Source: Minisyncoccota bacterium (GTDB lineage Bacteria > Patescibacteriota > Minisyncoccia > UBA6257 > GWB1-50-10). Taken from it: 64,000 bases of DNA. A model generated the notes under the pieces. It was not told the DNA's origin. It saw only the letters and a program-made list of their open reading frames with translations, and searched no databases. Positions 1 through 64,000 of this stretch are shown here, piece after piece; position 1 is the stretch's first letter, and the number at the start of each line of letters is the position of its first letter. The DNA lies in the NCBI GenBank assembly GCA_041917695.1, contig JAYRXE010000037.1:66155-130154 (forward strand), read 5' to 3'. The position numbers were made by a program, and so were the translations under genes.

Positions 1-243
1 GCGCCACTGATTTTGTCGGCGGCTTGATAGGGAAGCGAGTTTCAACGATCTCCCATTAGTTTTGCGATCCCCGGTTTTCCGGGGATTTTTTTGTGGACCC
101 GGGGGAAGTTCACACGTTGAAAACCCACGGTTTTCAATACATTCCTTCACGGGAGACCACTCGTGTTCTCCCGACCCCACTCCGGTTCAATTTCCAGCTC
201 GCAGAAAAAGAAAAAATGCCCTAAGGCATCTTTTCTTTTTCAG

Positions 244-314
244 TGGACCCGGGGGGAATTGAACCCCCACCTCCGCAATGCGAATGCGGCATTTTACCGT
301 TGAACTACGGGCCC
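244..314 (-). tRNA. tRNA-Ala, anticodon CGC
   Basis: Reverse complement folds as a cloverleaf: acceptor GGGCCCG/CGGGTCC with a G3:U70 pair (alanine identity element), anticodon stem CCGCA/TGCGG, loop TTCGCAT, T-arm GGGGG-TTCAATT-CCCCC. The D-stem is weak (3 bp). No CCA is encoded. Confidence 0.65.
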
Positions 315-493
315 TAAAATATTCACTATTCGGGCGAACAGCAAGGCTGTTTTAGCCCATATGAATTTGCTTATTGAGAGTACCGTGAGGATGCTGAGTT
401 TTCAAGATAGAGAGGGAGTATATTGACTTTTCTTAGTAAAAATGGTATACTTATACCAGTAAATTAAATAACCTCAGAAAGGAGCGGAAGCTC

Positions 494-1075
494 GTGAAGG
501 AACTCTATCTCGCTTTGGCGAACCTGTTTCTCTTGGCTACCGTCTCTCTTTATTTCTGGAATCTGATAAAGAAGGGCGTTACGCCAAATCCCACCACGTT
601 TTTCGTGCGGTCAGTGGTAGGAGTGATGAATTTCGTTTCGTATCTTGCTGTAGTCAATAAAGACTACCTCAAGATAAGCTCGCTTGTTCTCTCCACCCTC
701 GGAATGCTCCTCATTTTCTTCTACGCACTCGCAAAGAAGAGAACGACCGAGCTCCGCAGGGCAGACGTGATCTGCGGAAGCGCCGCACTCGTCATCGGGG
801 TGATATGGAAAACCACCGAAAACGATCTGCTGGCGAATCTTTTGCTCCAGGCCGTGATGCTTTTTGCTTTCTATCCCGCCATCGAAGGCGTATGGAAGGG
901 GATTGCAAAAGAGAAGGCATTGCCATGGGTCTGCGCCGTCATTTCCTACGGATTCATGACCTGCGCGGTGGCAGGGAACGGATGGGAGGCCTTGGTGCAT
1001 CCCGTCATCAGCGGAATTTTCGGCAATGGCATCCTCGCCGTTGCGATTATCATAAAAAATAAAAAAGGGGCTTAA
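494..1075 (+). CDS. multi-pass integral membrane protein, function unknown
   Basis: GTG start 6 nt after an AAAGGAGCGG ribosome-binding site. 193 aa, almost entirely hydrophobic helices. A hairpin terminator follows. Confidence 0.5.
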   Translation: MKELYLALANLFLLATVSLYFWNLIKKGVTPNPTTFFVRSVVGVMNFVSYLAVVNKDYLKISSLVLSTLGMLLIFFYALAKKRTTELRRADVICGSAALVIGVIWKTTENDLLANLLLQAVMLFAFYPAIEGVWKGIAKEKALPWVCAVISYGFMTCAVAGNGWEALVHPVISGIFGNGILAVAIIIKNKKGA

Positions 1076-1095
1076 TGCCCCTTTTGTTTTTACCC
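1062..1095. terminator. bidirectional rho-independent terminator hairpin (AAGGGGC-TTAAT-GCCCCTT flanked by A and T runs)
   Basis: Perfect GC stem between convergent genes 494..1075(+) and 1090..1824(-). Confidence 0.5.
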
Positions 1096-1824
1096 GAGTT
1101 TTTTCGCCATGACGATTTTCACATTGGTCCAGGTCCGGTCAGTGTTAAAGCTGGCGCAATCCATTTTTGGCTTTGGGAATATAGAACAATAATGTTCCCA
1201 CCACTGACTCCTGAAGTGAGGATTAAATTGGCGGTCATTTTTCTGGTCGTTCTCATAACATACCAAACTGAAAAAGCATACAGCAGCACCCCGTTCGTGG
1301 TCTCCGAAAGCTTCCTTTTGAATTTCGGATTGGCTATCACCTTCAAGCATAAAGATGTATTCAAGGCGCTTTTCAAATTCTACGCCGGCAAAATGCTCAA
1401 TAAGCCAATCAGCCTGTGAAGGCGTGATGCACTGTTCAAAAAGATTTGTCCTGTCTCCGAGGCTATTTCTGAAAGCTGAACTGTCTACCTCTCCTTCGAT
1501 GGTATATACATACACGGTCATTTCATCGGTGGCAGGATACTCTTTGAACAACATTGTTGCTTTATGGTTTCCCGTCGCTCTTTTTGCAAAGCGGGAAGTC
1601 TCCCGTTCTGCAGCCGGAAAGGCGGGGATTTTTATTTCTACACCTGTCCATACAAGCTTTTTTGGTACACCAGCTTTCAATTTCCTCAAAAGTGATTCGA
1701 GACCCGTTTCGAATGTGCGTAGCAGATTTCTATCGCTTGCGATGAATTTTTCATCTTCAGAAGTAAGAATTTCCTTCTGATTTTCCTGGAAGATAGTGCT
1801 GAGATTTTTTGGGCTCTGTCCCAT
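1090..1824 (-). CDS. hypothetical protein (244 aa), soluble
   Basis: Long ORF with ribosome-binding site AAAGGAG. Preceded on the coding strand by the conserved CAGnAATTCAATAACTTAA motif shared with genes 3838..4689 and 6192..7046. A terminator overlaps its stop codon. Confidence 0.45.
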   Translation of the reverse strand: MGQSPKNLSTIFQENQKEILTSEDEKFIASDRNLLRTFETGLESLLRKLKAGVPKKLVWTGVEIKIPAFPAAERETSRFAKRATGNHKATMLFKEYPATDEMTVYVYTIEGEVDSSAFRNSLGDRTNLFEQCITPSQADWLIEHFAGVEFEKRLEYIFMLEGDSQSEIQKEAFGDHERGAAVCFFSLVCYENDQKNDRQFNPHFRSQWWEHYCSIFPKPKMDCASFNTDRTWTNVKIVMAKKLG

Positions 1825-1884
1825 ATAAACTCCTTTTTAAGTTATTGAATTTCTGAGCTAGTTCTACATTCAAATACGGCCTGC

Positions 1885-1915
1885 GTCAAATAAAAAGCCC
1901 CGCTAAGCGGGGACT
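1885..1915 (-). terminator. rho-independent terminator overlapping the stop codon of gene 1903..2664
   Basis: On the minus strand: GCCCCGC-TTA-GCGGGGC followed by TTTTT. The stop codon lies in the hairpin loop. Confidence 0.45.
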
Positions 1916-2664
1916 TTGTCTTTACGTTTCTTTTTTCTTTTCTTTTCAATTTCATCGCGGATCTCTTCAAGGTATCGCATGTTTTCTGCTATTACCGCTT
2001 CTTTCCGTTTTTCCACTTCCTCCGGAGTGAGCTCATTATAATCAAAGCATTCGCACTCATCCTCGTCGCAGAAATCACAGGGAGCGAATTCCCATTCGAT
2101 TACTTTTCCATTTGGCAGAGCTGAGACGTGCCCGTCGGAATAATGGTGGAGAAGCATACACGGACAAGCTTCCTGCCGAGGGGTAAGGAAAATATCGAAG
2201 GTGGGAAGATTCAAATCGCATCTCTCAATATCCCGATATGTTCCGATGTAGGTAAAGCCATGGGACGCATCAACCTTTAGAGGAATATACAATCCTTTTG
2301 CGAGGTCGAAGATCATAAACGCCAGGCCGAGACCGCGGTTGTATTCCGTCTTCTTGCTGGTACCTGCTTTTCTTAGGGCTTCGAGGTCGTAGCTTTTTGT
2401 GCCGAAGTCGCGTATCTCGAAGTAGAGATGGCGGTTCATAGCATCGTAGAGTATGTATGCCTCACCCTTGCCGTCCGCGTGGTCGTAAATGTTTTTCAGT
2501 ATTTCCTTCATCAGGGAATACATCTGTTGCCAGTTTGCCCGCGGAAATCTCCGTTTCAGAAATGGGATGAACGTATCGCGGAAGGGGCGAAAAAAAGCGT
2601 CCCGTTCCATGTCGTTTCCCGTGAATTGAAAATGAAGCTCATGGATGAACCCTTTTTTAGCCAC
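1903..2664 (-). CDS. hypothetical protein (253 aa) with a Cys-rich acidic C-terminal segment and a Lys-rich tail
   Basis: Uninterrupted ORF with C-terminal CPCMLLHH...CDFCDEDECECFDYNE followed by KKRKKKRKDK. I recognise no family. Confidence 0.4.
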   Translation of the reverse strand: MAKKGFIHELHFQFTGNDMERDAFFRPFRDTFIPFLKRRFPRANWQQMYSLMKEILKNIYDHADGKGEAYILYDAMNRHLYFEIRDFGTKSYDLEALRKAGTSKKTEYNRGLGLAFMIFDLAKGLYIPLKVDASHGFTYIGTYRDIERCDLNLPTFDIFLTPRQEACPCMLLHHYSDGHVSALPNGKVIEWEFAPCDFCDEDECECFDYNELTPEEVEKRKEAVIAENMRYLEEIRDEIEKKRKKKRKDKVPA

Positions 2665-2730
2665 TGTGGCCTCCGTATTAAATTAGTTAATTATTACTAG
2701 CCTCTTTCTACCCCTTTCGGGGGAGGGGTG

Positions 2731-3051
2731 TCAATTTTTCTTTTTCTTCAGGAGGTTTTTTTCCGTATAGATGGGGATGCCGTCTTTGGGGAGCGCGAAG
2801 TTGATGGTGTAGCCTTCTTTCTTCAGTTCTTCCATCCGGGCGATTTGTTCTTCCGAAAAGTTGATGGGAAAGGTGAATTGCCCGCCGGGATGGCGCTTGA
2901 ATTCCTCGACCATTTTTTTCGGCGGCTTGGGCGCGAGCTTGCCACTGATGCGCTTCAGGAGGGAAGCGGGCTTCTGGCCCCGTTCGTCCGGTGTTTCGGG
3001 CGCAAGAAGGATGGTGATCTCTTTATGTATTTCCGGTTTCTTTTTTACCAT
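2731..3051 (-). CDS. small basic hypothetical protein (106 aa)
   Basis: ORF only; Lys-rich ends. Confidence 0.3.
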   Translation of the reverse strand: MVKKKPEIHKEITILLAPETPDERGQKPASLLKRISGKLAPKPPKKMVEEFKRHPGGQFTFPINFSEEQIARMEELKKEGYTINFALPKDGIPIYTEKNLLKKKKN

Positions 3052-3146
3052 GTTCCACTATTTTAATTTGAACCCCCGTTTCGGGGAAGATGCTTTATCC
3101 ACAGGACGCTTTTGACAAGTTTGACAAGCGTTTTAAAATTGAAGCT

Positions 3147-3803
3147 ATGATGCACCCTATCCAAGAGAAGCTCCTTGAGCTCGCCGAGAAAAAGAATCTC
3201 GGCACGATGACGCTCCGCGAGATCGGCAGCTACATCAACGAATCCGCTCCGCAGAAGGTGAAGCACCACCTGGGCCAGCTCGAAAAGAAAGGCCTCATCC
3301 GCGTCGACCGCGTGAAGGGGATGATCGAAAAGACCTCCCCCGGACTTTCGCATGGATTCGTCCTTGCGGCGAAGCTTTTCACGGTGCCCATCGTCGGCAG
3401 CGCGAACTGCGGTCCCGCGCAAATCCTCGCCGAGGCGAATATCGCCGGGTACCTCCGCGTTTCGAGCACCTTTGTGGGGCGCAAGAAGGCGCAAGACCTT
3501 TTCGCCTTGAAAGCGTCCGGCCCCTCGATGAACCGCACGAACGTCGGCGGGAAGACCATCGACGACGGGGACTACGTGATCATAGACCGGAACGATTGCT
3601 CGCCCCGGAACGGCGACGTGGTGCTTTCCATCATCGACGGCATGGCGAACATCAAGAAATTCTACCGCGACGAGCGGAACCAGCAGATCGTCCTCGTTTC
3701 CGAATCCACGCAGAACTTCCCGCCCATCTGCATCCACTATTCCGACAGCTTCTCGGTAAACGGAAAGGTGGTGGGGGTCGTGAAGAAGCCGAAGATCAAA
3801 TAA
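3147..3803 (+). CDS. lexA: LexA-like transcriptional repressor (N-terminal wHTH plus C-terminal S24 peptidase domain)
   Basis: N-terminal MMHPIQEKLLELAEKKNLGTMTLREIGSYI...LGQLEKKGLI (winged-helix). C-terminal KASGPSM with the catalytic Ser in an S24-type G-x-S-M context, and a downstream Lys in NIKKFYRD. ATG at 3147 chosen inside the longer ORF. Confidence 0.7.
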   Translation: MMHPIQEKLLELAEKKNLGTMTLREIGSYINESAPQKVKHHLGQLEKKGLIRVDRVKGMIEKTSPGLSHGFVLAAKLFTVPIVGSANCGPAQILAEANIAGYLRVSSTFVGRKKAQDLFALKASGPSMNRTNVGGKTIDDGDYVIIDRNDCSPRNGDVVLSIIDGMANIKKFYRDERNQQIVLVSESTQNFPPICIHYSDSFSVNGKVVGVVKKPKIK

Positions 3804-3804
3804 A

Positions 3805-3840
3805 TAAAAAATCGCCCCAGTGGGGCGATTCGGCTTTTTA
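3805..3840. terminator. bidirectional terminator hairpin (ATCGCCCC-AGT-GGGGCGAT) between lexA and gene 3838..4689
   Basis: GC-rich stem flanked by A-run and T-run. Confidence 0.5.
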
Positions 3841-4689
3841 AGCCATCATACCAACTTTTCCGCGTATCGCTTCAATTTCTGCGGCCGCTTTTTTCACGAA
3901 ATAGCCCGAAATATTTTCGTACGTGGATTCAAATCCCATCTCTTTCAAGAGGTCCCGATTGTCTTTCCATGTGAGGAGAAGCTTTTCCACTTTCTCTTCT
4001 ATCGGCATGCTCACCGAAGTGCGCGCGGCAGTGATTTCGTAGGTAAGCTGGGGGAATTTTTCCCCGAACCGCTTATCGAGAAAGGCTATCGCTTCCCACA
4101 GCGTCTTTGCCGGCTCCCGGAAGTTTTGGGAAAGCCCTGTGGAGGAAATGTTTCCCAATCTGATTCCGAACGCAAGAAGTTCCACTACAGCATAGCCGTC
4201 AGGCTTACGCTTCACAGAAACCACGATTTTCTTTATTTTCTTTTCCATCCTTTTCAGTATTTCTCCTGCGAGAAGTTCAGGAAAAAGTTCTTTGTTTTTC
4301 CTGAGTATTTTCATAAATTCCGGTATTTTGTTTTTCCACGCAATTTTCTTGAGCGGAACATAGATAACGGAAAAAAGGAGGAGCCACAGCACTACTCCGC
4401 CACACATGCCCCCCAAAAAAATAAGGAATAGCGTGCCGGGATCGAGAAGGCTGTCGCCGAACCAGCGGTAGCACAAGAGAGCGCTTCCAAGCGCAGAAAG
4501 AGGAAGAACAGTAAAAAAGATCATCCAGAAAGCCCATGTATGGCAATCGGCTCCGTCTAAATATGATTTTCCCACGGGGAGTTGCGATGCCGCCAAGGGT
4601 AGGTCGTCAAAGTCCATTTTTCTCAAGAAGCCCGAAAGGAACTTCTTGGCTTTTTTGTTTGCGCCCATTTGAGAAATTGTAGGTACCAT
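3838..4689 (-). CDS. membrane protein (283 aa; N-terminal cytoplasmic segment, two TM helices, C-terminal soluble domain); paralog of gene 6192..7046
   Basis: Shares with gene 6192..7046 its length, its TM topology, a W-K-N-K-I-P-E-F versus W-K-K-N-I-P-A-V-A-E-F segment after TM2, and the conserved upstream 19-nt motif. Confidence 0.5.
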   Translation of the reverse strand: MVPTISQMGANKKAKKFLSGFLRKMDFDDLPLAASQLPVGKSYLDGADCHTWAFWMIFFTVLPLSALGSALLCYRWFGDSLLDPGTLFLIFLGGMCGGVVLWLLLFSVIYVPLKKIAWKNKIPEFMKILRKNKELFPELLAGEILKRMEKKIKKIVVSVKRKPDGYAVVELLAFGIRLGNISSTGLSQNFREPAKTLWEAIAFLDKRFGEKFPQLTYEITAARTSVSMPIEEKVEKLLLTWKDNRDLLKEMGFESTYENISGYFVKKAAAEIEAIRGKVGMMA

Positions 4690-4751
4690 TTATCCACCTC
4701 GTTTTAAGTTATTGAATTGCTGGGGTCTTTGTATAACTTCCTTGACCATGT

Positions 4752-4783
4752 GTCAATAAAATAAAAACCGCCTTTCGGCGGTT
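4752..4783 (-). terminator. rho-independent terminator downstream of the helicase gene
   Basis: On the minus strand: AACCGCC-GAAA-GGCGGTT then T-run, directly after the TAA stop. Confidence 0.5.
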
Positions 4784-6130
4784 TTATTTCTTCTCAGAAC
4801 GCATAAGGAAATCGTCTTCGAGCGCCTGGGGCAGGGCGGGGTTGCCCTCGAGAACCAGCTTCTTCGTTTCGCGCGAGCATTCCCTCAATATGGCGTCGAA
4901 TCTCGTGATCTCGGGGCTTACGGTGAGCGCCGTTTCGTTTACGCCGAGCAGCTTTATACCTTCGAGCGAGCGCACGCGCGAAAGGGCGACGTACCCCATG
5001 CCGTGGCCAAAGGCCCTGCTCAGGTTTATTTCCGCCGCGTCGAGCGTCATGCCCTGGCTTTTGTGGATGGTGATAGCCCACGCGAGGCGCAAGGGGACTT
5101 GGCTGATGGAGGCGAGCACCCTTCCTTCCTCGTCTTCAACGTTCCAGCGTACGGCGGCCGCCGTGATGCATTCGCCGTCTTTCGTTTGGACGATGGGGTA
5201 GTGCGGCTCGTCGCTTTCGAACCCCACCACCGTGCCCAGCGTGCCGTTTATGTACCCTTCCGCGTGGTTGTTCCGCACGAACATGACGAGCGCGCCCTTC
5301 TTGAGTTCAAGCGTTTCGGGGGCAAGGCACGCCAGCTTGAGGGAATCGATGAGCTCCGCATCGCCGTTTCCCGACATGCGGTAGAAATGCGGCTCTCCCG
5401 AAAGCTTCCGCAATTCCCGGTCGTTTATGGAGTCGACGTCGTTCTTATGGCTGAAGAGCTTGGTTGCCGCGGCAAGTCCCGCGATTTCGCGGTTGATGCG
5501 CGTTTCAAGCGTCCTCCGCGTTTCCTCGTCCACGCCGCTGTTTCTGATGGCGTTCAGCACGCCCAGGAATTCCTCGTCCTCCTGGCGCCACTGCTTTTCG
5601 AGGTAACAGACCCACAAATCCGCGCGCTCCCAAGCTTCCGCGTGGAAAGCGTATTCGGGAACGGGCTCGCCCGGCCTTCCCACGGGCGGGAGTTGGAAGA
5701 AGTCACCGCACACGACGAGCTGGAGATTGCCAAAGGGCTCCGGCTTTCCGCGCACGAATCGGCAGACGCGGTCGATGAGCGAAAAAAGCTCCGCATCGAG
5801 CATCGAGATCTCGTCGATGACGAGCACGCGTGCGTCGTTGATGCGCTCGCGAGTGATGGTGTTGTACGCGAGCTTGTCCAGATCCTTTTGGGTGAGCGAT
5901 CTCCGCAGGGCGATGCCGGACCAGGAGTGGATGGTGCGCCCGTCCATGTGCGTCGCGGCGATGCCGGTGGAGGCCGTGATGGCGACGGGCACTTTGTGCT
6001 CCTTCAGGTAGGCGATATAGCTGTTCAGTACGTGTGTCTTTCCCGTTCCCGCGGCGCCGGTGAGAAAGACGTTCCGTCCCGTCCGTAAAATTTTCAGGGC
6101 TTCTTTTTGAGTCATGGATGCAGGTATCAC
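4784..6130 (-). CDS. PIF1/RecD-like ATP-dependent DNA helicase (superfamily 1)
   Basis: Walker A LTGAAGTGKTHVL, Walker B-like VLVIDEISM, and C-terminal helicase motifs with a QSQGMTLD-type motif V (ITIHKSQGMTLD). Size is typical for bacterial Pif1. The start may instead be the ATG at 6115. Confidence 0.75.
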   Translation of the reverse strand: MIPASMTQKEALKILRTGRNVFLTGAAGTGKTHVLNSYIAYLKEHKVPVAITASTGIAATHMDGRTIHSWSGIALRRSLTQKDLDKLAYNTITRERINDARVLVIDEISMLDAELFSLIDRVCRFVRGKPEPFGNLQLVVCGDFFQLPPVGRPGEPVPEYAFHAEAWERADLWVCYLEKQWRQEDEEFLGVLNAIRNSGVDEETRRTLETRINREIAGLAAATKLFSHKNDVDSINDRELRKLSGEPHFYRMSGNGDAELIDSLKLACLAPETLELKKGALVMFVRNNHAEGYINGTLGTVVGFESDEPHYPIVQTKDGECITAAAVRWNVEDEEGRVLASISQVPLRLAWAITIHKSQGMTLDAAEINLSRAFGHGMGYVALSRVRSLEGIKLLGVNETALTVSPEITRFDAILRECSRETKKLVLEGNPALPQALEDDFLMRSEKK

Positions 6131-6159
6131 TCTATGCTTGATGCGAGCCGAAAACCAGG

Positions 6160-6191
6160 GCGGATAAAAATAAAAACCGCCTTGCGGCGGT
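6160..6191 (-). terminator. rho-independent terminator after gene 6192..7046
   Basis: On the minus strand: AAACCGCCGC-AAGG-CGGTTTTT directly after the TAA stop. Confidence 0.5.
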
Positions 6192-7046
6192 TTAACGTAC
6201 GGGTTTGTATGTAACGGCCATAATGCCGTCCAAATCTTTTTCTATCATCCCGCGGTAGCGCAGGATGTGCTTTTCGGAAAGCTCGCGCCACGCTTCAAAC
6301 ACATGGGCGTAGCCGATTCTTTCAATGAATTCTATATGCGTCGACCAGGCTATCAAGAATTCCCTAAGCGTCGGCTCTAGGAAATCAAAAAGCTGAGGTC
6401 TCTTTTCCGCGAATGCTGCGGCGTCCCATTTGCCGAGAACCCCGCCGTATTCAGCGTAGATTTGTGCCATTTTTTCCCACACCGTGCGGGCAGAGCCCTG
6501 GTAAGAGTATTTGGCGAGCCAATCCTGCGGAATTTCAGCGAGTGACAAGCCGAATTCAAGGAAAAGAAGGATCTTATCGCCAGGCATGATTTCCCCGACT
6601 ACGTTTCTTGCAACTACCTGGATTTTCCCTACCCGCTCTTGGCAGGCTTCGGCATGCAGCTGCATGAAGTTGTGCGTAGGAGATTGGGCGAATTCCGCCA
6701 CAGCGGGAATGTTCTTTTTCCACATCGGGTGGATGAGCGAGATCTGCAGGAGCTTTGCAACGAACATGGTGCTTACCGCACTGGCGATGATGAGGAAAAG
6801 GCCGATGATGGGATCGCCTGCACCGAATTCTATAAGGTTGAAGGCGAAGAAGAAAAACAACATGCAGATAGGGAAGGCGAGGAACATCAAGTTTTTCTTC
6901 TGTCCCTGAAACCATTCGGAGCAGGAAATTTTCTCCCAGTCGAAGTTGAAGTCCTTTCCCGAAAGGTGGAAAAGCTTGGGAAGGGAAACGGTGTCGGTGC
7001 GGGCAAAGAAGGTTTTGGCAATTTCAGTGATTGCGGGTTTTTTCAT
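6192..7046 (-). CDS. membrane protein (284 aa), paralog of gene 3838..4689
   Basis: Same architecture and same upstream motif as gene 3838..4689. Confidence 0.5.
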   Translation of the reverse strand: MKKPAITEIAKTFFARTDTVSLPKLFHLSGKDFNFDWEKISCSEWFQGQKKNLMFLAFPICMLFFFFAFNLIEFGAGDPIIGLFLIIASAVSTMFVAKLLQISLIHPMWKKNIPAVAEFAQSPTHNFMQLHAEACQERVGKIQVVARNVVGEIMPGDKILLFLEFGLSLAEIPQDWLAKYSYQGSARTVWEKMAQIYAEYGGVLGKWDAAAFAEKRPQLFDFLEPTLREFLIAWSTHIEFIERIGYAHVFEAWRELSEKHILRYRGMIEKDLDGIMAVTYKPVR

Positions 7047-7231
7047 GGGTACCCCCTGTTAAGTTATTGAATTACTGGCCTCTTTTTACGAGAAAAGGGG
7101 AGTGATGTCAATTCGGTTGTTTTTCAGAGGGAAAGGGGAATAATGAAGGAAAGTTTGAATCCTTTTCGGTCTGCTAGATTGGTAACTTTGAACCCAAGCA
7201 AAATAAGGGTTCTAGGAGCTAAAATTAAGAT

Positions 7232-8371
7232 ATGGCAAACAAGAATCTTACAAACGCAAAGCGAGTAAAGAATGACGAATTTTATACTCAATACAGCGAT
7301 ATTCAAAAGGAGATTGATGCCTATTTGGAATACAATCCAAAAGTATTTCGAGGCAAGGTGGTGTATTGCAATTGCGACGACCCGTTCGAGAGCAATTTTT
7401 TTCGTTATTTTGTTCTCAATTTCAATAAACTTGGATTAAAGCGTCTCATCACGACGAGCTACAAACCATCGCCTGTTGCAAACACACAACTTGGGCTATT
7501 CGGCGATGATAAAACACTTGCGAAAGCAAAAGGCCGTCCAAAAGTGACTGCTAATAAATTTATTATCAATGAAGTAAAAGACATAGACGGCGATGGCGAA
7601 TTCAACCTGAAGGACGTCGCCAAGCAGTTAAAGGCAAACAAAAATAATGAATGGACACCACTCGAAGGAGACGGTGATTTTCGTAGTGACGAATCCATTG
7701 AACTGCTCAAACAATCTGACATCGTGGTAACAAATCCGCCATTTAGTCTGTTTCGCGAGTACATCGAACAACTTATTGAACACGATAAAAAGTTTTTGAT
7801 CATTGGCAACATGAACGCGATAAAATATACAAACGTATTTCCTCTATTGAAGAAGAATAGGATCTGGTTAGGTAACAACCACAAAGTTAATGGCGGAGCA
7901 ATGTTTTTTGAAATACCGGAAAAAATTGCCAATCTGGAACAGATTCGAGAAGTAAAAACAAGTGAGAGGGGCAAGAAAATTTATATCACTAGAGTACAAG
8001 GTGTTCGTTGGTTTACCAACCTTGACCATGGACGACGCCATCAACCAATACCCCTCATGACTGAGGCGGAGGTAATTAAGTTCGTCACAAAGGAACCTTT
8101 TAAGAAGTATGACAATTACGATGCAATAGAAGTTTCGTTAGTTAAAAATATTCCGAGTGACTATAAAGGATTAATGGGTGTTCCGATTAGTTTTTTGGAT
8201 AAGTATTCTCCAGAACAATTTGAAATAATTGATCTATTGAATAGGTATACTTTACTTGATTCGCAAAATACGAATGAGAGTGTTAGGGAGAGACATTCAC
8301 ACACCTGTAATATCAACGGCGTAGCAGTCTTCTCGAGGATTGCCATAAAAAACAGAAATACAAAGAAGTAG
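7232..8371 (+). CDS. N6-adenine DNA methyltransferase (motif IV NPPF)
   Basis: [10 protein letters not shown] is the catalytic N/D-PP-F/Y motif of amino-methyltransferases. N-terminal DEFYTQ is reminiscent of EcoRI-methylase-like families; this is recollection, not verified. First gene of the AT-rich island, and its stop is 1 nt before the next start. Confidence 0.7.
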
Positions 8372-8372
8372 T

Positions 8373-9542
8373 ATGAAAACGACCTTAAAAACAAATTTAA
8401 CCGTTAAAGAAGTCTGCGATGGTTTCGTTTATAACGAGTTTGAAGGCAAGGGTTTGTTTGGCTTGTCAGGTAAACTGACCATTCAGCCGGAGTATCAGCG
8501 AAATTATATTTATGCCTCTGATGGCGGCAAAAGAGAAATAGCAGTCATTGAATCAGTTCTCAAGGGATATCCAATAGGATTGATCTATTTCAATAAAGTC
8601 TCTGCTGACGGCTTAGAAGTTTTAGACGGCCAACAGCGCATCACCAGTCTGGGACGATTCATAACCGACAAATTTGCCATTAAAGATGAAAATGGCATGG
8701 AGCAATATTTTGGCGGCATGGCGAAAGACAAGCAGGCGAAAATCTTGGAAACGAGATTTCTTATTTACGAATGTGAAGGAACAGAGAGCCAAATAAAAGA
8801 ATGGTTCAAGACTATTAATATTGCTGGTGTTCCCCTTAATAATCAGGAATTGCTCAACGCAGTATATTCCGGTCCATTTGTAACCAAAGCCAAAGAAGAA
8901 TTCAGTAACAGCCAAAACGCCAACATTCAAAAATGGAGTGCGTATGTCTCTGGTAGCGCCAACCGCCAAGAATTTTTGGAATGTGCTCTTGATTGGGTGA
9001 GCAAAGGCAATATTGGCGACTACATGAGTAAGCATCGAAAAGACAAAAACATTGATGAGTTAAAAAGATATTTCAACGCGGTCATCGATTGGGTATCTAG
9101 CGTATTTACTGATGTTGAAAAGGAAATGCGCGGGCTTGAATGGGGACGCCTCTACGAGGAATATCACAAGAAATCATATAACCCAACCAAGGTATCTGCC
9201 GAAGTGCGCAAGCTCTACGGTGATCCATATATCAAAAATCACAAAGGCATTTTTGAATACGTTCTCGGTGGTTCAACCGATACCAAGTTGTTAGAAGTGC
9301 GCGTCTTTGATGAGGCAACGAAGAAAGCGACATATGCAACGCAAACAGCGGCGGCGGAAAAGAAGCATATTTCAAACTGCCCGCTCTGCGCCATTGGACA
9401 CGACGCCAACAAAGAGAAGATTTGGAAACTGGACGAAATGGATGCCGACCATGTGGCTGCGTGGAGCAAGGGCGGCAAAACCTCCACTAAGAATTGCCAG
9501 ATGCTCTGCAAGACGCATAACAGGGCGAAGGGCAACCGCTAA
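8373..9542 (+). CDS. DUF262 (ParB-like, DGQQR motif) plus C-terminal HNH nuclease; GmrSD-like
   Basis: [10 protein letters not shown] and [13 protein letters not shown] are the hallmark DUF262 motifs. The C-terminus CPLC...[30 protein letters not shown] is a canonical HNH (His-Me finger) motif. Confidence 0.75.
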
Positions 9543-9548
9543 AGCGAT

Positions 9549-10562
9549 ATGAAAATACTCAACCCAAAGGAAATAAAAGAAATAATCCAAAGCGGACATT
9601 TGAACCTGTTTATCGGCTCTGGGTGTTCCTTAAATTACCTCTCAACTCTGAAAGACATAGAAGACTGGATGAATGACGAGGCGACTAAAGAACAGGCGCA
9701 AAAGGACTACTACGCACTCATCAAAAAATCTAAAGCAATTTTGAGTGGCTATTTGGAAACGGACGATACTCAAAAAAGCGAGTTGGCAAAAACGAAAAAT
9801 ATCTACGATAAGTTTTTGCGTTTTTGGGCGGAGGCCATATCAAAGCGCTCCCTGCACATCGTGAACAAGCAGGTAAATATCTTTACGACCAACTTTGACC
9901 AGTTTATTGAGGATGCTTGCGAATGTTTGAACATCCCGTACAACGATGGATTTACTGGACAGATAAAGCCGGTGTTTAGTGTTGCCAACTTCAACAAAAT
10001 ACAGAAATACAAAAGTTTGCAGTTTGATAACACCTCGGACATTCCGCTTTTCAATATCATCAAGTTGCACGGCTCGGTTTCTTGGGCTGTAGAGGACGAC
10101 AAAATCGTCTACTCTAACGGTTCGCACATAGCGGACGATTTGGACGGTAAAAATTGGGCGGACTTTAGCGCGGGATATGAAAAGATTGCCGTCATAAATC
10201 CTAATGCGGAAAAACACTTTGAGACCGTGTTAGACACCAACTATGCCTCAATGTTGAGGAAGTTCACTTTGGAGTTGGAGAAAGAAAACAGTGTCTTATT
10301 GGTTTTCGGTTTTTCTCTGGAAGATAAGCATATTCGCAACCTCCTCTACGGAGTAATGAAATCAAACCCCACGCTCATCGTTATCTATTTCTCCTACTCA
10401 AAATACGACGAGACGCAGGATAAATTGGAAGAAGGCAAAAACTCAAACTTGTATGTGGTCTCGCCCGAAGACAAATTCTCCTTTGAAAAGGGCACGGAGT
10501 ATCTCTACTCTGTCTTTGCAAACGGAAAGAAAGATGATACCGCGCATGAAAACGAGCAATGA
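9549..10562 (+). CDS. SIR2-family (SIR2_2-like) protein; predicted NADase effector of a SIR2-HerA defence pair
   Basis: NLFIGSGCSLNYL (GAGxS-like), IFTTNFDQFIED (TTNYD-like), IIKLHGSVSW and LLVFGFSLED match the prokaryotic defence SIR2 signature blocks. The gene overlaps the start of the HerA-like gene. Confidence 0.7.
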   Translation: MKILNPKEIKEIIQSGHLNLFIGSGCSLNYLSTLKDIEDWMNDEATKEQAQKDYYALIKKSKAILSGYLETDDTQKSELAKTKNIYDKFLRFWAEAISKRSLHIVNKQVNIFTTNFDQFIEDACECLNIPYNDGFTGQIKPVFSVANFNKIQKYKSLQFDNTSDIPLFNIIKLHGSVSWAVEDDKIVYSNGSHIADDLDGKNWADFSAGYEKIAVINPNAEKHFETVLDTNYASMLRKFTLELEKENSVLLVFGFSLEDKHIRNLLYGVMKSNPTLIVIYFSYSKYDETQDKLEEGKNSNLYVVSPEDKFSFEKGTEYLYSVFANGKKDDTAHENEQ

Positions 10563-12459
10563 TTTTCAGCTTCAAGAAAGTTTGGTGGAGAACTCGGTAT
10601 TCACTATCGGGAGCGTTTCTAGTGTCAAAGGAAAAGACATCGTTGTAAAGGTAAATAAAGACAAAAACCTCCCGCATCTCTTTTTCAAAGGCAGGACAAT
10701 CAAGAATGTGTCGGTTGGTTTGTCTAATTATGTAAAAATTCTCAAGGGATTTACGGAGATAATCTGCAAAGTTGAAGGAGAATACATTGACGAAGATAAG
10801 CGTCAAAAAGATAAAAAGTACGCGAGCGAAAATCAAAAAATAGAGCGTTATCTCAATGTCTCGGTTTTCGGTTTCTACGACCACGACCACAAATTCCAGC
10901 ACGGCATAAAAGAAATGCCCCTTATCGGGAGCGAGTGTCGGCTTCTCTCGCGTGAGGAGTTTGAGACCTTGCACCAGTTGTCGGACAAGGATGATATTTC
11001 AATACCGCTCGGCACTCTCATAGACGAGGAAACCCAGCAAATCAAAATCTCTGCTGGAAAATTGTTTGCCGGACACGTGGGTATTTTCGGCAATACCGGC
11101 TCGGGAAAATCAAACACGCTCGCCACGCTCTACACGGAGTTGTTCAAACTTGGAGACCAGCGGACAAACTTCAAAACAAAATCAAAGTTTATATTCATAG
11201 ATTTCAATGGCGAGTATTCAAAAGATGGCGATGATGGTATTCTCTCTAAAAACAAGAAGGTTTATAGATTGAGAACACGGGATAATAGCGGTTCAAAGTA
11301 TCCGATATTGAAAACGGAACTTGAAAAGTTGGAACTCCTGTCTATTTTGCTTGATGCTACCGAAAAGACGCAACAGCCGTTTTTGCATAGGGCTATAGAC
11401 CGAAATTGGTTTGATACAGATAATGAAAACTACCAGAAGGAAATACAGAACATCAATCAAAAACTGAAAGATATTTTGGTGATGAAAAACAAGGAGTTCA
11501 ATGTTCCTTTTCTAAAAAAGTATGTGAAGGATTTTGAACAGTTAGGATTCAAAATCGTTGCTGACGACAAGAATATTGACGACTTGAAGTACCACGGCAA
11601 TGACAACTGCACTTTTTACTATCACAACGGCACTACGAATGTTTATGCCGATTCCCACGAAAGCGATTTTATCGGCGAGAGCGGGTATTTCAATGTTTCT
11701 ATTGGCGAGGACGGATTAAATGACCTGGAAAAGGTTCAGTTCAAAATATTAGACCAATATTACTTTGAGATTTTGAACGGATACGCAAATCAGGAGCATA
11801 TTAGCCCCCTCATGGGGCGACTCAAAAAGCGGTTTGATATGCTTGCCAAAGTTTTTGAGATACGAGATACAAATGTGGCCGATACACAAGCCACACAGCA
11901 TATTGAAGTTATTGACTTGAAAAATGTAAATCTTGAAATCAAAAAGGTTATCCCGCTTTTGGTCTGTAAAACCGGCTATGACGAACAAAAGGAGAAACGA
12001 AATATGGACAAAAATAACTCGCTCCACATCATTATAGATGAGGCACACAATATCCTTTCGGAAAACTCAAACAGAGAATCTGAATCATGGAAAGATTATC
12101 GTTTGGAAACCTTTGAGGAAATAATCAAAGAAGGTAGAAAGTTTGGAGTTTTCCTGACCATCGCCAGCCAAAGACCGTCGGACATTTCCCCCACGATAAT
12201 CTCCCAGTTGCATAACTATTTCATCCACAAACTGATGAATGACAATGATCTCCGCTCCATAAGCAAGGCCGTGAGTTATCTTGATAAACTCTCGTTTGAT
12301 TCCATTTCAAACCTGTCCACGGGCTGTTGCTTTATTGCGGGGCAAATGACCCAGTTTCCGCTTTCAGTGAAGGTTACGCTTCTGGACGCAACTATCCGGC
12401 CTCAAAGTGAGACCATTAATTTGAATAAGTTGTGGGCGGAAGCTGGGGCTAGCAACTAG
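10534..12459 (+). CDS. HerA-like ATPase (DUF87/FtsK-HerA superfamily), partner of SIR2
   Basis: Walker A GIFGNTGSGKSNT, then IFIDFNGEY (DPHGEY-like), Walker B LHIIIDEAHNI, and TIASQRPSDI. Start set at the ATG at 10534 (alternative ATG at 10546); both overlap the SIR2 3' end. Confidence 0.75.
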   Translation: MIPRMKTSNDFQLQESLVENSVFTIGSVSSVKGKDIVVKVNKDKNLPHLFFKGRTIKNVSVGLSNYVKILKGFTEIICKVEGEYIDEDKRQKDKKYASENQKIERYLNVSVFGFYDHDHKFQHGIKEMPLIGSECRLLSREEFETLHQLSDKDDISIPLGTLIDEETQQIKISAGKLFAGHVGIFGNTGSGKSNTLATLYTELFKLGDQRTNFKTKSKFIFIDFNGEYSKDGDDGILSKNKKVYRLRTRDNSGSKYPILKTELEKLELLSILLDATEKTQQPFLHRAIDRNWFDTDNENYQKEIQNINQKLKDILVMKNKEFNVPFLKKYVKDFEQLGFKIVADDKNIDDLKYHGNDNCTFYYHNGTTNVYADSHESDFIGESGYFNVSIGEDGLNDLEKVQFKILDQYYFEILNGYANQEHISPLMGRLKKRFDMLAKVFEIRDTNVADTQATQHIEVIDLKNVNLEIKKVIPLLVCKTGYDEQKEKRNMDKNNSLHIIIDEAHNILSENSNRESESWKDYRLETFEEIIKEGRKFGVFLTIASQRPSDISPTIISQLHNYFIHKLMNDNDLRSISKAVSYLDKLSFDSISNLSTGCCFIAGQMTQFPLSVKVTLLDATIRPQSETINLNKLWAEAGASN

Positions 12460-12674
12460 GGAGTCGCCCGCGTTATCCGAACTTACACAACACATAGATA
12501 AATTCTGCGAATTTTACGAAAAGTCTAAATCGAATAATCTACCACATTCTTAGTGCTCTTTATTGGTTTAGGCTGCGGTATCTCAAACCATTCTGAAGGA
12601 GTTTTATATACAGCCTGTAATTATAAAGAAATAAATTAACTTGATTTTCAGATCGCTCGTGATCTAATCAGATC

Positions 12675-13121
12675 ATGAGCTTGAATAAGCAATCTGGCGA
12701 TTTGGGAGAAGGGGAAGTGGTACAAAAAGTACCCTGTCCCAACTGTGGCAAGAAGCTTATGACACTTCCGAAAAATTATCCCTTGTATGATGTGCAGTGC
12801 GTTGGTTGTTTATTCCGCGCGCAAGTAAAAACTAATAATTGTAAGCCAAAAGCTGAAATTTTCGGAGCAGGATGGGATATTATTTCAAAGGTTATGAAGT
12901 CTGGGTATATTACCCCTCCGTTAATCGCCAACTTTAAATGGAGAGATAAAGAAGGCATTCGCCAAGAAATTCGATTTTATCCCTTCATTCCCAAGATCAA
13001 TTTAAAAAAGAGGCAATTATCTGAAAAGGCGCGCCGGGCAAATTATAAAATGTTCAACTATACTGGAATTGATAAAATTCCATACTTTGTTTATTCAAAA
13101 AATAAATGGATTTCCCAATAA
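12675..13121 (+). CDS. zinc-ribbon protein (148 aa); possible minimal PD-(D/E)xK-like nuclease
   Basis: CPNCGKK...C.GC Cys4 ribbon. LYDVQCVGCLFRAQVK gives D-x11-Q-V-K, a weak PD-(D/E)xK-like spacing. AT-rich. Confidence 0.35.
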   Translation: MSLNKQSGDLGEGEVVQKVPCPNCGKKLMTLPKNYPLYDVQCVGCLFRAQVKTNNCKPKAEIFGAGWDIISKVMKSGYITPPLIANFKWRDKEGIRQEIRFYPFIPKINLKKRQLSEKARRANYKMFNYTGIDKIPYFVYSKNKWISQ

Positions 13122-13420
13122 GTGAATACAATTTTTTTCTTTTTACTATTCCCGGCGCTATTACCGTTTGGTCTTATCGTACTGCGACCAAATCAAACAA
13201 GTCGGGGGATTTTGAATATCTGGCCTTAAGTGTATTTTGGGGTATAGCAATTTTTGCTTTGAACATATTATTTATTCCTAAATCCACTGGGATTTTATTA
13301 CAAAATATGTATGCTGCCGCTTTGGTTCTTTCATTAGTTGCTGGGAGCCTCGCTTATATGATAGGAAAAATTATCATTGGATTACCTTTTAATAAGATTA
13401 GTAACGATGCAAAAGACTAG
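13106..13420 (+). CDS. small membrane protein (104 aa, 2-3 TM helices)
   Basis: Hydrophobic ORF overlapping the previous gene by 16 nt. AT-rich. Confidence 0.4.
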   Translation: MDFPISEYNFFLFTIPGAITVWSYRTATKSNKSGDFEYLALSVFWGIAIFALNILFIPKSTGILLQNMYAAALVLSLVAGSLAYMIGKIIIGLPFNKISNDAKD

Positions 13421-13874
13421 TGCGGGGATCATCCTTTTTAGAAAAAAAGAAAAAATAGAATTTTTGCTCGTCCATCCGGGCGGGCCTTTTTTCGCGAAAA
13501 AAGACGAGGGTGTCTGGAGTATCCCGAAGGGCGAAAATGACAATGGGGATGAGCTTCTTAGCGTTGCGAAGCGCGAATTCAAAGAAGAGACGGGATTCGA
13601 TGCGCCGGAGGGCGAATATATTCCGCTCGGAACCGTCACGCAGAAGAACGGGAAGGAAGTGCACGCCTGGGGCGTGGAAGGGGAGATCGACGCGGAGAAC
13701 ATCACGAGCAATACGATCATGATCGATTGGCCCCCGCGGTCGGGAAAACAGATGGAGATTCCCGAAGTAGATAAGGCCGGCTTTTTCGACCTAGAGGCCG
13801 CAAAAAACAAGGTAAATCCTGCCCAAATCCCGCTCTTGGAGAGACTCTTGACTTTTTTGGAGAATGAGGTATAA
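13407..13874 (+). CDS. NUDIX hydrolase
   Basis: Nudix box GENDNGDELLSVAKREFKEETGF (GX5EX7REUXEEXGU). Confidence 0.75.
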   Translation: MQKTSAGIILFRKKEKIEFLLVHPGGPFFAKKDEGVWSIPKGENDNGDELLSVAKREFKEETGFDAPEGEYIPLGTVTQKNGKEVHAWGVEGEIDAENITSNTIMIDWPPRSGKQMEIPEVDKAGFFDLEAAKNKVNPAQIPLLERLLTFLENEV

Positions 13875-14115
13875 TTAAGCTACAATCCGAATTCAAAAGG
13901 GTTGTCGGGAAATCCCGGGAGATAAGGCTATTTAGGTCAAAACCTGGTAGCCCATGAAGTTTCTTAATAAAAAAAGGAGGAAACACACTTGAAGGCAAGG
14001 TCGCGAATTTGCATATTCATCGACACTATGGGCTTGTAACCCAGACTCTCGAGCATCCAAAGTTTTGGATATATTGGGAGTTCGATAAAGCCTTCATTAT
14101 TAAATTTTAAATTTT

Positions 14116-14147
14116 AAGCCGCTCAATGGAGCGGCTTCTTTTTTTCC
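14116..14147 (+). terminator. rho-independent terminator (AAGCCGCTC-AATG-GAGCGGCTT then T8)
   Basis: Perfect stem plus T-run closing the ORF-free region 13880-14150. Confidence 0.5.
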
Positions 14148-14252
14148 GTCACGGGCTAACTCTGCCCGCGTCTATATAATGAAGGGGATGACGTTTGGCA
14201 AATTCGCCCGAGTCATACGCACGCGGGAGAATCCGTAATAGAATAAGGACAT

Positions 14253-14918
14253 ATGATGTTCGAGATGCAGAATCCCAAAGTCCGAATGCTCGCCCTCATC
14301 ACTGCGGGAGCTTTGGTTTTAATCGGTATCGGATTCCTTATCTTCGGGCGGGGGACGCCGAATAATGCGGGGACGCAGAATCCCGGCGACGGCAACCCGA
14401 ATGAGCCGGCGCCGATGGCGGGCTGGAAGGACTACCGCTCGAACGAGCGCGCTTTCTCGCTCGCGTATCCGGAAGATTGGAAGGTGGACGAAAAATACGC
14501 CTACCAGGCGCTCGGTCCGGGGAAGGACATCCCCGGCGTTTCCTTCACCATTCCCGAAGACATGACGGACGGAAAGAACCTTTCGAAAGATACGAAGGTG
14601 TCCGTCGAATTCCTGCCGAAAGATGCGGCGTGCGATGCGCAACGCTTTTTGGGGAACGGCATCGCCGAGGAGCACTTGGTCGTCTCGCAGGACGGCACGC
14701 AGTGGAGCACGGGGAAGACCGCCGGCGCGGGCGCAGGGAATTTCTATGAGGAAACCGTCTACGCCGCGGAAGGCGCGAATTATTGCTACGGCCTCCGGCT
14801 TTTCATCCATTCGACGAATATCGGAAACTACGAGCCCGGCACGGTCGAGGAGTTCGACAGGGGAGCGCTGGAAGACGTATTCGCCTTGATGCGCGAATCG
14901 TTTACAATGGTCAAATAA
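14253..14918 (+). CDS. membrane-anchored/secreted hypothetical protein
   Basis: N-terminal TM/signal anchor MLALITAGALVLIGIGFLIF, then a Gly/Asn/Pro-rich linker and a soluble domain. Confidence 0.5.
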   Translation: MMFEMQNPKVRMLALITAGALVLIGIGFLIFGRGTPNNAGTQNPGDGNPNEPAPMAGWKDYRSNERAFSLAYPEDWKVDEKYAYQALGPGKDIPGVSFTIPEDMTDGKNLSKDTKVSVEFLPKDAACDAQRFLGNGIAEEHLVVSQDGTQWSTGKTAGAGAGNFYEETVYAAEGANYCYGLRLFIHSTNIGNYEPGTVEEFDRGALEDVFALMRESFTMVK

Positions 14919-14920
14919 TC

Positions 14921-15727
14921 ATGGCGGAAAACATCATTGACGTAGACGCTTTGCAAGTCCGCTTCGGCGACTTCGAAGCCGTGAAGGGAATCAGCTTCCA
15001 TGTAAAGCGCGGGGAGATCTTCGGATTTCTCGGCCCGAACGGCGCGGGGAAGACGACCACCATCAAAGTGCTTACGACCTTGCTCCACAAGACTGCGGGA
15101 AAGGTTTCGCTCGGCGGGAAATCGCTTGAGGGCGATACGCACGAGGTGCGCGCGCTTTTCGGAATCGTTTTCCAGGACCAAAGCCTCGACGACGATCTGA
15201 CGGCGTTTGAAAATCTGGATTTTCACGGCGCGCTCTACCATGTGCCGAAGGAGAAGCGCCGCGAGAAGATCCGGGAGGTGCTTCAGCTCGTTGAGCTTGC
15301 CGACCGGCAGCATGACTTGGTGAGCACTTTTTCCGGAGGCATGAAACGCCGCCTTGAGATCGCGCGGGCGTTCGTGCACGTGCCGCAGATCATCTTCCTC
15401 GACGAGCCGACGCTCGGCCTCGATCCGCAGACGCGCAACCACATGTGGAATTACATCAAAAATCTCAACAAGGAGCGCGGCGTCACCGTCTTCTTTACGA
15501 CGCATTACATGGAAGAGGCCGCGCGCATGGCGGACCGCATCGCCATCATAGACCACGGCGCGATTGTGGCTGAGGGGACGCCCGATGCGTTGAAATCGCA
15601 GACGCAGACGGAGAGCCTCGAAGACGCGTTCCTTTCGCTTACCGGCTCGACCCTGCGGAGCGAGGAGGCGGGCTCTTTGGACGCCCTTCGACAAGGCGCG
15701 AAAATGTGGCGCGGGACCAAGCGATAA
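14921..15727 (+). CDS. ABC transporter ATP-binding protein
   Basis: Walker A GPNGAGKTT, ABC signature FSGGMKRRLEIA, Walker B IIFLDEPT. Confidence 0.85.
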   Translation: MAENIIDVDALQVRFGDFEAVKGISFHVKRGEIFGFLGPNGAGKTTTIKVLTTLLHKTAGKVSLGGKSLEGDTHEVRALFGIVFQDQSLDDDLTAFENLDFHGALYHVPKEKRREKIREVLQLVELADRQHDLVSTFSGGMKRRLEIARAFVHVPQIIFLDEPTLGLDPQTRNHMWNYIKNLNKERGVTVFFTTHYMEEAARMADRIAIIDHGAIVAEGTPDALKSQTQTESLEDAFLSLTGSTLRSEEAGSLDALRQGAKMWRGTKR

Positions 15728-15731
15728 TCCT

Positions 15732-16478
15732 ATGACGGCAATTTACATATTGTGGCTTCGCCAAATTAAGAAATACATGCGTTCAAAGACGCGCATCTTC
15801 GCGTCGCTCGGCCAGCCCGTCCTTTTCCTTTTGGCCTTCGGGTACGGTTTCGGACCCATCTTCTCGCGCGCGGGAGCGGGGAACTATATTGATTTCCTCG
15901 CGCCGGGCATCATCGGCATGGCCATCATCTTTTCCGCCATGTTCTCCGGCATCGAAGTGATTTGGGACCGCCAGTTCGGTTTTTTGAAGGAGACGATGGT
16001 GGCGCCCTCTTCGCGTTTTTCAATCGCCGTGGGCCGGACGCTTGGGGGAGCGACCATCTCCGTCTTCCAGGGCGTCATCGTCCTCATCATCAGCATGCTG
16101 GTCGGGTTTCATCCGGCATCGCTTGCCGCCCTGCCGCTCGTCCTTGTCGCTATGTTCCTGCTCGCCATTTTCTTTACCGCCTTCGGCACCGCTATCGCCG
16201 TACGCATGACCGACATGCAAAGTTTTCCCCTCATCATGAATTTCATCATGATGCCGCTCTTCTTTCTTTCCGGGGCGCTTTTCCCCATTGAAGGGCTCTC
16301 GAGCGTACTGAGCTTCGTCGTGAAGGCAAATCCGTTGAGTTACGGGCTCGACGCGCTCCGCGGCCTCCTCATCGGCCACTACCAGTTTTCACTCGGCCTC
16401 GACACGCTCGTCATGCTTATCGGTTCCGCTCTCTTCCTCTACATCGCCGGAAAGCTTTTCGAGCGCGTAACGGTATAA
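15732..16478 (+). CDS. ABC-2 type transporter permease
   Basis: Six hydrophobic helices, directly downstream of the ABC ATPase. Confidence 0.7.
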   Translation: MTAIYILWLRQIKKYMRSKTRIFASLGQPVLFLLAFGYGFGPIFSRAGAGNYIDFLAPGIIGMAIIFSAMFSGIEVIWDRQFGFLKETMVAPSSRFSIAVGRTLGGATISVFQGVIVLIISMLVGFHPASLAALPLVLVAMFLLAIFFTAFGTAIAVRMTDMQSFPLIMNFIMMPLFFLSGALFPIEGLSSVLSFVVKANPLSYGLDALRGLLIGHYQFSLGLDTLVMLIGSALFLYIAGKLFERVTV

Positions 16479-17155
16479 TGATGAGGAATATGCCTTCCGG
16501 TTTTTTGCGGCATCGGCGCGCGCAACTCATTCTCGCCGCCATTATCCTCCTCGCGCTCGTCGGCGTGGGATTTCTCCTGCAAGACGTTTTTAGCGAAATC
16601 GGCGAATCGCTGAACGCGTATTCTTCCGAGCACCCGATTCTCGGCCCCATTCTTTTTGCGCTCCTTGCCGCCGGAAGCGTGATGCTCGGCCCTTTTACCT
16701 CGGCCCCCTTGGTGCCGCTTGCCGTCTTTCTCTGGCGCCCGCTCGCGACCTTAGGTCTCTTGCTTGCCGGATGGATTGTCGGCAACGCGGTGGTGTATGC
16801 CGTGGGGCTGTACTTGGGGCATCCCGTCGTGCGGAAACTCGCGCCAGCGAAAAAACTCGATGAATGGATTCAGTTCGTTTCGACCGAGATCGATATCCGG
16901 CTTCTCTTTTTATTCCGGCTCGTTTCACCTTCCGAACTCGGCTACGTGTTCGGCATCTTGAAATACGATTTTTGGAAATACATGGGGCTCACGTTTTTAA
17001 GCGAACTTCCCGTTGCGCTCGCCCTGGTCTACGCCGGGGAAGCGTTCGTCACGAACAATTGGTTCCTATTGGGCGCTTTCGGCATCTTGTGGATCGTCAT
17101 CCTCCTCCTTTCGGTCCAGACCATCCACCGTTTCAGGCAGAAGAAATCGGCATAA
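16478..17155 (+). CDS. DedA/TVP38 (VTT-domain) family membrane protein
   Basis: Topology and G-rich re-entrant segments typical of SNARE-associated/DedA proteins. Recollection only. Confidence 0.45.
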   Translation: MMRNMPSGFLRHRRAQLILAAIILLALVGVGFLLQDVFSEIGESLNAYSSEHPILGPILFALLAAGSVMLGPFTSAPLVPLAVFLWRPLATLGLLLAGWIVGNAVVYAVGLYLGHPVVRKLAPAKKLDEWIQFVSTEIDIRLLFLFRLVSPSELGYVFGILKYDFWKYMGLTFLSELPVALALVYAGEAFVTNNWFLLGAFGILWIVILLLSVQTIHRFRQKKSA

Positions 17156-17173
17156 TCGGTTAGACTTATATAA

Positions 17174-19861
17174 ATGGCTCTCTGGCACGCACTTACCGCC
17201 GCGGACGTCCTCCGCGAGCTTGAAACATCCGAGAAAGGGCTTTCTCCCGACGAGGTAGCGAAGCGGCAAAAGGAAACGGGACCGAATGCGCTTCCGGAAG
17301 GGAAAACGGAAAACCTCTTTGAGGTTTTCATCCGCCAGTTTGAAAGTCCGCTTATCTATATCCTTCTCGGCGCCGCCGGCGTTGTTTTTGCGATTGGCGA
17401 GACCGTGGATGCGTACGTCATTCTTGCCGTGCTTTTCATAAACGCCGTCGTGGGCACCATCCAGGAGGGAAAGGCGGAATCCGCCCTTCTTTCGCTCCGC
17501 ACGCTTTCCGAAGGGAAGGCGATTGTTACGCGCGACGGCAGGGATATCGTGATTTCCGACCGCGAGCTTGTGCCGGGCGACATCGTCGCGCTCCGCGAAG
17601 GGGAGCGCATCGCCGCCGACGCGCGCATCATTGCCGCGGCGAATTTGCGCGTGAACGAAGCGAGCCTTACCGGAGAGTCCGAACCGGTCATGAAAACGGA
17701 CGAAGAGATAAAATCCGAAAAAGCGCAGATACAGGATGAGCGCAACATGGTTTTTAAGGGCACGTATGTGGTAGGCGGCACGGGAACGGCGGTCGTCGTC
17801 GCGACGGGTATCGCAACCGAAATCGGGAAAATCGCCCAAAAAATCGTTGCCATCGACACGGCGATGCCTCTCGTCGCAGGAGTTAAATCGCTTTCCCGCG
17901 CCATCGTCTTCGCATCCGCGCTTACGTGCCTTTTTATTTTCTCCCTCGGCCTTTATCGGGGCGAGGACATCTCGACGATGTTCGTCACGGTCGTTGCCGT
18001 TGCCGTGTCCGTAATCCCCGAAGGCTTGCCGGTCGCGCTCACCTTGGTCCTTGCCGCAGGCGTTTCGCGCATGTCGAAACGGAACGTGCTCGTGAAGCGC
18101 ATGCAGGCCGTCGAAGCCCTGGGACACACCCGCGTCATCGCGGTCGACAAGACCGGCACTATCACGAAAAACGAAATGGTGGCGGAAAAACTCTATGCGA
18201 ACGGGAAGGTTTTCACGGTTTCCGGGAACGGGTATGAGCCGAAAGGCGGCATTTTCCTCGGGGATACGGAAATAGACGCACCTGAGCTTCCCGAACTTTC
18301 ATTTGCGGCAAAAGTCGCGGCCTATTCATCGAATGCGCGGCTGTCGTTCAATGCCGAGACGAAGCAATGGGACATCGCCGGCGACCCGACGGAGGCGGCA
18401 ATGGGCGTGTTCGCCCGCAAAGCGGGGTACACGCAGGAATCCATCGACGAAGAAGCGCCGAAGGTCTTTGAAGTGCCCTTTGATTACCAGAAAAAAATCC
18501 ATGTAGTCGTGCGAAAGTCCGACGGCAAAAATTTCTTTGCCGTGACGGGCGCGCCGGAGGCCGTGCTCGACATGGCAAAAAAGGTATTCCGCAATGGCAC
18601 CGAAGAGCCGCTTTCGTTTGAAGCGAAAAAGGAACTTGAACATGAAGTGCAGAAGCTCGCGCGGGAAGGTTTCCGCGTCGTGGCGTTCGCGTGGAGCGCG
18701 GCATCCGGCAAGGATTTCAGCGAAACGCCCCCGCTCGTCTTCGGCGGATTTTTCGGCATTCGCGACGCCTTGCGCCCCGAAGTGCGCGAAACGGTCGAAG
18801 GCGTACGCGCCGCCGGCATGCGCGTCGTGATGATTACGGGCGACCATAAGCTCACCGCGGAAGCCATCGCGAAAGACGCCGGCATTTGGAAACCGGGCGA
18901 CCGCATCCTTACCGGCCACGAGATTGAAGAACTTTCAGACGAAGGGCTTCGCACCGTACTCGGCGAAACGAGCGTTTTCGCGCGCGTTACGCCCGAGCAC
19001 AAGATGCGCATCATCGAAGCGTACCGCCGGCGCGGGGAGATCGTCGCCATGACGGGCGACGGAGTGAATGACGCGCCCTCGCTCGTCTCCGCGGACCTCG
19101 GCGTCGCGTTAGGGCGCATCGGCACCGATGTCGCCAAGGACGCCTCCGATATCGTTTTGCTGGACGACGATTTCGGGAACATCGCCGAAGCGGCCGAGGA
19201 GGGGAGGAATGTCTACGAGACAGTGCGGAAAGTGGTGCTGTACCTTGTTTCAACAAGCATCGGCGAAGTGCTCGTCATCGTCGGCGCTTTGGTTTCCGGA
19301 TTCCCGCTTCCGTTGGAGCCGAGCCAGATCATTTGGCTGAATTTCGTGACCGACGGGTTCCTCACCGTCGCGCTCGCGCTCGAACCGAAAGAAAAAAATC
19401 TGCTCATGAAACGCAGTTCCACCCGCCGCGCACTCATCGATCCCCCCATGCTCGTGCGCGCGCTTCTCATGGGCGTCACGATGGCGGCGGGGACGCTTTT
19501 CGTCTTTTCGTATTACTCCCGCATCTCCTGGGGCCTCGCCATCACCATGGGCGTTACCGTACTTGCCATCTTCCAATGGATGAATGCATGGAATTGCCGC
19601 TCTGAAAACGAATCGGCGCTCACCAAGGACATCGCTTCCAACCGGTACTTGCTCGGCGCGCTTGCGCTCGTCGTCGGCCTCCAGGTTGCCGCCGTCTATA
19701 CGCCGTTTTTGCAAAAAATCCTGTACCTCGGACCGCTCACGCCTCGCGAGTGGGCGCTCGTGACGCTCGTTTCGCTTGCGGTCATCGCCGTCGAGGAGCT
19801 CCGGAAATTCGCCGCCCGGCGTTTTGCGCGTAGAGAAGCGCGCATCGGTGCGCTAAAATAA
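17174..19861 (+). CDS. P-type cation-transporting ATPase (P2-type, Ca2+/Mg2+-like)
   Basis: Phosphorylation motif AVDKTGTITKN, hinge MTGDGVNDAPSL, TGES-type actuator motif (LTGESEP), and about 10 TM helices. Confidence 0.85.
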   Translation: MALWHALTAADVLRELETSEKGLSPDEVAKRQKETGPNALPEGKTENLFEVFIRQFESPLIYILLGAAGVVFAIGETVDAYVILAVLFINAVVGTIQEGKAESALLSLRTLSEGKAIVTRDGRDIVISDRELVPGDIVALREGERIAADARIIAAANLRVNEASLTGESEPVMKTDEEIKSEKAQIQDERNMVFKGTYVVGGTGTAVVVATGIATEIGKIAQKIVAIDTAMPLVAGVKSLSRAIVFASALTCLFIFSLGLYRGEDISTMFVTVVAVAVSVIPEGLPVALTLVLAAGVSRMSKRNVLVKRMQAVEALGHTRVIAVDKTGTITKNEMVAEKLYANGKVFTVSGNGYEPKGGIFLGDTEIDAPELPELSFAAKVAAYSSNARLSFNAETKQWDIAGDPTEAAMGVFARKAGYTQESIDEEAPKVFEVPFDYQKKIHVVVRKSDGKNFFAVTGAPEAVLDMAKKVFRNGTEEPLSFEAKKELEHEVQKLAREGFRVVAFAWSAASGKDFSETPPLVFGGFFGIRDALRPEVRETVEGVRAAGMRVVMITGDHKLTAEAIAKDAGIWKPGDRILTGHEIEELSDEGLRTVLGETSVFARVTPEHKMRIIEAYRRRGEIVAMTGDGVNDAPSLVSADLGVALGRIGTDVAKDASDIVLLDDDFGNIAEAAEEGRNVYETVRKVVLYLVSTSIGEVLVIVGALVSGFPLPLEPSQIIWLNFVTDGFLTVALALEPKEKNLLMKRSSTRRALIDPPMLVRALLMGVTMAAGTLFVFSYYSRISWGLAITMGVTVLAIFQWMNAWNCRSENESALTKDIASNRYLLGALALVVGLQVAAVYTPFLQKILYLGPLTPREWALVTLVSLAVIAVEELRKFAARRFARREARIGALK

Positions 19862-19865
19862 GGGA

Positions 19866-21551
19866 ATGACCCAGGAACTTTTTGAATTGGCGGTCGTGGT
19901 GCTTCTCGCGGGCGTTTTGGGCGTCGTCGTGAAGCTCTTGAAGCAGCCGGTGATACTCGCGTATCTCTTGACCGGCATCATCGTTTCGGCCTTCACGAGC
20001 TTTCATCTCGTCTCAAGCGACGCGTTCAGGCTTTTTTCGGACTTGGGGATCATGTTCCTCTTGTTCCTCGTGGGACTTGAAATCAATTATTCGTCCCTGC
20101 GGCTCGTGGGCGGTCCTGCCCTGATGCTCGGCCTCGCCCAGATCGTCCTCACGTTCTTCGCCGGATTTTTCATTGCCGGGGCACTCGGTTTCGCCATGCT
20201 TCCCGCGATCTATCTTGCCGCAGCGCTTACATTTTCTTCGACCATCATCGTCGTAAAGCTATTATCCGACTTGAACGACCTCCAAAGCCTTTACGGCAAG
20301 CTTGCGCTGGGGCTCCTTATCGTCCAGGACGTCGTCGCCATTTTCGCCCTGCTCGCGCTCGGGGGAGTGCAGTCGGGGTCTGCCGGCGCTTCGTTCGGCT
20401 GGATGAATTTCGGCGTCACCGTTTTGAAGGGCGCCGTGCTTTTCTCGGCCATGTTTTTCCTGGGGAAGCGTGCCGTGCCCTGGCTTTTCGAGAAGATCGG
20501 CCGGAGTCAGGAATTGCTCTTCCTCCTTTCTCTCGCGTGGCTTTTTGTGGTGGCGGCACTCGTCTCCCGCGTCGGCTTCTCGATAGAAATCGCGGGATTC
20601 CTTGCGGGTTTCGCCCTTGCGAATTCGTCCGAGCATTTCCAGATTGCGACCAAAATGCGCCCGCTTCGGGACTTTTTCATCCTCGGGTTCTTCGTTTTTC
20701 TCGGTTCCTCGATAGGCATTTCGCACTTCGCGGGCTTTTCGGTCCCCATGGCGGCGCTCCTCGGGTTCGTGCTTATCGTGAAACCGCTTATCGTCCTCGG
20801 CATCCTCTACGCTTTGGGATACCGCAAGCGCACCAATTTCATGACCGGCCTTGCAGTCTCGCAGATTTCCGAATTCAGCCTTATTCTCGTCGCGCTCGGC
20901 GTAAAGCTCGGACACATCGATGAAACGCTTGCTGCGACCGTGAGCGTCGTCGGCGCGCTTTCCATCCTCGTTTCCTCATATTTCATGACGCATGCGGAAA
21001 AGATCATGAATGCGCTTTCCTTCGTACTCCGCTTTGCCGAGCGGAAACATACGCGCGAGACGCATTCGCCGTCGTCCGCCGAACCGAAACCGATCATCTT
21101 GGTCGGTGCGCATCGCACCGGGCAGAGCATCTTGATGGCGCTTTCGCCGAAAGACGTGCTGGTCGTCGATTTCGACCCCGAAGTGACCTACCGCCTCCGC
21201 GAAGAGGGAATCGAATACCTTTTCGGCGACATGTCCGACGACGAGACCTTTGACGCCGCCCGCGCCGCGGAAGCCAAGCTCGTCATTTCGACGAGCCCCA
21301 AGGCTGAGGAAAACGAACTGCTCCTCGCCCGCATCAAGAAACTTCCCGAGCCGAGGCCGAAATTCATCGCCCGCGCCGATACCGAACGCGAAGCCCTTTC
21401 CTTGTACGAAAAAGGCGCCGATTACGTTCTCCTGCCCCATTTCACCTCCGGCCAATATCTGGGAAAGACCATCGCCATAGACCCCGAGATGCCCGTCATC
21501 GCCGATTTGAAGCGGAACGACCTCGAAATTCTGCACCGCAGGGCGAGATAG
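19866..21551 (+). CDS. CPA2 cation:proton antiporter with C-terminal RCK/TrkA-N domain (KefB-like)
   Basis: 12-13 TM Na+/H+ exchanger-type domain followed by a Rossmann-like ILVGAHRTGQSI segment. Confidence 0.75.
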   Translation: MTQELFELAVVVLLAGVLGVVVKLLKQPVILAYLLTGIIVSAFTSFHLVSSDAFRLFSDLGIMFLLFLVGLEINYSSLRLVGGPALMLGLAQIVLTFFAGFFIAGALGFAMLPAIYLAAALTFSSTIIVVKLLSDLNDLQSLYGKLALGLLIVQDVVAIFALLALGGVQSGSAGASFGWMNFGVTVLKGAVLFSAMFFLGKRAVPWLFEKIGRSQELLFLLSLAWLFVVAALVSRVGFSIEIAGFLAGFALANSSEHFQIATKMRPLRDFFILGFFVFLGSSIGISHFAGFSVPMAALLGFVLIVKPLIVLGILYALGYRKRTNFMTGLAVSQISEFSLILVALGVKLGHIDETLAATVSVVGALSILVSSYFMTHAEKIMNALSFVLRFAERKHTRETHSPSSAEPKPIILVGAHRTGQSILMALSPKDVLVVDFDPEVTYRLREEGIEYLFGDMSDDETFDAARAAEAKLVISTSPKAEENELLLARIKKLPEPRPKFIARADTEREALSLYEKGADYVLLPHFTSGQYLGKTIAIDPEMPVIADLKRNDLEILHRRAR

Positions 21552-21674
21552 GGAACCTCCGGGAACCTTCGCGGAAATCCGCACAGGAAGCGGAAAAAAC
21601 GCCCTGAGGCGCTGCCGATTTGATATAATAAATGCATCTAAAGGTCGGCAAACGTCATATTAGAGACACTTCCA

Positions 21675-22352
21675 ATGATTATTCAAAACTGGACAGCGGT
21701 AGTGATCGGTTCCTTGCAGAGCTTGTGGATGGGTTTTGTGGCTGTTTTGGGCAACATTCTCGGCGCCATCATCGTTCTCATCGTCGGCCTCATCGTTGCG
21801 GCAGGCCTTGCGACCTTGGTTGAGCGGATTGTTGCTTTTATCCGCCTCGACAAGGCCCTCGCGAGCTTGGGACTCAATGAGTATTTCAACCGTGCGGGAC
21901 TCACCTTGAACAGCGGTCGTTTCTTCGGCCGTTTGGTGTACTGGTTCTTCGTCGTAGTGTTCTTGCTCGCGGCGTCCGACATTTTGGGCTTTTACTCCCT
22001 TTCGTCGTTCCTCCGCGACACGCTCCTCTACGTACCGAACATCGTGGTTGCCATCCTCATCTTGCTCGCAGCGTTCGTCATCGCGAATTTCCTTCGCCGC
22101 CTCGTGCGCGCGTCGGTAAAGGGTGCGAACTTGCACGCGGCAAAGTTCCTCGGGACGATCACCTGGTGGGCTGTCGTCATCTTCGGATTTTTGACGGCTC
22201 TTTCCCAGCTCGGCATCGCAGTCGCGATCATCAATTCTCTCGTCACCGGTTTCGTCGCCATGATCGCCCTTGCCGGCGGCATTGCGTTCGGCCTCGGCGG
22301 GAAGGATTACGCGGCGCATTTGGTCGGGAAACTCCGCGAACATACGGAGTAA
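21675..22352 (+). CDS. membrane protein with two conserved-TM-helix repeats (MscS-associated type)
   Basis: Internal repeat of TM-hairpin units. A terminator follows at 22378-22410. Confidence 0.4.
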   Translation: MIIQNWTAVVIGSLQSLWMGFVAVLGNILGAIIVLIVGLIVAAGLATLVERIVAFIRLDKALASLGLNEYFNRAGLTLNSGRFFGRLVYWFFVVVFLLAASDILGFYSLSSFLRDTLLYVPNIVVAILILLAAFVIANFLRRLVRASVKGANLHAAKFLGTITWWAVVIFGFLTALSQLGIAVAIINSLVTGFVAMIALAGGIAFGLGGKDYAAHLVGKLREHTE

Positions 22353-22377
22353 CTCTTCGGCTTTGCCGATCGGTCTT

Positions 22378-22410
22378 TCAACCCCCGCACTCTGCGGGGG
22401 TTGATTTTTT
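22378..22410 (+). terminator. rho-independent terminator (CAACCCCCGCA-CTCT-GCGGGGGTTG then T-run)
   Basis: Perfect 10-bp stem plus TTTTTT. Confidence 0.55.
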
Positions 22411-22436
22411 AGCACTTCATCCGTATGATGTGAGGC

Positions 22437-22742
22437 ATGTTCGCAGTCATCAAAACAGGCGGGAAACAGTACGTCGTGAAGAAAGGGGACGTGCTTCAGG
22501 TTGAGCGGATTCCCGGGATGCCGGAAGGCGGAAAGATCTCTTTCGAAGAGGTATTGCTCCGCGCCGACGGCGAGAAACTCGATATCGGTTCGCCGACCGT
22601 GAAGGGCGCCGTTGAGGGCAAGCTCGTGAAGGAGGTCCGCGGGAAAAAGAAAATTGTTTTCCGCTACCACTCGAAGACCCGTTACCGCAAACTCAAGGGC
22701 CATCGCCAAACGTATGCGATGGTGGAAATAACCAAAGTCTAA
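22437..22742 (+). CDS. rplU: 50S ribosomal protein L21
   Basis: MFAVIKTGGKQYVVKKGDVLQVERI is the canonical bL21 N-terminus. A terminator follows at 22744-22770. Confidence 0.85.
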   Translation: MFAVIKTGGKQYVVKKGDVLQVERIPGMPEGGKISFEEVLLRADGEKLDIGSPTVKGAVEGKLVKEVRGKKKIVFRYHSKTRYRKLKGHRQTYAMVEITKV

Positions 22743-22785
22743 TAAACGCCCGAACGGGCGTTTTTTTGTGCTATCATGAAGAAAA

Positions 22786-23265
22786 ATGCCTATGCGCGCT
22801 TCGTCCGCTTCACGAAACGGTTTTCTTCAGCTCCTTCGCCGGCGGGACGGGCAACTCACCCTTCCGTTCGTCCTCCTTATCGGGGGCATCATCGTTGAAG
22901 TCGCCATCGCGGGGGCGTTCGTTACCTATTTTCTTTCGAACTCGGGGTATGGCGAACGGCTTTCGATACGCGCCGGGGCGGCGGCCGAATCGGGCGTGCG
23001 CGATGCCATGGTAAAGATCACCCAGAATAAGGAGTTCCTTTCGAACGGCGGCGAGGCGACCTATTCGGTTTCCGTTTCGACGGAGAACACCGACAACGCG
23101 CTCGTTACCGTGACGCGGTCGGATTCCGGGACGAAATACCTCTATGTCGTGACGAGCCTCGGTACGGCGGTGAGCCGGCAGAAAAAATACGTCGCGCGCA
23201 TCTATGTCGACGCGGTAACCGGACAGACGGAGCTCGAGTCGGTGAAGGAAGTCGCCGTCGAGTAG
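22786..23265 (+). CDS. membrane-anchored protein, possibly pseudopilin-like
   Basis: N-terminal hydrophobic helix followed by a beta-rich domain. Sits upstream of the PilM-like gene. No canonical prepilin G-F-T-L-I-E motif. Confidence 0.3.
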   Translation: MPMRASSASRNGFLQLLRRRDGQLTLPFVLLIGGIIVEVAIAGAFVTYFLSNSGYGERLSIRAGAAAESGVRDAMVKITQNKEFLSNGGEATYSVSVSTENTDNALVTVTRSDSGTKYLYVVTSLGTAVSRQKKYVARIYVDAVTGQTELESVKEVAVE

Positions 23266-23288
23266 TGTAAAATAGAACCATAGTGCCC

Positions 23289-24803
23289 ATGAACGAGCCG
23301 AAGCATAAGAATTTTTTTGTCGCATTCCTCGATACGCTGAGTTCGCGCCCGGTCGTTGCCGGCATTGCCGTGGAGAACGGGGGATTGGAATATGTGCTCC
23401 AGGGAAAACCGCCAAAGACCTTTGCGGTAAAGTTCCCCGACGGCGTGGTGAAAGAGGGACGCATCCAAAAGCGGAACGAATTCATCGACGCGGCGAAAAA
23501 ACTGCACGCGCTTGCCGATACGGACCATAAGAAGAAGCCCCTGCAAGTCGTCGTTTCACTGCCTGCGGCGGACGTCTACACCCAGGCCTTTTCCGTGCCG
23601 AACATCGACCGTGAGAAGCTTGAGGAGTCCATGTCGCTGAATCTTCAGATGCTTTCTCCGGTTGCGAAAAACGACGCGTATATGAGCGCGGAAGTCATCG
23701 GCGAAACGCCCGACAAATACGATTTGCTCGGCGCATTCATCGAACGCCGTGTTGTTGACGAGTTCCGCGACGCGCTCCGCGAGGCCGGATTCTTCGCCAT
23801 CGCGTTCGAATTTCCCGCCCTGTCGGTGACCCGGCTCATGAAGGCGGCGGTAACCTCCGAAGACCATCCCACGCTCGTGCTTCGCGTTTCGGGGGACGGC
23901 GTCGACTTTTTCATCGTGAAGAACGGAACTCTGCATTTCAATTATTTTCGTTCGTGGAGCTCCATCCAGGGCGCCGGTACGGCAATCCAGCGCGACCTTT
24001 TTATTTCCACCATTGTCACCGAGACCCAAAAGGTTTCGAATTTCGTGATGAGCCGTTTCAAGGAGCGGCTTGCGAAGACCTACGTCGCCACTCCGCTTTT
24101 TGAAGCCGAGATTATCGATGCCATCCAGACGCAGAACGGGGTGCCCGCCCAGCCGCTCACCATTCCATCCGCAGGGCTTCCCCCCAGCTGGTATGTGCCG
24201 CTCGGCGCCGCGCTACGGGATTTTGCCGATCCCGAGACGGACGGCATTAACCTCAACGCCAGCTCCGCAAGCGATATTTTTTTCGAGGAGCATGCGATGC
24301 GTTTCCTCTATTTCTGGCGCCGGCTTGCCGTACTGATCGGCGTGTTTTTCCTCGCCGCGTTCCTTATCGCGTATTCCTTCCTTGGCGACCAGCTTGCCCG
24401 TCTTGAAGAACAGTTGGCAAATTCGAAGACGCAGGCGAACGCGAAGGAGCTTGCGGAATTGAAGGCAAAAGCTGCGGAATTCAACGGCCTTGTGGCCCAG
24501 CTTTCAGTCGAACCCCGGAAGATAGACGAGTGGGCGGTGCTTTTGTCGGAGCTTGACCGTATCGCGAAGCTTTCGAATGTCACGATAGACCGGCTTTCAA
24601 TTACCTCGTTCGGCGCGCCCATCGCCATGACCGCCCGCGCCCCGGAAAACAGCGCGACGCTCGCGTTCAAAAACGCCCTTGCATTGCGCAAAGGCATTTC
24701 GTCGGTCGAAGTTCCGCTCCTTTCGATACGGGAACTTGAAGACCGCAGTGTCGGTTTTTCGGTTTTTTTCTCGGTTGATGTTGCCGAGTTTCAGGCAAAA
24801 TAA
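23289..24803 (+). CDS. PilM-like type IV pilus assembly protein with C-terminal TM plus coiled-coil (PilN-like) extension
   Basis: Actin-like ATPase-fold blocks (VVSLPAADVYTQAFSVP, LVLRVSGDGVDFFIVKNG), then a single TM (LAVLIGVFFLAAFLIAYSF) and a coiled coil. Confidence 0.45.
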   Translation: MNEPKHKNFFVAFLDTLSSRPVVAGIAVENGGLEYVLQGKPPKTFAVKFPDGVVKEGRIQKRNEFIDAAKKLHALADTDHKKKPLQVVVSLPAADVYTQAFSVPNIDREKLEESMSLNLQMLSPVAKNDAYMSAEVIGETPDKYDLLGAFIERRVVDEFRDALREAGFFAIAFEFPALSVTRLMKAAVTSEDHPTLVLRVSGDGVDFFIVKNGTLHFNYFRSWSSIQGAGTAIQRDLFISTIVTETQKVSNFVMSRFKERLAKTYVATPLFEAEIIDAIQTQNGVPAQPLTIPSAGLPPSWYVPLGAALRDFADPETDGINLNASSASDIFFEEHAMRFLYFWRRLAVLIGVFFLAAFLIAYSFLGDQLARLEEQLANSKTQANAKELAELKAKAAEFNGLVAQLSVEPRKIDEWAVLLSELDRIAKLSNVTIDRLSITSFGAPIAMTARAPENSATLAFKNALALRKGISSVEVPLLSIRELEDRSVGFSVFFSVDVAEFQAK

Positions 24804-25375
24804 CGCTCGATAATCTCGGCAAAGGCGCGGTCCAAGAGGCCGCGCTTTTCCTTTGAAAGGGGCTGGAGCACGAAATCTCCCGCTTTCATCCGCATGTCTT
24901 TTCCGATCTGGACGCCGATGCGCAGCCGCCAAAAATCATTCGTGCCGAGCGCAGATGCCACGGATTTCACGCCGTTGTGGCCCGCATGCCCGCGTCCGAA
25001 GCTGAGTTTCCACTCGCCCAAGTCGATATCGTTCTCGTCGTGGACGATAAGAATCTCTTCGGGGGATGCGCCGAAGAACGTTGCCGCCGCCGCAAGCGCC
25101 GTTCCCGATTCATTCATGTACATGGCGGGGATAACGAGCGCCGTTTCGCCCATGCGGGCATACGTGAAACCGCCGTTTGTATATTTTTTCCATCCCGCTT
25201 CCGGAACCGCATGGGCGCGGAGCGCTTCGACGAACAGGGCGCCCGCGTTATGGTAGGTTTCCGCGTATTCCTCGCCGGGATTTCCCAATCCGGCGATGAT
25301 GCGGAGGGCGCGCGGATTAAACGTTCTTGCACCCGTATCCGAGGGGGAAGCGCCAGGGTTGAATTCAGAATTCAT
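24791..25375 (-). CDS. pth: peptidyl-tRNA hydrolase
   Basis: RIIAGLGNPGEEYAETYHNAGALFVEAL matches the Pth N-terminal signature (GLGNPG..Y..TRHN.G). Trimmed to the ATG at 25375. Confidence 0.8.
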   Translation of the reverse strand: MNSEFNPGASPSDTGARTFNPRALRIIAGLGNPGEEYAETYHNAGALFVEALRAHAVPEAGWKKYTNGGFTYARMGETALVIPAMYMNESGTALAAAATFFGASPEEILIVHDENDIDLGEWKLSFGRGHAGHNGVKSVASALGTNDFWRLRIGVQIGKDMRMKAGDFVLQPLSKEKRGLLDRAFAEIIERYFA

Positions 25376-25457
25376 ATTCTTTAGAATTATCACAATTATC
25401 GCATATAGGCACGCTTCACACACCCGAACGCCCGCGCGCTTTCCTGCATAAATTTGG

Positions 25458-26000
25458 ATGAAAAAATTCTTTTGGTCATTCTTCGAAGTGGTTGAAACCG
25501 TCGTTATCGCGGTCGTCGCCGTCGTTTTGGTGCGCATGTTCGTGGTGCAGCCCTTTGTCGTTTCGGGCGCTTCCATGGAGCCTTCGTTTTATAACGGGAA
25601 CTATTTGCTCATTGACGAATTGACCTACCGCTTTCGCGAGCCCGAGCGGGGAGAGGTCATCGTTTTCCGCTATCCCGGCGACAATAAATCGTATTACATC
25701 AAGCGCATCATTGCCCTTCCCGGCGAGCACGTCTCGATTGAAGGGGGAACCGTGACGGTGACAACCCGCGAAGGGAAGACCGAAGAACTCTCAGAACCGT
25801 ATCTGGGCGACCGTACGACGAACGGCGCTTTCGACCATACCCTTCTAGAAGGGGAGTATTTCGTAATGGGCGACAATCGCAATTTCAGCTTCGATTCGCG
25901 CAGCTGGGACAAGCCGCTCACGCGCGGGAATATCGTCGGCTTGGTGAAATTGAAGCTGTGGCCTTCCATTGAAGTGCTTGCCGCGCCCAAATACGAATAA
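25458..26000 (+). CDS. lepB: signal peptidase I
   Basis: SGASMEPSF (catalytic Ser box), YIKRIIALPGE, and GDNRNFSFDSRSW (box E). Confidence 0.85.
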   Translation: MKKFFWSFFEVVETVVIAVVAVVLVRMFVVQPFVVSGASMEPSFYNGNYLLIDELTYRFREPERGEVIVFRYPGDNKSYYIKRIIALPGEHVSIEGGTVTVTTREGKTEELSEPYLGDRTTNGAFDHTLLEGEYFVMGDNRNFSFDSRSWDKPLTRGNIVGLVKLKLWPSIEVLAAPKYE

Positions 26001-26002
26001 CG

Positions 26003-27307
26003 ATGCCTACCAAATCCACTAAGGGCGCTCCGAAAGCCAAACGGTCCGACCGCAAACCTGCCGAAAAGAAAGACGCGTCCGTTCCGCTGGCCGACCTCCT
26101 GCCGAAAGAGGGGGCGTTGTGGCGCGAGATCGTGCATGCCTTTTTTTCCGTGGCGGAGATCCATGCATTCCATTTTATGGAAACCTCGCTTCTTGAGCAG
26201 AAAAAACTTTTCGGCTTTTACGAAAGCGAATACGGAAAGAAGATAGACGACGTCGGCTTTCCCGTGGGGAAGGGCGGACAGATCGTGCGTCCGGAAGCTA
26301 TCGTGCCGTTCCTCCGCGCTTATGCGGAGCATCATTTGGGACATTTTTCGTCGCCTTTGAAGACGTGCCACTTCATGCAGGTGGCCCGCAAGCATCCGCT
26401 GGGATATGTGTCCTTTCATGAGACCGGATTCCATGTTTTGGGGGACAGCGAGCCGTTTTACGACATCCAGGTGATTTCCGCGGCGATGGACATGTTGAAG
26501 GCGGTGAAGGTGAAGGACGCCGTGATACGCGTAAATGCGAACGGGTGCCGCGTCTGCCGCGCCGCCTACCGCGAAAAATTGAAGCGTTTCCTCGCGGCGA
26601 AGAAGAGTTCGCTTAAGGCAACGCAATGGAAGCTGGTGGAAAAAAATCCCGAGGCGCTTTTTTCCGCGCCCGGCCTTGAAGAGGCGGCTGAAGAGGCGCC
26701 GACCGTGCTCGATTGCCTTTGTCAGAACTGCAACAACCATTTGAAGTCCTTGTTGGAACTTTTGGAAGACAACGAAATTCCCTACGAGCCGGATCCCCGC
26801 TTCCTGCTCCCGCTTGAACGCTGGAACCGCGTCGTTTTCGAGATTCGCGCGAAGAGCCAGCGCGGGGGAGAGGCGTGCCTGTTCCGCGGCGGACGCTATG
26901 ACCACTTGGCGGAAGCGACACTTTCACGGCAGATTCCGGGCGTGGGGCTTACCATGATTCCCGAGGAACTTATCCGCTTCCTCCGCGAGGAGGGCATCAA
27001 TCTCCATACCCGACAGAAAGCGAAAGTGTTTTTCATCGTCGTGGGAGACAAAGCGAAGAAAGTAAGCGTGCGCCTCATGAACATCCTGCGGGGGAGCGGG
27101 ATTATCGTCGAGGAAGCGCTCGGCAAGCAATCGTTCAAGGCCCAATTGAAGGGCGCGGAGAAATCGAAAGCGCCGTTCGTTCTTATCGTCGGGCAAAAAG
27201 AAGCTTTCGAGGATACGGTCATCGTAAGAAATCTCGCGAGCGGAGCGCAGGAAACGATCACCACCCAGAACCTCTCTGAAGAGGTGAAGCGCCGCCTGAA
27301 GTCGTAA
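26003..27307 (+). CDS. hisS: histidyl-tRNA synthetase-like class II aaRS with an apparently degenerate motif 2
   Basis: The FRGGRYDHL His-binding motif and a C-terminal class II anticodon-binding-like domain are present. The motif-2 region (HFMQVARKHPLGYVSFHETGFHV) lacks the usual Arg/Gln pattern. The N-terminal 35 aa is a Lys-rich extension. Confidence 0.5.
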   Translation: MPTKSTKGAPKAKRSDRKPAEKKDASVPLADLLPKEGALWREIVHAFFSVAEIHAFHFMETSLLEQKKLFGFYESEYGKKIDDVGFPVGKGGQIVRPEAIVPFLRAYAEHHLGHFSSPLKTCHFMQVARKHPLGYVSFHETGFHVLGDSEPFYDIQVISAAMDMLKAVKVKDAVIRVNANGCRVCRAAYREKLKRFLAAKKSSLKATQWKLVEKNPEALFSAPGLEEAAEEAPTVLDCLCQNCNNHLKSLLELLEDNEIPYEPDPRFLLPLERWNRVVFEIRAKSQRGGEACLFRGGRYDHLAEATLSRQIPGVGLTMIPEELIRFLREEGINLHTRQKAKVFFIVVGDKAKKVSVRLMNILRGSGIIVEEALGKQSFKAQLKGAEKSKAPFVLIVGQKEAFEDTVIVRNLASGAQETITTQNLSEEVKRRLKS

Positions 27308-27308
27308 T

Positions 27309-27725
27309 ATGCAGGACTGCCTTTTCTGCAAAATCGCGCGAAAGGATATTCCCGCGCACGTTATTTTCGAGAATCCGGGAGCGATTGCGTTTCTCGACAT
27401 CCATCCCGTCGCCAAAGGACACGCGGTCGTGATTCCCCGGGCGCATAGCGGGAACGTCGTTGACGCGGACGACGAAAGCCTTTCGGGAGCCATACTTGCC
27501 GTGCGGGAAACGGTGAAAAAACTCGAACGCGCTTTACATCCGGCCGGTTTTACGATAGGAATAAACCACGGTGAAGCGGCGGGACAGGCGGTCCCGCACC
27601 TCCACATCCATGTTATCCCGCGATATAGCGGGGACGGCGGGAAATCGATTCACAGCATCGTTTCCGCGCCCGCGCCCTCCGATATCGCCGAAACGTATAC
27701 CCTTATCACCCAATCACACCAATGA
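27309..27725 (+). CDS. HIT-family hydrolase
   Basis: Histidine-triad motif VPHLHIHVIPR. Confidence 0.8.
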   Translation: MQDCLFCKIARKDIPAHVIFENPGAIAFLDIHPVAKGHAVVIPRAHSGNVVDADDESLSGAILAVRETVKKLERALHPAGFTIGINHGEAAGQAVPHLHIHVIPRYSGDGGKSIHSIVSAPAPSDIAETYTLITQSHQ

Positions 27726-27952
27726 TAGAAGTACGAAAAAAAGAAGGAGAAACGACCGGTTCGTTCCTCTTCAGCTTCAACAAGCGCGTGAAGCGCAGCG
27801 GCGTCATGAAAGAGACGCGCAAGCGCCGGTATCGCGCCCGCACGCAAAACCGCACGAAGCGGCGCAATTCGACCCTCTACCGGGTTTCGAAACACGCGGA
27901 AATCGAGAAGGAGCGGAAGTATGGCGGAGAACCTGCGAAACGCCGTTCATAA
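27722..27952 (+). CDS. rpsU: 30S ribosomal protein S21
   Basis: MIEVRKKEGE...FNKRVKRSGVMKE...RYRARTQNR pattern of bS21. Confidence 0.75.
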   Translation: MIEVRKKEGETTGSFLFSFNKRVKRSGVMKETRKRRYRARTQNRTKRRNSTLYRVSKHAEIEKERKYGGEPAKRRS

Positions 27953-28385
27953 GGACCTCGTTGAGGCCATGAAACAAAAGGACGACCTTCGGGTCGGCGT
28001 TTTGCGCATGGCGATAGCGGCGTTTGAAAAAAAAGGAACTGAACTCCGCACGGCGGGAAAACCCGAAGCGACCGAGGCGGACCTTGAGGCGGTCTTGCGG
28101 AGCGAGGTGAAGCGACGCAAGGAAGCCCAGGCGCTTTTTATCGAAGGGAAGCGCGACGACCTTGCGGAAAAAGAAGGCAAGGAGATAGCGGTATTGACAG
28201 CATATCTCCCGCCGGAGCTTTCCGAAGCGGATATTCTCGCGGCCGTGAAAGCCGCTATTGCGGAAACCGGCGCGCAAAGCCAGAGGGATTTCGGCGCCGT
28301 CATGAAAGCGGCAGGCAAGGCGCTGCAGGGCCGCGCGGACGGCAAGCGGGTCGCAGAAATCGCGAAGGGCTTGCTCGCGGCGTAA
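27921..28385 (+). CDS. GatB/YqeY domain protein
   Basis: LVEAMKQKDDLRVGVLRMAIAAFEKK and a C-terminal QRDFGAVMKAAGKALQGRADGKRV typical of YqeY. Confidence 0.7.
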   Translation: MAENLRNAVHKDLVEAMKQKDDLRVGVLRMAIAAFEKKGTELRTAGKPEATEADLEAVLRSEVKRRKEAQALFIEGKRDDLAEKEGKEIAVLTAYLPPELSEADILAAVKAAIAETGAQSQRDFGAVMKAAGKALQGRADGKRVAEIAKGLLAA

Positions 28386-28388
28386 CGT

Positions 28389-28847
28389 ATGCCCGTTAAA
28401 AAAAACTCGCCGCGATGCGAGATTTTTTTTGAGAACGCGCGCTTCGCAAAGCACGAAGACGCCATCCGCGAAGCGGCACGCATCGTTTTTTCCTCACTGC
28501 GCGATTCAAAAAGTTTTTTTACGCTCTATTGCATCACGAATGCGTCGATTGCGAAGATGAATCTCGTCCACAAGAAAAAGAAAGGGCCCGCTACGGTCTT
28601 TTCATTTCCCGCCCGACCCGATTTTCCGCATCCCGAGGTTCCGCGGGGCATGAGGTACCGCGGTGAGATCTTCATGGGTATCGATCACATCCTGAAGACG
28701 AAGCGCGAACCGCTTGCGCGGTACCTCGCGCACGCCATATTGCATCTTGTCGGCTACACCCATTCGCGACAATCTGATAGAATTGAAATGGAAGCGCTCG
28801 AACGGAAACTTCAAAAGCGCTTAATGAAAGAGGACGCATGGAAATAA
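28389..28847 (+). CDS. ybeY: rRNA maturation endoribonuclease YbeY
   Basis: C-terminal HAILHLVGYTH (H-x3-H-x5-H metal site). Confidence 0.6.
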   Translation: MPVKKNSPRCEIFFENARFAKHEDAIREAARIVFSSLRDSKSFFTLYCITNASIAKMNLVHKKKKGPATVFSFPARPDFPHPEVPRGMRYRGEIFMGIDHILKTKREPLARYLAHAILHLVGYTHSRQSDRIEMEALERKLQKRLMKEDAWK

Positions 28848-28859
28848 TCACATACCGCA

Positions 28860-30077
28860 ATGGGACGGCTTATTACGGGGCTTGATATCGGCACCCAAAA
28901 TATCAAGTGCATCGTCGCCGAAGAGAAAAAGAACGGAGAGCTTTCCGTTCTTTCGGTAGTAAAACAGCCTTCATCGGGGTTCCAAAAAGGCGTACTTGTC
29001 GATCTCGACGAGGCAGCCCACACGCTCCGCGAACTCGTACTTGATTTGCAGAAGGTTTCCAAGGCGGCCACCTCGAACGTCTTTGTGAACGCGAACTCGG
29101 GGAACATCCGCACGCGCATCTCGCGCGGCCTCACGGCCGTCGCACGCGCCGACCGCGAAATCCAGCAGGACGATATCGACAAGGCTATCCAGCTCGCCCA
29201 GGCGGTGAAACAGCAGCCGAATTACATGATGCTCCACAACATCGTCCGCGAGTACTACGTGGACGATGTCGGGAATATGCACGATCCGCTCGGCATGACG
29301 GGGAACCGCCTTGAGGCGTCGACCTTGATCATCGAGGCATTCACTCCGCAGATATCGATTTTGGGAAAGACGCTCGAACGCGTCGGCATGAAAGTGAACG
29401 GCTGCATTTTTAATCCCATCGCCGCAGCCCGCTCAATACTTACGAAATCCCAACGGGATCTTGGCGTTATCCTGCTCGACTTCGGTTTTCAAACGACCTC
29501 CTTTGTCGTCTACGAGGAAGGGAAGCTTTCATACGCCAAATCGGTGCCGGTCGGCGCACAGCATATCACGAACGATCTCGCCGTCGGCCTTCAGATCAGC
29601 GCGGAAGCGGCGGAAAAACTGAAATGCGGGGTAGGGAACGCCCTTGCGGAGAACGTCCCGCGCAAGGAGCCGGTCTTACTTTCGGAATTCGAGCCTTCGA
29701 ACCACACGCAGGTTTCGAAGCGGTTTGTTTCGGAAATCATCGAAGCGCGGCTGCACGAGATCATGGATTTGGTGAATGGCGAGCTGAAGGTTCTCGGCAA
29801 GAACCCGCGTTTCCCCTCCGGGGCGGTGGTGACCGGGGGAGGCTCGAAGCTTCCCGGGCTTACCGACCTGGTCCAAAAAGCCCTTAAATCCTATGTCCAG
29901 CTCGGCTTTTCACAGGCCCAGGAATTTGATATTGTGAACCCCACTCATCGGGAGTATCTTGAAGATCCACAGTTCTCGGTCGCCCTCGGCCTTGTTTTAT
30001 GGGGACGGGTGCAGGGAACCGGCCCGCGGGGCATCGGCGAATCAGTCAAGGATTTCATCAAAAATCTCCTCCCGTAA
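28860..30077 (+). CDS. ftsA: cell division protein FtsA
   Basis: LITGLDIGTQNIKCIV actin-fold N-terminus; ftsA-ftsZ gene order. Confidence 0.85.
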   Translation: MGRLITGLDIGTQNIKCIVAEEKKNGELSVLSVVKQPSSGFQKGVLVDLDEAAHTLRELVLDLQKVSKAATSNVFVNANSGNIRTRISRGLTAVARADREIQQDDIDKAIQLAQAVKQQPNYMMLHNIVREYYVDDVGNMHDPLGMTGNRLEASTLIIEAFTPQISILGKTLERVGMKVNGCIFNPIAAARSILTKSQRDLGVILLDFGFQTTSFVVYEEGKLSYAKSVPVGAQHITNDLAVGLQISAEAAEKLKCGVGNALAENVPRKEPVLLSEFEPSNHTQVSKRFVSEIIEARLHEIMDLVNGELKVLGKNPRFPSGAVVTGGGSKLPGLTDLVQKALKSYVQLGFSQAQEFDIVNPTHREYLEDPQFSVALGLVLWGRVQGTGPRGIGESVKDFIKNLLP

Positions 30078-30082
30078 AACCT

Positions 30083-31330
30083 ATGGCAAAAGCAAAAAAA
30101 AGAACCGCCAAAAGAGCCATCCCGAGCATGCGTCTCGGCGGCCATAAGACCTTGGTATTGAAAAACCCGATTGCGCGCATCGTCGTTGTCGGCGTGGGCG
30201 GCGCGGGCGGAAACATCGTGAGCCGCATGATGGAAGGCGACCGCATGCGCGGCGTTGAATACGTTGCGGTGAACACCGACGCGCAGGATCTCGACCGCAC
30301 GTCGGCGCATAAGAAGGTGTACATCGGCCGCGCGCTTACGCGGGGACTCGGTGCGGGCATGAATCCTGAAGTCGGAAAGCAGGCAGCCGAGGAAAACCGT
30401 TCGGAGATCGGCGAGATTTTGGAAGGAGCGGACGTAGTCTTCATTACGGCGGGTATGGGAGGCGGAACGGGAACGTTCGGCGCTTCCGTCGTCGCAGATA
30501 TCGCGAAGGAGAAGGGAATTCTTACCATCGCGATGGTGACCCGTCCTTTCACGTTTGAAGGCTCCCAGCGGGGGCACATCGCCCAGGACGGCTTGAATCA
30601 TCTGAAAGAGAAAGTCGATTCGCTCATCATCGTCCCGAACGACAAGATATTTTCCATCATTGATAAGGACACGCCCCTCCTCAAGGCCTTCGGCTATATC
30701 GACGAGATACTCCGCCAGGGAGTTTTCGCCATCACCGATTTGGTAAATACCCCCGGTATCATCAATGTCGACTTCGCGGACATTAAAACCATCATGAAGG
30801 ACGCGGGCACGACCTTGATCGGCATCGGTTTCGGTTCCGGTCCCGAGCGCGCCCAAAAGGCCATCGAGCAGGCCATCCATTCGCCGCTCCTTGAGATTTC
30901 CATCGACGGCGCGAAAGGCGTGCTTTTCTCGATTGCGGGCGGAAAGGATATGAAAATGTCGGAAATCGACGAGGTGGCGAAAGCCGTCACGGCGAATCTC
31001 GACCCGAATGCAAAGATAATCTTCGGCGCATATCACGACCGATCCTTGAAGGACAAGAATATCAAAGTGACCGTCATCGCCACCGGTTTCACATCCGTGA
31101 TGGGCGGCGGCACCCGTATTTTAAACGCCCCAACTCTTTTCTTTGACGAAGAAAAAAGCCATATGCCGGCAATCCGGTACGGCGGCGAAGCGGAAAAGCC
31201 TCGCATTGAAACGAAGAAGAAGGTAGAGCCTGAAGATTCCGAGGAAGAAGAGGAGGACGACAAGAAGCTTCCCTTCGACAGCCAGGAGCCCTGGGAAATC
31301 CCTGCGTTCCTCCGCAAAAAGAAAAAATAA
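30083..31330 (+). CDS. ftsZ: cell division protein FtsZ
   Basis: VVGVGGAGGN and the tubulin signature GMGGGTGTFG. Trimmed to the ATG at 30083. Confidence 0.9.
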   Translation: MAKAKKRTAKRAIPSMRLGGHKTLVLKNPIARIVVVGVGGAGGNIVSRMMEGDRMRGVEYVAVNTDAQDLDRTSAHKKVYIGRALTRGLGAGMNPEVGKQAAEENRSEIGEILEGADVVFITAGMGGGTGTFGASVVADIAKEKGILTIAMVTRPFTFEGSQRGHIAQDGLNHLKEKVDSLIIVPNDKIFSIIDKDTPLLKAFGYIDEILRQGVFAITDLVNTPGIINVDFADIKTIMKDAGTTLIGIGFGSGPERAQKAIEQAIHSPLLEISIDGAKGVLFSIAGGKDMKMSEIDEVAKAVTANLDPNAKIIFGAYHDRSLKDKNIKVTVIATGFTSVMGGGTRILNAPTLFFDEEKSHMPAIRYGGEAEKPRIETKKKVEPEDSEEEEEDDKKLPFDSQEPWEIPAFLRKKKK

Positions 31331-31342
31331 GCGCGGCCCTTC

Positions 31343-31416
31343 GCCAGCGTAGCTCAGTGGTAGAGCAACTGTTTTGTAAACAGTAGGTCGTGGGTTCAAA
31401 TCCCTCCGCTGGCTCA
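31343..31416 (+). tRNA. tRNA-Thr, anticodon TGT
   Basis: GCCAGCG/CGCTGGC acceptor, D-arm TAGCTCAGTGGTAGAGC, anticodon stem ACTGT/ACAGT with loop TTTGTAA, T-arm GGTTCAAATCC. Confidence 0.8.
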
Positions 31417-31450
31417 CACTTTCCCTTACCATACGTTATATATAGCGACT

Positions 31451-31930
31451 ATGAACAAAAATCTCATTATCGGACTTCTTGCCGCAGTCATCCTCGTTCT
31501 TCTCGGCATTTTGGCGTTTACCAACCGTTCCGCGGCGCCCATCACGGGCGAGCCTGTGGCGACGAGCACGGGGAATCCGACGTCCGTTCCCGTCTATGCG
31601 GAAAAGCCGAACCTTGTACGCGTCCAAAATGTCGCGAATGGTTCCCGCATCGCTTCGCCGGTAACCGTGAAAGGCGAGGCGAGGGGATACTGGTTTTTTG
31701 AAGCCTCTTTTCCGGTTGAAATCCGCGATGAAAACGGACGCGTCTTGGGCGGAGGAATCGCCGAAGCGCAGGAGGAATGGATGACGGAAAACTACGTGCC
31801 TTTTACCGCCGTCGTTTCTTTCAATCCCGGCACCGCCACCAAGGGATATATCGCGCTTATCAAGGACAATCCTTCAGGGCTTCCCGAGAATGACGATGAG
31901 CTGCTCGTGCCCGTTTCTTTTGGGCCGTAA
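31451..31930 (+). CDS. secreted hypothetical protein (Gmad2-like Ig-type domain by recollection)
   Basis: Signal anchor then a beta-rich domain. Confidence 0.4.
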   Translation: MNKNLIIGLLAAVILVLLGILAFTNRSAAPITGEPVATSTGNPTSVPVYAEKPNLVRVQNVANGSRIASPVTVKGEARGYWFFEASFPVEIRDENGRVLGGGIAEAQEEWMTENYVPFTAVVSFNPGTATKGYIALIKDNPSGLPENDDELLVPVSFGP

Positions 31931-31951
31931 AAAAACCGGCTCTGCGCCGTT

Positions 31952-32722
31952 TTAACCAACCCCTAAGAGTTCTGAGACCCGTGCGAGCCGGTATCCCTTC
32001 CTCCTCAGGCGTTCGATGATGTTCGGCAACGCCCGACCCGTCGCCGGAGCGTGATCTCCGCCGTCCGCGTGAAGGACGATTACGTCTCCCGGTTTTACGG
32101 CTTTCACGACCGAAAAGGCGAGATGCAGAGGCTCTTTAATACGCGTATCAAGATCCGCAAGGCGCCCCCCTACGAGCGCATAGCCATATTTTCGAATCGC
32201 TTCCCCCTGGTCGGGGTTTTCCTCGTGCCGAGGAAAACGGAACAGTTTGCGGTAGGCGGGGTATTTTGAAAGGATTCTTTCAGCCTCCTTGAGCGTCTCA
32301 ACGCCTGCTTTGGGTTCGGATTCGAGGGTCCGTGAAAGGGGGGAAAACCCCGCATGCGTATAGCCGTGGTTGCCGATTTCAAAAAATGCATGATCGGAAA
32401 TTGTTTGGGTGATTGCCGGATGCGCCTCCGCCCATCGCCCGGTGAGGAAAAATGTCGCAGGCACTTCGAGCCGTATGAGCGTCTCGAGAATCGAAGGGTC
32501 AAACCACTGTTTCACCTGCCCCATGCGGAGCATCTGCTCCATTTTAGGCGTAAGGTCGAGATTGAAGGTGAGCGCAACGACCTTCTCGCGCGTTGCGATG
32601 CGGTCTATCAAAAAAGGCACTCGAGGCCTTTTTTCAACGCGCGTCGTGAAAATGTAGGAAAGAAGCGTAAGCAGTATTTCCCGCAGGTTCCCTTTTTTCG
32701 CCATATCTTTATTATAGAACAT
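31952..32722 (-). CDS. polysaccharide deacetylase (NodB homology domain)
   Basis: FNLDLT..., TFFLTGRWAEAHP and GNHGYTHAGF blocks match the NodB motifs (TFDDG-like, H-S-x-x-H-P, and a His-rich motif). Confidence 0.7.
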   Translation of the reverse strand: MFYNKDMAKKGNLREILLTLLSYIFTTRVEKRPRVPFLIDRIATREKVVALTFNLDLTPKMEQMLRMGQVKQWFDPSILETLIRLEVPATFFLTGRWAEAHPAITQTISDHAFFEIGNHGYTHAGFSPLSRTLESEPKAGVETLKEAERILSKYPAYRKLFRFPRHEENPDQGEAIRKYGYALVGGRLADLDTRIKEPLHLAFSVVKAVKPGDVIVLHADGGDHAPATGRALPNIIERLRRKGYRLARVSELLGVG

Positions 32723-32773
32723 AGGAGCTTCTCCTTACTAGTATATAGCTCTCTTATATGCTACTCTACTGCC

Positions 32774-33385
32774 GTGATAGAAAAACGCATTCTTGTAGAT
32801 CGGTATATCCAAAAAAAGAAATCACTCCAGGAGATTTCCCATGAATTAGGGTGCTCATTGCATACCATTGCATATTGGATGCAAAAATATCGCATTCCCC
32901 GGCGTACTCACAGTGAAGCGACCTACGTAAAACGAAATCCTGAAGGAGATCCCTTCGTGATAACGAAGCCGCAAACTTTAGAAGAGGGCATTCTTTTTGG
33001 GATGGGCTTGGGTTTGTATTGGGGCGAAGGAACCAAGGCTGATAAAGGGTCAATACGATTAGGAAATTCAGACCCAGATTTAATTAAGGTTTTTATCGAT
33101 TTTCTCGGACAGGCATATGGCGTAAAAAAGGAGAAACTCAGTTTCGGATTGCAAATCTTTAGTGATATATCTCCAATAGTAGCTCAGGCGTTCTGGGTAA
33201 AAAAGTTGGGAGTCAGCAAGGATCAGTTTTATAAAACGCTCATTACGCCATCCCGTGGCGAGGGATCGTATAGAAAGAAATTAAAATACGGAGTATTGAC
33301 AGTTTATTTTTGCAATAAGAAACTAAGGACTGCTCTTATTAAGGAGCTTGAAGCATTTGGATTAAAAACTTCAACGCCAATGTAG
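32774..33385 (+). CDS. free-standing LAGLIDADG homing endonuclease with N-terminal HTH
   Basis: LFGMGLGLYWGEGTK is a LAGLIDADG-type motif; the N-terminal SLQEISHELGCSLHTIAYWMQKY is an HTH. GTG start. The TAG stop (33383-33385) lies inside the acceptor stem/position 8-9 of the downstream tRNA. AT-rich. Confidence 0.6.
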   Translation: MIEKRILVDRYIQKKKSLQEISHELGCSLHTIAYWMQKYRIPRRTHSEATYVKRNPEGDPFVITKPQTLEEGILFGMGLGLYWGEGTKADKGSIRLGNSDPDLIKVFIDFLGQAYGVKKEKLSFGLQIFSDISPIVAQAFWVKKLGVSKDQFYKTLITPSRGEGSYRKKLKYGVLTVYFCNKKLRTALIKELEAFGLKTSTPM

Positions 33386-33639
33386 CTCAGTTGGTAGAGC
33401 AACTCCATGGTAAAATTGCCCGCTATTTCGGAAACGTTTTAGTGAGGCCCGAATAACGGTTAAAGGCCTGCATGCGTGGTTCAGACCGTAGCGCGTAATG
33501 CGCTCGAACGACTGACAAGGGGAGCTAAGTCCTTATGGATATGCTTAAGATACAGTCTAATCCTCTCGAATACAGCATCGCGTAAAAGGAGAGGTGTACA
33601 TGAAGGAGTAGGTCGCCGGTTCAAATCCGGCCATTGGCT
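33376..33639 (+). tRNA. tRNA-Thr, anticodon GGT, interrupted by a group I intron after anticodon position 36
   Basis: 5' exon 33376-33411 is GCCAATG-TA-GCTC-AGTTGGTA-GAGC-A-ACTCC-AT-GGT. 3' exon 33603-33639 is AA-GGAGT-AGGTC-GCCGG-TTCAAAT-CCGGC-CATTGGC-T. The acceptor and anticodon stems pair perfectly only when 33412-33602 is removed. The exon ends in U and the intron ends in G. Confidence 0.6.
33412..33602 (+). ncRNA. group I self-splicing intron (about 191 nt, tRNA-Leu/Azoarcus-like small subgroup)
   Basis: Core-like elements: AATTGCCCGC...GGAAAC (P-like), GTTCAGACCGTAGC (Q/R-like, compare GUUCAGUACC), GCTAAGTCCTTATGGATATGC and AAGATACAGTCTAA (compare CCAAGUCCUAAGUC...UAUGGAUGC and the P7 GACUA element of cyanobacterial tRNA-Leu introns). 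Terminal G. Confidence 0.55.
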
Positions 33640-33671
33640 CAAAATTCTTTAATAAACAAACAGGAGGTCCC

Positions 33672-33911
33672 ATGAGCGGAGAGAATCCAGAAAAATCGTA
33701 TAAATTTTTCGATGTGCTTAAACTTGATTCGCGGGGAAGCATAGTCATCCCTAAAAAAATGAGAGATGAACTTGGCCTTGCGGAAGATGATGTATTGGTA
33801 CTTTTCTATCAAGAATTAGACACGAAAGACAATCTCAAAAGGATTGTGTTGGTAAAATTTATCGATATCGCCGACAAGGAAAAGCTCGAAGCTTTTCAAA
33901 AGAATCTATAA
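33672..33911 (+). CDS. AbrB/SpoVT/MazE-like small DNA-binding protein
   Basis: LDSRGSIVIPKKMRDELGL is the looped-hinge swapped-hairpin motif. AGGAGG ribosome-binding site. AT-rich. Confidence 0.5.
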   Translation: MSGENPEKSYKFFDVLKLDSRGSIVIPKKMRDELGLAEDDVLVLFYQELDTKDNLKRIVLVKFIDIADKEKLEAFQKNL

Positions 33912-33977
33912 AATAAGGAGGGTCCAAGCCCTCTTTATTTTTTGCCACAAAGATGGGGGTTTGGTATAAGAAGGTTA

Positions 33978-34724
33978 ATGAAAGCAGAAAAGATCTACAT
34001 ATACGGAAAGCACGCCCTTTCCGAAGCGGCACGCCATGCGCCTCAGGCGCTTAAAAAAGCTTTTCTTTCCGATTCCCATCGCGGGGGAGCGCTTGAGAAG
34101 GCCCTCATGGATCAGAGCGTCCCGGTTTCGCCGCTCACGGCAAAAGACGAGAAGAGCGTTTCGCGGGACGCGGGACACCAGGGCGCAATCGGCGTAATCG
34201 ATCCGAGCGCGCTCATCACCCCTTTTGAGATTTTCATTGCATCGAGGAAAACCGGCAGCGAAGCCGGCATCGTTTTCCTGGATGGCCTCACCGACCCGCA
34301 TAATTTCGGCGCCATCGTCCGCACCGCAGCGGCATTCGGCGCGGCGGCCGTGATCTTTCCAGAATCGAAGCAGGTATCGCTGACGGGAGCTGCCGTGAAA
34401 GCGTCGGCGGGGATGGCTTTCCGCATCCCCCTGGTTTCCGTGAAAAGTTCCGTTTCCGCCCTCAAGGAACTCAAGAAAAAAGGCTTTTCCTCTTATGCGC
34501 TTCTCATGAACGGCAAGAAGAAGCTGGGAACCGAAGAGTTCCCTCCGTCAACCGTATTCGTCTTCGGAAACGAAGGGAGCGGCGTCTCGAAAGGCGCGCT
34601 CAGCGTTGCAGACGAAACGCTTTCCATTCCCATGCATGGACGTGCCGAATCATTGAACGTCGCCGCTTCGGCAGCCAGCGTTCTTTACGAGTGGTCGAGG
34701 CAATACCCGAAAGCGTTATCATAA
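33978..34724 (+). CDS. TrmH/SpoU-family RNA 2'-O-methyltransferase (RlmB-like)
   Basis: GLTDPHNFGAIVRTAAAFG and LNVAASAASVLYEW are SpoU motifs. Confidence 0.75.
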   Translation: MKAEKIYIYGKHALSEAARHAPQALKKAFLSDSHRGGALEKALMDQSVPVSPLTAKDEKSVSRDAGHQGAIGVIDPSALITPFEIFIASRKTGSEAGIVFLDGLTDPHNFGAIVRTAAAFGAAAVIFPESKQVSLTGAAVKASAGMAFRIPLVSVKSSVSALKELKKKGFSSYALLMNGKKKLGTEEFPPSTVFVFGNEGSGVSKGALSVADETLSIPMHGRAESLNVAASAASVLYEWSRQYPKALS

Positions 34725-34728
34725 ATCC

Positions 34729-35589
34729 ATGGAACGGAATGATGTGCGCGTGTCGGCGTGGAAGGAATACGAGCTCCTCGATTCGGGCGACCATGCGAAG
34801 CTTGAGCGGTATGGGAACGTAATCATCGCCCGTCCCGAAACCCAGGCGGTGTGGGGAAAGAAAACCCCCGCCGCGTGGGAAAAGGCGGACGCCTTGTTCC
34901 GCCGGGAAGAGGAGAAGGGAACGTGGAAAAAAGCGAAAAGCATCCCTGAAACATGGACGCTCTCCTGGGGGGAGGCGAAATTTTCCGTACGGCTTACCAA
35001 TTTCAAACATACCGGCGTTTTTCCCGAACAGGAGCCGAATTGGCGCTGGATCGAGGAGCGGACGAAGGCGCTCAGCGCGCCCAAGGTGCTGAACCTTTTC
35101 GGCTATACCGGCATCGCTTCCCTTGTCGCCGCGCAGGCGGGAGGAATCGTCACGCACGTGGATTCCTCAAAGCAGTCGCTTTCATGGGCAAAGGAAAATG
35201 CGGAGCTTTCCAGTGTTCCCGAAGGATTCTTGCGGTATATTCCCGACGACGCGGCAAAGTTTTCCCGGCGGGAGGTGCGGCGCGGAGCGAAATACGACGG
35301 CATTATCCTCGATCCGCCGGCTTTCGGGCGCGGAGCGAAAGGGGAGGTCTGGAAAATAGAAGAAGGGATGCGGGAACTTATGCAAACCGTCCGCGACCTG
35401 CTTTCGGAGGCTCCCGGGAGCTTCCTCGTCCTGAACGGCTATGCGGCGGGGTATTCCGCGTATTCTTTCGCGGAGCTTATGCGGGAAACTTTCCCTTCCG
35501 CGGACATTGAATTCGGCGAACTTCTCATTCCCGAAAAGGGAGGAGAGCGCGTCCTTCCGTCGGGTATTTTTGCCCGCTTTTCCCGCTAG
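34729..35589 (+). CDS. class I SAM-dependent rRNA methyltransferase (RlmI-like)
   Basis: LFGYTGIASLVAAQAGG-VTHVDSS-Q-L-WA-EN and GIILDPPAFG resemble the RlmI/YccW methyltransferase domain. Confidence 0.55.
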   Translation: MERNDVRVSAWKEYELLDSGDHAKLERYGNVIIARPETQAVWGKKTPAAWEKADALFRREEEKGTWKKAKSIPETWTLSWGEAKFSVRLTNFKHTGVFPEQEPNWRWIEERTKALSAPKVLNLFGYTGIASLVAAQAGGIVTHVDSSKQSLSWAKENAELSSVPEGFLRYIPDDAAKFSRREVRRGAKYDGIILDPPAFGRGAKGEVWKIEEGMRELMQTVRDLLSEAPGSFLVLNGYAAGYSAYSFAELMRETFPSADIEFGELLIPEKGGERVLPSGIFARFSR

Positions 35590-35651
35590 AACGGCCGAGG
35601 GATTTACTTTTTTCCGCCTCTCGTGTAGTCTCAACGTTGTACGAAATCGCT

Positions 35652-35831
35652 ATGGCTCAGGGAAAATTCACTGAAAATCTTCGCCGGCTCCGCTGCACGA
35701 CGTGCAAGAGCTTTAATTTCTATACCCGCCGAAAGAAAACGCTTGAACGCAAGCTCGAGTTTAAAAAATATTGCCCGACCTGCAACAAGCACACGGTCCA
35801 CAAGGAAGCGAAGCTCACCGGAAGCAAATAA
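35652..35831 (+). CDS. rpmG: 50S ribosomal protein L33
   Basis: CTTCKSFNFYTRRKKTLERKLEFKKYCPTCNKHTVHKEAK is the bL33 zinc-ribbon pattern. A terminator follows at 35844-35875. Confidence 0.7.
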   Translation: MAQGKFTENLRRLRCTTCKSFNFYTRRKKTLERKLEFKKYCPTCNKHTVHKEAKLTGSK

Positions 35832-35912
35832 GATTGGAATCCCAAAACCGCCTCCCGGCGGTTTTTGCTTTTTGAAAGCCGGAGCGCGTATGCTTTAATA
35901 AGGATTGTTTTA

Positions 35913-35983
35913 GGGGGTATCGTTCAATGGTAGGACGGCGGTCTCCAAAACCGCTAATCTGGGTTCAACTCCTAGTGCCCCCG
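35913..35983 (+). tRNA. tRNA-Trp, anticodon CCA
   Basis: Acceptor GGGGGTA/TGCCCCC, anticodon stem GCGGT/ACCGC with loop CTCCAAA, T-arm CTGGG-TTCAACT-CCTAG. Confidence 0.7.
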
Positions 35984-35984
35984 C

Positions 35985-36398
35985 ATGAATGAGCTTAAAG
36001 AAATTGGAAACTCAAAAATGTGTCCAGGCGTGGTGCTTGTGCGCGAAGGGAGGGTTCTTATCGGGTTGCGCCATTACACCCCCGACAAATGGAAAACAGT
36101 TTCAGTTTGGACGGTTCCTGGTGGCCGTTGCGATGACGGGGAAACGCTTGAACAAGCGCTTCGACGGGAGGTTGCTGAAGAGGTAGGGATTACAGACTTT
36201 GAGATAACAGAATTGTTAGGAAAAGCACCAGGAGCCAAAGAAGGTGATACATTGTATCTTTTCAAAGGCGCGACAAACCAAGAAGCGCAACTTTTGGAGC
36301 CTGAAAAGTTTTCCGAATGGAAGTGGGTGAGTAAGGAAGATGTGCCGGAAAATTTCATAAGCTTTCATTCCCGCGAATTGATAAAAAAATCTTTATAA
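35985..36398 (+). CDS. NUDIX hydrolase
   Basis: GGRCDDGETLEQALRREVAEEVGI Nudix box. The ATG begins 2 nt after the tRNA-Trp 3' end. Lower GC than flanks. Confidence 0.75.
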   Translation: MNELKEIGNSKMCPGVVLVREGRVLIGLRHYTPDKWKTVSVWTVPGGRCDDGETLEQALRREVAEEVGITDFEITELLGKAPGAKEGDTLYLFKGATNQEAQLLEPEKFSEWKWVSKEDVPENFISFHSRELIKKSL

Positions 36399-36402
36399 CC
36401 TT

Positions 36403-36918
36403 ATGAAAACAATTCTCTATATGGGCGTTACCCCTAATGGGTTGATCGCAAAGCCCGACGGTAATTCCGAATGGACGTCCTGGGAGGATTTGCAGGGATT
36501 TCATGACGGAAGCAAGGCGGCAGGGAATTGCGTCATGGGAAGCGCGACGTTTAGGGAGGTGGTTAAGTACAATCTTTTCCCGTATCCGGATGCGCTCAAT
36601 GTCGTCGTGACGAAAGAGAATGTCGAAAACGCGTGGGGAGACAAGGCGCTTTTTACGAATGCCGCGCCGCGCGAAATCCTTGCGCTCTTGGAGAAGCGGG
36701 GATTCGAGACCGCTTTTCTTATCGGCGGAGGTTTCTTAAACAGCGCGTTTGCGAAAGAAGGCCTTATCGATGAAATATATTTTGACGTGGAACCGCTTCT
36801 TTTCGGGAGGGGAATCCCGGTATTCCGCGAAGAAGATTTTGAGTTCGAACTGGAGCTCGTGGACTTCAAGAAATTGAACGCGGATACCGTCCAACTCCAC
36901 TATCGCGTGAAGAAATAG
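36403..36918 (+). CDS. dihydrofolate-reductase-like (RibD C-terminal domain) protein
   Basis: MKTILYMGVTPNGLIAKPDG...EWTS and LIGGG... resemble DHFR/RibD_C. Confidence 0.55.
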   Translation: MKTILYMGVTPNGLIAKPDGNSEWTSWEDLQGFHDGSKAAGNCVMGSATFREVVKYNLFPYPDALNVVVTKENVENAWGDKALFTNAAPREILALLEKRGFETAFLIGGGFLNSAFAKEGLIDEIYFDVEPLLFGRGIPVFREEDFEFELELVDFKKLNADTVQLHYRVKK

Positions 36919-36947
36919 CCTCTTTTGGTAAGATAGAGGGATATTTC

Positions 36948-38075
36948 ATGGCAAAAAAAGACCCGCTTAAGGAGCACCGCCGGCTGAACGGAAAACTTGA
37001 AGTGACGTCCCGCGCGAAGTTGCGCGACAAAACAGACCTTTCCGTGTGGTACACGCCCGGCGTGGGCGAAGTCGCCGCCTATTTAGGAAGCCATCCCGAA
37101 AAAGCGCGCGAGTATACGATAAAGAAAAATTCGGTGGCCGTCGTTTCCGACGGCTCCGCCGTTTTGGGGCTCGGCAATATCGGGCCCTACGCCGCCCTGC
37201 CGGTGATGGAAGGGAAGTGCGCGATCTTCAAGGCATTTGCGGGGATAGACGCGTATCCCATCGTGTTGAATACGCAGGATGTCGAAGAGATCGTGGCGAC
37301 CGTGCAAAATATCGCTCCTGCCTTCGGCGGCATTAACCTCGAAGATATTTCAGCTCCGCATTGTTTCGAGGTCGAACGGCGTTTGAAGGAAGTTTTGAAT
37401 ATTCCCGTTTTCCATGACGACCAGCACGGCACCGCAATCGTCGTCCTCGCCGGACTCTTGAATGCGTTTAAGGTGGTTCGAAAGCGCATTTCCCAGGCGA
37501 AGATCGTCGTCCTGGGCGCCGGCGCCGCCGGAACGGCGATTTCTAAACTGCTGGCCGACTTCGGCGTTCAGAAGATACGGACCGTCGATTCGAAAGGGGT
37601 GGTTGCCGAGGAACGGGGGGATTTAAACGACGCAAAGCGCGAACTGGCGCGCATCACCAAGTCGCAAAAATTCAAATCATTCGACGAGACTATCCGCGGG
37701 GCGGACGCGCTTATTTGCGTTGCGCAGGCTGGAATTGTGAATGATTCCCACATTCGAAACATGGCGAAGAATCCGATTGTCTTCGCGCTTTCAAACCCGG
37801 TTCCCGAAATCGATCCGACTGCGGCCAAAGCCGCCGGCGCCGCCGTCGTTGCCACCGGACGGTCGGATTATCCGAATCAAATAAATAATGCGCTTGTTTT
37901 CCCCGGTATTTTCCGCGGGGCGCTCGACCGGGGAGTGAACCAAATCACCGATACGATGAAACTCCGCGCCGCCCGGAAGCTCGCCTCACTTGTCCGGCGT
38001 CCGACGCGCGAAAAGATCATTCCGTCCCTCTTTGAGAAGGGGGTCGCCCGCGCGATTGCTTCGTCGGTAAAGTAA
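36948..38075 (+). CDS. NAD(P)-dependent malic enzyme (short form)
   Basis: LSVWYTPGVGEV, GSAVLGLGNIGPYAALPVMEGK and GINLEDI blocks of malic enzymes. Confidence 0.8.
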   Translation: MAKKDPLKEHRRLNGKLEVTSRAKLRDKTDLSVWYTPGVGEVAAYLGSHPEKAREYTIKKNSVAVVSDGSAVLGLGNIGPYAALPVMEGKCAIFKAFAGIDAYPIVLNTQDVEEIVATVQNIAPAFGGINLEDISAPHCFEVERRLKEVLNIPVFHDDQHGTAIVVLAGLLNAFKVVRKRISQAKIVVLGAGAAGTAISKLLADFGVQKIRTVDSKGVVAEERGDLNDAKRELARITKSQKFKSFDETIRGADALICVAQAGIVNDSHIRNMAKNPIVFALSNPVPEIDPTAAKAAGAAVVATGRSDYPNQINNALVFPGIFRGALDRGVNQITDTMKLRAARKLASLVRRPTREKIIPSLFEKGVARAIASSVK

Positions 38076-38102
38076 CGGAAGCTTTTTTGATACTATTAAA
38101 GC

Positions 38103-39110
38103 GTGCAACGGAAACGCATCTATGTATTGATGGGAGGCCCCTCGCCGGAATTTGAAGCCTCCATGAAAAGCGGGAAAAACGTCCTGCGCGCGCTTGACGC
38201 GGAGCAGTACGACGCCCGGCCGTTATTTATTGACCGGGAAGGGAAATGGGAAATCCCCCCAGAAGAGGTCCGGAAGGATGCGGATTGCGCTTTCGTCGCG
38301 CTCCACGGAGCGTACGGCGAGGACGGCACCGTGCAGGCTATTCTTGAGGAGCACGGCATTCCGTACGTGGGCTCCGGCATTACGACAAGCGCATTGGCAA
38401 TGAATCAGTTCCTTACGTTGCAGGTGCTCGCCGACCACGGCGTTATGATTCCGCTCACCCTTCACGTTTCCCGCGGCGAATGGAAAGCCAAACCGGACTT
38501 TGTCGCGAAGACCGCTCGGGAGCGTATCGGCTATCCCGCGTTTGTGAAGCCGAACCAAAGCGGTTCGTCGATCGGCGTCGCACTCGTGAATAATCGGGAA
38601 GAATTGAGCGAGGCGTTGGCGCATATTTTTTCCTTTGCTTCCGAAGCCGTGATACAGGAACGCATTGCGGGAAGGGAATTCAGCTGCGGAGTGCTCGACC
38701 ATGGCTGGCCCGAAAGCGCATTCCCGCTTCTGCCGACCGAAATCATCCCCCACAAAGGACGCTTTTTCGATTACGCTTCCAAATACGGGCCGAACGGGGC
38801 CCTCCATATCACTCCGCCGGAGCGCCTTCCCGAAGCGCGAATAAAGAAAATGCAGGAAATCGCGTTGCACGCGCATCGGCGTTTGCATGCGTGCGGTTTT
38901 TCACGGACCGACATGATGATGGACGCCCGGGGGAATTTCTATGTGCTTGAAGTGAACACCATTCCCGGACTTACCGAGGAAAGCCTTTTGCCCCATGCCG
39001 CGGAAGCCAGCGGGCTCCCGCTTTCGAAGCTTCTCGACATGCTCGTGCTCGCGGGACTTCGCCGGGCGGAAATGAAGGGTCGACGGAATTTCCGTTTGCT
39101 TTCCGCATAG
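38103..39110 (+). CDS. ddl: D-alanine--D-alanine ligase
   Basis: RIYVLMGG..., FVALHGAYGEDGTVQ, and ATP-grasp blocks (SRTDMMMDARGNFYVLEVNTIPG). GTG start. Confidence 0.85.
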   Translation: MQRKRIYVLMGGPSPEFEASMKSGKNVLRALDAEQYDARPLFIDREGKWEIPPEEVRKDADCAFVALHGAYGEDGTVQAILEEHGIPYVGSGITTSALAMNQFLTLQVLADHGVMIPLTLHVSRGEWKAKPDFVAKTARERIGYPAFVKPNQSGSSIGVALVNNREELSEALAHIFSFASEAVIQERIAGREFSCGVLDHGWPESAFPLLPTEIIPHKGRFFDYASKYGPNGALHITPPERLPEARIKKMQEIALHAHRRLHACGFSRTDMMMDARGNFYVLEVNTIPGLTEESLLPHAAEASGLPLSKLLDMLVLAGLRRAEMKGRRNFRLLSA

Positions 39111-39139
39111 GTTTCCGATATACTCCGCTTACAGAAATT

Positions 39140-40384
39140 ATGCGTCGGGAAAGAACATCTCTCTTGCTCGCTATTGTCTTCATTGCCTTTTTCATAAGCG
39201 CGTGGTTCGTTTACGATCCGCTTTGGACCCGAGCGACGAACTTTCGGACGTGGAATTTGGGCCTTGATCTTGCCGGCGGGAGCTACCTTACCTACGAAAT
39301 CGACCTTTCTTCGGTTTCCGGGGCGGAACGGGATTCGGTTGTCAAAGGATTGCGCGACGTTGTTGAGCGCCGCGTGAACCTTTTCGGGGTTTCGGAGCCC
39401 AAAGTGTACGAGGAGCACGCCGGCGATTCGACGCGGCTCGTCGTCGAACTTGCGGGCATCCGCGACGTGAACCAGGCGATTGCGAACATCGGCGCGACTC
39501 CTTTTCTCGATTTTCGCGAAGTCATTGTCGAAGGAACCTCCACGACCCGCTTCATCCCGACCGCGCTGAACGGCCGGTATGTGAAAGGCGCCCAGCTCGC
39601 GTTTGATTCGACGACGGGGAAGCCCCAGGTATCAATCCAGTTCAACGATGAAGGCGGAAAACTTTTTGAAGAAATAACCGCGCGAAACGTCGGCCGTCCG
39701 CTCGCCATTTTCCTTGATAATGAACTGGTCGAAATGCCGACGGTGCAGGAGACCATCACGGGAGGCAATGCCCAGATTTCAGGAAACTACACGTATGACG
39801 AGGCGCGGACCATGGTTGAGCGTTTTAACGCCGGCGCCCTTCCCGCCCCCATCAAGCTCGTGAACCAGCAGACGATTGATGCCGATTTCGGCAAGGATGC
39901 GCTCAATAAGGCAATATTCGCCGGACTTATCGGGACCTTGGCGGTCATGCTTTTCATGCTTCTCTTCTACCGTTCCCTGGGTATTTTTGCCGCAGTGGCG
40001 CTCCTTATTTACATTCCGCTCACGCTTGCCGTATTTAAAATCGTTCCGGTTACGATGACCTTGGCAGGCATCGCCGGATTTATCCTTTCGATCGGCATGG
40101 CGGTCGACGCGAACATCCTCGTTTTCGAGCGCATGAAGGAAGAGCTTCGCAGGGGATTGAGCCGTACGAAAGCGGTGGAAGAAGGTTTCCGCCGGGCGTG
40201 GACCTCGATTCGCGATTCCAACATATCAACCATCATCACCTCGTTGGTACTCTACTCGTTCACCTCGAGCTTCGTCCGCGGATTCGCCCTTACGCTTTTG
40301 ATCGGCGTCTTGGTCAGCATGTTTTCGGCGATCACGGTCACTCGCACCCTGCTTCGGACATTCGTAAAGGACAAAACCGCATAA
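39140..40384 (+). CDS. secD: protein translocase subunit SecD
   Basis: LGLDLAGGSYLTYEI and six C-terminal TM helices. Confidence 0.85.
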   Translation: MRRERTSLLLAIVFIAFFISAWFVYDPLWTRATNFRTWNLGLDLAGGSYLTYEIDLSSVSGAERDSVVKGLRDVVERRVNLFGVSEPKVYEEHAGDSTRLVVELAGIRDVNQAIANIGATPFLDFREVIVEGTSTTRFIPTALNGRYVKGAQLAFDSTTGKPQVSIQFNDEGGKLFEEITARNVGRPLAIFLDNELVEMPTVQETITGGNAQISGNYTYDEARTMVERFNAGALPAPIKLVNQQTIDADFGKDALNKAIFAGLIGTLAVMLFMLLFYRSLGIFAAVALLIYIPLTLAVFKIVPVTMTLAGIAGFILSIGMAVDANILVFERMKEELRRGLSRTKAVEEGFRRAWTSIRDSNISTIITSLVLYSFTSSFVRGFALTLLIGVLVSMFSAITVTRTLLRTFVKDKTA

Positions 40385-40388
40385 ATTT

Positions 40389-41276
40389 ATGGATATCATT
40401 CAAAAACGATTCATTTTTCTCATCTCGTCCGGCGTTTTGACGCTTCTTGCGGTTGCCGCGCTCGTTGTTTTCGGATTGAAGGCCGGCATTGATTTGAAAG
40501 GGGGCACGCAATGGCAGTTTTCAATCGGCCGGGAAGCGACCGAAGCGGATGTCGCCCATGTGATGACCCAGGTGAAGAACGAAGAGGTCATCGTGAAACG
40601 CGCCGATGACGGCAGTTACATCGCCCGGCTGCGGAGCATTTCGCCGGAAGAAAAGCAGGAATACACCGGAGCGCTCACCGTCGCGTACGGAGCGGTCGTC
40701 GACAAGAACTTCTCGAATATCGGCCCGTCAATCGGCGCGGAGCTCCGCCAAAAATCCATCACGGCGATTATTCTCGTGCTCTTCGGCATTTCGCTCTATA
40801 TCGCGTTCGCGTTCCGCAAAGTTTCGAAGCCGGTCAGTTCATGGAAATACGGGATGGTGACCCTGGTGACGCTTTTCCACGATGTCATCATGCCGGCGGG
40901 CCTCTTGGCGGTTCTCGGCCGTTTCAAAGGCATCGAGATCGACACTAATTTCATCGTAGCGCTCCTCGTCGTGATGGGCTTTTCCGTCCATGACACCATC
41001 GTCGTCTTCGACCGTATTCGGGAAAATCTCACCCTGGCCCGCGGTAAGGCTGTTTCCTTGGGGGATATCATCAATAAGAGCATCCGGGAGACGTTTGCCC
41101 GCTCGATAAATACCTCCCTTACCCTCATGATCGTTTTGGTGGCTCTGCTCGTCTTCGGCCCTCCCAGTCTCTTCTACTTCATCCTTACCATCCTCGTTGG
41201 CACCCTTTTTGGCACCTATTCCTCCATTTTCGTGGCAAGCCCGCTTCTCTACGGCTTCCACCGAGACGGGAAATAG
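40389..41276 (+). CDS. secF: protein translocase subunit SecF
   Basis: GIDLKGGTQWQF and the SecF TM core (GFSVHDTIVVFDRIREN). Confidence 0.85.
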   Translation: MDIIQKRFIFLISSGVLTLLAVAALVVFGLKAGIDLKGGTQWQFSIGREATEADVAHVMTQVKNEEVIVKRADDGSYIARLRSISPEEKQEYTGALTVAYGAVVDKNFSNIGPSIGAELRQKSITAIILVLFGISLYIAFAFRKVSKPVSSWKYGMVTLVTLFHDVIMPAGLLAVLGRFKGIEIDTNFIVALLVVMGFSVHDTIVVFDRIRENLTLARGKAVSLGDIINKSIRETFARSINTSLTLMIVLVALLVFGPPSLFYFILTILVGTLFGTYSSIFVASPLLYGFHRDGK

Positions 41277-41389
41277 GGGGTTTTTATCCACAGGAGGGCG
41301 TTCTGGAGGAAGGGTTGACTTAAGGTTAGAATTATGCTAGTCTGAATTCACGGCAATAATCCTCGATTCAGGCAATTGCTCTAAAAGAC

Positions 41390-42406
41390 ATGACCAAGAA
41401 TCTCGACGAATTTATCGCAAAACTGCTTAAAGACTTCAGTCCGAAGCAACAGAAGGTGCTTGCGGGCCGTTTTGGTTTGAAAAACGGCAAGCGGCTGACG
41501 CTTCAGGAAATCGGCGAGGACCTCGGGGTAACCCGCGAGCGCGTGCGCCAAATCGAAGAGCAGTCTTTGAAGAAAATCCGCGAGACCGTCGAAACGGAGG
41601 CGAAGGAGCTCCTCGATACCGCAAAGAAGTTTTTGTCGGAGCAGGGAGGCGTCCGAAAGGACGATGTCTTCATGGAAGAGGTGGCTTCGGCGAGCGGTGT
41701 CGCCGCCAAAGCCCAAAAGGAAGCGAAGCTCCGCTTTGTCTTTGCCGCGGCGCGCTTTCCGCATTTCCACAAGGAGGATGATTCATTCAATGCTTTTTGG
41801 TACCTCGATAAGGGGGCTGAAAAGAAGTTTTTGGATTTCGTGAAATCAGCCACTAAATATTTTGATTCGGTTGACCGCAACGAGGCGTTGCGCGAGAAGA
41901 AACACCTTGAAGATTACTCGGATCCCGTTTCCTGGCATTACCTTTCCATCCCGAAACATTTCGGCGTGAACGTATTCGGCGATTTCGGCCCCAAGCATTG
42001 GGCGGAGATCGAGCCGAAGACCATCCGCGACAAGGCGTATTTGGCATTGAAGAAGAGCGAGAAACCGCTTCACTTTGAAGATATCGCCAAAGCGATCCAT
42101 TCCTTGAAGATCGACAAGAAGCCGGCCCACGTGCAGACGGTGCATAACGAACTCATCAAGGACGAGCGGTTTGTGCTCGTCGGCCGGGGCGTTTACGCCC
42201 TCCGCGAGGAAGGGTACGAGCCGGGGACGGTTCGGGAAGTAATCGCGAAACTTTTGAAAGCGAAAGGGCCGATGCATGCTTCGGATGTCATCCGGTTTGT
42301 GAACGAGCGCCGGTTCCTCAAGGAAAATACCATTCTTTTGAACCTCCAAAACCGGAAATATTTCAAACGCTTGGACGACGGACGCTACCACTCGAAAGAA
42401 GCGTAG
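41390..42406 (+). CDS. protein with N-terminal sigma-70 region-4-type HTH, rest unknown
   Basis: LTLQEIGEDLGVTRERVRQIEEQSLKKIR is a textbook sigma region 4.2 HTH. About 270 aa of unrecognised sequence follow. Confidence 0.45.
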   Translation: MTKNLDEFIAKLLKDFSPKQQKVLAGRFGLKNGKRLTLQEIGEDLGVTRERVRQIEEQSLKKIRETVETEAKELLDTAKKFLSEQGGVRKDDVFMEEVASASGVAAKAQKEAKLRFVFAAARFPHFHKEDDSFNAFWYLDKGAEKKFLDFVKSATKYFDSVDRNEALREKKHLEDYSDPVSWHYLSIPKHFGVNVFGDFGPKHWAEIEPKTIRDKAYLALKKSEKPLHFEDIAKAIHSLKIDKKPAHVQTVHNELIKDERFVLVGRGVYALREEGYEPGTVREVIAKLLKAKGPMHASDVIRFVNERRFLKENTILLNLQNRKYFKRLDDGRYHSKEA

Positions 42407-42472
42407 CCGTGAAAAAAGAAGAAGCCGCCGGAAAGGGCGGCTTCTTCGTTCTTGTGTTATCATAGTTTTGAA

Positions 42473-43873
42473 ATGGGGAAATTCCTCACTGAAGTCGTCG
42501 GCCTTATCCCGGAGCTTTTCAAGAAAGAAGAGGCCTGGCTTTTGGTGTTCATCCTCGCCCTTGGCGGGCTTTTTTCCTTCTCCTTTTTCCAGACATCGCT
42601 CGGCATATGGGATGTCCCGGCTATTCTGTGGCGTTTTATAGCGGCAACGTGGTGGTTTTGGATCTTCTTCCCGCTCTTGTCGCTTTTTGAATCGCTCGTA
42701 CTCTTTTGGCGGCAGGAGGAATACAAGGAGGAGCTTGAGTTCGTGATGTTTGAGGTTAAAATCCCGCGCGAAATCGAGCGGGGGCCGAAATCCATGGAGC
42801 AAATCCTCATGACGCTCGGCTCGCTCCGCAACGTGCCGACCATCGCCAAGGCGAAGTATTATGAAGGCGAGATCACCGCGCCTTTCAGCCTTGAGATAAC
42901 GAGTTTCGGCGGACAGGTGCATTTTTACGTGCGCCTTCTTAAAAAATACGGCGCCATCCTTGAATCGGCGTTCTTTTCCTACTATCCCGATGTGGAACTG
43001 AAAGAAGTGGAGGACTACGCGCTCCGGTTTCCGCAATCACCGGAAGAAATGTACCGGTCGGGTATGAAGGTTTTCGGCACGGAGCTTGTCCTCGCCCGCG
43101 ACCCGCTTTATCCCATCCGGACGTACCCGCATTTCGAGGTCGGGGGAGAGGGGAAGCAGTTCGACCCGTTGTCTTCGATGATCGAAGTGCTGGGAAAGTT
43201 AAAACCGCACGAAACCGCCGCCATTCAGATCGTCGCTTCGCCGGCCGATCCGAAATGGGGAGCCGACTGGCAGGATGATTTGGAAAAGCTCCGTGAGGAG
43301 CTCTCGGGAGGATCTTCAAGCGACGGCACGACAACGACCTTTTCGCCGAAGCCCCAAAAGTTCGAAGTGCTGAAGGCGGTCGAAGAAAACGTTACCAAAC
43401 CCGCCTTCGATACCATCATCCGCTACATGTACCTTGCCCCCGTCGGGAATTTTTCGGACAGTTTCGTGAGCCAGGGAATTATGACGTCGTTCAACCAGTA
43501 TGCCGCGATAAACTTGAACGCCTTCCGCCCCAATTTCCCGACGCAAACGCGCACCGCCATCTGGTTCCCGCCGTACGTTTTCCCCGACCGCCGAGTGGAG
43601 ATTCGCCGACAGCGGATGCTCGTAAATTTCCTGAAGCGGGAAGTCCCGCCGGAGGATTGGGTCGGACAGGCGGTGACGTCCCATCTCTATCATTGGAACT
43701 TCGCATCCCGTACGTTTCTTTTGAACGTCGAGGGCCTTGCCACCATTTACCATCTTCCGCCGCGTGTCGTCCTTACCGCGCCCCACATGCAACGCATGGA
43801 AAGCCGGAAGGCCGGGCCGTCTGCGGGACTCCAGATATTCGGGGACGAATCGGAGATTGAACAATTCTTTTAA
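42473..43873 (+). CDS. membrane protein (2-3 N-terminal TM helices plus about 370-aa soluble domain), unknown function
   Basis: ORF plus hydrophobic N-terminus. Immediately upstream of a small TM protein and two ATPases. Confidence 0.4.
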   Translation: MGKFLTEVVGLIPELFKKEEAWLLVFILALGGLFSFSFFQTSLGIWDVPAILWRFIAATWWFWIFFPLLSLFESLVLFWRQEEYKEELEFVMFEVKIPREIERGPKSMEQILMTLGSLRNVPTIAKAKYYEGEITAPFSLEITSFGGQVHFYVRLLKKYGAILESAFFSYYPDVELKEVEDYALRFPQSPEEMYRSGMKVFGTELVLARDPLYPIRTYPHFEVGGEGKQFDPLSSMIEVLGKLKPHETAAIQIVASPADPKWGADWQDDLEKLREELSGGSSSDGTTTTFSPKPQKFEVLKAVEENVTKPAFDTIIRYMYLAPVGNFSDSFVSQGIMTSFNQYAAINLNAFRPNFPTQTRTAIWFPPYVFPDRRVEIRRQRMLVNFLKREVPPEDWVGQAVTSHLYHWNFASRTFLLNVEGLATIYHLPPRVVLTAPHMQRMESRKAGPSAGLQIFGDESEIEQFF

Positions 43874-43879
43874 ACGGCT

Positions 43880-44428
43880 ATGTTCGACTTCATTACTTCA
43901 ACCGATTTTCTCGCCCTTCAGACGTGGGTCACTATTTTCCGCATCGCCAAAGCGCTTTTCATTCTTTTCGACATCGCCCTTGTTTTTGCGATCCTCTACG
44001 CCTTTAAGCGCGCGATGGCTTTTTATCCGCCGTTCGTCCCCTGGAAGCGCATTGCGTCATTGAAGGCGGGCGCGTCTCCAGAGGGCGCCGAACCCGTTTC
44101 GACGTTCCTTTCCGATGAGTGGGGAGCACTCCAAACCGACGCCGCCGCGGTGGCGCTCGACGAAGGATGGACTATGATCCTTATCCGCGCCGATAAACTG
44201 GCGGACGAGGCGCTGAAGCGCTTGGGGTATGAAGGCAATACCATGCTCGAGCGGATACAGTCGCTTGCGCGGACCAACCCGAACCTGAAGACGCTTGAAA
44301 AATTCTGGCGGGCGCACCGCTTGCGCAATAAGCTCGTTCACGAAACGGGATTCACAACCACTAAAAACGAGGCGCGAACGGCGCTCAAAGGGTACGGGGA
44401 ATTCTTCAAAGAACTCGGGGTTCTGTAA
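43880..44428 (+). CDS. small membrane protein (182 aa)
   Basis: N-terminal TM hairpin; 6-nt gaps to its neighbours. Confidence 0.4.
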   Translation: MFDFITSTDFLALQTWVTIFRIAKALFILFDIALVFAILYAFKRAMAFYPPFVPWKRIASLKAGASPEGAEPVSTFLSDEWGALQTDAAAVALDEGWTMILIRADKLADEALKRLGYEGNTMLERIQSLARTNPNLKTLEKFWRAHRLRNKLVHETGFTTTKNEARTALKGYGEFFKELGVL

Positions 44429-44433
44429 TCCAG

Positions 44434-45777
44434 ATGCCCGGCAAGGAAAAAGACAACCGCATACAGCTCATCAAATACGCTCCGCCTCCGGCGGATCTTC
44501 CGGTGTACGGGAAAAGCGACCCGCGGGAAACGTCATTTATCGGTCGCACCAATTATGTCGCGGCGCTGGAGACGAAGAATTTCATCTTCGGCGTGAAGCG
44601 CGTCGATCGCCGGCGGCATATCTACGCCATCGGGAAATCCGGCGTCGGCAAATCGAAACTGTTCGAGCTTTTGATGCGGCAGGATATCGCCTACGGGCAT
44701 GGGCTCTGTTTCATCGATCCCTACGGGGAAACCATCGATGACATCCTCCCCTTTATTCCGGAAAACCGCATTGAGGACGTCTGCCTTATCGACCCGACCG
44801 ATACGGCATCGCCCGTTTCCTTCAATCCCTTTGTGGGGGTAGAGGACGATGCGAAGCATCAGCTCGTGCAGGAACTTGCGGAGATTATGGAACAGCGCTT
44901 CGGAGCGAATTGGACGCCCCGTTTGGAACATGTGTTCCGTTTTGCCTGTAGCGCCCTCCTCGACTACCCCCGGGCTTCATTTATGGACCTTATACCGCTT
45001 CTTTCCGACGCGGGGCATCGGAAGGAAATAGCCTCACACGCCAAAGATCCGATAGTGCGCCGTTTTTGGCTTGAAGAGTTCGAAGGATGGGCGGAAAAAT
45101 TCGACGGGGAATCGATATTGCCCCTTATGAACAAATTCGGGCAGTTCTTTTCAAACCCGATGTTGCGCGGCATCCTCGGGCAGTTGGAAAATAAAATCGA
45201 TTTTGACGATCTTATCGCGGGAAAGCGCATCGTCCTTATCAATCTCGCGAAGGGGCGGATGGGAGAGGACAATGCGAATTTTCTCGGCGCACTTTTCCTC
45301 GCGAAACTCAAGGAAGCGGGCATGGCGCGGGTTTCCCAGAGTCGCGACGCGCGGCACGATTTTTACGTGTATCTCGACGAGTTCCAGGGGCTCGTTACCG
45401 ACACGTTTGAAAGCTTCCTTCCCGAAGCGCGGAAATACGGCTTGTGCCTCATGCTCGCGCACCAATACGTTTCCCAGCTTTCCCCGAAGGTGCATGCCGG
45501 CATTCTCGGCAGTGCGGGGACCATCGTGATCTTCCGCGTCGGCGGGGAGGACGCTTTGAAGCTGAAGCCTGAAATGGCGCCGGTCTTCGACGTGAAAGAT
45601 ATGATAAACCTCGGCACGGGACAGATGTATTTGAAGATGATGATTGACGGCGAGACGTACGATCCGTTTTCCGCCGAAACGCTCAAGGTGTTGCCGCCGA
45701 CGCATCCGTCGCACGCAGACCGCATTATCGCGTCTTCACGCGCAAAATACGCGCTCCACTCTGCCGCAAACGCGTAG
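44434..45777 (+). CDS. HerA/FtsK-superfamily (DUF87/VirB4-like) ATPase, copy 1
   Basis: FGVKRVDRRRHIYAIGKSGVGKS (Walker A), CFIDPYGE (DPHGE-like), Walker B YVYLDEFQ, MLAHQYVSQL. Confidence 0.6.
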   Translation: MPGKEKDNRIQLIKYAPPPADLPVYGKSDPRETSFIGRTNYVAALETKNFIFGVKRVDRRRHIYAIGKSGVGKSKLFELLMRQDIAYGHGLCFIDPYGETIDDILPFIPENRIEDVCLIDPTDTASPVSFNPFVGVEDDAKHQLVQELAEIMEQRFGANWTPRLEHVFRFACSALLDYPRASFMDLIPLLSDAGHRKEIASHAKDPIVRRFWLEEFEGWAEKFDGESILPLMNKFGQFFSNPMLRGILGQLENKIDFDDLIAGKRIVLINLAKGRMGEDNANFLGALFLAKLKEAGMARVSQSRDARHDFYVYLDEFQGLVTDTFESFLPEARKYGLCLMLAHQYVSQLSPKVHAGILGSAGTIVIFRVGGEDALKLKPEMAPVFDVKDMINLGTGQMYLKMMIDGETYDPFSAETLKVLPPTHPSHADRIIASSRAKYALHSAANA

Positions 45778-45821
45778 GTTTTTGCGGTGTTTCCCAAAGC
45801 AACTATAATAAAGACCATCCT

Positions 45822-47627
45822 ATGAGCCAGAACGCAGAACGGGACATCGTTTACTTCGGAAAGACCGATTTTCGCAATACGAATCGTCTTTTCGGCATTA
45901 AGCGCTCGGACCGCCGACAGCACATGTATGTCGTGGGGAAGACGGGAACGGGCAAGACCACCCTGCTCCACAATATGATGGTCCAGGATATCGTGAACGG
46001 CGAAGGCGTATGCGTCATCGACCCGCACGGCGAATTCGTCGAAACCCTCCTGAGGAAAATCCCGGAGGAGCGCATGGATGACGTCATTTATTTCAATCCC
46101 GCCGATAGCGACTATTTCATCGGCTTTAACGTGCTCGAGCTTCCCGACCCGAAATACAAGAACCTCGTCGCGTCGGGGCTTATGGGCATCTTTACGAAGA
46201 TATGGGCCGGAACCTGGTCCGCCCGCATGGAATATATCTTGAACAATTGCGTGCTCGCGCTCTTGGACACCCCCGGTTCAACGCTTTTGGGCATCACGCG
46301 CCTCTTGGTGGACAAGGAATACCGGCAGAAAATCGTCGCCAACGTGAAAGACCCCATCGTAAAGGCGTTTTGGGTCCATGAATACGAAGAATGGCGCGAC
46401 CAGTTCAGGAACGAGGCTATCGCCCCTATCCAAAACAAGGTGGGCCAATTCCTTTCGACCGCGCTCGTTCGGAACATCGTCGGCCAGTCGAAGAGCACTA
46501 TCAACATCTACGACATCATGAATTCGGGGAAGATATTCCTCGTGAACCTGTCGAAGGGACGCATCGGCGAAGACAATTCAGCGCTTTTGGGCGCCATGCT
46601 TATAACGAAGATGCAGCTTTCCGCCATGGAACGCGTGCGCATTCCGGAGGAGGAGCGCGTCGACTTTTTCCTCTATGTCGACGAGTTCCAGAACTTTGCC
46701 ACCGATTCCTTTGCGAACATCCTTTCCGAAGCCCGCAAATACCGCCTGGACCTCATCCTTGCCCACCAGTATATCGGCCAGCTCGTCACCGACGTGTCGA
46801 CCAAAGTGCGCGACGCGGTGTTCGGCAACGTCGGCACGATGGTTTCCTTCCGTGTCGGCGCGGCAGATGCGGAATTCCTCGAGAAGGAATTCGGTCCCGA
46901 ATTTTCCGTGCAAGACATGGTGAATATCCCGAACCGATGCGTCTACTTGAAGCTTATGGCGGACGGGGTGTCTTCGCGCCCTTTTTCGGGCGCCACCCTT
47001 CCGCCGTTCAACGGCCCGAAGGAAGCCCTTCTTCCCGAGCGCATCCTTGAGGCGTCGCGGAAGAAATATGCGCGGCCCCGGTGGCAAATCGAAGCCGAGA
47101 TCAATAAATGGAGCGGCCTCCAGACTTTGTCGGCTCCCGGCGAGGAACAGCATAGCGTCACGTGTTCGATTTGCGGAAATGAGGCGCGTGTTCCCTTCGA
47201 GCCCGAGGAAGGCCGTCCGGTCTATTGCCAGGATTGCATGCGCAAGATAAAGGCAGGGGAGCTCCAGCCGGTGCGAAGCCAGGGATTTGCATCCCGTCCC
47301 CGCGAGCGCGTTGAAAACCCGCTGGCGGACATGGGAATCGAATTTTCCCGGGAGGCATCCCGCGAAGCCCCGCCGGTCGCGCCGGTTTCACCCCGCCCGC
47401 GGCAGGAAGCGGTTTCCGATGTGCGTCGGGCGCCCGCGCGCCCGGAACGAAAGGAAGTTCCGCCCGAACGGCCGGCACCTCCCGCTCCCGGAGGCATATC
47501 GCTCGAGAGTCTTTCAAGCTATCGCTCGACTCCAAAGCGGGGCGGCGAGAAGCCGAAACCCGCTGAAGAAGTTGATGTGCTAAAAAGCGCCCTTGAGGAC
47601 GCTTTGAAGAGTCTCGGCAAGGAATAA
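45822..47627 (+). CDS. HerA/FtsK-superfamily ATPase, copy 2, with C-terminal Cys4 zinc ribbon and Pro/Arg-rich tail
   Basis: FGIKRSDRRQHMYVVGKTGTGKT, CVIDPHGEF, LYVDEFQ, ILAHQYIGQL. C-terminal CSICGNEARVPFEPEEGRPVYCQDC, then a PRP-rich low-complexity region. Confidence 0.6.
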   Translation: MSQNAERDIVYFGKTDFRNTNRLFGIKRSDRRQHMYVVGKTGTGKTTLLHNMMVQDIVNGEGVCVIDPHGEFVETLLRKIPEERMDDVIYFNPADSDYFIGFNVLELPDPKYKNLVASGLMGIFTKIWAGTWSARMEYILNNCVLALLDTPGSTLLGITRLLVDKEYRQKIVANVKDPIVKAFWVHEYEEWRDQFRNEAIAPIQNKVGQFLSTALVRNIVGQSKSTINIYDIMNSGKIFLVNLSKGRIGEDNSALLGAMLITKMQLSAMERVRIPEEERVDFFLYVDEFQNFATDSFANILSEARKYRLDLILAHQYIGQLVTDVSTKVRDAVFGNVGTMVSFRVGAADAEFLEKEFGPEFSVQDMVNIPNRCVYLKLMADGVSSRPFSGATLPPFNGPKEALLPERILEASRKKYARPRWQIEAEINKWSGLQTLSAPGEEQHSVTCSICGNEARVPFEPEEGRPVYCQDCMRKIKAGELQPVRSQGFASRPRERVENPLADMGIEFSREASREAPPVAPVSPRPRQEAVSDVRRAPARPERKEVPPERPAPPAPGGISLESLSSYRSTPKRGGEKPKPAEEVDVLKSALEDALKSLGKE

Positions 47628-47631
47628 CTCC

Positions 47632-48213
47632 CTAGGCTTTTTCAACCCGCTCAACGTACTCGCCCGTCGACGTATTGACCTTGATCACGTCGCCTTCCTC
47701 GATGAAGAGGGGGGCGTTTACTTTTCCGCCCGTCTCGATCGTAACCACTTTCGTCCCGCCTTGCGCGGTGTTTCCCTTTATCGCGGGGGGCGCTTCGGTG
47801 ACTTTGAAGTCCATTTTTATCGGCAGTTCGATGTTGATGATCTTCTCGCCGTATTTGAAAGCCTTGATTTCGGTATTCGCTTTCAAGAAGGTGTTTGCGT
47901 CTCCCACAGTCTCCTCGGTGAGTGAGAAGCGGTTTTGGGGTTTTCCCTTCTCGTGGAACCAGCATTCGCCGCGGCTCTTATAGATGAAGATGACCGGCAC
48001 CATGTCGATCTCCGCTTCGCGGAAGGTCTCGTTTTGGTGCGCGGTATAGTTTTGCACCTTTCCCGAGAGGAGGTTTTTGATCTTCAGCTGGGTGACGGGT
48101 TTCCGCTGCTGCATGCGGATAAACGCGTATTCCAAGACCTCATACGGGTCCGGATCCTCGTTTTTCGTGAAGACCGTCCCGATCTTCAGCTCGTTATATT
48201 CAAGATTCGCCAT
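47632..48213 (-). CDS. efp: elongation factor P
   Basis: Full-length EF-P pattern (KIGTVF, three OB domains, KPGKGQA-like loop region). Confidence 0.85.
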   Translation of the reverse strand: MANLEYNELKIGTVFTKNEDPDPYEVLEYAFIRMQQRKPVTQLKIKNLLSGKVQNYTAHQNETFREAEIDMVPVIFIYKSRGECWFHEKGKPQNRFSLTEETVGDANTFLKANTEIKAFKYGEKIINIELPIKMDFKVTEAPPAIKGNTAQGGTKVVTIETGGKVNAPLFIEEGDVIKVNTSTGEYVERVEKA

Positions 48214-48263
48214 ACGCTAGATTCTATTGAAAAAGGCCCGTTATTTCAACATACTAGGGCCAC

Positions 48264-49322
48264 ATGGCCGGGAAGAAGAAAACGGTATTCGTGGGGCTTT
48301 CGGGCGGCGTCGATTCCTCGGTGGCCGCCTACTTGCTCAAGAAAAAATACGAGGTCGTCGGCGTATTCATCCATTCATACAACGTGGACGGCTGCGAGGA
48401 GGAGGATGCGGAATTCGCCCGGCGCACGGCGGAGCATTTGAACGTTCCGTTCTATGTTTTCGACATGCGAGAGGAATATTTCTCGCGCGTCGTTTCCGAG
48501 ATGATAGAGGGATACCGAAAAGGGGAGACCCCGAACCCCGATATTCTCTGCAACCGCGAGATCAAGTTCGGCCTTTTCTGGGAACGCGCAAAAAAACTCG
48601 GCGCCGATTTTATCGCTACGGGGCACTACGTCCGTCTGAAGAACGGGAAGCTCTATGCGGCGAAAGACAAGAACAAGGACCAAAGCTATTTTCTCTGGAA
48701 GCTTACGGAAGGCGATTTGGAACATTGCCTCTTTCCGATTGGGGATTACACGAAACCGGCAGTGCGGGAAATCGCCCGGAAGGCGGGGCTTCCTGCCGCA
48801 CACAAAAAGGATTCCCAGGGGATCTGCTTTTTGGGGCAAGTGAAGCTCCCAGAGTTTTTGAAAAACTATATCGCGTCAAAGCCGGGGAAGATCCTCGACA
48901 CAGAGGGGCGGGAGATCGGCATGCACGACGGCGCTCAATTTTACACGATAGGGCAGCGCCATATCGGCGCCCAGGTGAAGGGGAGAAAGGGGAATGATCC
49001 CGAACGGCACTATATCGTCTCAAAAGACGCGGAAACGAATACGCTGGTCGCTGCTCCGGAGAACCACCCTTCGCTTTTCAAGGAATCGGTGGAGCTCCAT
49101 TCCGTACAGTTCGTATCAAACGGAAAGAATCCAGAGAAGGAACTCGATGTACTCGTCCGGGTGCGTTACCGCCAACCCCTTCAGAAGGCAACTCTAAAAA
49201 GAGAGAAAAAAGGCCCTTATATCCTCGCTTTTTCCAAGCCTGTGAAGTTCGTCGCCCCGGGCCAGTCGGCGGTTTTCTATTCTGTTCGAGGTGAATTATT
49301 AGGAGGAGGAGTAATCGTTTAG
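48264..49322 (+). CDS. mnmA: tRNA-specific 2-thiouridylase MnmA
   Basis: VFVGLSGGVDSSVAA PP-loop, and catalytic Cys context (GICFLG). Confidence 0.9.
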   Translation: MAGKKKTVFVGLSGGVDSSVAAYLLKKKYEVVGVFIHSYNVDGCEEEDAEFARRTAEHLNVPFYVFDMREEYFSRVVSEMIEGYRKGETPNPDILCNREIKFGLFWERAKKLGADFIATGHYVRLKNGKLYAAKDKNKDQSYFLWKLTEGDLEHCLFPIGDYTKPAVREIARKAGLPAAHKKDSQGICFLGQVKLPEFLKNYIASKPGKILDTEGREIGMHDGAQFYTIGQRHIGAQVKGRKGNDPERHYIVSKDAETNTLVAAPENHPSLFKESVELHSVQFVSNGKNPEKELDVLVRVRYRQPLQKATLKREKKGPYILAFSKPVKFVAPGQSAVFYSVRGELLGGGVIV

Positions 49323-49338
49323 AGAGTAAAATAAAAAC

Positions 49339-50760
49339 ATGCCTCCCCATGCCGCGGTGTTTTACGGGACGGTCTTTTTCCTGTGCGGCATTCTTCTCAA
49401 GAGTTTTTTCTCCGGCAGCGTGATATTCATCGTCGGAGGGGCCTTTTCCCTTGTCCTTCTCATTTTTTGGCGGCTCCGAACGGTTCCGTTCCTTGCCGTT
49501 TTTATGCCGTTCTTTCTGATTCTCGGCGCGTTTTACTATTCGTTTTACGATTCGCTGACCCGTCCGCAGGCAGTTCCTTACGGGGAAGCGCGGGAATTCA
49601 CCGCGGAGGTGGTTTCGATGCGGGAACGCGCCACCTACCGCATAGCGACATTAAAGATTCTCAATGAAAAAAATATCACTGTTTCCGCCCTCCTTCCTTC
49701 GCTTCCGCCTGCGGGCTATGGCGACACGCTTCGGCTCAAAGGGGAGATCCTTCCGCCGGAAGACCGCGCTTCAGCGCGCTATTTGCTGAAGGACAATATA
49801 TTCGGCACGATGGCTTTCCCTGAAATTTACGAGGTTTCGCGGACAAGGGAATGGCGCCCGCTGCGCTTTCTCTATGCCGCATCCGATTATGTAATTGCGT
49901 CTTTTAAGCGCGTCATGCCCGCGGACGATGCCGCCCTTATGGCCGGCCTTACCATCGGAAGCACTGATGATTTTTCCGCCGGTTTCAAGGAGGCGATGCG
50001 CCGGAGCGGCACCACGCACCTGGTTGCTCTTTCGGGGTATAACGTAACGATTATCGCCTCAGTTCTTCTGGTTTTTCTCCGATTTTTCCTCTCGCGCCGT
50101 CAGGCGCTTTTTGCAGCTCTTTTCGCCGTGCTTGTTTTCGTGCTTATGACGGGAGCGTCTCCGTCGGTCGTCCGTGCGGGACTTGCGGCCGCGCTCCTCA
50201 TTTCATTGAAGATATCGGGGCGGCTGCGTGACCCGAAGTACGTCGTCGCATTCGTTGCGCTTTTGATGGCGCTGTGGAACCCCCGCGTGGTCGCCTTCGA
50301 TGTGGGGTTCCAGCTTTCATTCGCGGCCTTGCTGGGCATCTTATACATCCTTCCCGTTCTGCGCGCCGGATTGTGGGGAAGGGACCGGAACGCGCCTTTC
50401 CTTTTCGAGTCGTTTGGAGCGGCGCTCGCCGCCCAGCTGGCTGCCGTTCCGCTTCTCCTCTTTTATTTTGGGAACGTCTATGCGAGTTCGCTTATCGCGA
50501 ATGCCGCCATCGCCATATTCATTCCTCCCACGATGGCGATTGGTTTCTTGATAGCCTTTTTCTCGCTTCTCCTGCCCCCGCTTGCCCTTCTCGGCGGATT
50601 CGTGGCCGTTCCGTTCCTCCGCGCAGAAAGCGGGATTATCGACTTTTTTTCGGAGCATGCGTTCTTGCCCGTATCTTTTTCGGTTTCAGCGGTGTACATC
50701 GGATTGTACTATGGAATCATGGCAGTGCTTTATCGATATGCACGAAAACGGTTTTTTTGA
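49339..50760 (+). CDS. comEC: ComEC/Rec2 competence-domain part (frame 1)
   Basis: Competence-domain blocks GTTHLVALSGYNVTIIA and SPSVVRAGLAAALLIS, about 10 TM helices. Ends at a TGA that directly follows a T7 run. Confidence 0.7.
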   Translation: MPPHAAVFYGTVFFLCGILLKSFFSGSVIFIVGGAFSLVLLIFWRLRTVPFLAVFMPFFLILGAFYYSFYDSLTRPQAVPYGEAREFTAEVVSMRERATYRIATLKILNEKNITVSALLPSLPPAGYGDTLRLKGEILPPEDRASARYLLKDNIFGTMAFPEIYEVSRTREWRPLRFLYAASDYVIASFKRVMPADDAALMAGLTIGSTDDFSAGFKEAMRRSGTTHLVALSGYNVTIIASVLLVFLRFFLSRRQALFAALFAVLVFVLMTGASPSVVRAGLAAALLISLKISGRLRDPKYVVAFVALLMALWNPRVVAFDVGFQLSFAALLGILYILPVLRAGLWGRDRNAPFLFESFGAALAAQLAAVPLLLFYFGNVYASSLIANAAIAIFIPPTMAIGFLIAFFSLLLPPLALLGGFVAVPFLRAESGIIDFFSEHAFLPVSFSVSAVYIGLYYGIMAVLYRYARKRFF

Positions 50761-51619
50761 GGCTCTCGCCCGTGTTGCGGAAGAAGGCGCGGCGCTTTTT
50801 TGGACCGTCGTACTTTCGCTTGCGGTTTTTTGCGTGTACGGTTTTTCATCGCTCGCCGCCGATGCATCGGGAGAATATTTCCTCAGCGTTGGGCAGGGGG
50901 ATGCGCAGGCGGTTGTATTTCCCGCAGGTTCCGTTGCATTGATTGACGGAGGTCCGCCGAACGGGCGCGCGGTTTCCGAAATCCAGCGCGTCCTTCCCTT
51001 TTGGAAGCGTTCCATCGAGGTTATCTTTGCGAGCCATCCCGACACGGACCATATCGGCGGACTTACCGAAATTATCCGCCGGTACCGGGTGGGTATCGTT
51101 TTCACGAATGGCGGCGCGAGCGAGAGCGGAGAATTTCAAGAATTCAAGCAGGCGATAGCCGACCGGAACGTCGTCGAAATGCCTCTTCGGAAAGGAGACG
51201 TGATTCGGATAGGCGGCATGTCTTTCCGCGTGTTGTGGCCGAGCGGGGAAGCCGCAAACGGGAACGATGAAGGGAACGACAAAAGTTTGGTGCTCCTTTT
51301 GGAGAGCGGTGCGCGAACGACGCTCTACACCGGAGACGCATCGGAAAAAATCGAACGTACTGTCGCTTCCGGCATCGGTCCCGTAGATATTTTGAAAGTT
51401 GGGCATCACGGTTCGAAATATTCGACCGGAGAAGCATTGCTCCTTTCGACCCGCCCCCGCGCTGCCATTATCGGAGTTGGGAAAAACCGGTACGGCCACC
51501 CCGCGCCCGAGGTGCTTTCCCGGCTTCAGGCTTTCGGAATTCCCGCGTTTCGGACCGACCGTGACGGCTCCATGCGGGTGCCTTTTGGGGCAGATATGCG
51601 CATCCTTGCCGCGGATTAG
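50738..51619 (+). CDS. comEC: ComEC metallo-beta-lactamase domain part (frame 2)
   Basis: H-x-H-x-DH-type motif ASHPDTDHIGGL and KVGHHGSKYST. Overlaps the previous ORF; removing one T at 50752-50758 fuses both into a single ComEC of about 760 aa. Confidence 0.65.
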   Translation: MHENGFFEALARVAEEGAALFWTVVLSLAVFCVYGFSSLAADASGEYFLSVGQGDAQAVVFPAGSVALIDGGPPNGRAVSEIQRVLPFWKRSIEVIFASHPDTDHIGGLTEIIRRYRVGIVFTNGGASESGEFQEFKQAIADRNVVEMPLRKGDVIRIGGMSFRVLWPSGEAANGNDEGNDKSLVLLLESGARTTLYTGDASEKIERTVASGIGPVDILKVGHHGSKYSTGEALLLSTRPRAAIIGVGKNRYGHPAPEVLSRLQAFGIPAFRTDRDGSMRVPFGADMRILAAD

Positions 51620-51643
51620 CAGACTTTCCTGATTCGGGTTAGT

Positions 51644-52012
51644 ATGGCTCATATGAGACGTTGGCCCCTAAATTCAGTCCGCATGCTCTCCGCAGAATTT
51701 CCCCGGTATGGGACGCTGGGGAGCTTTGCCGGGCTTCTTTTTTCCCTTGGCATCGCCGTATACGAATACAAAACCCTGGCGTTCCCGTTCATCGTCCGTT
51801 TCAACGAATTGCAGGGAGTTCTCCGGTTCGGGGCGCGAAGCGATCTTTTCGGATTGTGGATTGCGTTCTTCGTGGTGTGGGCGCTGAACGCTTTTCTTTC
51901 TGAAATGCTTTTCCTGCGCGAGCGCTTCCTTTCATATACCCTTGTCGCATTGAATATGTTTCTGTCGCTTGCGCTCCTTGCGTCCGTTTTTGCAATTCTT
52001 CTCGTTAATTAA
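51644..52012 (+). CDS. small membrane protein
   Basis: Hydrophobic ORF only. Confidence 0.35.
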   Translation: MAHMRRWPLNSVRMLSAEFPRYGTLGSFAGLLFSLGIAVYEYKTLAFPFIVRFNELQGVLRFGARSDLFGLWIAFFVVWALNAFLSEMLFLRERFLSYTLVALNMFLSLALLASVFAILLVN

Positions 52013-52163
52013 GCATGGAATCCCGCTTCATGAACACGTTGCTCGGGGCGTTACGCACCAATCCCGTTTTAGGTGCTTATTCACATACTAAAATGCTTTT
52101 CCAAAAACTAAGGGTCGCAACGTACGGAAATACCGCTTGCAAAGCACGCGTATATTTCCTTTC

Positions 52164-53210
52164 ATGAACGGGATGGAAACATTTCTTCTTATTCTTCTCA
52201 TTCTTATTACCGCCGGTTTCGGTCTCCTGATTTTGCATATGCTCCAAAACCGGAAGGCGCCACAGAATACGGAGGGACTTATCATTTTTCAGAACCAGCT
52301 GCGCGACGCGTTGCGGGGACTTGAACTCCAGTTTTCCGAGTATCAGCGGAACCTCCGGGAACAGACCCAGGTGTTTGCGAAAGAAATGACGGAAGTGAAG
52401 GAAACCTCGAAGCAGGTGCTTACGATTACCGACCAGCTCCGCTCTCTCGAGAAAGTCCTTACCCACCAGAAGCAGCGGGGGAATCTCGGAGAAGCCGCGC
52501 TTGAGCTCGTCATGCAGAACATCCTCCCGCCCGGTTCCTACAAGCTCCAGTATGAATTCCGGGACGGCAAACGCGCCGATGCCGTCATCTTCGCAAAGGA
52601 GGGGATGATCCCCGTGGATGCCAAGTTCCCGCTCGACAATTACGAGCGCCTGCTTCACGAAGAAGACCCGGCGCGACGCGAGGAGCTTGAGCGCATGTTC
52701 AAGAACGATTTGAAGAAGCGCATCGACGAGACGGCGCAATACATCAAGCCCGAAGAGGGGACGCTTTCGTTCGCCGTCATGTTTATTCCCGCGGAAGGCA
52801 TCTACTACGATCTGCTCGTGAACGAAGTCGGCGCGGTGAAAGTGAACACGCGGAATCTCATCGAATACGCCTACCGCGATAAGAACGTGGTCATCGTCTC
52901 GCCGACGACCTTCACTGCCTATTTGCAGGCCATTTTATACGGATTCCGGGCCTTCCAAATCGAGCGTTCGGCCGAGAAGCTTGCGAAGGGGGTGGCGACG
53001 CTCGGAAAGCACCTTGCGGCATATGAGGAGTATATGCGGAAGATCGGCGTCCAGCTGCAGACCGTTCAGAACACCTACGTAACGGCGACCAAGGAATTCG
53101 CCAAGGTTGAAAAAGACATTTTGCGCCTCACGGACTCCCAGGAAAAAACCAAGGAGGCGGAGCCGAAGAAGCCGTCCCAAAAAAGCCTGACGCTTGAGGG
53201 CGAAGAATAG
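52164..53210 (+). CDS. rmuC: DNA recombination protein RmuC
   Basis: N-terminal TM, long coiled coil, C-terminal RmuC nuclease-like domain (SFAVMFIPAEGIYYDLL). Confidence 0.75.
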   Translation: MNGMETFLLILLILITAGFGLLILHMLQNRKAPQNTEGLIIFQNQLRDALRGLELQFSEYQRNLREQTQVFAKEMTEVKETSKQVLTITDQLRSLEKVLTHQKQRGNLGEAALELVMQNILPPGSYKLQYEFRDGKRADAVIFAKEGMIPVDAKFPLDNYERLLHEEDPARREELERMFKNDLKKRIDETAQYIKPEEGTLSFAVMFIPAEGIYYDLLVNEVGAVKVNTRNLIEYAYRDKNVVIVSPTTFTAYLQAILYGFRAFQIERSAEKLAKGVATLGKHLAAYEEYMRKIGVQLQTVQNTYVTATKEFAKVEKDILRLTDSQEKTKEAEPKKPSQKSLTLEGEE

Positions 53211-54250
53211 TGAAAAAGATTCTTATTGGAGGGATCGTCGCGGTTTTAGGGATAGCGGCGTTTTTTGTTTTCCTGGGCTTTCGAAAAGCTACGGATATTC
53301 AGCTTCCGGAAATAAAGCTTCCCGAAATATCCCATGAAGAGAAACGCCCTGAAATCAAATTCATTTTCACCGGCGACGTGATGCTTTCCCGCGCGGTGGG
53401 GGACGCGATGATCGCCCGCAAAGATTTCGGCTTCCCGACGCGGAAGGTTTCCGATTTTTTCTCCGCCGCGGATTTCGTCGCGGTGAATCTTGAAGGGCCG
53501 ATGTCTTCGCGGGGGACGAACCGCGGGAGCATCTATTCGTTCCGCGCCGATCCGCGGGCGGTGGAAACCTTGAAGCTCCTTTCCGTTTCCGCCGCCTCCC
53601 TTGCCAATAACCATATGTGGGACTGGGGTCCCGATGCGCTTACGGACACCGCTTCGATCTTAGAAACGAACGGCATGATACCGGTAGGGGCGGGTGCGGA
53701 CGCCGAGTCGGCCAACGCCCTTCGCCTACGCGAGATAAAGGGCGTTCGTTTCGGGTTTCTTTCCTACACCAATCTGTATCCGAGAAACCTTGAGGCTCGC
53801 GCCGATTCTCCCGGCATCAGCTCTTTTGAGATTGCTAAAACCGCCGATGAAATACGCGCAATAAAATCTGAAGGCCGGGCCGATTTTCTCATTGTCTTCT
53901 TCCATTGGGGCGATGAATACGAGCCGCATCCCAATCAAACGCAAAAGGCCATAGCCCATGCGCTCGTCGATGCCGGCGCGGACATGATCGTGGGGACGCA
54001 TCCGCACGTTCCGCAGGATGCGGAGGTCTACAAGGATAGGTGGATATTTTACAGCTTGGGCAATTTTATTTTCGACCAAACCTTTTCTCCGGAAACCATG
54101 AAAGGCCTCGTTGCGGCGGTCGTCTTCGAAGGCGATCGCGTAAGAGAAGTGCAATTTTTTGAGAATGCGATAACGCGCGCATACCAGGTGGAATCCATTA
54201 CGCCGCTTGCTCCTCGGGAGGAGCGTCCGGGTCTTTTTGTCTTCAAATAA
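53210..54250 (+). CDS. CapA/PgsA-family metallophosphatase (poly-gamma-glutamate synthesis type)
   Basis: FTGDVMLSR, VNLEGP, NNHMWDWG, GTHPHVPQ calcineurin-like motifs. GTG start overlapping the rmuC stop. Confidence 0.7.
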   Translation: MKKILIGGIVAVLGIAAFFVFLGFRKATDIQLPEIKLPEISHEEKRPEIKFIFTGDVMLSRAVGDAMIARKDFGFPTRKVSDFFSAADFVAVNLEGPMSSRGTNRGSIYSFRADPRAVETLKLLSVSAASLANNHMWDWGPDALTDTASILETNGMIPVGAGADAESANALRLREIKGVRFGFLSYTNLYPRNLEARADSPGISSFEIAKTADEIRAIKSEGRADFLIVFFHWGDEYEPHPNQTQKAIAHALVDAGADMIVGTHPHVPQDAEVYKDRWIFYSLGNFIFDQTFSPETMKGLVAAVVFEGDRVREVQFFENAITRAYQVESITPLAPREERPGLFVFK

Positions 54251-54269
54251 GAAGGGGGCTTGATTTTTT

Positions 54270-54300
54270 AAAAATACATGCTATAATGGCTATGTGAATG
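54270..54300 (+). promoter_or_regulatory. sigma-70-like promoter (TTGATT-16 nt-TATAAT) in the capA-secA spacer
   Basis: Near-consensus -35 and -10 hexamers. Hairpin/T-run structures follow at about 54348-54375 and 54480-54517. Confidence 0.4.
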
Positions 54301-54541
54301 AAGTATGGGTCATTTATTTATAAAAGACCCCCTCCAAAACCCCTATTCAGGGGTTTTCGGTTTTTATAAGGCTTTTCTTCGGCTTCCGGGGCGGTATAAT
54401 AGACCTGCTAGGGATTGAGTACTCATTCACACCTTAGAGGTATTGGAGGTCACCGCCCTAGCGTTCAAAAATCAAGACCTCTAGGAGCAGCGCCGGGTTT
54501 TCCCGGCGCTGTTTTTTCGTGTAGAGTGGATATACCAAAGT

Positions 54542-57055
54542 ATGCTCAATTTTTTCGCTAAACTCGGTTCAAACAGGAAAATCGAGGAATATCGCGCCCT
54601 CGCGGACCTCGTGGAGACCTTCGACGAGCAGTTTCGGGGGCTTTCCGACGCCGATCTCAAGGCGCAAACCGAAGAATTCAAGCGCCGCCTTTCGGCGGGG
54701 GAGACGATAGACCAAGTGATGCCGGAGGCGTTTGCCGCCGTCCGCGAAGCCTCCCACCGGACGCTTCGTATGCGCCATTTTCCCGTCCAGCTTATGGGCG
54801 GCGCGGCGCTTCAGCAGGGAAACGTCGCCGAAATGTCGACCGGCGAAGGAAAGACGCTTGTGGCGACCCTCCCGGCATACGTGAACGCGCTTTCCGGGGA
54901 AGGCGTGCATGTGATCACTGTAAACGACTATCTCGCCCGCCGTGACGCGATATGGATGGGGCAGGTGTATCATGTCCTCGGCCTCACCGTTTCCTGCATC
55001 GTGCATGAAGGCGCGTATGCGTACGATCCCAGCTTCCGCGGGGAGGAAAAAGCCGATGAAACGCGCGACGAAGTCGGCTCATTCAAAGTCATCCAGGAAT
55101 TTTTGCGCCCCATCGAACGAAAGGACGCCTATCGGGCGGACATTACCTACGGCACCAACCATGAATTCGGCTTCGACTATTTGCGCGACAACTTGGCGAT
55201 TCGGCTTGCCGACAAGGTACAGCGCGGCCATAGCTTTGCGATCATCGACGAGGTTGATTCGATCCTTATCGACGAAGCCCGCACGCCGCTTATCATTTCC
55301 GCGCCGGACATCCAATCGAGCGAGTACTACAAGACCTTCGCGCGCATCGTGGAGCGCCTTACCGCGGAAGAAGACTATGCGGTGGATGAAAAATTGAAGT
55401 CGGTTTCGATTCTCGATTCGGGCATCGAAAAGGTGCAGAAACTCATCGGCGTCGAGAATCTGTTCGACCCCGAGCATTCGCGCCTGGTCCACTATCTCCA
55501 GGAATCGCTCCGCGCGAAGGCGCTTTTCCGCCGCGACAAGGACTACGTGGTAAAAGGCGGGCAGATCTTCATCGTCGACGAATTCACGGGGCGTATCCTT
55601 GAGGGTCGGCGGTATTCCGGAGGCCTCCACCAGGCGATTGAAGCGAAGGAGGGCGTGTTCGTAAAGGAAGAGAGCCGGACGTACGCCCAGATAACCATCC
55701 AGAATTATTTCAGGCTGTATAAAAAGATTTCTGGCATGACGGGTACCGCTTCGACTTCCGCGGAAGAATTCCACAAGGTCTATAACCTTGAGGTGGTGAA
55801 AATCCCGACAAACCGCGACATGATCCGCAAAGACCTTCCCGACCGGGTCTATAAGAATCAGCATGCGAAATATATGGCGGTTGTCCGCGAAGTCGAGGAA
55901 CGGCATACGGCGGGCCAGCCTATCCTTATCGGTACGGCTTCGATCGCGCACAACGAGGCTCTTTCGGCGTATCTCCACAAAGCAGGCATTCGCCACGAGC
56001 TTTTGAATGCGAAAAACAACGAACGGGAGGGCGAGATCATCGCCCAGGCCGGCAAGCCCGGCGCCGTTACCGTCGCCACCAACATGGCCGGCCGCGGCGT
56101 CGACATCATCCTCGGCGGAAATCCGCCGAGCGAGGAAGACGCGAAGAAGATACGCGACTGCGGCGGACTTCACGTAATCGGCACCGAGCGGCATGAGGCG
56201 CGCCGCATCGACAACCAGCTCCGCGGCCGCGCGGGGCGCCAGGGAGACCCCGGCTCCACGCAGTTTTACCTGTCTCTCGAAGACGACCTGGTGCGCATTT
56301 TCGGCGGAGATCGCATCGGCCGGCTCATGGAGACGTTAAATTTCCCCGAAGAGACGCCTATCGAATCGAAGATGGTGACGAAGGCCGTCGACCAGGCTCA
56401 GCAGAAGGTGGAAGGCATGAACTTCGATATCCGCAAGCATTTGCTCGATTTCGACGATGTCTTGAACAAGCAGCGTTCGGCCGTGTATGCCCGCCGCGAC
56501 GCCTTCCTTGATGCCGCCGAGAAGAACGATGTCATCGATATTGTCCGCGAAACGCTGAACCGGCACATCGAACGCATGCGCACGGAAGCGGAAGCGCTTC
56601 AAGCTCCGGAATCGGACGAAGAAACCGCGAAGCGGTACGCCGCAATCGCGGAAGCCGAAATGCGCACGGCCGACCTTCCGGAAAAGCTTGAACCCGAGCG
56701 CACGCGGATGATCGCCGAACACTTGATCCGCATTTCGGACACGCTGTGGGTTGAGCATCTTGAGAATCTCGAGGCCTTGCGCGATTTCGTGAATCTTCGC
56801 GCCTACGGCCAGCATGATCCCGTCGTCGAATACCGCCGCGAGGGCCATTTGCTTTACAGCCAAATGAATGCCAATTTCGACTCGTTCGTTTTTCAGAGCA
56901 TTTTTCCACTCTTCGATTTTGATCTTTCAGAATCCCGCGTGAAGCTCCGTGAAGAAAAAAAGATTGCGCCCCCGGCAGGACATGAAAATATCGGCCGAAA
57001 TGATCCCTGCTGGTGCGGGTCGGGGAGGAAATACAAGAAGTGCCATGGGAAGTAA
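54542..57055 (+). CDS. secA: preprotein translocase ATPase SecA
   Basis: Walker A MSTGEGKT, DEAD-like IIDEVDSILIDEAR, C-terminal zinc finger CWCGSGRKYKKCHG. Confidence 0.95.
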   Translation: MLNFFAKLGSNRKIEEYRALADLVETFDEQFRGLSDADLKAQTEEFKRRLSAGETIDQVMPEAFAAVREASHRTLRMRHFPVQLMGGAALQQGNVAEMSTGEGKTLVATLPAYVNALSGEGVHVITVNDYLARRDAIWMGQVYHVLGLTVSCIVHEGAYAYDPSFRGEEKADETRDEVGSFKVIQEFLRPIERKDAYRADITYGTNHEFGFDYLRDNLAIRLADKVQRGHSFAIIDEVDSILIDEARTPLIISAPDIQSSEYYKTFARIVERLTAEEDYAVDEKLKSVSILDSGIEKVQKLIGVENLFDPEHSRLVHYLQESLRAKALFRRDKDYVVKGGQIFIVDEFTGRILEGRRYSGGLHQAIEAKEGVFVKEESRTYAQITIQNYFRLYKKISGMTGTASTSAEEFHKVYNLEVVKIPTNRDMIRKDLPDRVYKNQHAKYMAVVREVEERHTAGQPILIGTASIAHNEALSAYLHKAGIRHELLNAKNNEREGEIIAQAGKPGAVTVATNMAGRGVDIILGGNPPSEEDAKKIRDCGGLHVIGTERHEARRIDNQLRGRAGRQGDPGSTQFYLSLEDDLVRIFGGDRIGRLMETLNFPEETPIESKMVTKAVDQAQQKVEGMNFDIRKHLLDFDDVLNKQRSAVYARRDAFLDAAEKNDVIDIVRETLNRHIERMRTEAEALQAPESDEETAKRYAAIAEAEMRTADLPEKLEPERTRMIAEHLIRISDTLWVEHLENLEALRDFVNLRAYGQHDPVVEYRREGHLLYSQMNANFDSFVFQSIFPLFDFDLSESRVKLREEKKIAPPAGHENIGRNDPCWCGSGRKYKKCHGK

Positions 57056-57563
57056 GAAAACGATCGTTTTTGTTTGCGCAGGCAATATTCATCGTTCAGC
57101 AATTGCCGAACAAGTATTAAAAAAAATTCTTAAGGACAAAGGCCTTGATAACCAATTCGAGATTATCTCAAGAGGGATAAAAGGATCCGCTGGCACTCAA
57201 CCAACGGCCCATAAAAACATTACAAAATATAACGAATGGTCAGCTTCAAGGCCTTCCTTGGAAGAACTGGGCATTGATATTACCAAACACGAAGCAAAAC
57301 CAATTTCTGAGGACATTGCGGAGAAAGCTGATGTAATGATTGCTTTCGATAGAATCGTTTTAGAAACTGATCCAGTTTCTTTGGTAAGACAATTTTCAAA
57401 ATTTCGGGGGAAAATACATTTACTTTCGGAACTTGAGGGAAAGGCGGATGATATACCAGATTGCAAAGACAACCAAGATCCAGAATTCCACCGCATAGTT
57501 ACAAAACGAATCTACGATATTTTGACCAATCACTGGGAAGGGATAATTTCTTGGGCCGGTTAG
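57045..57563 (+). CDS. low-molecular-weight phosphotyrosine phosphatase/ArsC-like protein
   Basis: P-loop VFVCAGNIHRSAIAE (C-x-G-N-x-x-R-S, with His where the second Cys is usual). AT-rich. Confidence 0.55.
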   Translation: MGSKKTIVFVCAGNIHRSAIAEQVLKKILKDKGLDNQFEIISRGIKGSAGTQPTAHKNITKYNEWSASRPSLEELGIDITKHEAKPISEDIAEKADVMIAFDRIVLETDPVSLVRQFSKFRGKIHLLSELEGKADDIPDCKDNQDPEFHRIVTKRIYDILTNHWEGIISWAG

Positions 57564-57610
57564 TTTCACAAAGGCGTCATGAAAAATAGGAAGTACCACG
57601 GAAAATAAGC

Positions 57611-58012
57611 ATGAAAATAGCAATATGCGGAAGCATGCAGTTTGGCAAGGAAATGCTTGATCTCAAGAAAAGCCTTATAGAAATTGGGCACGCGGTTGTC
57701 CTTCCTAAAGAAATCGAATCGTATGCGAGTGGAGAAAGAAAAATCGAGGGTAAGTGGGAAAAATTAGAAGGGGACGTTTTTAAGGGATATTGGAATGAAA
57801 TAAAAAATTCAGACGCTGTATTGATTGTGAATATTACGAAAAACACTATTGAAAACTATATCGGCGGAAATTCTCTTATTGAAATGGCTTATGCGCATAT
57901 ACTTGATAAAAAGATATATCTTTTAAACCCCGTACCCGATATGAGTTATAAAGAGGAGATTGAAGCAATGAATCCCATCGTGTTAAAAGACAATCTAAGG
58001 GGCATTACTTAG
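57611..58012 (+). CDS. nucleoside 2-deoxyribosyltransferase-like protein
   Basis: MKIAICGSM start and IGGNSLIEMAYA resemble the NDT-family fold. Weak. Confidence 0.35.
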   Translation: MKIAICGSMQFGKEMLDLKKSLIEIGHAVVLPKEIESYASGERKIEGKWEKLEGDVFKGYWNEIKNSDAVLIVNITKNTIENYIGGNSLIEMAYAHILDKKIYLLNPVPDMSYKEEIEAMNPIVLKDNLRGIT

Positions 58013-58030
58013 CGATATTAATAACTCAGT

Positions 58031-58450
58031 ATGGATAAAAACCCTGCCTGTTCGTTTCTTATTCCGTATCTTCTTTCCAACAATTCACGCGTATACCTTC
58101 AAAAAAGAACCGAGGACGCCCCCACGAGCCCGGGCTATTTTGGTTTTTTTGGCGGACTCGTGGAGGAGGGAGAGACCCCGGAAATCGCTCTTGAGCGCGA
58201 AATTCAAGAAGAACTTGGCATACATGTTTCTGGGTACGCACATTTCAAGTCGTATGACTTTACTCTCTATACCGCTCATATCTATATCCTCCCCATCGAC
58301 GATTCGTTTGAAGGGAGCGTAAAAGTATCGGAAGGGGAATATGGCAAGCTTTTTTCGGAAAATGAAGCAAGTGGCATTAAAATAAAAGATGATAAAAGGC
58401 AGGTGCTTTCCGATGTTTTCGCTTTTCTCAAAAAACAGAATGGATCTTAA
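58031..58450 (+). CDS. NUDIX hydrolase
   Basis: GGLVEEGETPEIALEREIQEELGI. Confidence 0.7.
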   Translation: MDKNPACSFLIPYLLSNNSRVYLQKRTEDAPTSPGYFGFFGGLVEEGETPEIALEREIQEELGIHVSGYAHFKSYDFTLYTAHIYILPIDDSFEGSVKVSEGEYGKLFSENEASGIKIKDDKRQVLSDVFAFLKKQNGS

Positions 58451-59051
58451 AGAAACATATAACAAAATTGCCGAAAACTGGCAGAAAGACCATTCGGGGG
58501 ACGGATGGTGGATGCCGGGCGTAGACGCGTTCATTTCGCGTCTTCCGTCGCATGCACTCGTATGGGATGCCGGGTGTGGAGCCGGGGTGAAATCAAAATA
58601 TCTTGCGGGAAAAGGGCTCCACGTCATCGGAACTGATTTTTCCGAGAAGATGGTGGAACTCGCATCGCGGGAAGTGCCCGAAGCCGAATTTTTCGTTTCG
58701 GACATCCGCGAACCGAAAAACGTCACGGGAGGCTTTGACGGCGTGTTTTTGCAAGCGGTGCTTCTCCATATCCCCAAGAAGGACTCGCAGGAAGTAGTGG
58801 GCAAGCTCCTCCAAAAACTGAAGTCGGGCGGGCATATTTATATCGCCGTAAAGGAAAAAAGACCGGGCGAGCCCGATGAAGCGATAAAAACCGAGAGTGA
58901 TTACGGCTATCCGTACGAGCGTTTTTTCAGCTATTTCGATGCGGAAGAGTTGAAGTGCATGCTTCTCGCGCTCAATTGCGAGATTCTCCATGAGGCAGTC
59001 GTTCCCGTGGCCCAGACGAGATGGGTCCAGATTATCGCCAAAAAGATATGA
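58413..59051 (+). CDS. class I SAM-dependent methyltransferase
   Basis: Motif I VWDAGCGAG, motif II-like HVIGTDFS, FLQAVLLHIP. The start may be the ATG at 58440. Confidence 0.65.
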   Translation: MFSLFSKNRMDLKETYNKIAENWQKDHSGDGWWMPGVDAFISRLPSHALVWDAGCGAGVKSKYLAGKGLHVIGTDFSEKMVELASREVPEAEFFVSDIREPKNVTGGFDGVFLQAVLLHIPKKDSQEVVGKLLQKLKSGGHIYIAVKEKRPGEPDEAIKTESDYGYPYERFFSYFDAEELKCMLLALNCEILHEAVVPVAQTRWVQIIAKKI

Positions 59052-59380
59052 CCATTCGATTCAGGGCTGTAAACCGAGATACCTTTGAGGCGATACGCGC
59101 CGGAAAAAAGAAGGTAGAGACCCGTGCAGCTACGGAGAAGTACAGGGGCGTTCGAAAAGGGGATGCTATCAATCTCGTCTGCGGAAAGGACAGATTTGAG
59201 AAGAAAGTGAAGAAAGCGACGCATTTCCGCACCGTGGGGGCGATGCTGAAGACATACAAATCCACCGATATCAATCCGAAATACGCTACGGAAAAAGAAC
59301 TGCGGGCGATGTATCGAAGCTTTCCGGGCTATTCAGAGAAGCTTAAAAAATACGGCGTCGTCGCGTGGGAACTTGCATGA
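59048..59380 (+). CDS. ASCH (PUA-like) domain protein
   Basis: Small beta-barrel-like protein with the ASCH GxKxxExR context (AIRAGKKKVETRA). Confidence 0.45.
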   Translation: MTIRFRAVNRDTFEAIRAGKKKVETRAATEKYRGVRKGDAINLVCGKDRFEKKVKKATHFRTVGAMLKTYKSTDINPKYATEKELRAMYRSFPGYSEKLKKYGVVAWELA

Positions 59381-59889
59381 GCCCGCTCTACCATCAGAAG
59401 GGAAGCGGGCGCGGGAAGTACGTCCTCCTTATTGGCGAATCGCCCTCTCCGCGCGGATGGCATAACGGTTTTACCTGCCGAAATGCGAAGGGAGACTTGT
59501 TGTCGAGCGGGCGGAGGCTCAATGAGCTTCTTTTGCCGTTCGGTCTCACCGTGGATGAATGCGGCTTCACCGAGTTGTGCCAGCGAGTAGTTGAAAAGAG
59601 GAATCGACTTATGTATTTTGCCGAAAAGGATTGGCCGCTTTTCTTAAAGAGCGTAATGGGGAAGCGCTATAAGCTTTTCGTGCTGCTCGGCGTGCATACG
59701 ACGAATATTTTTTCGAGGCTTTCAGGCATGCCGTTTGCGATGGGAAAGTTTGCGGATGTGGCGATAGGCGGAAAAAAGTATGCGGTACTGCCGATATACC
59801 ATCCTTCCCCGATCAATCCGAAAAACCGCGAGCGGAATCGCGAGATTTTCCGGCGACAGGCGCGGAGGCTCGGGGTTTTTGTAAAATAA
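59377..59889 (+). CDS. uracil-DNA glycosylase superfamily protein
   Basis: Motif A-like LLIGESPSPRGW and C-terminal HPSPIN (motif B) as in UDG families 4/5. Confidence 0.5.
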   Translation: MSPLYHQKGSGRGKYVLLIGESPSPRGWHNGFTCRNAKGDLLSSGRRLNELLLPFGLTVDECGFTELCQRVVEKRNRLMYFAEKDWPLFLKSVMGKRYKLFVLLGVHTTNIFSRLSGMPFAMGKFADVAIGGKKYAVLPIYHPSPINPKNRERNREIFRRQARRLGVFVK

Positions 59890-59894
59890 GAAGT

Positions 59895-60383
59895 ATGGAA
59901 AACAACCATTACCTCCACGAAATCGCAATTACGGCAATCATTGTGAAAGACGGGAAGTATCTCATCGTGCGCCGCTCTCCCGAAAAGAAGCGATTCCCGG
60001 GGATGTGGGTGGTGCCCGGCGGACGGCTCGAGGCAAAAGATTACTTGGAGCTTCCGAAAGACACGGAACATTATTGGTACAATGTTTTAGAACGCACGCT
60101 GAAGCGGGAGGTGCAGGAGGAGGTCGGCCTCGAAATTGAAAACATAGAGTACGTGACGAGTCTCGCCACCGTCCATGCGGACGGCGCGCCTTCGCTTGTC
60201 ATTTCATGCGCCGCCGATTACGTTTCCGGCGACGTGCGGCTCGAGGAGGGGGAGACGGTCGAGTATGCGTGGGTGAGCCTCGAAGAAGCGAAGAATTACA
60301 GCCTCATCGACGGGATTTATGACGAACTCGTGATGACCGAGGCCCTCAAAAAAGGCAAAAAAGCCGAGTGGCAACGGGCATAA
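59895..60383 (+). CDS. NUDIX hydrolase
   Basis: GGRLEAKDYLE...LKREVQEEVGLEI. Confidence 0.75.
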   Translation: MENNHYLHEIAITAIIVKDGKYLIVRRSPEKKRFPGMWVVPGGRLEAKDYLELPKDTEHYWYNVLERTLKREVQEEVGLEIENIEYVTSLATVHADGAPSLVISCAADYVSGDVRLEEGETVEYAWVSLEEAKNYSLIDGIYDELVMTEALKKGKKAEWQRA

Positions 60384-60437
60384 ACCCTTCCGCAACGGGG
60401 GTTTTCAAGGTCATTTTTTCGTGGTAACGTAAGGCAT

Positions 60438-61442
60438 ATGCTCGATGTCCTTTCGATCGGGACGGCCACGCGGGACGTCTTTCTTACGAGCACTTCATTT
60501 AAGGTCCTGAAGGACCCGAAGCACTTGGAAAAGATCGGTTTTCCCAAGGGGGAAGCCGCGTGCATGGCGCTCGGTTCAAAACTTGAAGTAGGGATGCCCG
60601 TATTCACCACCGGGGGCGGAGCCGCAAACTCAGCGGTGTCTTTTGCGCGGCAGGGACTGCGGACCGGCGCCATCATAAAAGTTGGCGAAGACGATTCGGG
60701 GGAAGCGGTTATCGAAAGCCTTAAAAACGAAGGGGTAAAGGTTTTCGCTTCCCGTTCAAAAAATGACGGTACCGCATACTCGACCGTGCTTATTACCGAA
60801 GGCGGCGAGCGCACTATTTTGGTCTATCGCGGGGCGGGGGAGGACGTGCGCGACCGCGACATACCCGCCGCCGCCCTTCAGGCAAAATGGGCGTATATTT
60901 CGCCGGGGAACATCCCGAATAGCGTCATGCAAAAATGCTTTGCAACCCTTAAGAAAAATAAGACGAAGATCGCCTTCAATCCCTCGATGGCATACATAAA
61001 ACATCCGGGAACGCTGAAGCCCCTTTTGAAGCAGGCCGATGTCGTTTTCTTGAACCGTGAAGAAGCGGCGCTTCTTACCGATCTTCCATATCATAAAGGC
61101 ACGAAAATACTCCAAACTTTTTTTGACATGGTTGAAAACGGCATTGCGGTTATGACCGAAGACAAAAATGGAGCGACTGCCTGCGATGGCAATTATTTCT
61201 ATCGCGCCGGCGTTTTCCCGGGTACGAAACCCGTTGACGAAACGGGTGCAGGAGACGCTTTCGGCGCGGGATTCGTCGCGGGACTCATTGAAAAGGGAGA
61301 AGTGCTCTATGCGCTCCGGCTCGCCTCTGCGAACGCCGCTTCCATTGTCGAGTCGGTGGGAGCTTCAACGGGCGCGCTTACAAAAAAAGGATTTAAATCC
61401 CTGCGGTGGAACGAGATTTCGCTCGACATCGAAGAGCGCTAG
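60438..61442 (+). CDS. PfkB-family carbohydrate/ribokinase-like kinase
   Basis: C-terminal [16 protein letters not shown] PfkB signature 2. Confidence 0.8.
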
Positions 61443-61464
61443 TGCTACAAAAGAATACGGTTAC

Positions 61465-62190
61465 ATGGAGAATGTAAAAAAACTCATTCTGGAAGCCCGT
61501 GCAGGCGCGGGCGGAGACGAAGCGGCGCTCTTTGCGGGGGATTTGGTGCGCATGTACCAAAAATACGCCGCAAAGCGCGGGTGGAAATTCCAGCCGCTCG
61601 ATTGGAACGAAGTTTCAAGCCGCGGGTATAAGACATTCATCGCCGAAGTTTCCGGCGAGGGAGCCTACGATGCGCTCAAAAACGAATCGGGGGTGCACCG
61701 CGTCCAGCGCGTTCCCGAAACGGAGCGGAGCGGGCGGGTCCATACGTCCACGGCGTCGATAGCGGTATTGCCGGTCGTGGAAGCCAAAGACGTTGAAATC
61801 AAGGAGAGCGATTTGGAGGTGACGTTTTCCCGCGCGGGCGGTCCGGGCGGGCAAAACGTGAACAAAGTCGAGACCGCCGTGCGCATCATGCATAAGCCGA
61901 CTGGGCTCGTCGTCGCTTCGCGGGAAGAGCGCAGTCAGCACGCCAATCGCGATAAGGCGATGGAAATTCTCCGCGCGAAGCTCTTTGAAGCCCAGCGGGA
62001 GCAGGCCGTGGGATCTATCACGGAATTAAGGAAAGAACAGGTGGGTTCGGCGGACCGTTCGGAAAAAATCCGCACGTATAACTTCCCCCAAGACCGCCTT
62101 ACCGATCACCGCATCGGCAAGAAGTGGTCGAACATCGAACGCATCCTGGAAGGGGATATGGAGAAAATCGTAGAGGCATTTACGAAGTAA
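61465..62190 (+). CDS. prfA: class I peptide chain release factor (RF1-type, P-E-T tripeptide) lacking N-terminal domain 1
   Basis: Starts at [27 protein letters not shown] (the start of RF domain 2). Has [17 protein letters not shown] (PxT-type decoding motif) and the GGQ motif [12 protein letters not shown]. No domain-1 coding potential upstream (the pfkB gene ends at 61442). Confidence 0.7.
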
Positions 62191-62192
62191 CG

Positions 62193-62226
62193 ATAAAAAA
62201 CCGCCCGGAAGGGCGGTTTTTTATTA
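62193..62226. terminator. bidirectional terminator (AAAACCGCCC-GGAA-GGGCGGTTTT)
   Basis: Perfect stem between convergent prfA and gene 62233..63660. Confidence 0.55.
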
Positions 62227-62232
62227 AGCGCG

Positions 62233-63660
62233 CTAGACGGAATCCAAGAGGTCTATATCGCGTTGGAACTTGGCGGCATTCTCAATGACCTTGCCGGCGT
62301 AATAGGTGCAGGCATACCGTTGCCAATTCGAACCGCAATAGTAGATGGCGGCCGCCCGGCGCTCATCGGAGGCGTTTTTCGTGTCGCCGCCGAAGTTTTT
62401 AAGATAGAGGGCGGTAGCAACGAACGCGTCCGAATTGTTCCAGGGATTCGGAGGATTATGACCCGTAAGCGAAGCGATGCGGGACTTGTACGCTTTCCAC
62501 GTGGAGGGGATAAATTGCGCCGGACCCATGGCCCCGCCGTAGGTGCCGTCCGCATTCGGACAGGAAATCTTTGCAAATTGGGATGTGGGGTCGATACCGA
62601 GTTCCCTGGTGATTTCCTCGAATACGGGGATTTCCTTCGGGTTCATGTTGGTTTTTCCGCTCGATGCGTTGATGGCGTTATAGATGCACTTGCCGGTATT
62701 GGCTCCGAAGCGGGATTCGCGGTCGAGAATACCGAGGATGAATGCGGCGCGCACGCCCGTCGCCCGTTCGGCGATTCGCGCGTAGTTCAATGCCTGTTCG
62801 AAGCTCAAGGAGCCGCCGCCTAAAAGTTCGAAGAGGCGCGTGCGGATTTTTGACGCTTCCGCCTGCTTTTGAGCCAACAATTTTTGATATTCGCTTTCCT
62901 TGCCCTGCGTTACCTTCAAGAGGCTGTTTTTCTGGCTTTGCGTACTTTGGATGCCTTTCTTTTGGGAGTCCTGGATGGCGCGGAGATTTTCAGCGTCCTG
63001 CTTTTCAAGCGAAAGCTCCTCTTTTTGGTCAAGAAGTTCCTGGCGGAGCTTGGTGATGTTTTGGAGAGAGACGCGAAGATTTTCCTGCACCAGCTGGAGG
63101 TCGTTCAATTTGCCGAAGAAATCCGAAAATTCGCTGTTGGAGAGCAAGATGGTGAGCAGGTTTTCGTTGCTTGATTCGTAAATCGTCTGCAGGCTTTCTC
63201 CGATGGCATCGCGATGCTGGTCAATCTTATTTTCCGTGCGGTTGATTTGGCTCTGCGTTTCCGAGATGTCCTGGTTCAGCTTGGAGAGGTTGAGGTTTAC
63301 CGTCTTTATCTGCAGGTTTAATTTCTGAATCTGCGCATTCAAACTACTGATCTCGCCTTTTAAGCTGTTGCCTTTCTTGCGGTATTCATCAATGGTGCGC
63401 TGGGTTTCCTCGATCTGCTGCTCGTATTCTTTAAGCTGTTTCTCGAGTTCTTCGCGTTCCTGTTGCTTCAGCGCGGCGCCTTCCTGGGCGTTTACGAGAC
63501 TCAGTTGAGGGGCCTGCACGAAGCCCGTGAAAAACGAAATAACGACCCCGGCGGTAATGGCGTATTGCGCTATCTTCTTTACCGGAATCCGGAGAAATCC
63601 GGTGTAAGACATATTGAGACGCGTTTTCGCGTCTGTGGTAATATCTCGGACTTTTTTCAT
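62233..63660 (-). CDS. membrane-anchored coiled-coil protein with C-terminal lytic-transglycosylase-like peptidoglycan hydrolase domain
   Basis: N-terminal TM, about 250 aa of heptad-rich Q/E/K/L sequence, and a C-terminal segment (ERATGVRAAFILGILDRESRFG...GPAQFIPSTW) resembling MltB/SLT-type transglycosylases. Confidence 0.5.
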   Translation of the reverse strand: MKKVRDITTDAKTRLNMSYTGFLRIPVKKIAQYAITAGVVISFFTGFVQAPQLSLVNAQEGAALKQQEREELEKQLKEYEQQIEETQRTIDEYRKKGNSLKGEISSLNAQIQKLNLQIKTVNLNLSKLNQDISETQSQINRTENKIDQHRDAIGESLQTIYESSNENLLTILLSNSEFSDFFGKLNDLQLVQENLRVSLQNITKLRQELLDQKEELSLEKQDAENLRAIQDSQKKGIQSTQSQKNSLLKVTQGKESEYQKLLAQKQAEASKIRTRLFELLGGGSLSFEQALNYARIAERATGVRAAFILGILDRESRFGANTGKCIYNAINASSGKTNMNPKEIPVFEEITRELGIDPTSQFAKISCPNADGTYGGAMGPAQFIPSTWKAYKSRIASLTGHNPPNPWNNSDAFVATALYLKNFGGDTKNASDERRAAAIYYCGSNWQRYACTYYAGKVIENAAKFQRDIDLLDSV

Positions 63661-63706
63661 TCGTATATCCTAACGAGGTAATTATACAGAAGTTACCGAG
63701 GCGCCG

Positions 63707-63737
63707 CAAAAAAACCCGCTTTCGCGGGTTTTTTCCT
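63707..63737 (-). terminator. rho-independent terminator downstream of the L25 gene
   Basis: AAAAAAACCCGC-TTTC-GCGGGTTTTTT. Confidence 0.5.
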
Positions 63738-64000
63738 ACTCCTTCGCCGGAGAGCCTTCCGTTACGGCAGGTTCAGTTCCTTCGGCGCTCGGCGGGGGAG
63801 CCGCTTCCTCCTCTTTTTGCTTTTCAGTAACGGCGACGACAACCGTTTCTTCCGGCGTGACAATTTTTATTCCTTTCGGAACGGCAATCTCCTTTACGGA
63901 AATGTCGTGAGTCGCGTCCTCTAGGCCGGAAATGTCGATTTCAAACGAGGGAGGGATGTTCGTCGGAAGCGTTTCTATCTCAAGTTCATTCAATGCCTGG
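63736..64000 (-). CDS. 50S ribosomal protein L25/general stress protein Ctc, C-terminal part (gene continues beyond the window)
   Basis: LNELEIETLPTNIPPSFEIDISGLEDATHDISVKEIAVPKGIKIV matches the Ctc-form bL25 C-terminal domain, followed by an acidic/Pro-rich tail. Confidence 0.6.
   Translation of the reverse strand, partial: QALNELEIETLPTNIPPSFEIDISGLEDATHDISVKEIAVPKGIKIVTPEETVVVAVTEKQKEEEAAPPPSAEGTEPAVTEGSPAKE

Follow-up and report, generated by a model that had tools for sequence, protein, structure and literature searches.

The four genes at positions 7232–12459 of the window, by which we mean the whole 64,000-nt stretch of DNA that was analysed, probably constitute a layered and co-inherited composite of two known, self-sufficient modules that lie head to tail and are likely to be co-transcribed. 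The first module is a restriction-modification (R-M) pair and the second is a SIR2-HerA pair, whose lineage habitually follows R-M operons of many types, at their 3' end; the join is not specific to the present R-M pair. The locus comprises the following features:

7047–7231, + strand: intergenic region 5' of the methyltransferase gene, 185 nt, presumed promoter region of the block
7051–13430, no strand: low-GC island with six genes, all on one strand; GC 0.40 versus 0.54 elsewhere
7232–8371, + strand: EcoRI-family N6-adenine DNA methyltransferase, 379 aa; TNPPF at aa 167–171, stop TAG at 8369–8371
8373–9542, + strand: DUF262 (GmrSD_N/ParB-like) and HNH nuclease, putative Type II restriction endonuclease, 389 aa; ATG at 8373, stop TAA
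9281–9542, + strand: HNH-coding 3' part of the nuclease gene, of common ancestry with SIR2-HerA and not with the remaining R-M sequence; recombination breakpoint at about 9280
9549–10562, + strand: SIR2-family NADase effector (predicted), 337 aa; ATG at 9549, stop TGA
10546–12459, + strand: HerA-type hexameric ATPase/translocase, 637 aa; 17-nt overlap with SIR2
12675–13121, + strand: small DpnI-family protein (methyl-directed restriction enzyme catalytic domain) with a CxxC...CxxC motif
13106–13420, + strand: 104-aa hydrophobic protein, encoded where the GC of the island is lowest (0.34–0.38)

The four genes at 7232–12459 are tightly packed on one strand, with intergenic gaps of 1, 6, and −17 nt, and the coordinates and junctions described in the original prediction agreed with the ORFs. 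The start of HerA had been placed at either 10534 or 10546; the alignment of homologues and the gene calls favoured 10546 (MKTSNDF...) over 10534. Because these gaps leave little room for an internal promoter, transcription from the R-M promoter most probably covers all four genes; the region 7047–7231 is the sole sizeable non-coding gap before 12460. The spacing suggests translational coupling and a single operon of four genes, while a separate promoter driving SIR2-HerA may lie inside the nuclease 3' end that travels with it. Scans for sigma-70 promoters and terminators are uninformative in the host organism.

The block is part of a 6.4-kb island with 40% GC in a Patescibacteria genome with 54% GC. 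The drop in base composition expected at about 7.1 kb and its recovery at about 13.4 kb were reproduced: GC was 0.403 in 7051–13430 versus 0.539 across the remaining window, and the values in 500-nt windows fell below 0.45 from about 6.75–7.25 kb and recovered at about 13.3–13.8 kb. Neither direct nor inverted repeats were found flanking the island, and no integrase was found. The DpnI-family protein matched PF06044 (4.2e-10, profile positions 24–152 of 183) and PADLOC mREase_II (4.4e-5); its gene is within the island but outside the conserved block and is missing from the related loci L013 and L017. No family was matched by the 104-aa hydrophobic protein in profile searches. The best named relatives of the host SecA were from Jorgensenbacteria, Brennerbacteria, and Paceibacterota (61–66% identity), which supports the CPR host that had been proposed. 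As part of the composite reading as a whole, the island was probably acquired horizontally as a mini defence island.

The HMM and PADLOC searches gave strong support for all four gene assignments, and the motifs named beforehand (TNPPF, DGQQR, HNH, the SIR2 blocks, HerA Walker A/B, and SQRPS) were found in position. The methyltransferase matched PF13651 EcoRI_methylase (1.3e-127) and PADLOC MTase_II (2.6e-110). The nuclease combined PF03235 GmrSD_N (3.2e-20), with DGQQR at aa 85–89, and PF01844 HNH (1.2e-6), with the intact HNH motif DH...N...HN at aa 359–383, and it matched PADLOC REase_II PDLC03418 over its full length (1.2e-83). It had more than 8000 homologues, the top 120 of which were at least 86% identical; a sequence search of the PDB found no relative. 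Related R-M stretches numbered 571 in metagenomes, and the best 80, at 82–89% identity, were examined. Of these loci, 76 had enough upstream sequence, and each of the 76 carried an EcoRI-family methylase 5' of the nuclease; SIR2-HerA was beside the pair in none of the 80. The genes on the 3' side varied and included AAA_15/21 ATPases, DUF4209, DUF2806, Hypoth_Ymh, a recombinase, HtrA, and others. Among these relatives the nuclease was more conserved (82–89%) than the methylase (45–89%). The R-M pair without SIR2-HerA was also found on small plasmids of 9–10 kb, where the same pairing is annotated. Judged by its distribution, the R-M pair is an autonomous module. It resembles Type II R-M systems with an EcoRI-family (PF13651) methyltransferase in the methylase lying directly 5' of the nuclease, in the PADLOC MTase_II and REase_II matches, in small-plasmid carriage, and in wide transfer. 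However, the EcoRI nuclease is a PD-(D/E)XK enzyme, whereas the present one is a DUF262/ParB-like and HNH protein with no solved relative.

The original prediction treated the DUF262-HNH protein as a modification-dependent, GmrSD-like nuclease, which now seems unlikely. The protein shares with the Type IV DUF262 nucleases GmrSD, BrxU, and SspE the GmrSD_N domain with DGQQR and a C-terminal nuclease of the His-Me finger type; unlike them, it carries PF01844 HNH instead of DUF1524, which was absent from the profile matches at its C-terminus, and is paired with a methylase (family description in PMC12707154). GmrSD-type enzymes stand alone, with no cognate methyltransferase, whereas an EcoRI-family methylase precedes the present nuclease. 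Since DUF1524 is lacking and a methylase partner is present wherever the upstream sequence suffices, the protein is most likely a modification-blocked Type II enzyme, as far as domains and gene partners can tell. Neither AATT nor GAATTC showed a signal in a test for palindrome avoidance that covered 57.6 kb of host DNA.

The SIR2 protein matched PF13289 SIR2_2 (3.5e-15) and PADLOC SIR2 (7.6e-48) and contained the motifs GSG (23–25), TTNFD (113–117), and KLHGS (172–176). Its PDB matches were the SIR2 chains of the SIR2-HerA complexes 8w9l, 8j4u, and 8yhx, and the alignments with 8w9l and 8j4u spanned the catalytic region. HerA matched PADLOC HerA PDLC04097 (8.6e-175, over 4–614 of 618) and PF01935 DUF87 (7.6e-18), contained Walker A GNTGSGKS, Walker B IIIDEAH, and SQRPS, and had PDB matches to 8yho, 9c1m, 8j4u_M, and 8wiv. 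The pair is thus like the SIR2-HerA anti-phage system (Gao_Her_SIR / Nezha; 8j4u, 8w9l/8wld, 8yhx) in its two overlapping genes, in the N/D/H catalytic motifs of SIR2, and in the Walker A, Walker B, and arginine finger of the HerA that PDLC04097 matches at full length. Nevertheless, it is far in sequence from the characterised members, with PDB matches of only 1e-13 to 3e-30. The NCBIfam equivalog cut-offs (NF042942, NF042943, and NF042944) were not reached, with 83 versus 500 bits for SIR2, 136 versus 800 for HerA, and 104 versus 850 for the remaining score. By its profile scores, the pair is a different clade with the same architecture as the experimentally studied families. Because the scores are far below the cut-offs, the predicted activities of SIR2 and HerA are extrapolated from relatives distant in sequence. 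The position of SIR2 also differs from that in characterised systems: it starts 6 nt after a restriction gene, in a clade recurrently appended to R-M operons.

The four genes do co-occur in homologous loci, the point on which the original prediction had been staked. The methylase-nuclease-SIR2-HerA order was found in two further genomic contexts only (L013-16 and L017), with a 5–6-nt nuclease-SIR2 junction kept and unrelated flanks; the block is therefore confined to three contexts and one narrow subclade. The three blocks are homologous from about 7220, or the methylase ATG, as far as the HerA stop codon. The order, junction, and homology limits indicate that the block is passed on in one piece. 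Its parts have nonetheless different histories. About 260 nt of the nuclease 3' end together with SIR2-HerA were 92–96% identical to one sister block, versus about 73–77% for the remaining R-M pair; the nucleotide identity to L013 was 92% in 9281–9542 versus 73% in 8373–9280. The closest stand-alone R-M loci showed 86–88% identity 5' of the breakpoint; in 9281–9542 most were at about 76% and the best at 81%. Across the blocks, the methylase was only 54–57% identical, whereas SIR2-HerA was 90–97% identical. By these identity profiles the block is a recombinant mosaic, and recombination inside the nuclease gene appears to have carried SIR2-HerA from one R-M variant to another.

The SIR2-HerA clade was found in 19 contexts, a small sample that is biased to long contigs and partly non-independent, and in 11 of them an R-M component was the immediate upstream co-directional gene. 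These upstream R-M genes were of at least seven kinds, covering Types I, II, IIG, and III, with gaps of −4 to +91 nt. Seven independent junction kinds among 15 contexts corresponded to a binomial P of 3e-4 under a null of 0.1 and 0.018 under a null of 0.2. The EcoRI-methylase/DUF262-HNH family was not directly upstream in 15 of the 19, where L018 is counted among the contexts having this family although its partner was only 37% identical. The polarity of upstream versus downstream positions was not significant when restriction-related genes 3' of HerA were counted (11 vs 4, P = 0.12). Relatives of SIR2-HerA at 70–82% identity had other upstream partners, other R-M types, or none, and stand-alone copies, with upstream gaps of 160–755 nt, occurred at loci L103, L104, L010, L009, and L006. 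Of four distant SIR2-HerA loci on plasmids, at about 40% identity, none had an R-M partner. Thus distributed, SIR2-HerA is likewise an autonomous module, and an obligate four-gene system was rejected on the separate occurrence of the two pairs.

Abortive-infection (Abi) genes occur in or attached to R-M loci, such as PrrC or RloC in Type I loci and Hma-embedded candidates. The present locus is like the PrrC/RloC type in having an Abi effector inside or beside a restriction operon, which ties a further layer of defence to restriction. It differs in that the cargo is SIR2-HerA at the operon 3' end and the partner changes freely among Types I, II, IIG, and III. No description of a recurrent attachment of this clade to R-M operons was found in the literature searched.

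In the composite reading, the methylase would shield host DNA while the nuclease cleaves unmethylated incoming DNA. HerA would assemble as a hexamer with SIR2, infection would release the SIR2 NADase, NAD+ would be depleted, and growth of the infected cell would stop, as in the published mechanism (PMC11472057; PMC11514289; PMC13434337). Restriction would act first and NAD+ depletion when a phage escapes, and the four genes would be inherited and transferred together. Shared expression, stabilisation by an addictive R-M pair, and co-transfer would account for the linkage. A restriction first line followed by an NAD-depletion second line, as originally suggested, thus remains the most sensible reading of the locus; a single integrated four-component system does not, as both halves occur apart and the block is a mosaic.

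A functional cross-talk between the modules is a tentative alternative. Linear fragments made by restriction, with their exposed ends, would load HerA and stimulate its ATPase. They would also lift the ATP block on SIR2, so that NAD+ depletion could proceed; the R-M pair would serve as a sensor or amplifier for SIR2-HerA, and any R-M type that produces ends would suffice. Work on the type III Sir2-HerA of E. coli showed that the exposed ends of linear DNA switch on the ATPase of the complex, lift the inhibition by ATP, and potentiate the NADase, and that supercoiled DNA has no such effect; however, DNA ends alone gave no NADase activation, and a phage protein trigger was also required (PMC13434337). 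That system is, moreover, only distantly related to the present pair. The upstream partners share little beyond their R-M role and are mostly from systems that cut unmodified DNA, and their gaps to SIR2 are very tight, but several of them, as found in L004 and L110, were methylase or specificity genes only, and members of the clade also stand alone in at least four contexts. That the clade as a whole is a restriction-dependent amplifier, captured repeatedly at the 3' end of any R-M type because restriction supplies the DNA ends that load HerA, cause ATP to be consumed, and license the SIR2 NADase, is rather doubtful.

That the two systems lie side by side in a defence island purely by chance, with an order and spacing of no selective or regulatory meaning, is improbable. 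Clustering of defence genes is known, and part of the R-M adjacency may be of this ordinary kind; both modules are highly mobile (70–90% identity across phyla versus 61–66% for SecA to named relatives), and the R-M pair has widely differing neighbours. However, the junction is kept in three unrelated genomic contexts, the co-directional upstream R-M genes of the clade are lacking in the four distant relatives, and the gaps are far shorter than at stand-alone copies. A true four-component system, with a methyl mark read by HerA/SIR2 or a GmrSD-like nuclease that depends on modification and acts together with SIR2-HerA, is very improbable: the GmrSD_N/DUF262 N-terminus and weak PADLOC matches to NsnA, PD-T4-2_A, and HEC-05/06 speak for it, but the C-terminal domain is a classical HNH, a constant methylase partner would be self-destructive for a methyl-dependent enzyme, the R-M relatives examined lack SIR2-HerA, and the methylase has been swapped within the block while SIR2-HerA has stayed nearly the same, which also leaves the earlier idea of a methylase marking self DNA for HerA without support.

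Taken alone, the locus combines two textbook defence modules and is not remarkable. The wider pattern is that of a widespread SIR2-HerA lineage of uncultivated bacteria, recurrently found directly behind unrelated R-M types, and it suggests an assembly rule for small defence islands in which Abi cargo is appended to R-M heads. Together with a 2026 study in which exposed DNA ends license Sir2-HerA, the pattern yields a testable link between restriction and NAD+ depletion. If the amplifier reading were true, innate DNA cutting would be coupled to abortive infection in organisms with few other defences, for example CPR bacteria. The locus adds a predicted Abi system to the sparse known defence repertoire of CPR bacteria.

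The island at positions 7051–13430 has a GC content of 0.40 versus 0.54 in the remaining window, and the base-composition drop proposed in the original prediction was thus borne out. ORF calls also recovered the four same-strand genes with the predicted boundaries, and Pfam and PADLOC profile searches confirmed each of the family assignments.

Genes of the island (the first four lie on the same strand)
7232–8371: methyltransferase (EcoRI_methylase PF13651, 1.3e-127; PADLOC MTase_II)
8373–9542: DUF262-HNH nuclease (GmrSD_N PF03235, 3.2e-20, and HNH PF01844; PADLOC REase_II, 1.2e-83)
9549–10562: SIR2 (SIR2_2 PF13289, 3.5e-15; PADLOC SIR2, 7.6e-48)
10546–12459: HerA (DUF87 PF01935; PADLOC HerA PDLC04097, 8.6e-175)
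12675–13121: DpnI-family protein of 148 aa, inside the island, 215 nt downstream of HerA

The spacers within the four-gene block are 1 and 6 nt, and SIR2 overlaps HerA by 17 nt, the HerA start being placed at 10546 by an alignment of 30 homologues and by independent gene calls. The catalytic motifs of all four proteins are intact. Chains of solved SIR2-HerA complexes align with the window SIR2 and HerA; a PDB sequence search with the nuclease returned no match. A promoter and terminator scan gave counts at the level of shuffled sequence and is uninformative about operon structure. The host is a patescibacterium, as had been proposed: the best named relatives of its SecA belong to Jorgensenbacteria, Brennerbacteria, and Paceibacterota (61–66%).

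The methylase and the DUF262-HNH nuclease are identified from sequence as a Type II restriction-modification (R-M) pair, based on the full-length REase_II match, the pairing with a methylase, and the autonomous occurrence of the two genes, including on plasmids. Cleavage would most likely be blocked by the mark of the accompanying methylase. A GmrSD-type modification-dependent nuclease was considered and is unlikely, since DUF1524 is absent and a methylase is present in all related loci that extend far enough upstream to show one. The nuclease family is very large and very conserved, with more than 8000 homologues, the top 120 of which are at least 86% identical, and CPR lineages predominate. 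A metagenome scan yielded 571 related stretches, the best 80 of which (82–89% identity) were examined. In these 80, the EcoRI-family methylase lies upstream of the nuclease wherever sequence suffices, and neither SIR2 nor HerA was found in any (0/80). The genes 3' of the nuclease differ between loci, and many of them have a defence-like character (AAA_15/AAA_21 ATPases, DUF4209, DUF2806, Hypoth_Ymh, DUF5677, DUF2726, SF1 helicase; also recombinase and HtrA). The pair also occurs on 9–10-kb plasmids of Moraxella, Pediococcus, and Apilactobacillus. Across the same 80 loci (L019–L098), amino acid conservation is 82–89% for the nuclease versus 45–89% for the methylase, the reverse of the pattern usual in Type II systems; many of the methylases diverge at the C-terminus, where the alignment reaches aa 1–335 only, and in several loci a 1–3 kb insertion separates the two genes. 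Two metagenome loci unrelated to each other have PIF1-like genes (46–52% identity) within ~1–3 kb of the R-M pair (L022, 2–1162; L065, 9717–11000), and a PIF1-family helicase is encoded in the window at 4784–6130 (−), on the opposite strand and ~1 kb upstream of the island.

A palindrome-avoidance test aimed at the recognition site was applied to the host part of the window (1–7050 and 13431–64000). AATT, GAATTC, and CAATTG were not depleted. The most under-represented 4-mer palindromes were GATC (170 observed versus 263 expected) and GGCC (195 versus 290), with z of about −5.7, which suggests that these sites are or once were under restriction pressure; the depletion could not be linked to the island R-M pair, and the test gave no site assignable to it.

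The order methylase–nuclease–SIR2–HerA, together with a nuclease-SIR2 junction of 5–6 nt, is common to the closest HerA relatives, whereas the flanks are unrelated. The HerA homologue P0001 (97% identity), found in loci L013–L016, lies beside S2/EF-Ts genes with an HTH controller gene ahead of the block, and P0003 (92%), in L017, is surrounded by unrelated genes. Nucleotide homology across the three blocks runs from the methylase ATG to the HerA stop, with a switch of ancestry at ~9280, within the nuclease gene. The methylase and the first ~900 nt of the nuclease gene show 73–76% to L013 and 74–77% to L017, their nearest relatives being the stand-alone R-M loci L019 and L032 (86–88%). For the last ~260 nt of the nuclease gene with SIR2 and HerA, L013 (92–96%) and then L017 (87–89%) are nearest. 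Protein identity between the blocks is 54–57% for the methylase and 90–97% for SIR2-HerA. These alignments indicate that SIR2-HerA, with the HNH-coding tail, has been joined to different R-M heads. The R-M variant is thus interchangeable, which argues against a specific molecular partnership of this methylase with SIR2-HerA. The gene order envisaged in the original prediction recurs in L013–L016 and L017, but an integrated four-part system is unsupported: the halves are independent, with no SIR2-HerA among the examined R-M relatives, and the block is a mosaic with an exchanged R-M head.

At the cassette edges, homology ends within ~15 nt of the HerA stop and, on the other side, where SIR2 begins, the HNH-linked subclade being the exception. 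The edges revealed no common recombination site. A search of all contexts for HNH relics upstream of SIR2 detected only L018, with an intact HNH, and L008, with a decayed one. L008 comes from a Spirochaetia genome and occupies the deepest branch of the clade; its HNH fragment (8829–8936; YRLEEMEVDHIGAWHEDGKTNAEDYLMLCKTGN) is immediately upstream of SIR2, and the HNH-SIR2 joint may for this reason be older than the subclade of the window.

A search with HerA gave 3,435 homologues at E ≤ 1e-10. SIR2-HerA relatives (70–82% identity) without this R-M pair were found in Gammaproteobacteria, Bdellovibrionales, Spirochaetia, Flavobacteriales, Saccharibacteria, and other Patescibacteria. Among 19 distinct genomic contexts of the clade, an R-M component is immediately upstream and co-directional in 11, with gaps of −4 to +91 nt.

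Restriction genes around SIR2-HerA in the 19 contexts
Window, L013, L017: EcoRI-family methylase and DUF262-HNH upstream
L018: divergent HNH nuclease upstream, grouped with the preceding kind
L004: Type I-like methylase/specificity ORF upstream
L007: Type III Mod and Res upstream
L011: C5 methylase, HpaII nuclease, and Vsr upstream
L100, L106: two D12 methylases and AlwI-like nuclease upstream
L108: Type IIG enzyme behind SNF2/PLD helicase upstream
L110: HTH gene, Type I methylase, and specificity subunit upstream
L005, L099: restriction genes one gene further upstream
L008, L009: restriction-related genes downstream only (L008 also with the HNH relic)
L006, L010, L103, L104: no restriction genes

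Stand-alone copies have 160–755 nt of non-coding DNA upstream. The R-M partners are interleaved on the SIR2+HerA tree, which implies frequent partner changes. When only seven independent junction kinds were counted among 15 contexts, the binomial P was 3e-4 at a chance upstream R-M rate of 10% and rose to 0.018 at 20%. Taken alone, the preference for upstream over downstream positions (11 versus 4) was not significant. Four more distant plasmid-borne SIR2-HerA loci (~40% identity) had no R-M neighbour (0/4). The R-M adjacency of this clade is a well-supported lead and no proven rule, since the sample is small and biased to long contigs.

PD-(D/E)XK nuclease genes (PDDEXK_1 or DUF2779), absent from the window, lie beside SIR2-HerA in five of the 19 contexts (L007, 10102–10881; L099, 8916–9665; L108, 8931–10382; L004, 5836–7329 (−); L110, 929–2413 (−)), in three of them directly 3' of HerA on the same strand, and may represent an accessory third gene. 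LexA-like S24 peptidase genes also recur near SIR2-HerA (L001, 4718–5431; L017, 763–1416; L099, 5308–5967); in L099 it is the peptidase gene that separates the R-M pair from SIR2, and T4SS (conjugation) genes then follow. This recurrence hints that some SIR2-HerA copies are carried by conjugative or integrative elements. IMG/VR was scanned with HerA as well as with a HerA alignment, and no viral contigs with this clade were found.

Within the island, the DpnI-family gene lies in the lowest-GC part. Of the methyl-directed enzyme, its product retains just the catalytic-domain portion, and it also has a CxxC...CxxC motif. The gene is missing from the other four-gene blocks and was therefore probably acquired separately. 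The island also contains a 104-aa hydrophobic ORF. Neither convincing att-like repeats, direct or inverted, nor a convincing integrase gene was found around the island. Elsewhere in the window (44434–47627), two TrwB/VirD4-like coupling-protein ATPase genes lie next to each other upstream of the competence gene ComEC (49339–50760), and one of the two has a DUF87 (HerA-like) match; this is DNA-uptake or transfer machinery unconnected with the four-gene block.

SIR2 and HerA form a large complex, whose formation activates NADase and nuclease activities, and the NADase is held back by ATP (PMC11472057, PMC11514289). In the E. coli type III Sir2-HerA system, linear DNA with exposed ends, unlike supercoiled DNA, turns on the ATPase of the complex, lifts the ATP block, and potentiates the trigger-dependent NADase; such ends are insufficient alone (PMC13434337). 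We consider the four-gene block to be, on balance, a layered composite, in which the R-M pair would restrict unmodified DNA and SIR2-HerA, whose transcription probably reads through from the R-M promoter, would abort infections escaping restriction; their linkage would serve expression, stability, and joint transfer. The leading alternative, which we regard as rather doubtful, is cross-talk, in which restriction fragments would supply the DNA ends licensing HerA and SIR2. Any R-M type would then suffice, which would account for the variety of partners; however, the stand-alone members of the clade and the protein trigger needed in the studied E. coli system speak against such cross-talk as an obligate dependence. 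Pure chance juxtaposition of two modules is improbable, fitting poorly with the conserved nuclease-SIR2 junction and the clade-wide R-M adjacency. The alternative in the original prediction, methylation read by HerA, or else a methyl-dependent DUF262-HNH enzyme, is very hard to sustain given the missing DUF1524, the constant methylase pairing, and the interchangeable R-M variant.

Compared with known SIR2-HerA families, the window pair belongs to a sequence-distant clade scoring below the NCBIfam equivalog cut-offs, although the PADLOC HerA and SIR2 models already cover it. No account of a SIR2-HerA/R-M operon link or of this arrangement turned up in the literature covered by the search. Both modules are of known kinds. 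The novelty lies in the architecture, in which SIR2-HerA is attached to R-M operons at their 3' end, with interchangeable R-M heads and a recombination joint within the nuclease gene.

Follow-up and report, generated by a model that had tools for sequence, protein, structure and literature searches.

A conserved gene cluster of Patescibacteria pairs a DUF8128 membrane protein with coupling-protein-family ATPases, a candidate split membrane motor

Here, we report a gene set, kept across many ultra-small Patescibacteria, that pairs a membrane protein of the DUF8128 family with P-loop ATPases remotely similar to the VirD4/TrwB coupling proteins (T4CPs). We favor, with modest confidence, the reading that it encodes a split T4CP/VirB4-like membrane motor, vertically inherited and seen here in the Paceibacteria-type version of a Patescibacteria module. 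Published work already describes orphan T4CP homologues in Patescibacteria; as far as we searched, we found no publication on their partner proteins.

Locus, synteny, and inheritance

The cluster lies in a 64,000-nucleotide (nt) stretch of a Minisyncoccota bacterium (GCA_041917695.1 JAYRXE010000037.1:66155-130154), hereafter the window, within which all coordinates are counted. All five open reading frames (ORFs) of the original prediction, co-directional and closely spaced, were found on the plus strand: g1 (41390-42406; 338 amino acids [aa]; soluble, with sigma-70 region 4 and HARE-HTH), g2 (42452-43873; 473 aa from TTG; DUF8128 [PF26449] membrane protein), g3 (43880-44428; 182 aa; single transmembrane segment and HEPN-like bundle), g4 (44434-45777; 447 aa), and g5 (45822-47627; 601 aa). 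The last two are soluble T4CP-family ATPases (paralogs A and B), g5 with a zinc ribbon and tail. Spacers are, in order, 45 nt (66 nt if g2 starts at its first ATG, 42473, which gives 466 aa), 6, 5, and 44 nt. SecD (39140-40384) and SecF (40389-41276), both on the plus strand and named from Pfam SecD and SecF matches precomputed on orthologous genes in related loci, are kept upstream neighbors; they are given as context, and we make no claim that they belong to the machine.

Synteny was scored in related loci of two clades, 80 from the window's own and 80 from a distant one; denominators vary, and SecF was counted only where a locus had room to see it. In the window's clade, the order SecD-SecF-HTH-DUF8128-HEPN-ATPase is nearly fixed. 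Upstream of DUF8128, SecF is present in 59 of 68 loci (distant clade, 31/44), and a g1-type gene is the immediate neighbor in 72 of 76 (distant clade, 37/63). Next to g2 on the downstream side stands g3 in 80/80 (distant clade, 1/80); within these sets, g3 is specific to the window's clade. Of 75 loci, 68 have an ATPase gene after g3 (g4-type in 64 of these), and g5 adjoins g4 in 5 of 58. The five-gene synteny originally proposed thus held for g1-g2-g3-g4 and failed for g5. Nor are the five genes one unit everywhere: in the distant clade, g3 and g4 are missing from the unit, which consists of DUF8128 and a g5-type ATPase. An ATPase is directly downstream of DUF8128 there in 63 of 72 loci (median gap, 11 nt), and all full-length ATPases (54/54) are g5-type, nearly all of them in that position and 38 of the 54 with the zinc ribbon. 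We conclude that the ancestral partner of DUF8128 was of the g5 type.

DUF8128 and its ATPase are separated by 5 to 11 nt or overlap, also occur as a pair in other contexts (loci L088 and L094), and are fused in locus L160, where the frame is open up to the locus edge. This fusion, and an adjacency shared by two clades that diverged deeply and met again in unrelated contexts, speak against a reading without any single functional unit, in which streamlined genomes simply retain the gene order of their ancestors and each of g1, g2, g3, and the ATPases acts on its own. That reading, which we hold to be the least probable of those considered, would accommodate the lineages with DUF8128 and no adjoining ATPase (L086, L091, and L096), the usual separation of g5 from g4, a hairpin between g1 and g2, and an essential HTH gene beside a nonessential ATPase gene in S. 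epibionticum (the last two are described below). The DUF8128 loci without an ATPase are also counted against the motor reading.

The cluster lies between SecDF and EF-P in many species, and across 80 species-level genomes it is single copy and co-linear, with a constant position downstream of SecDF. Its GC content equals that of its flanks, and DUF8128 relatives were found neither among PLSDB plasmids nor among IMG/VR viral contigs. From the native GC content, the fixed place, and the absence of plasmid or viral relatives, we conclude that the module is chromosomal, vertically inherited, and housekeeping-like. The GC content and the database searches likewise uphold the original view that this is not a conjugative element. 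The ATPases do not appear as orthologs of a conjugative TraG/VirD4 within such an element: their T4CP similarity is remote, and neither a relaxase nor a VirB4-like gene was recognized among the selected ORFs scanned in the 64-kb window.

ATPases and the DUF8128 protein

As predicted, g4 and g5 are paralogs (41% identity over 418 aa; E value, 4e-115), and both carry the motifs quoted for them (Walker A GK[ST]GxGK[ST], DP[HY]G[ED], Y[VIL]DEF[QH], and AHQYxxQL), which are conserved across 67 g4-type and 17 g5-type orthologs. Both look active in sequence, since these orthologs show no variation at the Walker A Lys or the Walker B Asp and almost none at the Walker B Glu, the AHQY..Q motif, and an FR motif. 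A transmembrane segment scan found no hydrophobic segment in either protein, in agreement with the original description, and neither leaves room for a HAS-barrel N-terminal domain, unlike HerA/FtsK-type ATPases of the same superfamily.

Sequence comparisons place g4 and g5, by remote similarity, in the VirD4/TrwB (T4CP) branch. Pfam TrwB_AAD_bind is matched by g4 at 3.4e-8 (33.2 bits; cut-off, 20.5) and by g5 at 2.2e-15, and T4SS-DNA_transf and TraG-D_C also exceed their cut-offs in g4. The best NCBIfam matches of both are VirD4-like and TraD models, at 30 to 55 bits against cut-offs of 250 to 650. With hhalign, g4 aligned with TrwB at 88% probability and g5 at 95.9% (g5 aa 28-321 on TrwB aa 119-391); for g5 and a combined g4-g5 profile, the alignment spans Walker A, the inserted region, and Walker B, whereas the match to VirB4 proteins is limited to local motifs. 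Pfam matches to DUF87 and FtsK_SpoIIIE are weak. The module had been called VirB4/HerA/Ced-like in logic; by Pfam, NCBIfam, and hhalign, the ATPases are of none of these types, and HerA models score far below T4CP models. Like T4CPs (VirD4/TrwB/TraD/TraG), g4 and g5 have a homologous P-loop domain with an insert between Walker A and Walker B. Unlike T4CPs, they have no N-terminal transmembrane domain, are not beside relaxase, VirB4, or other T4SS genes, are chromosomal and vertically inherited, and are paired with DUF8128; g5 also differs from them by its zinc ribbon and low-complexity tail.

The g5 protein consists of an ATPase core (aa 1-430), a zinc ribbon (CxxC-x17-CxxC; aa 448-472, nt 47163-47237), which g4 does not have, and a low-complexity tail (aa 473-601; 15% Pro, 19% K/R, 16% D/E). 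The ribbon matches Pfam zf_Tbcl_2 (1.9e-15) and TIGR04272 (1.1e-15). Ribbon and Pro-rich tail were both anticipated; the tail is 129 aa long, not about 110.

Homologs of g2 carry DUF8128, a family of 1,517 clusters at 50% identity. The protein, predicted as 467 aa with two or three transmembrane helices, has two hydrophobic segments (aa 21-44 and 61-80) and is 466 (ATG) or 473 (TTG) aa long. Its two N-terminal transmembrane helices are followed by a cytoplasmic alpha/beta domain of about 350 aa and by a disordered C-terminal tail, in which an SRKxxPPxxL motif is conserved. An AF2 model (pLDDT, 80.9; pTM, 0.75) was searched against the PDB with Foldseek, and TrwK/VirB4 chains were its sole significant fold matches, filling the top 13 places (best E value, 4e-5; TM-scores, 0.27 to 0.33). 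The modeled cytoplasmic domain thus appears VirB4-like in fold, with low TM-scores. No Walker motif is present in g2, and profile comparisons of DUF8128 with TrwK, TrsD, TrsE, TrwB, and VirB3 gave no similarity. That the VirB4 link is one of fold and not of sequence is counted against the motor reading.

Proposed motor and alternative roles

In the machine that we propose, DUF8128 (g2) and a g5-type ATPase of the T4CP lineage, free of transmembrane segments and carrying the zinc ribbon and charged tail, would form a two-part core. As separate polypeptides, they would reproduce the VirB3-VirB4 layout of membrane hairpin, N-terminal domain, and ATPase. The likeness is to TrwM-TrwK of R388, with a transmembrane hairpin, a non-ATPase domain of about 350 aa, and a P-loop domain, and to pGO1, in which TrsD, resembling the N-terminal part of VirB4, and the ATPase TrsE are encoded by adjacent genes (PMC12102498). 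Unlike VirB3-VirB4 or TrsD, DUF8128 has no sequence-level similarity to TrwK, TrsD, or VirB3, the ATPase domain is nearer TrwB than VirB4, and VirB6, VirB8, and pilin genes are not near the cluster. DUF8128 would dock the ATPase ring, assumed to be hexameric by analogy with TrwB, VirB4, and FtsK, at the cytoplasmic face of the membrane, and ATP hydrolysis would drive the movement of a polymer to a membrane conduit or away from it. Nucleic acid is the likeliest candidate for this polymer, and this is the weakest step of the proposal. None of the operon's genes encodes a polytopic channel protein, a point counted against the motor reading. In the window's clade, a second pair, membrane-anchored g3 and the duplicated ATPase g4, would have been inserted between the core genes. 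The membrane-associated, NTP-driven, Patescibacteria-specific module of the original prediction fits this evidence, and its interpretation is partly supported.

The ATPases could instead supply the coupling proteins that the chromosomal Patescibacteria T4SS, encoded elsewhere, is missing, with DUF8128 as a membrane adaptor and the module as a T4SS outlier. Their T4CP family and the VirB4-like fold of DUF8128 suit this view, as do a Patescibacteria T4SS cluster without a recognizable coupling protein (PMC10633639) and T4CP genes that are often far from virB4 (PMC12102498). In S. epibionticum, the T4SS is essential and so is SEML1_0142, a T4CP-like gene located elsewhere in the genome (PMC10633639, Tables S1 and S2), whereas SEML1_0293, a T4CP-like gene beside the HTH gene, is dispensable. 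Moreover, T4CP homologues occur in about 500 more Patescibacteria genomes than VirB4 (2,918, at about two per genome, versus 2,417, of 3,035), only 148 of 5,713 lie near virB4 (PMC12102498), and no VirB4-like gene was recognized in the window scan described above. We regard this alternative as unlikely.

A role in chromosome handling or DNA uptake, as an FtsK-like septal translocase or a motor pulling DNA through ComEC in transformation, has in our view a slim chance. FtsK is a DNA pump related to the T4CPs, which are also DNA pumps. ComEC is encoded about 1.7 kb downstream of the cluster, the module is linked to an HTH protein, and g5, a putative DNA binder in this reading, has a zinc ribbon and a basic tail. 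Patescibacteria are also naturally competent (PMC10633639). Against this, deletion of comEC is viable in S. epibionticum although one T4CP-like gene is essential, and FtsK is reported in Saccharibacteria strain TM7x.

Accessory proteins g3 and g1

Described originally as a protein with a transmembrane hairpin, g3 proved to have one long hydrophobic segment (aa 16-47), a single helix in the AF2 model (pLDDT, 88.5), and then a folded helical domain. HEPN proteins fill the first 13 places among the Foldseek matches (probability, 0.96 to 1.0, with E values of 0.05 to 0.3), and superposition on 2hsb gave a TM-score of 0.65 (rmsd, 3.3 Å). W81, A104, D105, and H146 are invariant, and the motif R149-N150-x3-H154 is at least 90% conserved in 50 sequences and invariant in a 45-sequence alignment. 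No Pfam or NCBIfam (E value up to 0.1) or PADLOC (up to 0.01) family was matched. The model points to a single-pass membrane protein with a cytoplasmic HEPN-like helical bundle and an RNxxxH motif. Like HEPN proteins such as AF_0298 and MNT-HEPN toxins, g3 has a superposable C-terminal domain and a motif of the Rx4-6H type; unlike them, it is anchored by an N-terminal transmembrane helix, has no MNT partner, and is fixed beside an ATPase in a housekeeping-like locus. Its role may be to hold g4 at the membrane or to process RNA.

The canonical RNxxxH motif would also suit an anti-phage or abortive-infection system, with ATPases that detect or translocate invading nucleic acid and a membrane-bound HEPN protein as RNase effector. 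PADLOC returned weak matches to mad8 and HerA, and to MzaA for g1, and one distant DUF8128-ATPase pair adjoins an AbiEii toxin gene. The cluster's PADLOC scores are 40 to 56 bits, however, and a true defense HerA in a low-GC island of the window (10453-12459), which serves as an internal contrast, matches PADLOC HerA at 1e-174 (581 bits). With this contrast, the single-copy, co-linear, native-GC locus, the absence of plasmid or viral copies, and a distant clade that keeps DUF8128 and the ATPase without HEPN, the defense machine first suggested is very improbable.

For g1, region 4 of sigma-70 had been given as the only recognizable part (Sigma70_r4; aa 13-65; Pfam, 3.7e-15; PDB RpoS/RpoD chains, 2.5e-12); a HARE-HTH domain was also found (aa 211-273; 1.1e-7, over the Pfam cut-off). 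The protein is predicted to be of a DNA- or RNA-polymerase-binding type and is probably essential. S. epibionticum ML1 (Wang et al. 2023, PMC10633639) resembles the window in having two T4CP-like ATPases and a gene with sigma region 4 and HARE-HTH (SEML1_0294, essential by Tn-seq; Table S1) directly upstream, on the same strand, of a TrwB_AAD_bind ATPase gene (SEML1_0293, 921 aa). It differs in that, in its ATPases (921 and 1,019 aa), the P-loop domain is preceded by an unassigned N-terminal stretch of about 370 residues, which may be a fused DUF8128, and in that no HEPN gene is reported beside them. Because SEML1_0294 is essential and its T4CP-like neighbor dispensable, g1 may stand apart from the machine. 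Its role may be an independent one, or it may regulate or supply the machine. This difference in essentiality, like the g1-g2 hairpin, is counted against the motor reading.

The hairpin, found by pattern scan in the g1-g2 spacer (42418-42447, plus strand), is GC rich, with 12 pairs (8 G-C) and a loop of 6, followed by GTTCTTGTGT. It is a possible terminator or attenuator parting g1 from g2-g5 and is probably not conserved among relatives, since their g1-g2 spacers range from overlapping genes to about 190 nt.

Locus layout and the two ATPases

Five ORFs lie in one direction on the + strand: g1 (41390-42406; 338 aa), g2 (42452-43873; 473 aa from a TTG start, 466 aa from an ATG at 42473), g3 (43880-44428; 182 aa), and two ATPase genes, g4 (44434-45777; 447 aa) and g5 (45822-47627; 601 aa). 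Spacers are 45 (or 66), 6, 5, and 44 nt. The ORF check agreed with the original prediction on these five genes, with small corrections, while its interpretation found partial support overall. SecD and SecF (39140-41276) adjoin the cluster on the 5' side, a linkage kept in other genomes compared; 3' of g5 follow a convergent EF-P gene, MnmA, and ComEC. SecA (54542-57055, from the scan), SecDF, and a split ComEC (membrane part, then metallo-beta-lactamase-like part, 49339-51619, from reading of the sequence) are all within 15 kb of the cluster. GC content of the locus (0.52 to 0.57) is that of the surrounding genome, which sets it apart from three islands of low GC at other sites in the window.

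The ATPases g4 and g5 were confirmed as paralogs (41% identity over 418 aa; E value, 4e-115), and the motifs first read in them were found and are conserved across 67 g4-type and 17 g5-type orthologs. Walker A begins at aa 67 (g4) or aa 39 (g5), and about 240 aa separate it from Walker B. Both exceeded the Pfam cut-offs for T4SS-DNA_transf, TraG-D_C, and TrwB_AAD_bind (the last at 33.2 bits for g4 and 56.9 bits for g5; cut-off, 20.5). The top NCBIfam models were VirD4-like and TraD, at 37.8 to 54.9 bits against equivalog cut-offs of 250 to 647; no named type IV coupling protein (T4CP) equivalog model in NCBIfam reached its curated score with either protein. A PDB sequence search matched only TrwB and DotL. 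Family profiles compared by hhalign with TrwB of plasmid R388 (reference sequences from NC_028464) gave probabilities of 88 to 96%; the alignments of TrwB with g5 and with the combined profile cover Walker A, an inserted region, and Walker B, and g5 aa 28-321 pair with TrwB aa 119-391, a span that takes in the region of the TrwB all-alpha domain (by alignment only). Matches to the VirB4 proteins TrwK and TrsE were confined to local motifs.

In neither g4 nor g5 did any 19-residue window reach the hydrophobicity threshold, and thus no N-terminal transmembrane (TM) domain was found. Taken with the TrwB-type profile evidence, this places g4 and g5, as judged from sequence, in the coupling-protein branch as members that lack a TM segment, and in neither HerA nor VirB4. 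Membership of HerA or Ced was set aside because T4CP models score far higher, and the VirB4/HerA/Ced-like logic proposed earlier did not hold. The P-loop domain with Walker A and B is homologous to that of VirD4, TrwB, TraD, and TraG; however, those proteins have an N-terminal TM domain that anchors the hexamer, which g4 and g5 lack, and they associate with a type IV secretion system (T4SS) and/or a relaxase, whereas neither VirB4 nor a relaxase was recognized among the ORFs scanned in the 64-kb window. Apart from g4 and g5, the large ORFs there with a Walker A motif are those of a Pif1 helicase and a HerA of defence type.

The ribbon and Pro-rich tail predicted on g5 were both found, as a CxxC-x17-CxxC zinc ribbon (zf_Tbcl_2/TIGR04272) and a charged, Pro-rich tail of 129 aa. 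In some relatives, a 563-aa protein without a family match comes after the g4-type ATPase (locus L001, 10529-12220), with a weak C-terminal match, under the Pfam cut-off, to the same ribbon family, zf_Tbcl_2. The ribbon may be a mobile module in these genomes.

DUF8128 and its pairing with the ATPases

The membrane protein g2 is assigned to DUF8128 (PF26449) by way of its homologs: among the matches listed, 119 of 120 carry the precomputed PF26449 match, and listed homologs are 42 to 71% identical to g2 over most of its length. g2 itself gave zero Pfam or NCBIfam matches, the Pfam copy scanned apparently being without the PF26449 model. The family comprises 1,517 clusters at 50% identity, and no mention of DUF8128 or PF26449 was found in the literature searched. 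Of the two to three TM helices expected in this protein, two segments were found, both N-terminal, and the charge distribution suggests that both ends are cytoplasmic. An AF2 model, for which 35 sequences were used (pLDDT, 80.9; pTM, 0.75), was compared with the PDB using Foldseek; the top 13 matches were all chains of R388 TrwK/VirB4 (best E value, 4e-5; probability, 0.97 to 1.0), with low TM-scores of 0.27 to 0.33 and the matched part of VirB4 not reported in the output. The model thus points to a VirB4-like fold for DUF8128. Profiles of 35 and 145 DUF8128 sequences gave hhalign probabilities under 4% against TrwK, TrsD, TrsE, and VirB3 (TrwM of R388) and nothing against pGO1 TrsC and TrsK or R388 TrwB, and the DUF8128 profile, searched against PDB sequences, had no match at E values up to 10. 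Walker motifs are absent from g2. A degenerate P-loop was considered and rejected; a strand-loop-helix exists at aa 91-117, with no support for reading it as a P-loop.

Gene order was compared in two sets, counting for each arrangement the loci with room to see it. The first set comprised 80 genomes, each representing a species of the window's clade (Paceibacteria-type Jorgensen-, Brenner-, Lipton-, and Wolfebacteria bins). Here, g3 came straight after g2 in 80/80 and an ATPase straight after g3 in 68/75, with g1 immediately 5' of g2 in 72/76 and SecF upstream in 59/68; a g5-type ATPase lay next to g4 in 5 of 58 and anywhere in the fetched flank in 16 of 58. The second set came from a distant DUF8128 clade and comprised 80 loci from metagenomes (query protein approximately 31% identical to g2), scanned with a 6-sequence DUF8128 alignment, a 19-sequence one being too divergent. 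An ATPase lay immediately 3' of DUF8128 in 63/72 (median gap, 11 nt), a g1-type gene immediately upstream in 37/63, SecF upstream in 31/44, and g3 anywhere in the locus in 1/80. All 54 full-length ATPases of this set were g5-type (zinc ribbon in 38/54), with a median identity of 54% to g5 versus 41% to g4; the ancestral pair was therefore DUF8128 and a g5-type ATPase. Gene order suggests that g3 and g4 were inserted between these two in a clade-specific event. Among other distant loci, three have HTH-DUF8128 with no ATPase adjoining (L086, L090, and L091), two have DUF8128-ATPase in different surroundings (L088 and L094), and one has DUF8128 alone (L096).

One metagenome contig (Ga0209717_1000224; locus L160, 1-2136) carries a frame, open to the locus edge, in which the C-terminal two-thirds of DUF8128 are directly joined to the ATPase (...FHFPLPSCETPNIHWLGARKAAAPVNIPTEGVVLGKNIFRG...IIGMTGAGKS). 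The same genome also has the standard SecDF-HTH-DUF8128-ATPase operon, the fused second copy lying approximately 6 kb upstream of it. Because this locus fuses both, the two proteins are argued to act as one unit. These comparisons show, at the level of sequence, a membrane protein of predicted VirB4-like fold genetically coupled to, and occasionally fused with, a T4CP-family ATPase that is apparently active.

Accessory genes and possible role

The g3 protein had been described with a TM hairpin; its model (pLDDT, 88.5) shows more than that, with a single long N-terminal helix followed by a helical bundle. The top 13 fold matches of the bundle in the PDB were HEPN proteins (best, 2hsb; TM-score, 0.65; rmsd, 3.3 Å), at probabilities of 0.96 to 1.0 but E values of 0.05 to 0.3; when searched against PDB sequences, the g3 profile gave nothing beyond chance-level Rpb5 matches. 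R149, N150, and H154 do not vary across 45 sequences, and the motif to which they belong, AHRxRNxLVH, is by its pattern the canonical HEPN Rx4-6H motif. Modeled bundle fold and motif together assign g3 to the HEPN superfamily, as a candidate ribonuclease.

In g1, the expected sigma region 4 HTH is present (RpoD/RpoS type; 2.5e-12 to solved RpoS) but is not the only recognizable part, as a HARE-HTH domain was also found. A perfect, GC-rich 12-bp hairpin (GAAGAAGCCGCC-GGAAAG-GGCGGCTTCTTC; 42418-42447) stands in the spacer between g1 and g2 and is terminator-like when read on either strand; it is probably not conserved, because the length of this spacer differs widely among relatives. In S. epibionticum, SEML1_0294, which has the same sigma region 4 and HARE-HTH domains, is essential by Tn-seq, and the gene immediately 3' of it, SEML1_0293 (a 921-aa TrwB_AAD_bind ATPase with approximately 370 N-terminal residues without an assigned domain), is dispensable (Wang et al. 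2023, PMC10633639, Tables S1 and S2). g1 may thus be a separate essential transcription-related factor. A second T4CP-like gene of that species, SEML1_0142 (1,019 aa), is essential, so that one of two such ATPases is essential in the only species tested (PMC10633639).

Patescibacteria, which account for a substantial part of bacterial diversity, have tiny genomes and depend on host cells. A survey of 3,035 of their genomes reported 5,713 VirD4-type homologues in 2,918, only 148 of these homologues near virB4, with VirB4 present in 2,417 genomes; its authors noted that the T4CP homologues may have been exapted (Quinonero-Coronel et al. 2025, PMC12102498). Nearly all Patescibacteria thus retain about two T4CP-like ATPases per genome, usually far from T4SS genes (PMC12102498), a number that fits the paralogs g4 and g5. 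g4 and g5 are of this known kind, the orphan T4CP homologues already published (PMC12102498). Apparently undescribed are the partnership of the ATPases with DUF8128 and the fusion of the two, the VirB4-like fold, the presence of a membrane HEPN protein, and the layered evolution of the locus.

In the mechanism considered most likely, DUF8128 would supply the membrane anchor that the ATPases lack, so that the two would reproduce the VirB3-VirB4 layout in split form, with an ATPase ring at the membrane pumping a polymer. Four features would favor nucleic acid as the substrate: descent from T4CPs, a zinc ribbon with a basic tail, a HEPN partner, and a linked HTH protein. Candidate conduits are ComEC, a T4SS encoded at another site, or the TM helices of the pair itself. 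In a reading that we consider unlikely, DUF8128 and the T4CP-like ATPases without TM segments would be a third branch of the VirB4/VirD4 motor family, spread across the Patescibacteria, and would act as a T4SS-independent machine for nucleic acid translocation at the membrane, with g3 (as a membrane HEPN nuclease) and g1 as accessories. One example of such a role would be import or processing of host-derived RNA or DNA, yielding nucleotides for organisms unable to make them. If DUF8128 is a dedicated membrane partner of the ATPases, their role becomes testable with a defined, small gene set, which in some clades includes the membrane HEPN protein, and the VirB4/VirD4 motor family gains a split form independent of a secretion system.

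Inheritance and the defence island

An integrative conjugative element was rejected on the lack of a relaxase among the ORFs scanned, the unshifted GC content, and the fixed position of the locus. DUF8128 relatives were found neither in PLSDB plasmids (tblastn of g2) nor in IMG/VR viral contigs (scan). The DUF8128-ATPase pair is vertically inherited.

For a defence role, PADLOC scored g4 and g5 at 40 to 56 bits to mad8 and at most 27 bits to HerA models, with no strong full-length match to a defence ATPase, and the setting is not a variable island (native GC, position fixed in 80 genomes). The window itself offers, by contrast, an example of how a defence ATPase appears in this genome: the HerA of a genuine low-GC defence island (7232-13121; GC content, 0.39 to 0.43). 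This HerA is of the anti-phage kind and full-length (10453-12459; PADLOC PDLC04097 at 1e-174), and the island also encodes an EcoRI-like adenine methylase (7232-8371), a type II restriction enzyme with GmrSD_N and HNH domains (8373-9542), and a DpnI-like methyl-directed nuclease (12675-13121). Just upstream, on the minus strand, is a Pif1-type helicase (4784-6130). In one distant lineage, the DUF8128-ATPase pair lies immediately 3' of two genes, for an AbiEii toxin and for a putative antitoxin (L094, 991-2237; L095, 374-1620), the latter matching DUF6088 (AbiEi-like) only under the Pfam cut-off, and is followed by an 895-aa protein without a family match.

The window has two more low-GC stretches (32000-34000 and 57000-59000; GC content, 0.43 to 0.46). 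The ORFs sampled in them (32354-33385 and 57611-58012) gave no Pfam match, and both stretches may be further acquired islands.
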